Shown piece by piece: positions 1 through 32,000 of a stretch of 32,000 nucleotides of DNA. Each line of letters starts with the position of its first letter. Position 1 is the first letter of the stretch. Position numbers and translations under genes: made by a program. Under the pieces are notes generated by a model that was not told the DNA's origin, did not search any database, and saw only the letters and a program-made list of their open reading frames with translations. The stretch comes from Candidatus Saccharimonadota bacterium (lineage in GTDB: Bacteria; Patescibacteriota; Patescibacteriia; 2-12-FULL-60-25), in the NCBI GenBank assembly GCA_022843095.1, contig JALHOH010000001.1:330001-362000 (forward strand), in the 5' to 3' direction.

Positions 1-1
1 C

Positions 2-1429
2 GGGGTGATTCGTGTACGCGGATTCTTTTTTGGGGCGTTGGGCGAAGAGCAGCCGATTCAGGTCATGAGCACCTATCGTCCGCTTGGGTATGGAAAAGAC
101 GTGGAAGGGTTGCAGACGTCGGTTGTGCGTCTGGGGCAAACGGTGTTCATGGGACAGCTGCTTGCCCCGCCAAAAGCAGTTGCGGGCGATCCGGTGACGT
201 TGCGATACGAGGTGGCGAATCGCGGAGATCAGCCGATGCGGAGCGTGGTGGCGCGGATTACCGTCCCACGGGCGTTTGTGCCGGCGCAAGCAACCAGTTC
301 CGGTGGGGTGGTGGAGCTTGCGATGGGATCACTTCCCCCGAACGCGACCGGGACCGTCCAATTGCTGGGATCGTTTGCAGCAGGGACGAGTGGGGACATG
401 GATTTTCATGCGGAAGCCGGTTGGAAGCGTGAAGATGGACGGTTTTTGGTTGCGCAGCAAGCCGATGCGCGTGTTGGGGTGTTTGCCGGAGACCTGTTGT
501 TGCGACTTGTGGCAAACGGGGCAGATACGGATAAAACCATTCAACCAGGAGAGCCGTTGCGGATGGCGCTTGCGTATCAAAACGTAAGTCCAGAGCCGCT
601 AAAAGACGTGAGTCTTACCGTTGGATTTGAAACGATCATGAACGGGTTGTCTGCAACCGGGACTTCTCTTTTGGATTGGGGGCGGTTGGATGATGCGCGT
701 GGCGGGGCCTCCAGTACAAAAACGCGGATTCAGACCATCACCTATACCAAGCGGGAACTGCCACAGCTTGAATCATTGCCCCCACAAAGCGAAGGTCTGA
801 TTGAAATTGGTTTGCCGACGCGCGGGGTGGCAAGCGGGACACGTGATGCCATGATTCGCATTCTGGTGACCGGGCAGGTGCCGGTGGTCGGAGAAACCCG
901 TGTCCAGCGCACCGTGCGGTTGCCGGCGCTTTCGTTGCGCTACAAGAGCGATGCGGTGCTTGCGTCTGAAGCGTGGTATTACACAGAAGAAGGCGCGCCG
1001 GTTGGATATGGACCGCTTCCGCCGGTCGTAGGGAAGACGACGTCGTATCGTATTGTATGGCGCATCGAAAAGCGATTGCATCCACTGCAGAATGTGAAGG
1101 TCAGCGCCGTGCTCCCAAAGATCGTACGGTGGAGTGGAAAGACGATGGGAACCGGCGGAACGTTGTTGTTTGATGAAACAACGCGTGTGATGAGCTGGAC
1201 CATGCCAGAGATAGCGGATGGGATGCAGGAGGCAGAAGTCGCTTTTGATGTGCAGGTGACACCAGAAGAGCCGGACGCGGGACGATTCGCATCGCTGCTT
1301 GGCGAAACAAAATTGGAGGCCACGGATGCTGCGGTAAACGAGCCGGTTGTCCGTTTGCGCCCGCCTCTTTCCACGGATTTGCAGAATGATGATGGGGCAA
1401 AAGGCAAGGGTGTCGTACGCGCAAAATAG
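2..1429 (+). CDS. C-terminal part of a large surface/secreted protein with DUF11/CARDB-like beta-sandwich repeats (5' end lies outside the window)
   Basis: The ORF is open from the window edge. It has repeat-type segments 'GDPVTLRYEVANRGDQPMRSVVARITVP' and 'GEPLRMALAYQNVSPEPLKDVSLTV' that recall DUF11/CARDB repeats. This is family resemblance from memory only. Confidence 0.5.
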   Translation, partial: GVIRVRGFFFGALGEEQPIQVMSTYRPLGYGKDVEGLQTSVVRLGQTVFMGQLLAPPKAVAGDPVTLRYEVANRGDQPMRSVVARITVPRAFVPAQATSSGGVVELAMGSLPPNATGTVQLLGSFAAGTSGDMDFHAEAGWKREDGRFLVAQQADARVGVFAGDLLLRLVANGADTDKTIQPGEPLRMALAYQNVSPEPLKDVSLTVGFETIMNGLSATGTSLLDWGRLDDARGGASSTKTRIQTITYTKRELPQLESLPPQSEGLIEIGLPTRGVASGTRDAMIRILVTGQVPVVGETRVQRTVRLPALSLRYKSDAVLASEAWYYTEEGAPVGYGPLPPVVGKTTSYRIVWRIEKRLHPLQNVKVSAVLPKIVRWSGKTMGTGGTLLFDETTRVMSWTMPEIADGMQEAEVAFDVQVTPEEPDAGRFASLLGETKLEATDAAVNEPVVRLRPPLSTDLQNDDGAKGKGVVRAK

Positions 1430-1447
1430 CCAATGAACACAACCCTC

Positions 1448-1478
1448 TTGGCAATGTATACAACCTGTATGCTATAGT
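1448..1478 (+). promoter_or_regulatory. Putative promoter: -35 TTGGCA (1448-1453), extended -10 TGcTATAGT (1470-1478)
   Basis: Sigma70-like hexamers are read directly from the sequence. The spacer is 19 nt, which is long. The ATG at 1495 follows 16 nt after the -10 with no Shine-Dalgarno sequence. Confidence 0.4.
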
Positions 1479-1494
1479 GGTTGTATCTCTCTCT

Positions 1495-2778
1495 ATGCCC
1501 ATCCGCGGAGGTCGTCGTCCAAGTGTTGTGCCTATTACGGCGCCGTCATTTCCGACGCCACCACGTCCCCACGTCTACCGAAAAATCGCGTACACATTTC
1601 TTGCCTTCACGATTTTCATCGTCGTCGGCGTGTTGTGGCTGACCTCCGTGCGTGCGGATGTGACGGTCAAGGTGGCGCGTGGCACGGTCGTGTTGGACGG
1701 CGGGGTAGAAATCGCGAAAACGCCCACGACGGGACAGTTACCCGGACGGGTGTTGCAGGACGTTTTCATGAAAAGCTCGACGTTTGAAGTAAAGGCGCAG
1801 CCCCCGGCAGAACCCCCGCCAACGTCTCCGAATCCAGAAACCCCTCCCGCACCCGCGGTCAACGAATCTTGGGTGGCGAAAGGGACCGTTCGTGTCATCA
1901 ACAAATATTCGCGTGATCAGAAGTTGGTCAAAACAACGCGATTACTGACGGCTGATGGCAAATTGTATCGCATCGAAAAAGACATTGTTGTTCCAAAGGG
2001 TAAAGAGGTGGCGGTTGGCGTCTATGCGGACAAGCCTGGTTCGACATTTGCGATTGCTCCCACTAAGTTCACGATTCCCGGCCTCTTTGAGGGGATTCAG
2101 CCACATATTTACGCGGTTTCAGATCAGCCGTTTGCCTTGATGGAGCCATCGGCAAGCGCACCAACGCCAACTCCTACCCCGACGCCGACCCCGTCTGTTC
2201 CGCCCGTTGGAACGCTTGTCACAGCACAGCACATCGCCGACGCGCAGCGGACGTTGCGCGAACAGGTCATCGAGGAGGCAAAAAAGCAGCTATTGGCGCG
2301 ATTGGGTGACGCTTCGTATTCCGAGGTGGTGTATCGCGTTCGTGAAATTGATAAGCCGGGATCAAGTGTCAGTGCCGGGCAATACGCCGAGCGGTTTATC
2401 GCCTCTGTAAAACTGGAAGTGACGGCGGTGTATTTTACGAAAGAGGATATGCAGGCGCTTGTGCGTGGCAAGTTGCTCGAAAAAATCCCGCAAGGACGCG
2501 AATACGTGACGGACGGCGCGCCTCCGGCGTTTATGATCGAGGCGGTGGACGCGAACGCCGAAGTGGCGACCGTGAATGTGAAGGCGGAAGGGGGATATCG
2601 ATTAACCGCAAATAGCGCATCGCTTCAAAAAGAGGCCGTCGCCGGATTACATAAAGACGAAGCGGTCAAAAAACTAAAGGCGGTGGAAGGGGTCGAAGAC
2701 GCGACGGTGAGCATTTCTCCGAGTTGGTTTAGCAAAATCCCAGCGTTAAAAGATCATATCGAGGTGAAGGTTGAATGA
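1495..2778 (+). CDS. N-terminally membrane-anchored hypothetical protein with Pro/Thr-rich linkers
   Basis: This is a long ORF. ATG 1495 is preferred over the track start at 1477, which lies inside the -10 element. It has one hydrophobic segment, 'IAYTFLAFTIFIVVGVLWLTSV', and linkers 'PPAEPPPTSPNPETPPAPA' and 'PTPTPTPTPTP'. I recognise no domain. Confidence 0.6.
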   Translation: MPIRGGRRPSVVPITAPSFPTPPRPHVYRKIAYTFLAFTIFIVVGVLWLTSVRADVTVKVARGTVVLDGGVEIAKTPTTGQLPGRVLQDVFMKSSTFEVKAQPPAEPPPTSPNPETPPAPAVNESWVAKGTVRVINKYSRDQKLVKTTRLLTADGKLYRIEKDIVVPKGKEVAVGVYADKPGSTFAIAPTKFTIPGLFEGIQPHIYAVSDQPFALMEPSASAPTPTPTPTPTPSVPPVGTLVTAQHIADAQRTLREQVIEEAKKQLLARLGDASYSEVVYRVREIDKPGSSVSAGQYAERFIASVKLEVTAVYFTKEDMQALVRGKLLEKIPQGREYVTDGAPPAFMIEAVDANAEVATVNVKAEGGYRLTANSASLQKEAVAGLHKDEAVKKLKAVEGVEDATVSISPSWFSKIPALKDHIEVKVE

Positions 2779-2784
2779 TTTGGC

Positions 2785-2818
2785 TTGCAAGTCCTCGTCC
2801 TTCGCGTAAGAATGGAGG
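2785..2818 (+). promoter_or_regulatory. Putative thrS promoter (TTGCAA, 16 nt spacer, TAAGAA) plus GGAGG ribosome-binding site (2814-2818)
   Basis: The hexamers and the Shine-Dalgarno sequence are read directly. The SD lies 6 nt upstream of ATG 2825. Confidence 0.4.
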
Positions 2819-2824
2819 CCTGAT

Positions 2825-4612
2825 ATGCCTCCGATCGAAACACAACGACATAGCGCGGCACACCTGCTCGCCGCCGCCGTCAAACGCCTCTATCCTGAGG
2901 CGAAATTAGGCGTTGGTCCTGTGGTGGAACATGGGTTTTATTACGACATCGACCTTGGACGTCCCATCACGACCGAAGAGTTGGAAACGATCAGCGCGAC
3001 CATGCGTGAGATTCAGGCGGAAAATCCGGCGTTTGTGCGTCAGGAGTTGTCCATCGACGAGGCGATCGCGTTGTTTACGGAACTTGGTCAGACGTACAAG
3101 GTTGAATTGTTAAACGATCTAAAGACCAAAGGGACGACCAAAGTGTCTGCAGAAGAGGCGCAGGATGTGGATCCGCAGAATGTGGGCGTTGTGACGGTGT
3201 ATCGCACGGGCGCTTTCGTGGATCTTTGCCGTGGTCCGCACGTGACGGAGGCGAAGGAGATCGGGGCATGGAAATTGACCAAGATTGCCGGAGCCTATTG
3301 GCGTGGCAAAGCGGAGAATCCGCAAATGCAGCGCGTGTACGGGTTGTGTTTTACGACGGCCGAAGAACTGGCAGCGCATGAAACCATGCTTGCGGAGGCA
3401 GAAAAGCGCGATCACCGAAAATTGGGCAAAGAGTTGGGGTTGTTCGTGTTTTCTGATCTGGTTGGCCCGGGGCTTCCGCTTTGGACACCGCGCGGCACGA
3501 TTATTCGTGAACTCCTGAATGAATTCGTGTGGCAACTGCGTAAGCCCCACGGCTATCAGCGCGTCACGATTCCACACATCACCAAAAAAGAGCTGTACGA
3601 AACCTCTGGGCACTGGGCGAAATACGCGGAGGATCTGTTTAAGATTCAGACGCGCGAAGCGCATTTGTATGCGATGAAGCCGATGAACTGTCCGCATCAC
3701 GCGCAGATCTATGCCAGCGAGCCACGTTCGTATCGCGAACTTCCGGTACGCTACGCCGAAACAACGATGGTCTATCGCGATGAGCAATCCGGAGAATTGT
3801 CTGGACTTTCGCGCGTGTTGTCGATCACACAGGACGATGCGCACGTGTTTTGCCGCGTGTCACAGGTGCGTGATGAGGCAGAAAAGGTGTGGGACATCAT
3901 CCAGCGGTTTTACGCGGTGTTCGGGTTTTCGCTTAAGCCGCGCCTGTCCCGTCGTGATCCGGAGAAGGCGGAAAAATATCTGGGAAGTCCGGAAGATTGG
4001 GATCGCGCCGAATCCGCTCTCCGCGACATGCTGACGGAGAAGGGGGTGGAGTGGATCGATGGGCCCGGTGAGGCGGCGTTTTACGGTCCAAAGATCGATT
4101 TCATGGCAAAAGATTCGCTTGGACGTACCTGGCAGGTGGCGACCATCCAGTTGGATTTTAACCAGCCACGCAATTTTGGCCTGGCTTGCGTCAACGAACA
4201 GGGGGAGAAGGAGTCGATTTTGATGATCCACTGCGCGATCATGGGATCGATTGAGCGATTCATGAGCGTGTTGATCGAGCACTTTGCCGGAGCATTCCCA
4301 TTCTGGCTTTCTCCGGTGCAGGTGGGGATCTTGCCAGTGGCAGATCGTCATGCGCCGTTCGCATACGAGGTGGCCGCTCGTTTTCGTGAAGCGGGTTTCC
4401 GCGTCGAGGTGGATGAAACCCCGGAATCGGTCGGAAAAAAGATTCGGAACGCAGAGACGAAAAAATGGCCTGTGATGCTGGTTGTCGGGGATAAAGAGAT
4501 GGAGTCCGGCGCTTTCACGGTCCGTCGTCGTGGGTCAAAAGATCAGCAAACTATCGAAGAGGCCGCCTTGCTTGCAGAGCTGGTAGCACTGGTGGCAGAA
4601 AAACGCATCTAA
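2825..4612 (+). CDS. thrS: Threonyl-tRNA synthetase (starts at the editing domain, no N-terminal TGS domain)
   Basis: The 595-aa protein has the editing-domain motif 'HSAAHLLAAAV' at its N-terminus. It also has class II core motifs ('YAMKPMNCPHH', 'FYGPKIDF') and a C-terminal anticodon-binding region. Confidence 0.93.
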   Translation: MPPIETQRHSAAHLLAAAVKRLYPEAKLGVGPVVEHGFYYDIDLGRPITTEELETISATMREIQAENPAFVRQELSIDEAIALFTELGQTYKVELLNDLKTKGTTKVSAEEAQDVDPQNVGVVTVYRTGAFVDLCRGPHVTEAKEIGAWKLTKIAGAYWRGKAENPQMQRVYGLCFTTAEELAAHETMLAEAEKRDHRKLGKELGLFVFSDLVGPGLPLWTPRGTIIRELLNEFVWQLRKPHGYQRVTIPHITKKELYETSGHWAKYAEDLFKIQTREAHLYAMKPMNCPHHAQIYASEPRSYRELPVRYAETTMVYRDEQSGELSGLSRVLSITQDDAHVFCRVSQVRDEAEKVWDIIQRFYAVFGFSLKPRLSRRDPEKAEKYLGSPEDWDRAESALRDMLTEKGVEWIDGPGEAAFYGPKIDFMAKDSLGRTWQVATIQLDFNQPRNFGLACVNEQGEKESILMIHCAIMGSIERFMSVLIEHFAGAFPFWLSPVQVGILPVADRHAPFAYEVAARFREAGFRVEVDETPESVGKKIRNAETKKWPVMLVVGDKEMESGAFTVRRRGSKDQQTIEEAALLAELVALVAEKRI

Positions 4613-4615
4613 CAA

Positions 4616-4639
4616 ACACCCCGCCTATTGGCGGGGTGT
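4616..4639. terminator. GC-rich hairpin between convergent thrS and the 648-aa ORF (bidirectional terminator candidate)
   Basis: A 10-bp stem ACACCCCGCC/GGCGGGGTGT with loop TATT. It is flanked by a short A/T run on each side. Confidence 0.55.
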
Positions 4640-4648
4640 GTTGCATCT

Positions 4649-6595
4649 TTAGCGGGTGTCTCGGAGCGCTTGGGCGGTTTTGTGGAGCAGCTGACGCGCT
4701 TCTTGGAGCGCCAGGACATAGTCTTCGTCCTGTGAGGCGTCCGCATCATCCGGAATCGACTCGAGGATGCGCTTTTGCACGGCGATGCGTTGCCCGAGCG
4801 CCAATCGTTCGGCCCCTTTTGCTTCGCTTAGTCGATCTTTGATGTCACGCAACGTGGATTGAACGGCGCGTACCTTTTCCCAGCGGCTTTGATAACGCCG
4901 ATTCTCGGTGAGATCTAGCAAGACATCATGGAGTTTTGCGGAGAGCGCCGCCACCTGTTCCGGAAACGGGGGAGCGCTCCCAAGGAGGACGAGAAGTTGG
5001 GAATGCAGGTTTTGCGCCTGCATGATCGCCCGGTCGATATCTTCTGTCGTCAGCGTGTGCGCATGGTATTTTTCCTCGTACCACGACTTGAGTGATGCAT
5101 AGGATTGCTGAATCCCTTCAAACATCCCAGTTTCTTGTAAGGAAAGTTCCCGTGTTGGGAGGGAAGTTTTTGGACCAGCTTCCAGGCGTCGTGATCGCGC
5201 GGGTTGTTTCCGACGTGGGGTTTCTGGGGTTGGTTCTGCGGGGGAGTATGGGTGCCAGTTGGCGAGCTCAAGGCGAGTCTGATCCAGGGCATCGTTGGTC
5301 ACGCTCCAGGCGTGGTGTAGTGCCTCCCAGGTGTTCGATTCCGGTCCTTTTCCGGAGGCGGCGCGTAAGGCATTCCTCAATCGTTCGCGGAGAGGGATGC
5401 GAGGGGCGACTAATCCATTCACCAAATCAAAGACATCATCGCCGTAGCGAGACAGTTGTTCCTCAATCTTTCCACGTTGTTGTTCGAGTCGCACCACCTC
5501 TCTTCGGAGGTCTTCTCGGCGCTTGAGATGCGTAAGTTCTTCCGCCGAAGGTTCACGCGGCGTGGCCGGAGGTTCAGTCTCTTGTTTTTTGGCAACGGGT
5601 GTTTCGGGCCGTGTCTTTGTTTCGGGTTTGATTTCTAATCCAGCACCAAGGTCCAGTGATTCAGAGGTTTCTGCAATCCCGGCAAGCGAGCGCAGGGCGT
5701 CAATTTCTTTCTTTAAGCGGATCACACTTGGGAGGGTATCGTTGCCCGGTCCAACTTTTGCAAGGAGCTCTTCTAATCGAATTTCTTGCTTCCGAAGGAC
5801 GGTGGCTGGAAGTGTTTCGAGTGCATCAAATCGAGCTTGCTGTGAGGCGACGAGGTCTTTGTTCGCCGGAGCGGTGAAATACTGCGCGCGACGTGCCAAG
5901 GTCGCACGCGTTTCCTCTTGGAGCGCACGATCCGTGAGAAGCGTTTGAACGAGTGTAGCGGTAAATAGTCGTGGATCGGCCAATCCGGCGAGAATGGCGG
6001 AGACGGGAGAGGGGGTCTCTTCCTGAGTGTTGGACCGTTCTGTGGCGACAACCCGGTTCACTTCTTCGCGAAGACGGATGAGTTCTGCCCGTGTTTTTGG
6101 ATAGTCTGAAAATCGTTCAATTTGGGTTGAAAGTTGGTCCGCCACCTTTTTACGAAGCGTAGGTTGCTGGCGCAACACTTCTTGTGCGCGCGTGCGTCCG
6201 TCTCCGGTCGATCGGAGTGCACTTACGATGGTTTGTGGCGTAAATGAGGCGGAAGCTGCTTCTTGTCGGGAAGTCATAGCGGATGCACTCGCACGGGTGG
6301 CGAGAAGCGCATCCAGGGGGGCGAGAGACGCTTCAAGCTCCGCGGTATTTTTTGGAGGGACGGCTTGTTGTTCGGTCGCTTCTTTCCATGCAGAAAACGC
6401 GCGTTGCACCGAGGCACTGAGTCGATCAAGGTCTTCCCGCGAGGCTGTACCGGATCGTTTGAGATCCTGAAGCGCGTCGTATCGTTCTTGATAGATCCGA
6501 TGTCGTCGCAAGGCTTCCGTTTCTTGAAGCGATTGTTCAAGGGTGTGTAGGCGTTCCAAATCCGGTGCGGGTTGAACGGGGGAGGGGGCGGACAT
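4649..6595 (-). CDS. Large highly charged, Ala/Glu/Arg/Leu-rich (coiled-coil-like) hypothetical protein, about 648 aa
   Basis: This is a long ORF. The start is set at ATG 6595 ('MSAPSPVQPAP') because the upstream extension overlaps the preceding gene and its terminator. A TGGTACACT element lies 14 nt upstream. No TM segment, signal peptide or recognisable domain. Confidence 0.6.
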   Translation of the reverse strand: MSAPSPVQPAPDLERLHTLEQSLQETEALRRHRIYQERYDALQDLKRSGTASREDLDRLSASVQRAFSAWKEATEQQAVPPKNTAELEASLAPLDALLATRASASAMTSRQEAASASFTPQTIVSALRSTGDGRTRAQEVLRQQPTLRKKVADQLSTQIERFSDYPKTRAELIRLREEVNRVVATERSNTQEETPSPVSAILAGLADPRLFTATLVQTLLTDRALQEETRATLARRAQYFTAPANKDLVASQQARFDALETLPATVLRKQEIRLEELLAKVGPGNDTLPSVIRLKKEIDALRSLAGIAETSESLDLGAGLEIKPETKTRPETPVAKKQETEPPATPREPSAEELTHLKRREDLRREVVRLEQQRGKIEEQLSRYGDDVFDLVNGLVAPRIPLRERLRNALRAASGKGPESNTWEALHHAWSVTNDALDQTRLELANWHPYSPAEPTPETPRRKQPARSRRLEAGPKTSLPTRELSLQETGMFEGIQQSYASLKSWYEEKYHAHTLTTEDIDRAIMQAQNLHSQLLVLLGSAPPFPEQVAALSAKLHDVLLDLTENRRYQSRWEKVRAVQSTLRDIKDRLSEAKGAERLALGQRIAVQKRILESIPDDADASQDEDYVLALQEARQLLHKTAQALRDTR

Positions 6596-6609
6596 AGCGA
6601 ATTGATCAA

Positions 6610-6618
6610 AGTGTACCA
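6610..6618 (-). promoter_or_regulatory. Extended -10 element TGGTACACT
   Basis: Read on the minus strand. It lies 14 nt upstream of ATG 6595 and directly downstream of the 6629-6671 terminator. Confidence 0.4.
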
Positions 6619-6628
6619 CATTGCACGT

Positions 6629-6671
6629 CCAAAAACAGAACACCCCTCTTCCTGCAGAGAAGAGGGGTGTG
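6629..6671 (-). terminator. Rho-independent terminator of the 700-aa ORF
   Basis: A 12-bp stem ACACCCCTCTTC/GAAGAGGGGTGT with a 7-nt loop. On the minus strand it is followed by TTCTGTTTTTGG. Confidence 0.7.
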
Positions 6672-6674
6672 TGG

Positions 6675-8777
6675 TTACTGACTTCCCCCGAAGAAGCTCT
6701 TGAAGAAACGGGAGATGCGTTGGCCGATGGTTTTTGGAGGCGTTGATTCTGGGAGCGTGGGACGGTTCTGAGTACTCGTGGGAGCGCTCGGAGCGATCGC
6801 CGCGCGTTTCCCGGGACGTCGTTTTCGGGCATCTGCTGCTTCGCCCGCTAAATCGCCTTCTTGAATTTCACGAATTTCTTGGTATCGAGTGCGTTGAGGT
6901 GCCCAGGCCTCTGCGTGTGGCATGAAGCGATCACCTTCCATCTTATCGGACATGAGGAGGATTAGTTCTTTTCGCGTTTGCTCCGTCATGTTTGCGAAGT
7001 CCCTCGGATCAATCTCCGGGAATGTACGTTCCAGGACAGCGGTGAGAAGGCGCCACTGTTCAGGGTTTTTGCGGGATGTATCCAGGAGCCAAGCGGCTTT
7101 TTTGTAGGCGTCAATACGAATTTCCTCTTGTTTTCGTTCATCCCATTCTTCTGCGGAAGTGGTTGCGCCAAACAGATCTACCCCGTCTTTTGGTCGTGGG
7201 AACAGTCCGGCTGGAGGTGTTCCATCCTTCTGGGTCAACGAACGTATCCGGCGACGGTGTTTGGGGTTGATTTTGGCAAAGTACGCCTCTTCTTCTTCCG
7301 ATCCAGTCGTTACGTAGTCCTCATCAATATCAAACCCTTCCTGCATCGCACGGGCAACCGCCGCTTCGAATGCCTGTTCGGATCTCGCCGCGGCAAGAGC
7401 TTTTTCTTTTGTTGGTGCGATTGGCTGAGGGATGCGGTTGCGTTTTCTGCTGGAGAGTGAGGTGTCGATTTCTTCGGCGGTAGCCATCGGATGCTCTTTC
7501 ATGATCTTCGCAGACGCTTTTCGGCGTTCCTCCGCGCGCGTATCCATGTCGATGATCATGGATGGTTCCGGTTTGGTTCGCGTTTCACCTCCGTCCACGA
7601 CAAAGGGTTTTGTGATACCGTACTCTACTCGATCCGAAGGGGGAGGGGCTGTGCGACGTGTAGATTTCTTCGCAGGTCGTTTTGGTGCGGGCGCTTCTTC
7701 AACGTCAAGAATATCCTCAGCGCTGAGTTCCGTTTCTTCCTCGGTGTCTGGGATGAATTCTAATTCTGGCCCTTCGTTCGCTTCTTCACGGGTGAGAATG
7801 ATTGCATCGTGGACCTCTTGGAGTTTATTCAACTCCGCCTGCATGTTTGAGACGGTTTCTGGATTTGGAACCTGTCCTGCATCCAAAATACTCCGGACCG
7901 CAGCCATGCGTTGCTCAACCAAGTTTTTCACATCCTCCATTTCGACGATAACGTAGTCTCGGAAGACGTTCTGGTTTTTATACTTTTCACGGAGGCGATC
8001 CATTTCAGCCTGCACGCCCTCACGGTAGCCTTTTTCGTCAAAGCGTCCGTCTTTTACGTACTTCTCGGCAAACGAAGCCGCCATCCCAAGCGGGGACGCC
8101 CGGCGACCTTTGTCGTACTTCGCATAGGAGGCCTCCGCGGCTTCCGCGGCACGGGCCGCACCTTCGCGCATCCGTCCTTTCAGGACATCCAGTTTTTCTT
8201 GTTTCTTTGCCTCGTCCGCCCGACGATGCCCTTCCACAACCTGAAGCGTTTGTTCGTATGTTTTTGCCAGTTGTTCTTCGTTGTAGCGGGTTTGCAGTCC
8301 CTTGATCTGGGCCAGCTTCTCTTTAGCGGCACGTCCGGCAGCGCCCGTTCCATCCGTGCGCGCTAAGATGTCTTCATTTGCCCGCATCGCTGTTTTGAAC
8401 AGACGTTCTGGCGTGCGGATGTTTACAAGCGCATCATCCACCTCTTCTCGAGGCTTTCCCGAGGCATGTGCTTTTTGGGACATCTCTTCAAGTACTTCGA
8501 CGACCGCCGTGCGCTTTTCATCATCTAAAAGCAGTTCGATATCATCCGGTGCCAAAAAACGGGGCGTAATCGCTTTTCTTGCGAGCGCCTCCGCTCGTTC
8601 GCGTTCTTTTTTGAGCAGCTCGCGCGCTTTATCTCGGGCGCGATAGGCGACGTCGAGGTGGGCTTTGGTTTCAGGAAAGGCGGGGACTTCGCAGCCGCCT
8701 GATTGGTCGGCACGTTGCTTTTGTTCGGCAAATGAATCCGAACGAGCGGCTTCGGCAAATTTGCGTGGGCGTGGCAT
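6675..8777 (-). CDS. Large highly charged hypothetical protein (about 700 aa) with a MinD-like C-terminal amphipathic helix
   Basis: This is a long ORF. ATG 8777 ('MPRPRKFAEAA') is preferred. The alternative is TTG 8822, which overlaps the PP2C stop codon. The C-terminus is 'RISRFFKSFFGGSQ'. I recognise no other domain. Confidence 0.6.
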   Translation of the reverse strand: MPRPRKFAEAARSDSFAEQKQRADQSGGCEVPAFPETKAHLDVAYRARDKARELLKKERERAEALARKAITPRFLAPDDIELLLDDEKRTAVVEVLEEMSQKAHASGKPREEVDDALVNIRTPERLFKTAMRANEDILARTDGTGAAGRAAKEKLAQIKGLQTRYNEEQLAKTYEQTLQVVEGHRRADEAKKQEKLDVLKGRMREGAARAAEAAEASYAKYDKGRRASPLGMAASFAEKYVKDGRFDEKGYREGVQAEMDRLREKYKNQNVFRDYVIVEMEDVKNLVEQRMAAVRSILDAGQVPNPETVSNMQAELNKLQEVHDAIILTREEANEGPELEFIPDTEEETELSAEDILDVEEAPAPKRPAKKSTRRTAPPPSDRVEYGITKPFVVDGGETRTKPEPSMIIDMDTRAEERRKASAKIMKEHPMATAEEIDTSLSSRKRNRIPQPIAPTKEKALAAARSEQAFEAAVARAMQEGFDIDEDYVTTGSEEEEAYFAKINPKHRRRIRSLTQKDGTPPAGLFPRPKDGVDLFGATTSAEEWDERKQEEIRIDAYKKAAWLLDTSRKNPEQWRLLTAVLERTFPEIDPRDFANMTEQTRKELILLMSDKMEGDRFMPHAEAWAPQRTRYQEIREIQEGDLAGEAADARKRRPGKRAAIAPSAPTSTQNRPTLPESTPPKTIGQRISRFFKSFFGGSQ

Positions 8778-8789
8778 ACGAATGGGATG

Positions 8790-8798
8790 AGTATACCA
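8790..8798 (-). promoter_or_regulatory. Extended -10 element TGGTATACT
   Basis: Read on the minus strand in the 41-nt gap after the PP2C stop codon. It lies 12 nt upstream of ATG 8777. Confidence 0.4.
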
Positions 8799-8818
8799 CG
8801 AGTTATGGATGACGAAAA

Positions 8819-9766
8819 TCAATCAACCCGGAGAACAACGGCGGTGCGATCATCTACGGCGGTCGATGTCTGAAGTAGTCGTTGGACGGCGATATCCAAT
8901 GTGGGCGACTGAAGGAGGGCGCGAATGGTGAGATCCGGCGTCAGTCCATCATGAACGCCATCGGTTGTAAGGAGAACGAGGTCGCCTTGATGGATTTCGT
9001 GCGTCTGAACCAGGTATTCCGGTTTATCCATGCCAAGCTGGCTTGAGATGTAGTTTTGATGCGCTCCATAGAGCTGCGCGAACGGAGACAGTCCCTCGCG
9101 CGCCAGACTCGATGTTGTAATGGAGATGCTGCGCATGAGTTCTCGCGCCATGGCTGGCGAAGAGGGGATGTCGTAGAGCGCATTTTCTAGTGAGATGCGT
9201 GCACGCCGGGCATATTCCGCGAGTTCATTTAAGAAGGGTGGATTGTGCAGGATCATCTCACGGACAAGAACCGCTTCTTCTGCGGTGGTCGACAGAAACG
9301 GGCTATGATCGATGGTGAGTGGTTCAAGTGCGTAGCTCCCTTTTTTGAGAAGCGTGACACGGCTGTCGCCGGCATGCCCAATCGTTAACAGATGGGTGGA
9401 CGATGTCAGAGGCGTCAGAAGTGTCATGGCGAGAGTCGTCGCGCGACCATCTCCTGATGGGTCTTCGAGGATCTGCCGTTGTGCCTGTTCAAAGGCATCC
9501 TGCATCCAGGCTTCGGCAACATAGCGATCGCGCAGTGCAGGGATTGCGCAAGTGCGTGCGGACTCGATGGCGGTTTGTGCGGCAAGGTGCCCGTTTTCGC
9601 TTCCACTCACGCCATCGGCGACGGCAAAGAGTCCGCGTGCGGGATCGCAAAGAAACGCGTCGTCATTTGGCCGTTCTCGGGTACGGCCTTCCTTTGGACG
9701 TGTCCCGCCGGCCGCATGGTAGGGGAGCTCTGCTTCCTTGGAAGGAGGTCGTTCAGACGAACGCAT
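8819..9766 (-). CDS. PP2C-family Ser/Thr protein phosphatase
   Basis: The 315-aa protein has 'LFAVADGVSGSENGHLAAQ', 'IGHAGDSRV' and 'LLTTDGVHD', which are typical PPM/PP2C metal-binding motifs. Confidence 0.8.
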   Translation of the reverse strand: MRSSERPPSKEAELPYHAAGGTRPKEGRTRERPNDDAFLCDPARGLFAVADGVSGSENGHLAAQTAIESARTCAIPALRDRYVAEAWMQDAFEQAQRQILEDPSGDGRATTLAMTLLTPLTSSTHLLTIGHAGDSRVTLLKKGSYALEPLTIDHSPFLSTTAEEAVLVREMILHNPPFLNELAEYARRARISLENALYDIPSSPAMARELMRSISITTSSLAREGLSPFAQLYGAHQNYISSQLGMDKPEYLVQTHEIHQGDLVLLTTDGVHDGLTPDLTIRALLQSPTLDIAVQRLLQTSTAVDDRTAVVLRVD

Positions 9767-9792
9767 ATGCCACCAGTGTACCTTGAATGAAC

Positions 9793-9822
9793 AAAAAAAC
9801 CATCGGTCTCCCGATGGTTTTT
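9793..9822 (-). terminator. Rho-independent terminator after rplT
   Basis: The stem is ACCATCGG/CCGATGGT, extended by A/T pairs, with loop TCTC. A T-run follows on the minus strand. Confidence 0.7.
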
Positions 9823-9826
9823 AGGC

Positions 9827-10165
9827 TTACGCCTTCACGAGTTTCGCGAATGCCGCGGGCTGCTTCTGTGCGAGTTCGGCCAAGACCTTGCGATCAAGGA
9901 CGATCCCACGCTTCTTCAGGTCAGCCATGAATTTGGAGTACGTTGTTCCAAGTTCGCGCACGGCGGCGTTGATGCGGATGTTCTGAAGGCCGCGGTTGTT
10001 GCGCTTCTTCAGCTTGCGTCCGACGTAGCCATGGGCGCCAGCCTTTACGGCGGCGATCTTGGCGAGCGTGATGCGGTTCTTGCGTCCCCACATCATTCCT
10101 TTGGTGCGTGCGAGGATGTTCTTGCGGCGGGTGACACGGTGTGTCCCACGTTTGACACGAGGCAT
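9827..10165 (-). CDS. rplT: 50S ribosomal protein L20
   Basis: The 112-aa protein begins 'MPRVKRGTHRVTRRKNIL' and contains 'YVGRKLKKRNNRGLQNIRINAA', a canonical L20 sequence. Confidence 0.95.
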   Translation of the reverse strand: MPRVKRGTHRVTRRKNILARTKGMMWGRKNRITLAKIAAVKAGAHGYVGRKLKKRNNRGLQNIRINAAVRELGTTYSKFMADLKKRGIVLDRKVLAELAQKQPAAFAKLVKA

Positions 10166-10195
10166 AATTGGTTGGTGTATGAGGGAATGTGAGGG

Positions 10196-10390
10196 TTACG
10201 CGTGCGGCATGAGCGACAGGATGTTCTTCTTGTACGATTCCGAGACGGACAGGTCGCGGCGCTTGTTACGCGTCACCTTGCCAGATTCACGGCTGTTGAA
10301 GTGGTCCTGACCGTTCTTGCGCTTCAAGAGCTTGCCGCTCTTCGTGAGTTTGACGCGCTTCGCGATCGTCTTGTGGGTCTTGAGTTTCAT
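10196..10390 (-). CDS. rpmI: 50S ribosomal protein L35
   Basis: The 64-aa protein begins 'MKLKTHKTIAKRVKLTKSGKL', which is L35-like. Its position between infC and rplT is the expected one. Confidence 0.9.
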   Translation of the reverse strand: MKLKTHKTIAKRVKLTKSGKLLKRKNGQDHFNSRESGKVTRNKRRDLSVSESYKKNILSLMPHA

Positions 10391-10415
10391 AGAAGTGGAT
10401 CAAGTAGGGGGTTGG

Positions 10416-10979
10416 TTATCCTTTTCGTCCAACGATCGCAGAGACGTTTCCGCCGTTCCGGGTCGTAGGTTGTTCGAGCGAAAGGGGATAGGTTTCTTCC
10501 AATGATTTGATGAATCCATTGATACGATCGTAGGCGATGTTACCGTGCTCTTTTTCGCGCCCGCGCAACATGATTTCGATCTTGAGCTTGTTGCCATCCT
10601 CGAGGAAGCCCAGGGCTTGGGACTTACGGATGTCGAGGTCGTGTGCCCCCATCTTTACCGAAAGACGGATGCCTTTGACTTCGACCTTCTTGGCGTGGGC
10701 CTTTTGGACCTTCACTTCCTTTTCCTTTTGATACTTGAACTGTCCGTAGTCCAAGAATTTGCAGACCGGCGGAACGGCTTTCGGGGAGACCTCTACGAGA
10801 TCATACCCGCGTTCTTGCGCCATGGTCAGTGCCTTGGAAGAAGAAAGGACGCCAAGCATCTGGCCTTCCTCGTCGATGACGCGGATTTCCGGGGTGGTGA
10901 GGATCGCCTCATTTGCCCGGTACACCGGCGTTTCGTCTTTTTTTTGATAGCCGCCGCGGCGGCGATAATGGATGCGCAT
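10416..10979 (-). CDS. infC: Translation initiation factor IF-3
   Basis: The sequence 'EIRVIDEEGQMLGVLSSSKALTMAQERGYDLVEVSPKAVPPVCKFLDYGQFKYQ' is canonical IF3. The start is set at ATG 10979 because the longer track ORF overlaps the tmRNA 3' end. A non-ATG start cannot be excluded. Confidence 0.85.
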   Translation of the reverse strand: MRIHYRRRGGYQKKDETPVYRANEAILTTPEIRVIDEEGQMLGVLSSSKALTMAQERGYDLVEVSPKAVPPVCKFLDYGQFKYQKEKEVKVQKAHAKKVEVKGIRLSVKMGAHDLDIRKSQALGFLEDGNKLKIEIMLRGREKEHGNIAYDRINGFIKSLEETYPLSLEQPTTRNGGNVSAIVGRKG

Positions 10980-10994
10980 TGGAGAAAAAATGTG

Positions 10995-11425
10995 TGGTGG
11001 AGGTGGGGGGGATCGCACCCCCGTCCGAACACCCAATCAGAATCGTTCATTCACACGCGTAGTCGGCTCATCTCCGGTGAGGGAGTGGTCGCACCGTCGT
11101 CATGGAACCGACGAGAAGGCGGTGTCTATCTCCTGGGCCGGTCCATCTCCGCGAAGAGCGCGTGGAGATGCAAGTCCGTGTGGTTGGCGATGGATCTCTT
11201 CCCCACGGACGGAAGAAGAGGCACCGGCCGACATCAGGTCAGCGTAGAGCGCGAAGGCTTACGCGACGGATGCGGCAAAGGCCGGAACGCGGAACGCCGA
11301 GGCGATCGCATTCTTGACCTTCGAGACGATGTTGGCAGGTATCGTCGTGCCCCGGGATTTACGTGTCTTGGGCGGACACGGCGTGCACGATGATGAAATG
11401 GACGTCGTCGATGCTATTCACCCCC
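10995..11425 (-). ncRNA. ssrA: tmRNA (ssrA), about 431 nt with encoded CCA
   Basis: Minus-strand 5' end is GGGGGTGAATAGCATCGACGACG. The 3' end is GGACGGGGGTGCGATCCCCCCCACCTCCACCA. The acceptor helix GGGGGTG/CACCTCC includes the G3:U pair. There is an internal tag frame, and the gene lies directly after smpB. Confidence 0.85.
11259..11309 (-). other. Candidate tmRNA tag reading frame (A)IASAFRVPAFAASVA-stop
   Basis: My translation of the minus strand is GCG ATC GCC TCG GCG TTC CGC GTT CCG GCC TTT GCC GCA TCC GTC GCG TAA. It has the Ala-rich hydrophobic C-terminus typical of tags. The resume codon is not certain. Confidence 0.5.
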
Positions 11426-11854
11426 TCGCTTGGTATCGCGGTCGAGCGCGCGTTGCTTTAAGGCTTCGCGTTTGTCGTAGGTCTTGCGACCACGGCAGAG
11501 CCCAAACCCAAGTTTGATACGGCGTCCAAGAGAATATAGGGAGAATGGTACCAGTGTCAACCCTTTTTGTTGTGTTTTTTCCGCCAGTTCTCGCAATTCT
11601 TTTTTGTGGACCAACACGGGGCGGGATCGGAGGGGGTCATAGGATTCCGGTTTTCCCCCTTTAGAATAGGGGGCAATCCGTGCTCCAATGAGCTGTAATT
11701 TCCCTTGAAATACCTTTAAATAGGCCCCATCGAGCTTTGCACCCCCCTCGCGAACGGCTTTGACCTCGCGCCCCGTCAATACCAACCCGCCCTCGAAGGA
11801 TTCCAGGGTTTCGTAGTCGTGCCGAGCTTTTCGGTTTTCCGCAAAGGTTGCCAT
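11414..11854 (-). CDS. smpB: SsrA-binding protein SmpB
   Basis: The sequence 'NRKARHDYETLESFEGGLVLTGREVKAVREG...LVHKKELREL' is canonical SmpB. The start is at ATG 11854. The last three codons and the stop (GGG GGT GAA TAG) are also the 5' acceptor strand of ssrA. Confidence 0.9.
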   Translation of the reverse strand: MATFAENRKARHDYETLESFEGGLVLTGREVKAVREGGAKLDGAYLKVFQGKLQLIGARIAPYSKGGKPESYDPLRSRPVLVHKKELRELAEKTQQKGLTLVPFSLYSLGRRIKLGFGLCRGRKTYDKREALKQRALDRDTKRGGE

Positions 11855-11890
11855 AGGGCGTGTGTGTCCATAGCCTACATGCTGGAAGAT

Positions 11891-11899
11891 TGGTATGCT
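11891..11899 (+). promoter_or_regulatory. Extended -10 element TGGTATGCT
   Basis: It lies 12 nt upstream of ATG 11912, in the 57-nt divergent gap shared with smpB. Confidence 0.4.
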
Positions 11900-11911
11900 A
11901 GCAAGCGAGAT

Positions 11912-12949
11912 ATGGCCTATCAAAAACCGCAGCTCGTTTCTATCACCACCGGGACAATCCTCAAGTTTCTTGGGGTGCTTTTCGCGATCTGGGTGGTATG
12001 GATGATCCGGGACATTGTTTTGCTGGTTTTTACCTCGCTTCTGTTGGCTGGGGTCATGTACCCGTTTGTGCGCGCGGCAGCGGCTCGAAAAGTCCCAAAA
12101 TCCCTGGCGGTCATCATTTTTTACGTCATCTTCTTTGGGATGCTCGCTCTGGCATTTGCCTTGCTGATTCCGGCGATCGTAACGGAAGCCAAACAATTTG
12201 CTGCGACACATGAGGTGTCTCAAGGGTGGATGACGGATGGGATCGACGGACTCAAACAACTGACCCAGCAATACGGACTAGGGGGAAGTATCCAGGGGAG
12301 TCTTTCGGGGCTTCAAGACCAGGCCTCCAAAGGGATTACATCCTTGTTTGGGACGCTTGGGGATGTGTTTGGTGGGATCGCCGGCGTGCTCGTGGTGCTT
12401 GTGCTTGCGCTCTACATCATCGTCGAAGAATCCGCGGTCAAAACCCTGTTCCAAAACATCATTCCGAACGAACATCAGGAATTTGCCGGGCAAACCGTCT
12501 GGCTCATGATCGATAAGTTGGGTGGATGGTTGCGTGGACAATTGTTGCTGTCCCTGATTATGGGGATGCTCTATTTTGTCGTGTTCACCGTGATTGGCGT
12601 GCCGTATGCGTTGCTTCTCGCGTTATTGGGAGGGTTGCTGGAGTTTATCCCGTATCTTGGTCCGATTATCGCCGCCATCCCGGCATTGCTGCTGGCCCTT
12701 TCCGTGTCTCCGGGGACGGCGATTGCGACGTTGGTCGGGATCCTGATTGCGCAGCAGTTAGAAAATAACCTGATCGTTCCAAAGGTGATGCAAAAGGCGG
12801 TGGGATTGAACCCGTTGGTGAGCATCATCGCCTTCATGATTGGGGGAAAACTATTTGGCATCGGTGGTGCTATTTTTGCCATCCCGGTCGCAACGGCCAC
12901 GATGGTCGCGCTTCAAGAAATCGTAAAGTTCCGCTCACGAACGCGGTAA
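11912..12949 (+). CDS. AI-2E (PerM/YdiK/TqsA) family membrane transporter
   Basis: The protein is polytopic. The motif 'LLEFIPYLGPIIAAIPALLLAL' is characteristic of AI-2E family permeases. The start is set at ATG 11912 ('MAYQKPQL'). Confidence 0.8.
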   Translation: MAYQKPQLVSITTGTILKFLGVLFAIWVVWMIRDIVLLVFTSLLLAGVMYPFVRAAAARKVPKSLAVIIFYVIFFGMLALAFALLIPAIVTEAKQFAATHEVSQGWMTDGIDGLKQLTQQYGLGGSIQGSLSGLQDQASKGITSLFGTLGDVFGGIAGVLVVLVLALYIIVEESAVKTLFQNIIPNEHQEFAGQTVWLMIDKLGGWLRGQLLLSLIMGMLYFVVFTVIGVPYALLLALLGGLLEFIPYLGPIIAAIPALLLALSVSPGTAIATLVGILIAQQLENNLIVPKVMQKAVGLNPLVSIIAFMIGGKLFGIGGAIFAIPVATATMVALQEIVKFRSRTR

Positions 12950-12960
12950 TCTCGATCGTT

Positions 12961-13329
12961 ATGCGACGCATTCTCTTTCTTCTCCTCATTTTGTGTGGCG
13001 TGGTTGCACTTGTGTGGTGGTGGCGTACACGTCCGCCGGAAGGTCCGGTGAATCTTGCGCCGCTTGCGTCACAACAAGTTCCGGTCGTTTCAAGTGAAGA
13101 ACGTGCAGCTACCTGGGTCGGCCAAGTGAAAGCGATTCTTGCCACGTTTGATCAGCAAAAGAAGGCGGATGTTGCGCGTGATGCCTTGCTTGCGTTGACC
13201 GTGAATCGCGCAGACCAAGAAATGCATCTTAAGCTGGTTATGGCCTTTGCGGCGCTTGCAGACGGAAAAAAGGGCGCAGAAGCACAGGTAGAGGATGCAA
13301 AGCGCACATTTGCGCAGGCATTTCCGTAA
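12961..13329 (+). CDS. Small hypothetical protein with N-terminal signal/anchor
   Basis: A 122-aa ORF starting 11 nt after the transporter gene. The N-terminus 'MRRILFLLLILCGVVALVWWW' is hydrophobic. Confidence 0.55.
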   Translation: MRRILFLLLILCGVVALVWWWRTRPPEGPVNLAPLASQQVPVVSSEERAATWVGQVKAILATFDQQKKADVARDALLALTVNRADQEMHLKLVMAFAALADGKKGAEAQVEDAKRTFAQAFP

Positions 13330-13344
13330 GAGAGGGATGAGGGT

Positions 13345-14118
13345 ATGCGTTGGCTCCTGCTTCTGCTCGCTCCTTGGCTCACGGGTGCCTACGCCATCGC
13401 CGCGGCGCGGGCGCAGCTTGCGTGGCCATTGAACTATCCCTGGCCGTTACTTTCGGTCATCGGGGTGTTTCTTGTCGTGTCCTCCATTATCAGCTGGCGA
13501 AAACTTCCGCTTTGGGTGGCGATCCGTCAGGTCATCCCCGGGACACTAGCGCTCCTCGGGATGACCGGTGCGTTTTTGTTGGTTGAAGGGGAGTGGCAGG
13601 TGTATGCGCTCCTGTTTGCGTTTGCCGCGGTTCCGACGTTGGTCTTGGCGCTACTGTTTTTGTCCGTGTTCGATCCGGGGCGTTATCCGGTGAATGGATT
13701 GTCGCGGATTAATCTTGCCTGCGTTATTCTTGCGACGTTTTACGGAAGTTTTGCGCTTGCGGGTCTTGCAACGTTCTTAACCGAAGAACGCTGGCTTCGA
13801 TGGGTCGCGGCGCCATCTTTTGGCGTGCTCTTTGCGATTATCGCGCTTGTGACGGCGCATCCCAATGCCACGTCGAAGGAATTACGGCGCTGGACGGCGT
13901 TTGGGGCGCTTGCCGGGATTCATGCCGGATTTTTGCTCGCGATCGTGCCGGTTTCGATGCTTGTGACGGCGGTGTGGGTGATGCTTTTTTTGGCGGTCCC
14001 GATTCGCATGCGTCGCTATGCCTATCAGCCCATCCCCCCCACGACGACTGCGTGGGGAGAGGCGATTATTGGACTCCTGCTTTTTATTGCGACTCTGGCC
14101 ATTGCGCGATGGGCGTGA
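13345..14118 (+). CDS. Polytopic integral membrane protein, unknown function
   Basis: The 257-aa protein has multiple long hydrophobic segments and sits in tight operon spacing. Confidence 0.6.
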   Translation: MRWLLLLLAPWLTGAYAIAAARAQLAWPLNYPWPLLSVIGVFLVVSSIISWRKLPLWVAIRQVIPGTLALLGMTGAFLLVEGEWQVYALLFAFAAVPTLVLALLFLSVFDPGRYPVNGLSRINLACVILATFYGSFALAGLATFLTEERWLRWVAAPSFGVLFAIIALVTAHPNATSKELRRWTAFGALAGIHAGFLLAIVPVSMLVTAVWVMLFLAVPIRMRRYAYQPIPPTTTAWGEAIIGLLLFIATLAIARWA

Positions 14119-14133
14119 TGTAATGAAAGAACT

Positions 14134-15255
14134 ATGCGCGTTGTCGCTATCGCAATCGTGACCTGTGCCGTCTCCGTGTCTGCCGCCCTGATCGGGTCGT
14201 CCTCCTTTGTTTCTTGGAGGATGGATCGGGTCGAGGCACGTTTGCAGGAGTTAGAAGGCATCCGTCGTCCAACGACCACGCAGCCTGCGGTCACCATCGT
14301 GGATGTTTCTGATCGATCTGAAGCGGGCCAGGATACGGCCGAGGTGCTGCTCCGCCGTCAATCGCCGGTCTATCCAATCGTGAAACAAGAAAAGTCCGCA
14401 GGAATGATCGCGCAAGACGCGGTGGTGGGCGCTGCGGTCGCTGTTTCTGCCGATGGATGGCTTGTGACCACGGCGGGCGTGGTTTCTGGGATGCGGTTGG
14501 CGGAGATCGGCGTTCAGGTGGGAAATGTGGTCATGCCGGTTGAGCGTGCCGTAAAAGATCTTTCTACGGACGCGGTTTTTTTACGTGTTGCGTCGGTTCG
14601 CTTTTCTCCGGCGGCGTTCGTACGCGCCGAAACGGTGCGGTCTGGGCAGCGCGCCTGGATCGAACCGCATCCGCGTCGTGTTTACGCAGATCGCATCGCT
14701 GACACGCGCATCGGTCGACAGGTGGAGCCGCTTTCAAGCGAACGCGCAGGGCGACGGTTTTTCTTGGGTCGCACGGATGTCGCGGATTGGAAGGGGGGCG
14801 CGGTTTGGGACGCGGATGGGCGATTGGTGGGGCTACTGGACCGGCAGACGCGGGATGGATGGCTGGTTTTGCCGGCAGAATCACTTGGACAAACATTTGT
14901 AAGCCTGGTGGCCAGCGGAGAGGTACGTCGCGCGGTGCTGGGTGTTCGAGCGGTGGATCTGACAGGAAGTCTTACGGAATCCGCGTCAACGGAACTCCCT
15001 GCGAGCGGCGCATTGGTTGCGGGTGGAAAAACACCGGCAGTGCTACCAGGGGGGCCGGCATCCGGCAAACTCGTGGAAGGCGATGTCATCGTGCGTTTGG
15101 ACCGTGATTTATTGGATGGGTCTGCGGATTTGGGAGAACGATTGCTTGCGTATCGCCCCGGAGCCAATGTCGTCGTTGGGGTCATCCGTGGAGGGAAAAC
15201 CTTAGAAATTCCTCTTACATTGGGAAGCGCGGTCGTGACCGAGTCGATAAAATAG
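14134..15255 (+). CDS. Membrane-anchored HtrA/DegP-like protein with PDZ domain, with catalytic His and Ser apparently replaced (pseudoprotease candidate)
   Basis: My manual alignment to the HtrA consensus gives three comparisons. 'LVTTAGVV' replaces 'LTNxHVV', 'STDAVFLRV' retains the Asp, and 'DWKGGAVWDADGRLVGLL' replaces 'GNSGGPLxxxxGxxIGI'. The C-terminal segment 'GDVIVRLDRDLL...VVVGVIRGGKTLEIPLTLG' is PDZ-like. Confidence 0.6.
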   Translation: MRVVAIAIVTCAVSVSAALIGSSSFVSWRMDRVEARLQELEGIRRPTTTQPAVTIVDVSDRSEAGQDTAEVLLRRQSPVYPIVKQEKSAGMIAQDAVVGAAVAVSADGWLVTTAGVVSGMRLAEIGVQVGNVVMPVERAVKDLSTDAVFLRVASVRFSPAAFVRAETVRSGQRAWIEPHPRRVYADRIADTRIGRQVEPLSSERAGRRFFLGRTDVADWKGGAVWDADGRLVGLLDRQTRDGWLVLPAESLGQTFVSLVASGEVRRAVLGVRAVDLTGSLTESASTELPASGALVAGGKTPAVLPGGPASGKLVEGDVIVRLDRDLLDGSADLGERLLAYRPGANVVVGVIRGGKTLEIPLTLGSAVVTESIK

Positions 15256-15288
15256 CGCGTTCGGGGATAGCGGAAGAATGGTGTCTCG

Positions 15289-15297
15289 TGGCACAAT
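15289..15297 (+). promoter_or_regulatory. Extended -10 element TGGCACAAT
   Basis: It lies 6 nt upstream of ATG 15304, which is leaderless geometry. Confidence 0.35.
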
Positions 15298-15303
15298 GGG
15301 CGC

Positions 15304-16236
15304 ATGGCCAAGCTCGCATCGCATGTTCGGGGATTTCTGGAGTACCTGGAAGTCGATAAAGGGCGCTCTCCGCTTACGGTACGCAACTATCAATTTTATC
15401 TTCAGCGATTCGTTGATTGGGCAAAGGATCCATCCGTGGAACAGGTGAATCAAGAAATGGTTCACCAGTTTCGTTTGTATTTGAATCGATTGGGCGCGCG
15501 CGAGTCTGGGACCATGAAAAAGTCCACGCAGAATTATCACTTGATCGCGCTTCGGTCGTTTCTGAAGTATTTGGTGAAGCGTGATGTGAAGGCGATGGCA
15601 CCAGAAAAAATCGAGCTGGCAAAGCAGGGGAGTCGGGACGTGGCGTTTTTGGATGCGAGCGACTTACAGCGATTATTGGAGACGCCAGAAAAAATGGACA
15701 TTGCCGCGATTTTGAAGGCGCGTGATCGAGCGATATTGGAACTATTTTTTTCGACAGGAATGCGCGTGTCGGAGCTTGCTTCGCTTAAGCGCGAGCATCT
15801 GAATTTGAAGCGCGACGAATTCACGGTGCGCGGAAAAGGGGATAAAACACGCATCGTGTTTTTATCCAATCAGGCAAAGTTCGCCATAAAAAATTATCTG
15901 GATCTCCGCGAAGACGATGATAGTCCCTATCTTTTTATTCGCCACGATCGTGCTGCATCGGAATCCAAAGAACATGGTCCGTTGACGCCCCGTTCCATCG
16001 AACGAATGGTGCATCAATATTCCATTGCCGCGGGGATCCCAAAAAAGGTGACGCCTCACACGCTGCGTCACTCGTTTGCGACGGACTTGCTGATGAATGG
16101 AGCGGATTTGCGCAGCGTTCAGTCCATGCTTGGCCACCAGTCGATCACAACGACGCAGATTTATACGCACATCACCAACCAACAATTAAAAGATGTGCAT
16201 CAGGCGTTTCATAGCAAACGCCGCACAACCTCGTAA
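15304..16236 (+). CDS. Tyrosine site-specific recombinase, XerC/XerD type
   Basis: The N-terminal SAM-like domain includes 'FLEYLEVDKGRSPLTVRNYQFYL'. The catalytic region has 'STGMRVSELASL', 'HTLRHSFATDLL' and 'LGHQSITTTQIYTHI'. Confidence 0.88.
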   Translation: MAKLASHVRGFLEYLEVDKGRSPLTVRNYQFYLQRFVDWAKDPSVEQVNQEMVHQFRLYLNRLGARESGTMKKSTQNYHLIALRSFLKYLVKRDVKAMAPEKIELAKQGSRDVAFLDASDLQRLLETPEKMDIAAILKARDRAILELFFSTGMRVSELASLKREHLNLKRDEFTVRGKGDKTRIVFLSNQAKFAIKNYLDLREDDDSPYLFIRHDRAASESKEHGPLTPRSIERMVHQYSIAAGIPKKVTPHTLRHSFATDLLMNGADLRSVQSMLGHQSITTTQIYTHITNQQLKDVHQAFHSKRRTTS

Positions 16237-16241
16237 GACGT

Positions 16242-16817
16242 ATGTCCACCATCCCCCCAGGATTGCTTGCAGTACACGATCTCTTGGAGCGTCATCCAGA
16301 AGAACGAGCGACGTTCCTGCCGTATGAAATACGGAAGCGTGAACGAGAACATGCGCTGTTTGTCGCGGGGAAAAAGTTGTTACAGGTGAATATTTGGGCG
16401 GCGCTTCGAGCGATGCTGGTGGTTGGGACCGCAGTGTTTACCTTGGTGTGGACCCTTGGATTATTGGCGCAGGTGAATGCATGGGTTGAGCACGCTTGGA
16501 GTCAGTCGGTCACGGTCCCGGTGCCACTTGGCGATGATCTGCGGTTGGATTTAGGGAGGCTTTTTCCTCGACCGACTTCATCGCTTTGGCTCCTGGCGGC
16601 GCGGCTGCCGCTCTGGAATTTTTCGGACGCCGGGACCATTGCGTTGATCGCGATGGTGGTAGTGGCGTTGGAAAAGGGGGTAGTGGCCTGGATGACTTGG
16701 ACGCATGCCCGGGAATTAAAGGGTGCCGCACTGGAGCTCGCCGAAGAGATCAAGACATTGAAAGAATGGCGAGATCAGGAAGCGCCCCCCGTTGCCACCC
16801 CGCGGAGACGTGGGTAG
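16242..16817 (+). CDS. Hypothetical membrane protein
   Basis: A 191-aa ORF starting 5 nt after the recombinase gene, with two to three hydrophobic segments. Confidence 0.5.
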   Translation: MSTIPPGLLAVHDLLERHPEERATFLPYEIRKREREHALFVAGKKLLQVNIWAALRAMLVVGTAVFTLVWTLGLLAQVNAWVEHAWSQSVTVPVPLGDDLRLDLGRLFPRPTSSLWLLAARLPLWNFSDAGTIALIAMVVVALEKGVVAWMTWTHARELKGAALELAEEIKTLKEWRDQEAPPVATPRRRG

Positions 16818-16834
16818 GGTGACATGCGTGACAG

Positions 16835-16909
16835 GCCCCTGTAGTTCAATGGATAAAACGCCGGACTTCTAAGCCGGATCTGTAGGTTCGATTCCTACCG
16901 GGGGCACCA
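16835..16909 (+). tRNA. tRNA-Arg (anticodon UCU), CCA encoded
   Basis: Manual cloverleaf fold. The acceptor stem is GCCCCTG/CGGGGGC, the anticodon loop is CTTCTAA and the T-arm is GTAGG-TTCGATT-CCTAC. Positions 31 and 39 form an A-G mismatch. Confidence 0.85.
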
Positions 16910-16911
16910 GC

Positions 16912-16940
16912 AAACACATCCGCCACACGCGGATGTGTTT
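16912..16940 (+). terminator. Hairpin terminator after tRNA-Arg
   Basis: A 12-bp stem AAACACATCCGC/GCGGATGTGTTT with a 5-nt loop. Confidence 0.6.
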
Positions 16941-16946
16941 GATATG

Positions 16947-16973
16947 AAAACCCCCATGAAATCATGGGGGTTT
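16947..16973 (-). terminator. Hairpin terminator after the sirtuin gene
   Basis: The near-palindrome AAACCCCCATGA..TCATGGGGGTTT is followed by TTTTC on the minus strand. Confidence 0.6.
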
Positions 16974-16978
16974 GCCGG

Positions 16979-17707
16979 TTAGGCGGCGCAGATGATGGGG
17001 AGAATGTCTTCCGCCCCGCGTCGCAGGGTGTGCGTTGTCCAGAGGGTCGCCGGAGTCACCCACGCAGGGTTCACTTCGACGACCTTTTTCCTCAGTTTGC
17101 GTGCTTCACGTGCCAGTGACCAGGTGTTGGTCACGAGCCCGCTCGTCCCAACAAGGAGGACGAGATCCGCCTCCGCGAAGGTTGCGCGGAAGTTCTCGAG
17201 AAAGCGTACGGATTCCCCGAACAGCACCGCATCATGCCGCAGTGGGCTTCCGCAGTCTGGACAGTGTCGGAACGGCTCCGCTTCGAGTGATGTGCTTTGG
17301 TATCGCGCGCTCGAGCAATCGTTCAGGCATCGGTACGCATGAAGCGTCCCATGGAGCTCGTAGCAGGTGCTCCCGGCCTTCGCGTGAAGCCCATCCACGT
17401 TCTGCGTGAACAGGGGGGCGTTCTTGGACGTGGCGAACCTGTGGAGCGCGTGATGCGCGGCGTTCGGGGCGGCGTTTGCCGCAAGCACCCGCGCGCGCTC
17501 GAACGCGTTCCAGGTCTCTTCGGGATGCGTGTGCAGCGTTTCTGGAAACGCGAGAGCCTGGACTTCCGGACGGTTCCAGATGCCACCTTTTCCGCGGAAC
17601 GGCGGAATGCCGCTCGCGATGGAGATACCGGCCCCGGTCAAGATGAACGGGGTCCGGCACGATTGAAGTGCCTGTTTTGCGCCTGAGGCGTTCGAGGAAA
17701 AGAGCAT
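16979..17707 (-). CDS. cobB: NAD-dependent protein deacylase, Sir2/CobB family
   Basis: The motifs are 'LTGAGISIASGIPPFRG', 'QNVDGLH', and zinc motifs 'CLNDC' and 'CPDCG'. The start is probably ATG 17707. The alternative, 17743, would overlap the divergent promoter. Confidence 0.85.
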   Translation of the reverse strand: MLFSSNASGAKQALQSCRTPFILTGAGISIASGIPPFRGKGGIWNRPEVQALAFPETLHTHPEETWNAFERARVLAANAAPNAAHHALHRFATSKNAPLFTQNVDGLHAKAGSTCYELHGTLHAYRCLNDCSSARYQSTSLEAEPFRHCPDCGSPLRHDAVLFGESVRFLENFRATFAEADLVLLVGTSGLVTNTWSLAREARKLRKKVVEVNPAWVTPATLWTTHTLRRGAEDILPIICAA

Positions 17708-17736
17708 GGGTCGGACCCTAGCGGAAAAATGCCGTT

Positions 17737-17765
17737 TTGTCAATCGTGCCGGGCAGGGGTAGTAT
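17737..17765 (+). promoter_or_regulatory. Promoter: TTGTCA, 17 nt spacer, TAGTAT, then 6 nt to ATG 17772 (leaderless geometry)
   Basis: The hexamers and spacing are read directly from the sequence. Confidence 0.5.
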
Positions 17766-17771
17766 GATGGT

Positions 17772-19346
17772 ATGTCTATCGATGTACCCGTTTCATCTTC
17801 CGAGCAAACAGGGGTGAATCGAACCAGAAAAAAAGAGACGAATACCTTGACTCCGGATCGTCTTCTTGAAGCGTTTCGTGGCTATCGCCACAAAGAACGC
17901 CAAGCGATTCTTGGTGCGCATTGGGATCGATTTACTGCGACGGAAGAGGGGGGAGAGCAGTTGCGTGCCGCGCTCAAAGCGGAAGGGTGTAGCGACGCGT
18001 TTATCGAACGCATGATACAGGATGATTCGTTGCGAGAGCGGGTTCTGGATGTGTGCGATCGATTTGAGATGCTGGGTGAACGGTTTCAGCGGCTTGAGGA
18101 AGCGGAGGTGTATCTTGCATTGGTGGAAACGGGTCGAGAAGACGTGCGAGCGCTTACAGAAGGGGTTTCATTTGAAGGAAAATTTGCAGGAATGCGCGAT
18201 CTGAAGCCAGAAGAGTTGCGCTACACGCGTTTGCGTTACATGAACACGATGGCAAAGGAGGCGGCAAAGGATCCAAGTCATCTTGCCCAATACGCGGAAC
18301 TAGGGAGGGCGTATCAGCGTATTACGGGTAAAGCAGCGAAGGAGGAGGAATTGATGGATCCTTCGTGGCACACACAGGTGTTTGAGGAAGCGGTTCGAGA
18401 TCCAGAGGCGATGACCCGATTGGTTTCAGATCCCGTTGTGAAGGAATTTTATGAGATGTTGCATGGGCAGCGGCTAGATACGGCACACCGTCGTATTCAG
18501 CTTCGTTGGGGTCAGGCGGCTGATGGTTCGCGCATTCCGCGTATGCTTGTTGAGGGAAAGGCGGTTCCAGAAAAAGCTGACGCCAAAAATCAGACCTGTT
18601 CGGTGTTATCGTTTGTGATTGAGGGTCGTCAACCGGACCAGGAGGGTCATGCAGAACAACGTGTATTGAAGGATATCGTTGTCAAAATTGATGCGGCTCA
18701 ACGCGGGAAAAATGAAGGGATCAAATTCCTGTTGGACAAATTACCCCTCACGAAAAAGTTTAAGATTCAGGAGGTTCAGTTTAATGCCAATATTCGCATT
18801 GGATCCTACGCTTGGAGGTTCGCGGATATGGATGTGCGGGAAATGGCATCCCAGAATTTTGACGAAGAGGAATGGAATGAGATCGGGGGCCGTTCAGGAT
18901 GGGATGAAGAAAAGGCGGCAAAAGCCGAGCGCTTGGTGATGACTCGATTCGTTCTCCCGGTGTACGAGGAACAGTTTTATAAAGCGCTGGGATTAGTCCC
19001 CGCAGAAGTGCGTAAGGAACATGCCGGGGCCGTGCGACGTCTCGAGCAGGCGTTGGAAGAAATCAAAAAGAACGCAGAACTCGGTGTGGTGACGATGGAG
19101 GATTTGGCGGATTTGGGTCGGGATGAACCAGAGCTTTTTCAATTCGATAAGGACGGAAATCAAACGTCCGTACCTTCCGAGATCGTCTCCCGAGGGCACA
19201 TGGGCAAGGCGGCGATCATGGGATTGCCTTGGTATGCAAGTATCAAAACGGATCGGGTGAGCTTGAGCCGCGTGATTGATAAGTTGTACAAAGGGAGTCG
19301 AGTAAAATCCTTATTCATGAAGGCCGGTCTCGCGTTGTTTCATTGA
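17772..19346 (+). CDS. Hypothetical cytoplasmic protein, 524 aa, no recognised domain
   Basis: A long ORF with a good promoter. It has no TM segment or signal peptide and is rich in charged residues. Confidence 0.6.
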   Translation: MSIDVPVSSSEQTGVNRTRKKETNTLTPDRLLEAFRGYRHKERQAILGAHWDRFTATEEGGEQLRAALKAEGCSDAFIERMIQDDSLRERVLDVCDRFEMLGERFQRLEEAEVYLALVETGREDVRALTEGVSFEGKFAGMRDLKPEELRYTRLRYMNTMAKEAAKDPSHLAQYAELGRAYQRITGKAAKEEELMDPSWHTQVFEEAVRDPEAMTRLVSDPVVKEFYEMLHGQRLDTAHRRIQLRWGQAADGSRIPRMLVEGKAVPEKADAKNQTCSVLSFVIEGRQPDQEGHAEQRVLKDIVVKIDAAQRGKNEGIKFLLDKLPLTKKFKIQEVQFNANIRIGSYAWRFADMDVREMASQNFDEEEWNEIGGRSGWDEEKAAKAERLVMTRFVLPVYEEQFYKALGLVPAEVRKEHAGAVRRLEQALEEIKKNAELGVVTMEDLADLGRDEPELFQFDKDGNQTSVPSEIVSRGHMGKAAIMGLPWYASIKTDRVSLSRVIDKLYKGSRVKSLFMKAGLALFH

Positions 19347-19348
19347 GT

Positions 19349-19672
19349 ATGCCGAAGCGCACGAATGATTTTTTTCCTGCACAGCCGTTTTCTCAGTTAG
19401 GACGAGAGCCGGAAGATGAATTAGGGGTCGGATCGGATGCAGCGTTTTATGAATGGATGAAAGGCGATGATGAGGAAGGGACGATGGGGGCGATGTGGCT
19501 TTTTTTGGTCGAGGATCTGCGGGAAGAGCATAATCCGGCGACGATCAAACAGCTATTGGACGATTGGTATATGCGATTGCCAAAGGAGTCATTTTTTGAA
19601 CGTGTGGAGGCGATTGGATCGTTATTACCACCCTCTCACCCGTTCCATCAGGTGCGTCGCGGGTATAGCTAA
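19349..19672 (+). CDS. Small acidic hypothetical protein
   Basis: The ORF starts at ATG 19349, 2 nt after the upstream stop codon. The track's TTG start at 19343 overlaps that stop. I recognise no domain. Confidence 0.45.
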   Translation: MPKRTNDFFPAQPFSQLGREPEDELGVGSDAAFYEWMKGDDEEGTMGAMWLFLVEDLREEHNPATIKQLLDDWYMRLPKESFFERVEAIGSLLPPSHPFHQVRRGYS

Positions 19673-19683
19673 GGAAGAGGAAG

Positions 19684-19712
19684 AAAAAAACACGCATCCG
19701 AATGGATGCGTG
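19684..19712 (-). terminator. Rho-independent terminator after the IMPase-like gene
   Basis: A 9-bp stem CACGCATCC/GGATGCGTG with loop GAAT, followed by a T7 run on the minus strand. Confidence 0.7.
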
Positions 19713-19716
19713 GTGG

Positions 19717-20574
19717 TCAGGAGAGGCCGAGTGCCTCTTTCAGTTGGTTGGCGAGCGTCGTATCCCGCGCCGCGATGAGCCAGTCGTACCGGAGCGTCTC
19801 CGGATGGAACGGACCGTGCAGATAGGTGCCACCCATGCAGGACAGCGCGTAGGCAAACGCGCCGCCATCGATGAGCTGGCAATTGCGATTCACGCAACCC
19901 GCATGCCGTCCCAGCAGAAAACCGGACGAGGCATGAGGCCAATCCGGCGTCCCGTCGTAGTCCCGCCAGGGGAAGATAGGGGAGAGCCCCAGTCGTCGGA
20001 CCGCGTCTGCACGATCGGCGAACTCTTCGCCCAGGAGGATCTCCTTCGCTACGTTCTGGCCGGGAAGAACGAACGGATGGGGGAGTCTTGGATCAAGCGC
20101 ATGCGCGCTGTAATCGTACTCCCAGGTGATCAGCAGACCGTTGTGCGCCGGCAGTGAGAGCACGGTGCCGAACGGACGAAGTTCCTCATCGCAGGCGGTG
20201 GCGACCACTTCGAAGTGGGGCAATCCATCGCGGTAGTAGAGCGTGCTGTTCACGGGGTCGAGCGTGATGATCGTTTCACCCGTCCGATTCAGGTACCGGC
20301 TGATCAGATCTTTCTCGCCTTCTTCCCCCAGGAAGCGCACGTTATCGAACGTCACCGCAATCGCCGCTGCGACGAACGACTGGATGATCAGGTCTGCGTC
20401 GGTCAGGGCGGAGGCGAATCGATTTCCGCCTTTTTCTTCCGTCCTCCCGCGCTTGGACGCCTCGATGATCCCGGGTTGCAACTGGAGCGCCAGTTCGCCG
20501 GCGTCCTTGATGATGTCTCCAAGTCGGAGCAGACAATCGGATCGCGTGGCACGTGTAAATGTGTGCTTTTTCAC
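19717..20574 (-). CDS. Inositol monophosphatase/FBPase-superfamily protein with a divergent metal-binding motif
   Basis: My manual alignment to SuhB matches 'FLGEEGE' to 'ITEESGE', and 'LDPVNSTLYYRDGLPHFEV' to 'IDPLDGTTNFIKRLPHFAV'. The canonical DPxDGT motif reads DPVNST here. Confidence 0.55.
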   Translation of the reverse strand: MKKHTFTRATRSDCLLRLGDIIKDAGELALQLQPGIIEASKRGRTEEKGGNRFASALTDADLIIQSFVAAAIAVTFDNVRFLGEEGEKDLISRYLNRTGETIITLDPVNSTLYYRDGLPHFEVVATACDEELRPFGTVLSLPAHNGLLITWEYDYSAHALDPRLPHPFVLPGQNVAKEILLGEEFADRADAVRRLGLSPIFPWRDYDGTPDWPHASSGFLLGRHAGCVNRNCQLIDGGAFAYALSCMGGTYLHGPFHPETLRYDWLIAARDTTLANQLKEALGLS

Positions 20575-20679
20575 TCATTCCTCCGTTCGCGACCGTAGGG
20601 TGAATTGTCGAAAAAGTCAATCCCGCCCTTGCCAACTTTTTAGGCGCACGGTATCTTTTTCCCGCAAAACAGAAGACAT

Positions 20680-20755
20680 GGTGGCCATGGTGAAGGGGTT
20701 ATCACAGCGGGTTGTGGTCCCGTTATCATGGGTTCGAATCCCATTGGCCACCCCA
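20680..20755 (+). tRNA. tRNA-His (anticodon GUG) with genome-encoded G-1 and CCA
   Basis: Manual fold. G-1 is followed by acceptor stem GTGGCCA/TGGCCAC. The D-stem is GTGA/TCAC, the anticodon loop is TTGTGGT, the T-arm is ATGGG-TTCGAAT-CCCAT and the discriminator is C. Confidence 0.9.
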
Positions 20756-22342
20756 TCGAGAATAAACCTCCTCAACACGGGAGGTTTTCTCGTACATAGG
20801 GGCTTTTTTGAGAGGTCCTAACCGTTTTATGTCGATTTTGATGCTTTCAAGTGCGTTGGAAATGGGAACGATCCATTCCGCTTGTTTGATCGTCAGTTTT
20901 CCATCCTTCAAGATGTAGCTTGTACCGATAGTATTGAATACTTCACGCCGTGTTTTCACATCGCCAGCCGTAAAGATCGCGTATGCGTTGGTTGCAAAAT
21001 GAAACGCTTGCTCCGTGAGTTCTAACCACTTCTCGGCACGATCATGCGTCTCGTTCAAATGCTGATTCGCCTTGGTCAGTTCTTTTTGCAACGTATCCCG
21101 TTCCCGCGAGAAGGTTGCATCGTCAATCAAGTCCCGATAGCGCATCTTCGTCAGGTTATCGAGTTGCTGTTGGGTCTCATTGTAGGTTGCTTGGAGCATT
21201 GCGCGGGTTTGGGTACGCGTTTCGATTTCAGTATCGTTGCTTCGGCGCAATTTTGAGAGTGCAAAATCACGGAACTCGGGGTCAATCGTGAACTTGAGGA
21301 TTTCTTTTCCAATTTGATCTTCCAGTACGTCCTTGGTGATGGCTTGTTCGCGGCACTCGATCTCATGCTTTCTTCGTCGCGTACAACGATAGTAGGTGTA
21401 TCTTCCGGTGTTATTCGTCGTTTTGTAGTGCTTGGTTTTTTCTTCGGCTGTCACAAAACAGCCGCATGTCCCGCAACGGATAGAGCCAGTAAAAGCGAAC
21501 TCATGGATTTTTGATTTGGGTTTGCTCTTGTTGCCGAGCAAGACTTGAACGCGCTCGAACTCATCCAGTGAAATCATCGGCTCGTGTGCGCCTTGGTATT
21601 CCTTTCCGTTGTAGCAGACGATTCCCGCATAGAACTTATTGTTGAGCATCTTGTAGACCATGCTGTCCGCAAGAGGCTTATCGCCGGAGCGATGCCGTTT
21701 GGGAGTGAGAAAACCCCATTCGCCGTTTGCGATCTGTACGATCTTGGTTGGGTTGTAGTTTCCCGTAAGCATCAAATCCCACATCTTTCGCACCAGATGA
21801 AATCGGTCTGGGTCTTTCACGATAGTCTTGGTCAAAACATCATTCAGGTAGCCCGTAGGTGCACGAGCAGGGAGCCAGCCCTTTGAGACCTTGCTATCCA
21901 AGCCGCGCAGCGTATTTTTGCGGAGGTCGAGGATGAATTGGTTGGCCATGCCGCTCTCGACGCTGAACAGGAGTACGTTATCCGTCGGTTGGTATTCACG
22001 ATCCATCGTGCGGATGGATTTGATGACACCATCTTGGAGCATCATTTGAAGGCGACCGCTGTCTACAGGATTTCGTGATAGGCGATTGATCTGCCAGCAG
22101 AGGATACCGTCTGCTTTACCCTTCTCGATCTGCTCAAGGACTTTTTTAAACACGGGACGCGAGGACGGACGCTTGGCGCTCTTGGCCTCGATCATGGTTT
22201 CGACCACATTCAACTTGAGGAGCTGGGCGAGTTCCTTGAGACGGTCTTTTTGGTCATCAATGGATTGCACTTGGCGATCCTCGCTCTCGGATGACTTTCG
22301 CGCGTACAGGATGTAGCGCAGGTTATTTTCGGGGAGTTTCAT
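20726..22342 (-). CDS. Large serine recombinase (resolvase/invertase N-terminal domain, recombinase domain, zinc ribbon, coiled coil)
   Basis: The motifs are 'YARKSSESEDRQVQSIDDQ', 'INRLSRN' and the zinc ribbon 'CGTCGCFV...YTYYRC', followed by a long helical insert. The last 9 codons overlap tRNA-His. Confidence 0.88.
   Translation of the reverse strand: MKLPENNLRYILYARKSSESEDRQVQSIDDQKDRLKELAQLLKLNVVETMIEAKSAKRPSSRPVFKKVLEQIEKGKADGILCWQINRLSRNPVDSGRLQMMLQDGVIKSIRTMDREYQPTDNVLLFSVESGMANQFILDLRKNTLRGLDSKVSKGWLPARAPTGYLNDVLTKTIVKDPDRFHLVRKMWDLMLTGNYNPTKIVQIANGEWGFLTPKRHRSGDKPLADSMVYKMLNNKFYAGIVCYNGKEYQGAHEPMISLDEFERVQVLLGNKSKPKSKIHEFAFTGSIRCGTCGCFVTAEEKTKHYKTTNNTGRYTYYRCTRRRKHEIECREQAITKDVLEDQIGKEILKFTIDPEFRDFALSKLRRSNDTEIETRTQTRAMLQATYNETQQQLDNLTKMRYRDLIDDATFSRERDTLQKELTKANQHLNETHDRAEKWLELTEQAFHFATNAYAIFTAGDVKTRREVFNTIGTSYILKDGKLTIKQAEWIVPISNALESIKIDIKRLGPLKKAPMYEKTSRVEEVYSRWGGQWDSNP
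20764..20790 (+). terminator. Hairpin terminator of tRNA-His
   Basis: An 8-bp stem AAACCTCC/GGAGGTTT running into TTTTCT. It lies inside the 3' end of the recombinase ORF on the other strand. Confidence 0.6.
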
Positions 22343-22384
22343 ATAGGGTCATGATTGGTTTATTGATTTGCTATACAAAAAGGA

Positions 22385-22498
22385 CGGCTCTGGTTGATCC
22401 AACTCGCAATACGAAGACGCATCGCTTTGCTGGCAGAGCCGCCCATTTCGGGCAGCAAAAACAATAAAAGCGTCCTCTTTCTCACGGGTTGGATCAAC
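22385..22498. repeat. Nested/crossing inverted repeats in the 160-nt spacer upstream of the recombinase gene
   Basis: There are three arm pairs. GTTGATCCAAC (22393-22403) pairs with GTTGGATCAAC (22488-22498). CGGCTCTG (22385-22392) pairs with CAGAGCCG (22434-22441). An imperfect hairpin spans 22426-22459. Confidence 0.6.
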
Positions 22499-22502
22499 GG
22501 TG

Positions 22503-23216
22503 TCATATTACCTTGATTGATTGCTTTTGTGAACGTCTGGTGAGCATGTCCGTGGCGGCTTCAAGCATACCGGTACTCGGTAATCTATCCATCTTGCGGA
22601 GCAGGCGGCGGTATCGTTTTGTCGGCCTTCCATGCCAGTATTTGACCCTCAAGGCCGCTTCTTTCTCATCCAAGCCGTTGAACAGGCATTTGCCCAAAAC
22701 ATGCCACATACCCGAATGGTTCTCTTGCTGGCTTTGATAGGCAAGATCATGACAGTGGCGGCATCCGTAGTATTTGCCCGCACCATAGAGGACGCCTACC
22801 CTCCTTCTGCAAGGTATTCCGTTTTTTATCAGAGGACAGATGAACCAGCACCGCTTGCCACCGAAGTAACAGGGCGTGCTCACAACTTCCACCCTGTAAT
22901 CAATATCACTTTTTACCCCATCAAAGCCCGTGTGGGTGTAGTGGAAACGAAAATGAGGATCATCCCCGTACACACAACTGATAACGCCTATGCTGCTTTT
23001 ATTGCCTGACCAGCCATGCGTCCATGTCGAGGTACCGCTTTGGTAATGGCCATTCAAATAACCGTGCTTTTTGAGAAAGCTGATGTTCAACGCACGAGAG
23101 GTTTCACAATTGTCCTTCGCCATAGGCTCGAAATCAATAGGACTTGGAGGGAATAAATCAAACGTAGTGACTTTATTTTTCCACCATTTTCCATCATTTT
23201 TTCCAAACGAACTCAC
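22503..23216 (-). CDS. Hypothetical protein with C-terminal Cys4 zinc-ribbon
   Basis: The 237-aa protein contains 'CWFICPLIKNGIPCRRRVGVLYGAGKYYGCRHCHDLAYQSQQE'. I recall this motif type in uncharacterised proteins of mobile elements. The 4-nt ATGA overlap joins its start codon to the upstream gene's stop codon. Confidence 0.6.
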   Translation of the reverse strand: MSSFGKNDGKWWKNKVTTFDLFPPSPIDFEPMAKDNCETSRALNISFLKKHGYLNGHYQSGTSTWTHGWSGNKSSIGVISCVYGDDPHFRFHYTHTGFDGVKSDIDYRVEVVSTPCYFGGKRCWFICPLIKNGIPCRRRVGVLYGAGKYYGCRHCHDLAYQSQQENHSGMWHVLGKCLFNGLDEKEAALRVKYWHGRPTKRYRRLLRKMDRLPSTGMLEAATDMLTRRSQKQSIKVI

Positions 23217-23761
23217 TCCCCAACGGGAGCTTGTCCGTCCATGTTCACGTCTACGACCGCAGGGATCGGTACGTCTTCCCCGTTCCGTGCAGCTTGTATG
23301 CGTTGAAGTTCGTGGAGCGTGCGGAAAAAGGATCGTTCAATGGCCGTCAGGTAGCGCAAGACCTTTTCCGTGAGATAGCTGGTCAGGGGAACGGCTTCGA
23401 TTGCTTCTTCATGACCTTCCTCTGAACCGTAGATCAGGGTTGGAAATTGCTCGCTTTTGACCTTTTCCTTTGCCGCCTCGCTTCCATGCCGTTCGACGGC
23501 GAGTGCACGTCGCATACGCCACATATCGGCCACGAGACGGTCTACAAGGAACGCCTCCATCTCCCCTTGAGGTGCCAGCTCACTCGTGATGGAGCGGCAT
23601 AGCTCGTCGAGAGTTTTGGCGTCCTCCGATTTGAGTAATACTTCACGCGATAGCAGGCCATGACGGATCGCGTTCTTACTCACGATAGCTTTGCCTTCCT
23701 CGGTTTTTGCGCCGCCACCCCGATGGGCGACGGCTTCTTGCTTGGATTGTGCTTGTTCCAT
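23213..23761 (-). CDS. Hypothetical protein, 182 aa
   Basis: An ORF in tight operon spacing that contains 'SKNAIRHGLLSREVL'. I cannot assign a function. Confidence 0.5.
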   Translation of the reverse strand: MEQAQSKQEAVAHRGGGAKTEEGKAIVSKNAIRHGLLSREVLLKSEDAKTLDELCRSITSELAPQGEMEAFLVDRLVADMWRMRRALAVERHGSEAAKEKVKSEQFPTLIYGSEEGHEEAIEAVPLTSYLTEKVLRYLTAIERSFFRTLHELQRIQAARNGEDVPIPAVVDVNMDGQAPVGE

Positions 23762-23763
23762 AG

Positions 23764-23985
23764 TTATTTGAGTTGATCAGATGTGACCTCGTTAGACCAC
23801 CAGTAAAGGAATCCTTCGACGTTATCGCGCATGTCTTTCCTGATACGGACGACGTTCTCATCGTTCAGTTCACGGTCTCCCCATCGGTCAAAGACATGCT
23901 CCCTGACGCACTCCATCGTGAGCCACTTGAGCTTGCGATACAGCTTGATGTTGATCCCGACTTTCTTGGATAATCGACGTTTCAT
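23764..23985 (-). CDS. Small basic hypothetical protein, 73 aa
   Basis: The ORF ends 2 nt before the next start codon. It could be a regulator or recombination directionality factor, but that is speculation. Confidence 0.4.
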   Translation of the reverse strand: MKRRLSKKVGINIKLYRKLKWLTMECVREHVFDRWGDRELNDENVVRIRKDMRDNVEGFLYWWSNEVTSDQLK

Positions 23986-24009
23986 ATTGGTTACAGTGTC
24001 AAAATTGGT

Positions 24010-26211
24010 TTAGCGATTGCGTAGGTTCTTGCACTCATCACTCATGAACCAGCGGAAATCCTCTTTCAGGCGGATGACCTTTTCCGGCTGGCCGACCATT
24101 CCATCGCGCTCCGTGATGTCGCAGACGTTGAGTGCTTTCAGGGTTTCCATTTCCTTCAATGCGGTCGTCTTCGAGCACTGCAAGAGTGCTTCGACCTGCG
24201 TGGTCTTCAATTCGCCACCGTTTTCGATCAGGATGTTCACAAGCTTGGCGCGTGTTGGTGGAGAGCTATCTACGGCCAGCTCGATCACGAATCGCAGATC
24301 GTCATCCGTAATTTGTGACCGACCCGCAACAACGGCATGGCCACGGCAGAGGTTGTAAAACAATTGGGCGATGCGGTCGGGTTTTTCGATGACGGGCGGT
24401 TGGTAGTCGTATTCATCTGGTGCGTCATCCCGCTTGCTCACCTTCCATAGGCTCACGATGCCGCGCAGATTGGCCAACAATTTGGCACAGCGCGTAATGA
24501 CAAGCAGGCACTCGCGGGGATCGCCTTCGCGCTTCCATTCGATCCCTTCCTGATGGCGATGCCATAGCCCAAACAGGAAGTATTTGGTGGCAATGCGGCA
24601 CGCACGCTCTTTGTCTTTCACTGCCGTCGAAACGAGTTGATCGGCCAGCTCGCCCTCGCTCTTGTTGCGACCGTTCATGTTGAGGAAGAACAGACGTGAC
24701 CCGAGGCTCCCCATAATGCGCCAGACACGCGACGAGATCGGCGTTGAGGCGGCGAGCATCATGAACAGGTACTCCCCGATGTATGCACGCTCCCCGTGGA
24801 TGCCGGAATCGGTTTTGAATCCCTCCCCATCGAGTACGCGCGTCAGGATGCCAAGGCACTCCTGCAAGTCGTCTTCACGCTTGGAAAAGAGGGTCGCCAA
24901 ATCACGCACCAGGAACATGTGATAGCGAAGACGTGGGAGCAGGTCGATTTCCGCGAGCTTTTCGCGCTTCACGTTTGAGGCGTTGGAAACGAATGATGCG
25001 GGCGTGAACTTGTCCGAGGCGTATGTCAGTCCTTCGAGACCGTCAAAGAAATTGGCCGTGATTGTCTTGCCGCTTGATGGAACATCTACCAGCACGAGCG
25101 CAAAGGGATTTGTTACGTCCTTGATGAGGAGCTGGGAGATGACCGACAACCCAACTTCGGCGGCAAGCGCACAGTCGGGGAATTGTTGGCTCACTACATC
25201 CTTCCAATCGGCAAAGGAGACCTCTTTTTCGACTTTTTCAATCCGTTTGATCCGTGTCTTGGCATCGAAACGGCTAACAGCGAGCGCCAAGTCCATGAAC
25301 GATTGCGGATCGCCGCCGTACTTCATGAAGTAGTCCGTCACGTCTTTCAATCCCTCGCCCATGTCCAAGGGGAGACGGGTTTGGTAGAGCTTCAACGTCT
25401 CGATGCTTTTGAGAGCATCAAGCACGCGCACCGCGCCTTTTTCGCCTTCGGAATCGTTGTCATAACAGACGCAGACGGATTCGAGACCAGAGAACTCTTT
25501 TACCCATTCCTGTTTGAACGTGCCGCATCCGCCCGTTGAGGTGATCGCGGGGATGCCTTTCGAGAGGAGAATGAGACAATCGAACTCGCCCTCGCAAAGC
25601 ACGAGGCTTGTGGCACCCTTGAACATCTGCCAGTCGAACAGCTCGTGTGTCGCTCCCATCGGCCAGACTTTCATCTTGGGGAGTTTGTCGTCTTTCGTTT
25701 CGGGATCACGCCGGAGCTTCATCAGGGCGTATTCGTCTGGGTTATCTTTTTTGGGGACTGGAATGGTGATCCAATTCGCGCCATAGAACTCTCCCCAACC
25801 CAACTTGAATTGGGTGATGAGGTCATCCGTGATGCCGCGTTCGTTCAGGTAGCGGCGGATATTGTCGGGGAGTGCTTGATGACAGCGCTCGACCAGTTCC
25901 TTCGTGACTTCTTCGACAGGTCTTTTGCGCGGTGCGCTTTTCTTGTCGTGATTATGTAGGGGCTTGGGAAACAAATCCTTCGTGTCATCACCGAGATGTT
26001 TGGCGAGCGTGAAGATGTTGCCTTTCTCCCCGCATTTTTTGCAGTCAAATTGGCTCGTTGATTTTGAGAAATAGAGATGCTGTTCGTTCGCACGGCTGTC
26101 GTCATCACAACCGTTGAACAAGCACTTCGTGACAAGCTCGTCGCCGACCTCACGGAAGGTGATGCCTTTGGAGGTCAGGTATTCGACGATGCCGATTGGT
26201 TCTTCATTCAT
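24010..26211 (-). CDS. Primase-helicase-like replication protein (Cys4 zinc finger, Toprim, P-loop NTPase, C-terminal wHTH-like region)
   Basis: The zinc finger is 'CLFNGC...CKKCGEKGNIFTL'. The Toprim motifs are 'LVLCEGEFDCLIL' and 'VCYDNDSEGEKGA'. The Walker A-like motif is 'VDVPSSGKT'. The protein is 733 aa. Confidence 0.75.
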   Translation of the reverse strand: MNEEPIGIVEYLTSKGITFREVGDELVTKCLFNGCDDDSRANEQHLYFSKSTSQFDCKKCGEKGNIFTLAKHLGDDTKDLFPKPLHNHDKKSAPRKRPVEEVTKELVERCHQALPDNIRRYLNERGITDDLITQFKLGWGEFYGANWITIPVPKKDNPDEYALMKLRRDPETKDDKLPKMKVWPMGATHELFDWQMFKGATSLVLCEGEFDCLILLSKGIPAITSTGGCGTFKQEWVKEFSGLESVCVCYDNDSEGEKGAVRVLDALKSIETLKLYQTRLPLDMGEGLKDVTDYFMKYGGDPQSFMDLALAVSRFDAKTRIKRIEKVEKEVSFADWKDVVSQQFPDCALAAEVGLSVISQLLIKDVTNPFALVLVDVPSSGKTITANFFDGLEGLTYASDKFTPASFVSNASNVKREKLAEIDLLPRLRYHMFLVRDLATLFSKREDDLQECLGILTRVLDGEGFKTDSGIHGERAYIGEYLFMMLAASTPISSRVWRIMGSLGSRLFFLNMNGRNKSEGELADQLVSTAVKDKERACRIATKYFLFGLWHRHQEGIEWKREGDPRECLLVITRCAKLLANLRGIVSLWKVSKRDDAPDEYDYQPPVIEKPDRIAQLFYNLCRGHAVVAGRSQITDDDLRFVIELAVDSSPPTRAKLVNILIENGGELKTTQVEALLQCSKTTALKEMETLKALNVCDITERDGMVGQPEKVIRLKEDFRWFMSDECKNLRNR

Positions 26212-26220
26212 AATTGATGG

Positions 26221-26403
26221 TTAGAGAGTGGGTAAAGTCTCCGCGATACGCTGTTCTTCGTCCGTCAGTGGGCGATAAACGATTTGCATGAGACGGATCA
26301 GGCTGATGGCTTTGGCTTGTGCCTCGGCTTTTTCGATGCGTCTCCCGCATTTGCGCTCGTAGAGGTTTTGGAACTCCTCGATGTCTTCCTCGGTGAGCTG
26401 CAT
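26221..26403 (-). CDS. Small hypothetical protein, 60 aa
   Basis: The ORF is packed between neighbouring genes, 6 nt from one and 9 nt from the other. It is acidic and helical in character. Confidence 0.4.
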   Translation of the reverse strand: MQLTEEDIEEFQNLYERKCGRRIEKAEAQAKAISLIRLMQIVYRPLTDEEQRIAETLPTL

Positions 26404-26409
26404 AGGAGG

Positions 26410-26673
26410 TCACGAGGAATAGAGGCGGTTCTTGATGGCGCGGATAGAATCGAAGTAGGAGCGGGCGTTGAGCTTCAAGCGATCATTCCAGTAATCCTCA
26501 ATGTCGCGCTCAATGGTCTTATCGCGGCGGAAGATGAACTGCGCCTTGTTGGGGTTGCCGTCCTTGTCCACGGCGTAAAGCACATGTTCAAGACAAGACA
26601 GGGCGCAGGTAAGTCCGAGGTCGAAGGTCAAGAAAAACTCCTCTTGAGAGAGGTGCTCAAGTTCGTTTGTCAT
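26410..26673 (-). CDS. DUF5659-like small protein
   Basis: The segments 'FDLGLTCALSCLEHVLYAVDKDGNPNKAQFIFRRD' and 'DIEDYWNDRLKLNARSYFDSIRAIKNRLY' resemble the DUF5659 pattern I recall from CPR and phage genomes. ATG 26673 is preferred because the longer start overlaps a terminator hairpin. Confidence 0.5.
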   Translation of the reverse strand: MTNELEHLSQEEFFLTFDLGLTCALSCLEHVLYAVDKDGNPNKAQFIFRRDKTIERDIEDYWNDRLKLNARSYFDSIRAIKNRLYSS

Positions 26674-26720
26674 AGGTGAGGTAATTGATGAGTAGGAGTG
26701 GCCTTGGCTTCGCGCGAAAT

Positions 26721-26746
26721 CAAAATAACCACATGACAAGTGTGGT
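26721..26746 (-). terminator. Weak hairpin terminator after the two-gene cargo operon
   Basis: A 6-bp stem ACCACA/TGTGGT with a 7-nt loop, followed by TTATTTTG on the minus strand. Confidence 0.4.
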
Positions 26747-26779
26747 CTTTTGCGTCGGGATTATCTCCCGCGACTTTCT

Positions 26780-27760
26780 CTATTTTGCGGTGACTTTCTC
26801 TATCGGATTTTGGATTTTATAGGCGTTTTCGCCTCCGGCGGTCTTCGTTCCGACGATGATTTTATTCACAGTCGCCTCGTTTCTGGCTTTCTTTGCGAGC
26901 TTCGTGACGTTGCTCCGATAGTCGTTACAGTATTTTTGCGCGGTGCGTGCCGAATCTACTTCATGCGTTTCGGTGCAGTAGCGGTACAACTCCGCGTGGC
27001 TGACAGGATACGCGTAGTCTTGCATCAAGCGCTCGACGAATGAAAACTCAACCGTGTGACGCGGGATATTACAAAGGGTCTTACCGTCCAATGTCAGATC
27101 GCCGTTTTGATTCAGAAAAACACGCTGACCAGACCCTTGTACTGCGGTCTCAAGAGCTTTGATATCTGCTCGCAATCCCTTTTCATCAAGTGAAACAAAA
27201 AGCGTTGGATCAATGAAAGAAACCTGCTCCGTCATGCCGAGCGCGGGCGAATGTATCGAAAAGACGATGACAGGGGTGCTCTGGGAGAGGGCATTGATAA
27301 GCTCAACGTGACGCTGTGAGGTATCGTCTCGTAAAAATAGAACCTTTCGTTTGCGTTTAGCCACGGTGATCGCGCCGACTTCCCAAAGCTCATCGGCAAC
27401 AAGTTGCTTGATGTCGATCTCGGCTCCAAGAGCACAGCCGAACGAGGTGAGGAAGGTGCTGGTTTCGACCTGTATGGTGGCCACCTCATCTCTTGAAACG
27501 GATTGCGGCGCGGTATTTTCATTGCGATCACAAAGCGCAAGGAAACGCCCATCGGGGAGTTTATTCCACTCGATGCGATGCTCACCGTCACAAGAGGCGC
27601 ATGAAACAGTTTTGCTTAGCTCTCCGTCTTGAAGAATTGCAGCGGCTTTCAAGCCGACAATGGCCTCATTGGAAAATAACTCCCCGATGGTGCAGGCGGC
27701 GATCTGTCCGACTGGACGAACGGCAAGAAGCTCAAGGAGCTTTTTCAGCGGGTTCGTCAT
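26780..27760 (-). CDS. Hypothetical protein B (326 aa) of the cargo operon, with a possible C-terminal winged-helix DNA-binding region
   Basis: The start is ATG 27760 ('MTNPLKKLLELL'), overlapping the upstream gene by 29 nt. It has a 'CASCDGEH' cysteine pair. The C-terminal 'HTVEFSFVERLMQDYAYPVSHAELYRYC' loosely resembles OmpR/PhoB-type wHTH. Confidence 0.55.
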   Translation of the reverse strand: MTNPLKKLLELLAVRPVGQIAACTIGELFSNEAIVGLKAAAILQDGELSKTVSCASCDGEHRIEWNKLPDGRFLALCDRNENTAPQSVSRDEVATIQVETSTFLTSFGCALGAEIDIKQLVADELWEVGAITVAKRKRKVLFLRDDTSQRHVELINALSQSTPVIVFSIHSPALGMTEQVSFIDPTLFVSLDEKGLRADIKALETAVQGSGQRVFLNQNGDLTLDGKTLCNIPRHTVEFSFVERLMQDYAYPVSHAELYRYCTETHEVDSARTAQKYCNDYRSNVTKLAKKARNEATVNKIIVGTKTAGGENAYKIQNPIEKVTAK

Positions 27761-28919
27761 AATCAATGCCCCATGCCTTGAGGTATGCTTTTGCTTTCTT
27801 GTGCAGCTCTTTCTCTCCGAGGTTGCAACCGTTCGGCGAACGCAGATCAATTGTCACGCCACCTCGCTTGCCCTTGCCAGGAAACTTCATGGCGATTTTA
27901 GCTTGTGTGATTTCATGCACCTTGTCCGTTGCGAGATCGAGATGGCGGTTGTCGGCGAGGCGATAGATGGCCTCCTTGCTCGCTTTTTTATCAACCTCGA
28001 TAAAAGTCTTTTCTCCTTGGACAAACGGATTGACTACGCCAAGCATGAACACTTTTACATATTCAACCTGATCTTCCGCCTTGGTCACGAAAGCGAAGTT
28101 TCGGTTTTTCAGTTTGTCGAGGTTGAATACACGTTCGTTTGCGGGAGTGCTCGTATCCTCACCGAGGATTGTCTTACGGAAAATGTCGCGCAGTTCATGC
28201 ACCTCATCTTTTCCACCGTCAGCCTTGGTACGCAGACGACCTTCATCGGGGTAGTAGATGAAGATTACCTCCTTGGCGGGCTTGATGATGCCCGTCGTGG
28301 TGAGTTCACCTCCCTTGAAAATCTCCTCATCTTTGGCCTGATCCTCAATGAGGACACGGAAGCAGACTCGGTTCTCCAACAGCTTGCGTTCCGCCTTGCA
28401 GTTACGTCCGATGAAGTGACGATTGACGTAGTAGGCACTGACTTCCTTTTCCAACATGCCCTCCTTGTCAGTCGTTTCGGTGATTGATACGCGTTTCAGG
28501 TTCAAAGTATCACGCCACCCATTGCGAGATTCAATCTCGAACCATTCAAGTGCTTCGCCAAAAACATCTTCATGATGATTGAGAAAGAACCAGAGCGCCT
28601 TGCCGCAATTGTTCCAGTCTTCCATTTCGGGTGGTAACTCGATGCCTTGAGACGTAGCCAAGATGTGAAGCAGGGAGAATCCGGCTGGGCACGCGAGTTC
28701 ATAGACCTCCATCGTTTCCTTGTTCACGGTGTCCCGTCGATCTTCGGACAGATTTTCAAACGCATCAGCAAATGCGTTCGCCAGATCATCCTTTGTCGTT
28801 TTTTTCCCATCCTTGAGCGCAAGCGCCATGTCCTTTTGCTTGGCGTATTCCTCAAGGAGGACGCCATTGTTTGCGGCACGTCGGGCAAACGTCCGCAGAT
28901 CGTATTCACGATTTGCCAT
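27732..28919 (-). CDS. Hypothetical protein A (395 aa) of the cargo operon
   Basis: The start is set at ATG 28919 ('MANREYDLRTF') because a strong promoter lies at 28958-28987, inside the longer track ORF. I recognise no domain. Confidence 0.55.
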   Translation of the reverse strand: MANREYDLRTFARRAANNGVLLEEYAKQKDMALALKDGKKTTKDDLANAFADAFENLSEDRRDTVNKETMEVYELACPAGFSLLHILATSQGIELPPEMEDWNNCGKALWFFLNHHEDVFGEALEWFEIESRNGWRDTLNLKRVSITETTDKEGMLEKEVSAYYVNRHFIGRNCKAERKLLENRVCFRVLIEDQAKDEEIFKGGELTTTGIIKPAKEVIFIYYPDEGRLRTKADGGKDEVHELRDIFRKTILGEDTSTPANERVFNLDKLKNRNFAFVTKAEDQVEYVKVFMLGVVNPFVQGEKTFIEVDKKASKEAIYRLADNRHLDLATDKVHEITQAKIAMKFPGKGKRGGVTIDLRSPNGCNLGEKELHKKAKAYLKAWGIDYDEPAEKAP

Positions 28920-28957
28920 AGAGAGTAATTTTTGGTTTGGTTGTAAAAATCGCCCGT

Positions 28958-28987
28958 ATTTTATGCATTTTTGGGCTTCGAGGTCAA
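28958..28987 (-). promoter_or_regulatory. Promoter of the cargo operon: TTGACC, 18 nt spacer, TAAAAT
   Basis: Near-consensus hexamers read on the minus strand, about 38 nt upstream of ATG 28919. Confidence 0.5.
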
Positions 28988-29091
28988 GTGTGAGCCTCTT
29001 AACCATCAAGATAAAAAGTCTTTGACGAACCGACCTGAATATCAGCAATCGAGCATTGCCTACAAGATTCCGCGATGTTATTCTCAGACTC

Positions 29092-29469
29092 ATGCTGAGC
29101 GGTTTCTGGCAAAAATGCGTTAAGACATTTTTCATTTTCGCTGTTTTTACAACGGTGTTTTCTTTTTGTGGACATAATGAGCTACGGGCTGATGTTCCTG
29201 GGTGGGGCAGTAACAACGGCCAAGCCCCTGTTTCAGGGCAAGTAAGTTCTTCATCCGTTCCATGCTGTAGGCATACCACGGAGCAGGTACAAGGATTTCA
29301 ACAGAATTTTAAACGTCAGGAAGAGCTTGTTGGTAAAAAGAGAGAAAGTGTGAGTGGATTTGAGTTGGCGTATACTCCTCACCTTAAACCTCTCACAAAG
29401 TCGCCTTTTGTTGGTCTGTCTCCGCCTCAAAATACAAGGCTTTCAATACTCCAGACATTCCGATCCTAA
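29092..29469 (+). CDS. Small putative secreted protein (125 aa), leaderless geometry
   Basis: TGtTATTCT (29076-29084) lies 7 nt before ATG 29092. The N-terminus 'KTFFIFAVFTTVFSFCG' is hydrophobic. An inverted-repeat hairpin follows the stop codon directly. The Ser-rich, low-complexity body makes coding status uncertain. Confidence 0.3.
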   Translation: MLSGFWQKCVKTFFIFAVFTTVFSFCGHNELRADVPGWGSNNGQAPVSGQVSSSSVPCCRHTTEQVQGFQQNFKRQEELVGKKRESVSGFELAYTPHLKPLTKSPFVGLSPPQNTRLSILQTFRS

Positions 29470-29470
29470 T

Positions 29471-29511
29471 AAACATCGTTTGGGAATGTTTCTAATTCTT
29501 AAACGATGTTT
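29471..29511 (+). terminator. Perfect 11-bp inverted repeat AAACATCGTTT / AAACGATGTTT with 19-nt spacer (terminator or protein-binding site)
   Basis: Read directly from the sequence. It starts 2 nt after the stop codon of the 29092 ORF and its 3' arm ends in TTTT. The loop is unusually large for an intrinsic terminator. Confidence 0.4.
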
Positions 29512-29614
29512 TGGCATGATTAAATACCTTTTTCCCCTATTCCTGCTCGTGACGCTTGGAGCTGGCTGCGAGTCTAAGATTGAATGGCACGCTGGTCCCA
29601 CTTAAAAATTTCAG

Positions 29615-29630
29615 AATGAATTAATTCATT
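29615..29630. promoter_or_regulatory. Perfect 16-bp palindrome AATGAATTAATTCATT (operator candidate) just upstream of TATACA (29641-29646) and the DsbA-like gene
   Basis: Read directly from the sequence. Its centre lies about 21 nt upstream of the -10-like hexamer. Confidence 0.45.
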
Positions 29631-29648
29631 TAAGTCCCTCTATACATT

Positions 29649-30464
29649 ATGTCCATGTCTCCCGAACAACCAACGCAAGACCATCAAAAACACAAGACTT
29701 CCATTTGGGATCAGATGCCTCCTCGTTTCGCGTTCGTCTTTGGTTTTGTCATAGCTATCGCACTTTCGAGCATGGTCGGCCTTGGTTTTGTCCTCACCGT
29801 CCTATTAAAGTCCCCAAGCGCAAATGCAGCTATTGTAGCCCAGAATTACCCGACACCTTCAGCTAATCAACCGCAAGTACCCTCTCAAGCTCCACAGCCG
29901 GAACAAGCTGGGCCGGTAAAAGCCGTTGATCCTAAAGTTGATCACATTCGTGGCGATAAAAATGCGAAGGTGTTCGTGATCGAGTATTCCGATTTCGAGT
30001 GTCCATTCTGTATTCGTCACCATCCAACCATGCAGAAGCTGGTGGATGAATATAAAGGGAAGGTTGCATGGGTCTATCGGCATTTTCCGCTCAGCTTCCA
30101 CCAGAACGCGCAAAAAGAAGCGGAGGCTTCAGAATGTGCCAATGAACTTGGTGGGAATGATGCCTTTTGGAAGTTTGCTGACAAGATATTTGAGCGAACG
30201 AAGGGCAACGGCACCGGTTTTGCTTTAGACCAGCTCGCTCCATTAGCCAAGGAAATTGGTTTGGACGAAGGAAAATTCAAGACGTGTTTGGACAGCGGTA
30301 AGTATGCTCAAAAGGTACAGGATGATATGGCTGCCGGTTCCACGGCGGGCGTGAATGGAACTCCGGGCAATATCGTCTGGACCAAGGATGGGAAGTCCCA
30401 GCTTGTATCTGGCGCTGTACCGCTGGAGGCGCTTAAAGCGGTTATTGATCCGCTCTTGAAATGA
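29649..30464 (+). CDS. Membrane-anchored DsbA-family thiol:disulfide oxidoreductase (CPFC active site)
   Basis: The N-terminal TM segment is 'FAFVFGFVIAIALSSMVGLGFVLTVLL'. The thioredoxin-fold region is 'VIEYSDFECPFCIRHHP...YRHFPLSFHQNA' and 'GVNGTPGNIV'. Confidence 0.8.
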   Translation: MSMSPEQPTQDHQKHKTSIWDQMPPRFAFVFGFVIAIALSSMVGLGFVLTVLLKSPSANAAIVAQNYPTPSANQPQVPSQAPQPEQAGPVKAVDPKVDHIRGDKNAKVFVIEYSDFECPFCIRHHPTMQKLVDEYKGKVAWVYRHFPLSFHQNAQKEAEASECANELGGNDAFWKFADKIFERTKGNGTGFALDQLAPLAKEIGLDEGKFKTCLDSGKYAQKVQDDMAAGSTAGVNGTPGNIVWTKDGKSQLVSGAVPLEALKAVIDPLLK

Positions 30465-31036
30465 TGAATGTCCGTCGTCTTGCCATTCTACAAAGCATAT
30501 CGGAGACGCTGAAGCGCCCCCGATATGCTTTGCTGATGGTCGGATCCAGTTTTACGTTTTGGCTTTTGAACCTCTACATTCCAAACAGACAATCGATCCG
30601 CTTGTTTCTTGGTCTTGATACCCTGACGCTCTTTAAGCGTTGGGGGATTGTGAAGGGTATTATTACTAACTACGTAAGTAATCTTGGACCAGCCACGATC
30701 TTTCAGAGTCTGCTCATCAGCATCCTCTTTGGTCTAAATCTCAGTCTTGTTGCATATCTTCTTGTTCGGAGAAAAACGCTCATTCAAGATGCGTCTTCTG
30801 CTGCCAGCGGAATTCTCGGATCGGTCAGTGCGCTTCTCGGAATTGGATGTTCGGCTTGCGGCTCTGTTCTTTTGACTACGTCTTTCTCGATTTTCGGGGG
30901 AGTCGGACTTGTGAGCCTATTGCCATTCAAGGGAAAAGAGTTTTTCTACCTTAGTCTCATTCTTCTTACATTATCGATCTACTTGATCGCCAAAAAAATG
31001 ACTGAACCTCTCGTATGCAAGACAGTAAAAACCTAA
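30461..31036 (+). CDS. Polytopic membrane protein with an intramembrane CSAC motif (unknown family)
   Basis: The 191-aa protein has about four hydrophobic segments. 'LLGIGCSACGSVLL' lies within the third. The start codon overlaps the DsbA-like stop codon (ATGA). Confidence 0.6.
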   Translation: MMNVRRLAILQSISETLKRPRYALLMVGSSFTFWLLNLYIPNRQSIRLFLGLDTLTLFKRWGIVKGIITNYVSNLGPATIFQSLLISILFGLNLSLVAYLLVRRKTLIQDASSAASGILGSVSALLGIGCSACGSVLLTTSFSIFGGVGLVSLLPFKGKEFFYLSLILLTLSIYLIAKKMTEPLVCKTVKT

Positions 31037-31041
31037 CTTCT

Positions 31042-32000
31042 ATGACATCATCCGTGAAATCATTCAAACGTATCTTGACCTACGCGGCCATTGGGCTAGC
31101 AAGTATTGGGCTCGTGTGGTTTGTGGCGTATGAGCCTGGAGGTCCCGACAGCGAACCCGGTCGCCACATCAATGTTCAAGCTGACGATTGGACCAAGGGC
31201 AATAAGGATGGCCAGGTGACCTTGGTAGAGTATTTGGATTTCGAATGCGAGGCATGTGGGGCATATTACCCAGTCGTAAAGCAGCTTGAGGCAGAATTTG
31301 GGGATCGTGTTCGTTTTGTTTCGCGGTATTTTCCGCTTCCTGGCCATAAGAACAGCATGACCGCCGCGAGCGCAGTGGAAGCGGCGGGTCGCCAAGGGAA
31401 ATTCTGGGAAATGCACGATACGTTATTTGAAAACCAGAAGGCATGGGCCGAAAAGAGCATGGCGGATCCGAAGCTGTTCCTCGCGTATGCTCAAAAAATT
31501 GGATTGGACATGGCCAAATATCAAAAGGATGTCAATGATTCATCGCTGCGTGATCGCATCGAACGAGATAAGAGATCCGGCGAAGCGCTTGGCATACAAG
31601 GCACCCCATCTTTTTTTCTGAACGGAGAAAAGATCAGCAATCCTCGAAGCTACGAAGAGTTTAAGACGCTCATTTCCGCAGAACTTCTTAAAACGCAGGC
31701 CGCCAGTCTTCCGCCGAAAGGCGAAAAAGTCCATGAGCATGCTGATTTTAAGGTCTATATAGATGGACAAGCTTTCGACTTTAAGCCTTCAAAATTCCAA
31801 TCTTCGAAAGAGAATCCGCTCGATCCTGACGCCCACCTCCACGACGGAAACGGAGATGTCACCCACAAACACAGAAAAGGGATTACGTTGGGATATTTCT
31901 TCAAATCCTTGGGCATGAGCTTTGACCAGAATTGTTTTGTTACCGATCCTAAAACGCGCTACTGCAATGGAGAGGATAAAAAACTTAAGCTGTATGTGAA
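31042..32000 (+). CDS. Second membrane-anchored DsbA-like protein (CEAC active site) with a His-rich C-terminal extension; 3' end lies outside the window
   Basis: This ORF is my own translation and is absent from the track because no stop codon falls in the window. It begins 'MTSSVKSFKRILTYAAIGLASIGLVWF'. It contains 'LVEYLDFECEACGAYYP' and 'GIQGTPSFFLNG', then 'HEHADFKVYIDGQAFDF...DAHLHDGNGDVTHKH...ITLGYFFKSLG'. Confidence 0.7.
   Translation, partial: MTSSVKSFKRILTYAAIGLASIGLVWFVAYEPGGPDSEPGRHINVQADDWTKGNKDGQVTLVEYLDFECEACGAYYPVVKQLEAEFGDRVRFVSRYFPLPGHKNSMTAASAVEAAGRQGKFWEMHDTLFENQKAWAEKSMADPKLFLAYAQKIGLDMAKYQKDVNDSSLRDRIERDKRSGEALGIQGTPSFFLNGEKISNPRSYEEFKTLISAELLKTQAASLPPKGEKVHEHADFKVYIDGQAFDFKPSKFQSSKENPLDPDAHLHDGNGDVTHKHRKGITLGYFFKSLGMSFDQNCFVTDPKTRYCNGEDKKLKLYV

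Follow-up and report, generated by a model that had tools for sequence, protein, structure and literature searches.

A family of probable site-specific integrative elements in Patescibacteria, found mostly at tRNA-His and encoding a primase-AAA+ fusion

Organization of the locus and its host

What kind of element lies beside the tRNA-His gene of this genome? In the window, the whole 32,000-nt stretch of DNA that was analyzed, tRNA-His(gtg) occupies 20681–20755 on the plus strand (ARAGORN, with an additional Rfam tRNA match), and a block lying entirely on the minus strand extends from it to about 28,991. Nine ORFs are tightly arrayed on this strand at 20726–28919: one encodes a large serine recombinase, six are closely packed, and two make up a two-gene unit. 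The block also contains a 160-nt spacer. Every item that the original prediction had listed beside the tRNA was present in the sequence. No ORF matched capsid, portal, terminase, tail, lysis, relaxase, or T4SS genes in Pfam, PHROGs, NCBIfam, or PADLOC, and virion PHROGs were not detected even with the variable proteins included; the predicted lack of virion and conjugation genes was upheld by the profile and fold searches of the ORFs. From sequence comparison, the block likely belongs, as an integrated and probably self-replicating copy, to a large family of Patescibacteria elements that integrate at specific sites. The family is widespread in ultra-small (CPR/Patescibacteria) bacteria and previously undescribed.

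The host, earlier described as CPR-like, is an Uhrbacteria-like member of Patescibacteria, as judged by the relatives of its ThrRS, which are named Patescibacteria, Uhrbacteria, and Magasanikbacteria, and by an integrase at least 90% identical to that of the block, which carries the annotation Candidatus Uhrbacteria. The lower G+C content noted for the block holds in direction (0.512 versus 0.554 in the backbone), but the contrast is smaller than spot counts on single lines had implied.

Probable integration into the tRNA-His 3′ end

The recombinase (20726–22342, minus strand; 538 aa) contains Resolvase (6e-18), Recombinase, and Zn_ribbon_recom domains and matches the phrog_95 integrase at 1.5e-70, in agreement with its original assignment; matches to XisF, CcrB, CcrA, and CcrC (NCBIfam) were weak and far under the cut-offs. 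It is 74%–96% identical to the integrases of nine related loci, with a dN/dS of 0.04 relative to L066. The integrase ORF spans the att site and stops inside the antisense tRNA-His. tRNA-His(gtg) appears to be the integration target, and the probable crossover region, its terminal ACCCCA (20750–20755), falls within the last 30 nt of the integrase ORF; similarity to other elements stops at 20750. The adjoining element-side att arm (P arm; 20756–20793, minus strand) encodes the C-terminal tail of the integrase and is kept by all family members, the 44-nt arm being 86%–100% identical in all loci. Read directly from the plus strand, it contains a hairpin, AAACCTCC...GGAGGTTTT, plus a T-run, which takes the place of the native tRNA-His terminator. 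Comparison of the loci indicates that the recombinase joins attP of the element to the extreme 3′ end of tRNA-His through a core common to both sites, TGGGGT/ACCCCA. The element-side arm in the last integrase codons restores the tRNA end and brings the new terminator hairpin, and the native terminator is moved to the far junction.

A tRNA is found at the integrase 3′ end in 11 of the 11 related copies in which this end is readable. It is tRNA-His in 10; the exception is the distant copy L068 (primase 52%), which has an identical design but at tRNA-Trp. The integrase ORF runs into the antisense tRNA-His 3′ end in the window, L002/L061, L005, L062, L063, L064, and L065, L001 and L066 both terminate in tRNA-His sequence, and seven tRNA-His variants adjoin the P arm across loci. 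In GCA_964465335.1, element copies are arranged in tandem with a period of 20,529 nt; the junction reads ...TTCTCGATGGGGT|CACATCGTCGAGG and the next copy ...GATGGGGT|tRNA. This junction probably shows attP, although homologous recombination or assembly could also create it. L063 is a decayed copy that displays the far junction (attL), to which the native tRNA terminator has been displaced: at its position 32, the native terminator hairpin is followed by TGGGGT and the P′ arm (23/24 matches). The att arrangement at tRNA-His in 10 related copies, together with the tandem and decayed junctions, supports the integrative nature proposed originally. The suggested check for an empty tRNA-His site was run and found none; only two species-representative genomes have the tRNA-His sequence of the window, and both are occupied.

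The spacer upstream of the integrase gene (22343–22502, minus strand), originally noted for its inverted repeats, is a structured leader of 160 nt with 74% mean identity in eight elements, and the repeats correspond to conserved helices with compensatory changes. Three helices were found, two of them crossing (a pseudoknot or an alternative fold), with a stem plus T-run at the end; 96.7% of cells pair, both sides have changed in seven pairs, and G-U pairs are tolerated on the integrase-sense strand only. The motif was found again in L067 and, with additional compensatory changes, in L068. An Rfam search covering the window gave no match to the leader, which may control integrase expression.

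The distal edge

Conservation of the core stops at 28,991 (minus strand), the point at which the 93.8% match to L066, a copy from another sample, ends; the match to L004 stops at 28,938. This position coincides with the edge of about 28.99 kb given in the original prediction, whereas no boundary was demonstrated at 29,650, its end coordinate. The edge at 28,991 carries no att site, none was found anywhere in 28.7–32 kb of the window, and the window does not contain the right-hand boundary. An A+T-rich stretch (28992–29648; G+C 0.425) without a convincing gene or similarity to any fetched locus occupies the place taken in relatives by LOOT RNA or an HTH_17 gene together with cargo. It is followed on the plus strand by a DsbA-like gene (29649–30464), a gene for a CSAC-motif membrane protein (30461–31036), and another DsbA-like gene (starting near 31015/31042 and continuing past the window end), DsbA-like being assigned from Thioredoxin_4/DSBA matches. 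The G+C content of 29649–32000 is 0.478, and its tetranucleotide correlation with the backbone is 0.44–0.52, versus 0.79–0.89 for backbone chunks. These genes are possibly cargo or older island material, their membership of the element being unproven. A DsbA-membrane pair is also present on contig L007.

Since no far junction lies within the window and the composition is foreign-like up to 32,000, the element is either longer than the window or truncated, and without that junction the mobility of this particular copy is unproven. Truncation would make it an immobilized remnant, now a chromosomal island only, from which the distal part (cargo, LOOT RNA/HTH gene, and far att site) has been deleted. 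The lack of a far att site in 28.7–32 kb fits such a deletion, as does the absence from the window of the LOOT RNA that three same-type relatives carry about 80 nt past the loss of homology, and decay has a precedent in L063. However, each of the nine core genes is intact and, compared with L066, under purifying selection, the composition remains foreign up to 32 kb, as expected if cargo continues, and other members also reach past the 7–10 kb visible upstream of the core, for example the nrdDG region of L002. A remnant is considered improbable.

Mobility and selection in the family

Copies about 90%–94% identical in DNA are found in hosts with three different tRNA-His sequences and with different cargo. 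Over 8.27 kb the window matches L066 at 93.8% identity, but their flanking tRNA-His T-arms differ, as do their sequences past 28,991; L001, with about 90% DNA identity to the window and 96% for the integrase and primase proteins, adjoins a third tRNA-His variant. The G+C content of the elements is 0.44–0.51 irrespective of that of the host flank (0.475–0.64); in L002, the nrdDG region has 0.49 and the host flank 0.64. Modules are mosaic among loci, and in L063 the integrase is split and the 395-aa gene truncated. Superficially, the relatives all have the block at the same site, both species representatives with this tRNA-His being occupied, a pattern that the original prediction had named as one that would count against it. 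That objection is overturned because copies about 90%–94% identical in DNA adjoin three tRNA-His sequences with different cargo, and because the G+C content of the elements does not follow that of their hosts and one copy is decayed. Eight genes compared between the window and L066 gave dN/dS values of 0.02–0.16, indicating purifying selection, and the genes of the present copy are intact.

The core keeps a constant order: the two-gene DNA-binding-like unit, then DUF5659, a small ORF, the primase-helicase, another small ORF, the swappable module, the leader, and the integrase. Beyond the two-gene unit, on its distal side, lies a freely variable cargo region, which in relatives includes several types of restriction-modification system (annotated type I; NgoFVII/Z1 plus cytosine methylase; methylase plus ResIII helicase) and a diversity-generating retroelement, as well as nrdDG, genes for metal resistance, and a TerS-like gene.

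The predicted replication module

The 733-aa protein (24010–26211, minus strand) gives matches to Toprim_2 (6e-10) and to phage primase PHROGs. A zinc finger and a DnaG-type Toprim primase occupy about residues 1–330, and the rest comprises an AAA+ domain, with the Walker A motif G381-K382-T383, and a C-terminal winged helix. Profile matches to DnaG and T7 gp4 structures ranged from 8e-15 to 6e-7, and the AlphaFold model (pLDDT 83) retrieved Aquifex DnaG and Twinkle, followed by MCM2-7, MCM8/9, and RavA, in Foldseek. The MCM-like assignment of the AAA+ domain rests on this predicted structure, with low TM-scores (0.24–0.5). Profiles, model, and fold search agree with the zinc-finger/Toprim/P-loop/wHTH-like protein and the replication module predicted originally, and refine them to a DnaG-type primase fused to a putative MCM-like AAA+ domain and winged helix. 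The excised circle would be copied by this fusion, its winged helix perhaps recognizing the origin; we infer replication, an origin, and helicase activity, as well as the part played by each small ORF. No iterons were found.

Homologues numbered 944; the best 120 range from 50% to 96% identity, and almost all of these are full length. In phage and plasmid records and in IMG/VR contigs, matches were confined to the N-terminal part; the full-length replicase was found neither in 50,697 phage records nor in IMG/VR, and no P arm was found in IMG/VR. A degraded prophage that had lost its structural genes might retain such an integrase, which matches a phage integrase PHROG, and such a primase, whose N terminus is 25%–34% identical to phage primases. 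Yet more than 10 loci in different hosts repeat the architecture without structural genes and with genes intact, and the absence of virion PHROGs and of full-length replicase from the phage collections makes this origin very hard to credit.

Accessory genes and the possibility of a satellite

The two-gene unit consists of overlapping genes. The 326-aa protein (26780–27760, minus strand) has a Cys-rich zinc-ribbon-like segment (invariant C54, C57, and C77) and a C-terminal segment that weakly resembles an OmpR-type winged helix (Trans_reg_C in 1 of 10 members, E = 0.03). Its alleles range between elements from 59% to 26% identity or are undetectable, and natural fusions with the upstream 395-aa protein occur (P0126 and P0127). 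The 395-aa protein (27732–28919, minus strand), of a fast-diverging family, matches phrog_37634 (unknown function) at 6e-14. Its AlphaFold model (pLDDT 92.9) combines a helical N-domain with an RdgC/CENP-N-like fold, the best matches being to CENP-N, to RdgC, and to a "recombination-associated protein" of a phage (E about 1e-3, TM 0.3–0.4); capsid, portal, and terminase folds were absent from the fold search. A query combining the 395-aa and 326-aa proteins matched 676 representative clusters. The pair may act on element DNA, in origin, partition, or protection roles. Both signals of the predicted separate operon were matched, a promoter-like site (28958–28987, minus strand; TTGACC-18-TAAAAT, 10/12 matches) and a terminator-like hairpin (26727–26747, minus strand; a pattern match only, from a consensus scan), but such sites are no commoner here than in shuffled sequence.

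The six packed ORFs (all minus strand) include, as predicted, a DUF5659 protein (26410–26739; PF18903 at 1.8e-10), 87 aa in the gene calls of most homologues, whose position is constant in every related locus, including L067 and L068 (primase 52%–54%). Two small ORFs are conserved, one of 73 aa (23764–23985; 50%–91% identical in seven loci, dN/dS 0.16) and one of 60 aa (26221–26403; 74%–100% in eight loci, dN/dS 0.06). Two others form a swappable module. The cysteine-rich ORF (22503–23216; 237 aa as listed, homologues beginning at a Met at 23123) has homologues only in L066 (95%), L065 (76%), and L064 (52%), conserved C79, C90, C99, C115, H117, and C118, and no match among Pfam, PHROG, and PDB profiles. 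The 182-aa ORF (23213–23761; 99% to L066, 59% to L065) shares only its first 22 aa with L001, where homology breaks at 23696.

The confirmed gene content, an integrase, a primase-helicase, small ORFs, and cargo, has the satellite-type layout recognized originally. A phage satellite (PICI/P4-like) would be excised and replicated only on helper-phage infection of the CPR host and packaged in helper capsids. The distant L068 has a TerS-like GP3_package gene (2.4e-20) in its cargo region, and the 395-aa protein belongs to a PHROG and has a fold matching uncharacterized phage proteins. Against this, the window and its ten closest loci lack small terminase, capsid-remodelling, head-tail adaptor, and helper-derepression genes, and IMG/VR contains no family member. 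Sizes also range widely (10.9 kb in a decayed copy, 20.5 kb, and more than 16.5 kb), which does not suggest a packaging constraint. Satellite status is regarded as unlikely, and a probably self-replicating integrative element remains the favored interpretation.

Relation to known elements

The closest analogues are SCC elements and tycheposons. Analogous to SCC/SCCmec, a large serine recombinase inserts at a conserved housekeeping gene, in its 3′ end, and the gene is preserved; a replication-type module with a hexameric helicase (predicted here) and primase lies next to the recombinase gene, directly upstream of which is a strongly conserved non-coding stretch; cargo is variable and virion and conjugation genes are absent. 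The weak NCBIfam matches of the integrase to CcrB, CcrA, and CcrC, far under cut-offs, point the same way. The Cch helicase of SCC pattern 1 elements was reportedly described as MCM-like by Mir-Sanchis in 2016. A published account likewise gives the helicase of pattern 1 elements as the MCM-like Cch (PMC7581432). In contrast, the present elements occur in another phylum, use a tRNA 3′ end rather than rlmH, and carry attP within the integrase ORF. Their DnaG/Toprim primase is fused to the AAA+ domain, whereas the SCC primase is separate and A-family polymerase-based; Cch (DUF927) and D5_N/Primase_Cterm signatures are lacking, and an RdgC-like/winged-helix pair and DUF5659 are present.

Prochlorococcus tycheposons share site-specific integration adjoining a tRNA, an optional primase and helicase module, cargo-carrying and PICI-like variants connected via common integration/replication modules, decayed copies with foreign DNA building up distal to the tRNA, and streamlined-genome hosts without conjugation (bioRxiv 10.1101/2020.12.28.424599). 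Tyrosine recombinases are used in 910 of 937 tycheposons, leaving partial-tRNA repeats (bioRxiv 10.1101/2020.12.28.424599), whereas the recombinase here is of the serine type and only a 6-nt repeat is left. The replicase and accessory proteins were unrelated by the searches run, and the hosts are Patescibacteria.

With PICI/P4 satellites, the elements share an integrase, a primase(-helicase), small regulatory ORFs, a size of roughly 10–20 kb, and conserved integration sites, but this copy and its close relatives lack a packaging or capsid-redirecting gene, and we know of no helper for them. In the P4 alpha protein the helicase domain is of the SF3 type, whereas the corresponding domain here is predicted to be MCM-like AAA+. 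Archaeal cryptic integrated elements are likewise small replicons without virion genes that combine an integrase with an MCM or a primase-polymerase (PMC6563490). Their integrases are tyrosine recombinases and their MCM is a true one with an N-terminal OB domain (PMC6563490), whereas the present elements are bacterial, encode a serine integrase, and have the AAA+/winged-helix part alone, joined to a Toprim primase.

Gene content of the block beside tRNA-His

The minus-strand genes beside tRNA-His make up an element that represents a new family, with mapped att sites, of an already known sort of element. The gene block seen in the original prediction is real: tRNA-His(gtg) lies at 20681-20755 on the plus strand, and nine minus-strand ORFs are packed between 20726 and 28919. 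The first ORF (20726-22342) is indeed a large serine recombinase, with Resolvase, Recombinase and Zn_ribbon_recom domains and a match to the phrog_95 integrase at 1.5e-70. The 733-aa ORF contains the anticipated Toprim domain and matches phage primase PHROGs, and the DUF5659-like ORF is a 109-aa DUF5659 protein (1.8e-10). The G+C content of the block is lower than that of the backbone (0.512 versus 0.554), but the drop is smaller than the spot counts first reported had implied. A promoter-like sequence at 28987-28958 and a terminator-like hairpin at 26747-26727, both consensus matches only, flank the two-gene unit. PADLOC made no defence-system call on the window beyond a Toprim resemblance, and no tandem iterons were found.

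As had been noted from the sequence alone, no virion, lysis, relaxase or T4SS gene was matched for any window ORF in Pfam, PHROGs, NCBIfam or PADLOC. An ordinary prophage was rejected, there being no capsid, portal, terminase, tail or lysis match for any window ORF (Pfam, PHROG) and a fold like that of RdgC or CENP-N in the 395-aa protein. An ICE or IME was likewise rejected, as neither the window (Pfam, NCBIfam) nor the gene tables of the related loci contain a relaxase, coupling protein or T4SS. Overall, the original interpretation was largely right, including its CPR-like host. Relatives of the window ThrRS that carry a name share 65-78% identity with it and come under 'Patescibacteria group', 'Candidatus Uhrbacteria' and 'Candidatus Magasanikbacteria', and an integrase at least 90% identical to that of the window carries the annotation Candidatus Uhrbacteria; together these support a CPR host.

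The integrase and its attachment sites

The integrase has an N-terminal resolvase catalytic domain (PF00239, 6e-18, residues 11-155) and contains the motif YARKSSESEDRQ. The catalytic domain is followed by PF07508 (Recombinase, 1.3e-9) and PF13408 (zinc beta-ribbon, 7.4e-10), and the phrog_95 match spans residues 6-493. Judged by this domain order, the protein is a predicted large serine recombinase, that is, a phage-type serine integrase.

The integrase ORF runs into the antisense 3' end of tRNA-His, both in the window and in the related elements L002/L061, L005, L062, L063, L064 and L065, and the sequences of two more (L001 and L066) terminate within tRNA-His. At L068, a tRNA-Trp is overlapped by the integrase in the same manner. 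The genome GCA_964465335.1 contains two tandem copies of the element with a period of 20,529 nt. After the integrase of the first copy (L004), an attP-like junction is found, in which ...TTCTCGATGGGGT is followed by CACATCGTCGAGG...; after that of the second copy, ...TTCTCGATGGGGT is followed by GACCAGAG..., the latter being tRNA-His. A Logan contig of this element, 20,537 bp long, stops exactly at the branch point between attP and tRNA. In L063, a decayed copy, a terminator hairpin lies 10.9 kb from tRNA-His and is followed by TGGGGT and then by the P' arm, the other arm of attP (23/24 matches). This far junction is the displaced native tail of the tRNA with its terminator.

Three types of junction were thus found: attP-like (L004), P arm plus tRNA (10 loci) and terminator plus P' (L063). 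TGGGGT is the sole sequence that the junctions have in common. The junctions of L004, L063 and the tRNA side place the crossover within the terminal ACCCCA of the tRNA (window 20750-20755). As read from these sequences, the att sites are short and lack long direct repeats, and attL and attR each combine parts of attP and attB. When attP was examined for dyad symmetry, the signal was weak (12/24 matches).

The 44-nt element arm is kept in all members. It encodes the tail of the integrase, and its opposite strand forms a replacement terminator. Because the arm encodes this tail, the C terminus of the integrase differs between the excised-type (556 aa) and integrated (539 aa) forms, as in L004 and L005; the gene straddles attP, and so the tail of the protein changes with the integration state. 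The two head-to-tail 20.5-kb copies lie beside tRNA-His in CAYXLJ010000001.1 (record 70,763-113,499), and the integrase of the first reads through the attP-like junction (556 versus 539 aa). The pair may be a genuine tandem integration, or else the circular and integrated forms may have been assembled together.

The right-hand boundary

The original prediction placed the edge of the element at 29,650. This position was rejected as a boundary. Homology to the closest relative, L066, stops at 28,991, and a junction of TGGGGT with P' is absent from 28.7-32 kb. The remaining sequence (28,992-32,000) has a G+C content of 0.467 and correlates with the backbone in tetranucleotide usage at 0.44-0.52, compared with 0.79-0.89 for backbone chunks. 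Relatives always bear kilobases of cargo on the distal side. The missing far junction, the foreign-like composition and the cargo of the relatives indicate that the element either continues past 32,000 or has lost its distal part. In the former case, two DsbA-like genes and a membrane protein with a CSAC motif would be cargo.

Searches for a far att site with window repeats and with the tRNA 3' end (3 mismatches) were empty, and neither BLAST with the L004 attP region nor a P' scan of the window gave a match. The sole ACCCCA/TGGGGT match, at 31,603, was rejected as a chance occurrence: it lies within the second DsbA frame, and the P' arm is not adjacent. In the window (29649-32000) and at another locus (L007:129-2050), the gene next to a DsbA-like gene encodes a small membrane protein without a Pfam family, one of whose predicted helices contains a CxxC motif (CSAC in the window, CAAC in L007). 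In the window, a second DsbA-like gene follows, with a long C-terminal extension.

Signs of mobility and mosaicism

L066 comes from another sample and shares 93.8% identity with the window between 28,991 and 20,732. It adjoins a tRNA-His whose T-arm is different from that of the window. Beyond the core, it has a methyltransferase gene and a LOOT RNA in place of the window's sequence. L001 is ∼90% identical to the window at the DNA level, with 96% protein identity for integrase and primase, and adjoins a third variant of tRNA-His; seven variants in all were seen across the loci. The G+C content of the elements is 0.44-0.51, while that of the host flanks spans 0.475-0.64. For eight genes, dN/dS between the window and L066 is 0.02-0.16.

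The modules of the element are mosaic. The two proteins of the 395/326-aa pair are 75% and 59% identical between the window and L004. The window 395-aa protein is only ∼24% identical to its counterparts in L001 and L002, and its 326-aa partner is unmatched there. Among the relatives, L064-L066 alone have the 182/237-aa module; in its place, the other members carry proteins of 95+106+520 aa or 155+505 aa.

With respect to an empty site, for which the original prediction had proposed a comparison of related genomes, the tRNA-His pattern was found in two species representatives only, and both (2/2) are occupied. No empty tRNA-His site was found, which counts against mobility. Genome contigs searched with the flanking 285-aa protein gave no match, and a metagenome scan with DsbA returned 54 loci, none with tRNA-His.

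The 733-aa protein, a probable replicase

The Toprim domain of the 733-aa protein (PF13155, 6e-10) has invariant residues E207, D251 and D253. Of its zinc-binding residues, C30, C57 and C60 are invariant and C35 is near-invariant. The AlphaFold model (pLDDT 83) aligns with the zinc-binding and RNA polymerase domains of Aquifex DnaG at 7.8e-13 (Foldseek), its N-terminal half matching both Aquifex DnaG and Twinkle. Over residues ∼115-310 only, a profile built from 36 homologues matches the primase structures of DnaG and T7 gp4 (8e-15 to 6e-7). With a Toprim and an N-terminal zinc-binding domain, the protein is a DnaG-type (Toprim) primase.

The C-terminal half resembles MCM2-7, MCM8/9 and RavA in Foldseek (E 3e-6 to 2e-4), with low TM scores of 0.24-0.5. 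The Walker A GKT (G381-K382-T383) is invariant among the homologues, and an AAA_lid_2 match (1e-3) falls under its cut-off. The sequence profile of the family gave no match to MCM in the PDB. The N-terminal OB-fold/zinc domain of MCM is absent, and the first 330 residues are a DnaG-type primase instead. No description of a fusion of DnaG primase, MCM-like AAA+ and winged helix was found.

The 395/326-aa pair

The AlphaFold model of the 395-aa protein (pLDDT 92.9) weakly resembles CENP-N, RdgC and a phage 'recombination-associated protein'. In Foldseek, RdgC was matched at E 1.6e-3 (2owl) and 9.5e-3 (2owy), with TM scores of 0.30-0.41; no Pfam or PDB sequence-profile match places the protein in RdgC. 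In the 326-aa partner, cysteines are conserved and a winged-helix signal of the OmpR type is present but weak. We infer that the pair acts on DNA, where it may serve in origin, partition or protection functions. PDB profile searches with the 395-aa, 326-aa and 237-aa proteins were empty.

Two natural fusions of the 395-aa and 326-aa proteins are known, P0126 (687 aa) and P0127 (698 aa), which argues that the two proteins act together. The family is extremely divergent, with 676 clusters (at 50% identity) matched and a mere ∼24% identity between syntenic alleles. With a concatenated 395+326 query, a word-indexed search gave one match only and an exhaustive search succeeded; the alignment of the 395-aa protein varied too much to be used in scanning loci.

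Conserved core and variable cargo

The 733-aa protein has 944 homologues. Of these, the best 120 listed show 50-96% identity, almost all being full-length. Every readable context has one and the same core order: the pair of ∼390 and ∼325 aa, DUF5659, an ORF of ∼60 aa, the primase, an ORF of ∼75 aa, a variable module and a serine recombinase of ∼535 aa. L067 and L068, whose primases are 52-54% relatives, retain DUF5659, the small ORF and the primase. At L067 (7367-9373), a 668-aa RVT_1 protein stands in place of the 395/326-aa pair.

In the relatives, a freely varying cargo region sits distal to the pair. It holds a methylase with a ResIII helicase; NgoFVII/Z1 with a cytosine methylase and Vsr; type I HsdRSM; ParB with a second recombinase; a diversity-generating retroelement of RVT_1 and bAvd (L004:17408-18816); cupredoxin, HMA and P-type ATPase genes; and a Cas4/RNase_H-like nuclease. 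Distal to the restriction-modification cargo of L002 lie nrdD/nrdG and a 163-aa gene (L002:1-2534), in a region with a G+C content of 0.49 (element 0.475, host flank 0.64). The L002 element may be longer than 16.5 kb and include genes for anaerobic ribonucleotide reductase.

The original prediction also offered a phage satellite of the PICI or P4 type. The one hint of packaging hijack in the family is a TerS-like GP3_package gene (2.4e-20) on the minus strand of L068 (6447-6917), within the cargo of this distant, tRNA-Trp-targeting member; however, neither the window nor its close relatives have a TerS, a capsid-size redirector or a head-assembly redirector. A satellite lifestyle, unsupported for this copy, keeps a low probability. 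In phage records, plasmids and IMG/VR, only the N-terminal part of the 733-aa protein was matched; primase, P arm and profile searches of IMG/VR gave generic N-terminal primase matches and no family member.

Structured RNAs

The leader of the integrase gene (window 22343-22502, minus strand) contains a conserved structured motif, also present upstream of the integrase in L001, L002, L004 and L063-L068. It consists of three helices, two of which cross one another; 96.7% of cells are paired, seven pairs show compensatory changes, and the G-U pairs fit the sense strand only. A T-run follows the last stem, so the leader could act in attenuation or anti-termination. In L068, which targets tRNA-Trp, the fold is retained with a different sequence. 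No Rfam match to the motif was obtained.

LOOT RNA (RF03000, gathering score 46.4) was found, in each case on the minus strand in locus orientation, in L064 (4557-4680, 81.7 bits), L065 (6950-7070, 70.8 bits) and L066 (365-484, 85.6 bits), exactly the three relatives that share the 182/237-aa module of the window. It lies just distal to the two-gene unit and is divergently transcribed. The window has no match, even at E<=10 in 28,800-29,700, and an unrelated A+T-rich stretch of 650 nt occupies the position. LOOT RNA, an Rfam orphan, thereby gains a genomic home in a Patescibacteria integrative element. The integrase-leader motif is a further conserved structure brought to light by the family.

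Comparison with known elements

CPR/Patescibacteria dominate many groundwater communities and have tiny genomes. To our knowledge, their mobile elements are almost uncharacterised, and no prior description of this family was found in the literature searched. With a replicase of more than 900 homologues, mapped att sites, a conserved core and a cargo hot spot in which restriction-modification and other accessory genes abound, the family is a concrete vehicle of horizontal gene flow in the phylum. The serine integrase, the attP of ∼50 bp, the tRNA-His attB and the candidate replicon are possible parts for genetic tools in organisms that are very hard to manipulate.

The best match of logic is to SCC elements, in which a serine recombinase acting on the 3' end of a housekeeping gene is accompanied by a replicative helicase, a primase and cargo but not by genes for transfer (PMC7581432). 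In contrast to SCC, the NCBIfam scores of the integrase (CcrB 71, CcrA 60 and CcrC 55 bits) are far under the cut-offs of 700-900, DUF927 and Primase_Cterm are absent, and the target is a tRNA rather than rlmH. In parallel with SCCmec, the association of a serine recombinase with an MCM-like helicase, in the absence of genes for transfer, suggests a solution that capsid-less integrative replicons have reached repeatedly. The logic also matches that of tycheposons, which target tRNAs, are replicative, carry cargo or are PICI-like and mostly use tyrosine recombinases (10.1101/2020.12.28.424599); the window element uses a serine recombinase instead.

A broader joint reading, which we regard as somewhat doubtful taken as a whole, would make the family, as neither a virus nor a conjugative element, the chief self-replicating integrative vehicle by which accessory and defence genes are carried across Patescibacteria. 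The family would combine a fusion of DnaG primase, MCM-like AAA+ and winged helix, an integrase gene straddling attP, a pseudoknotted leader controlling integrase expression and, in one sublineage, LOOT RNA, and would spread when the competence machinery of the hosts takes up its DNA, either naked or carried in vesicles.

Neighbouring loci of the host

The gene content between tRNA-Arg(tct) and tRNA-His varies among related hosts (window 16835-20680; L064:11496-13807; L002, L062 and L065). The window has Sir2, a 524-aa ORF (G+C ∼0.50) and an IMPase-like gene, L002 has Band_7 and adenylate kinase, and L064 has a tyrosine integrase beside tRNA-Arg. The interval may be a second integration hot spot. 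Elsewhere in the window, a tmRNA (10995-11425, minus strand) was predicted by ARAGORN and scored 83 bits in Rfam; its long tag peptide is ANIVSKVKNAIASAFRVPAFAASVA.
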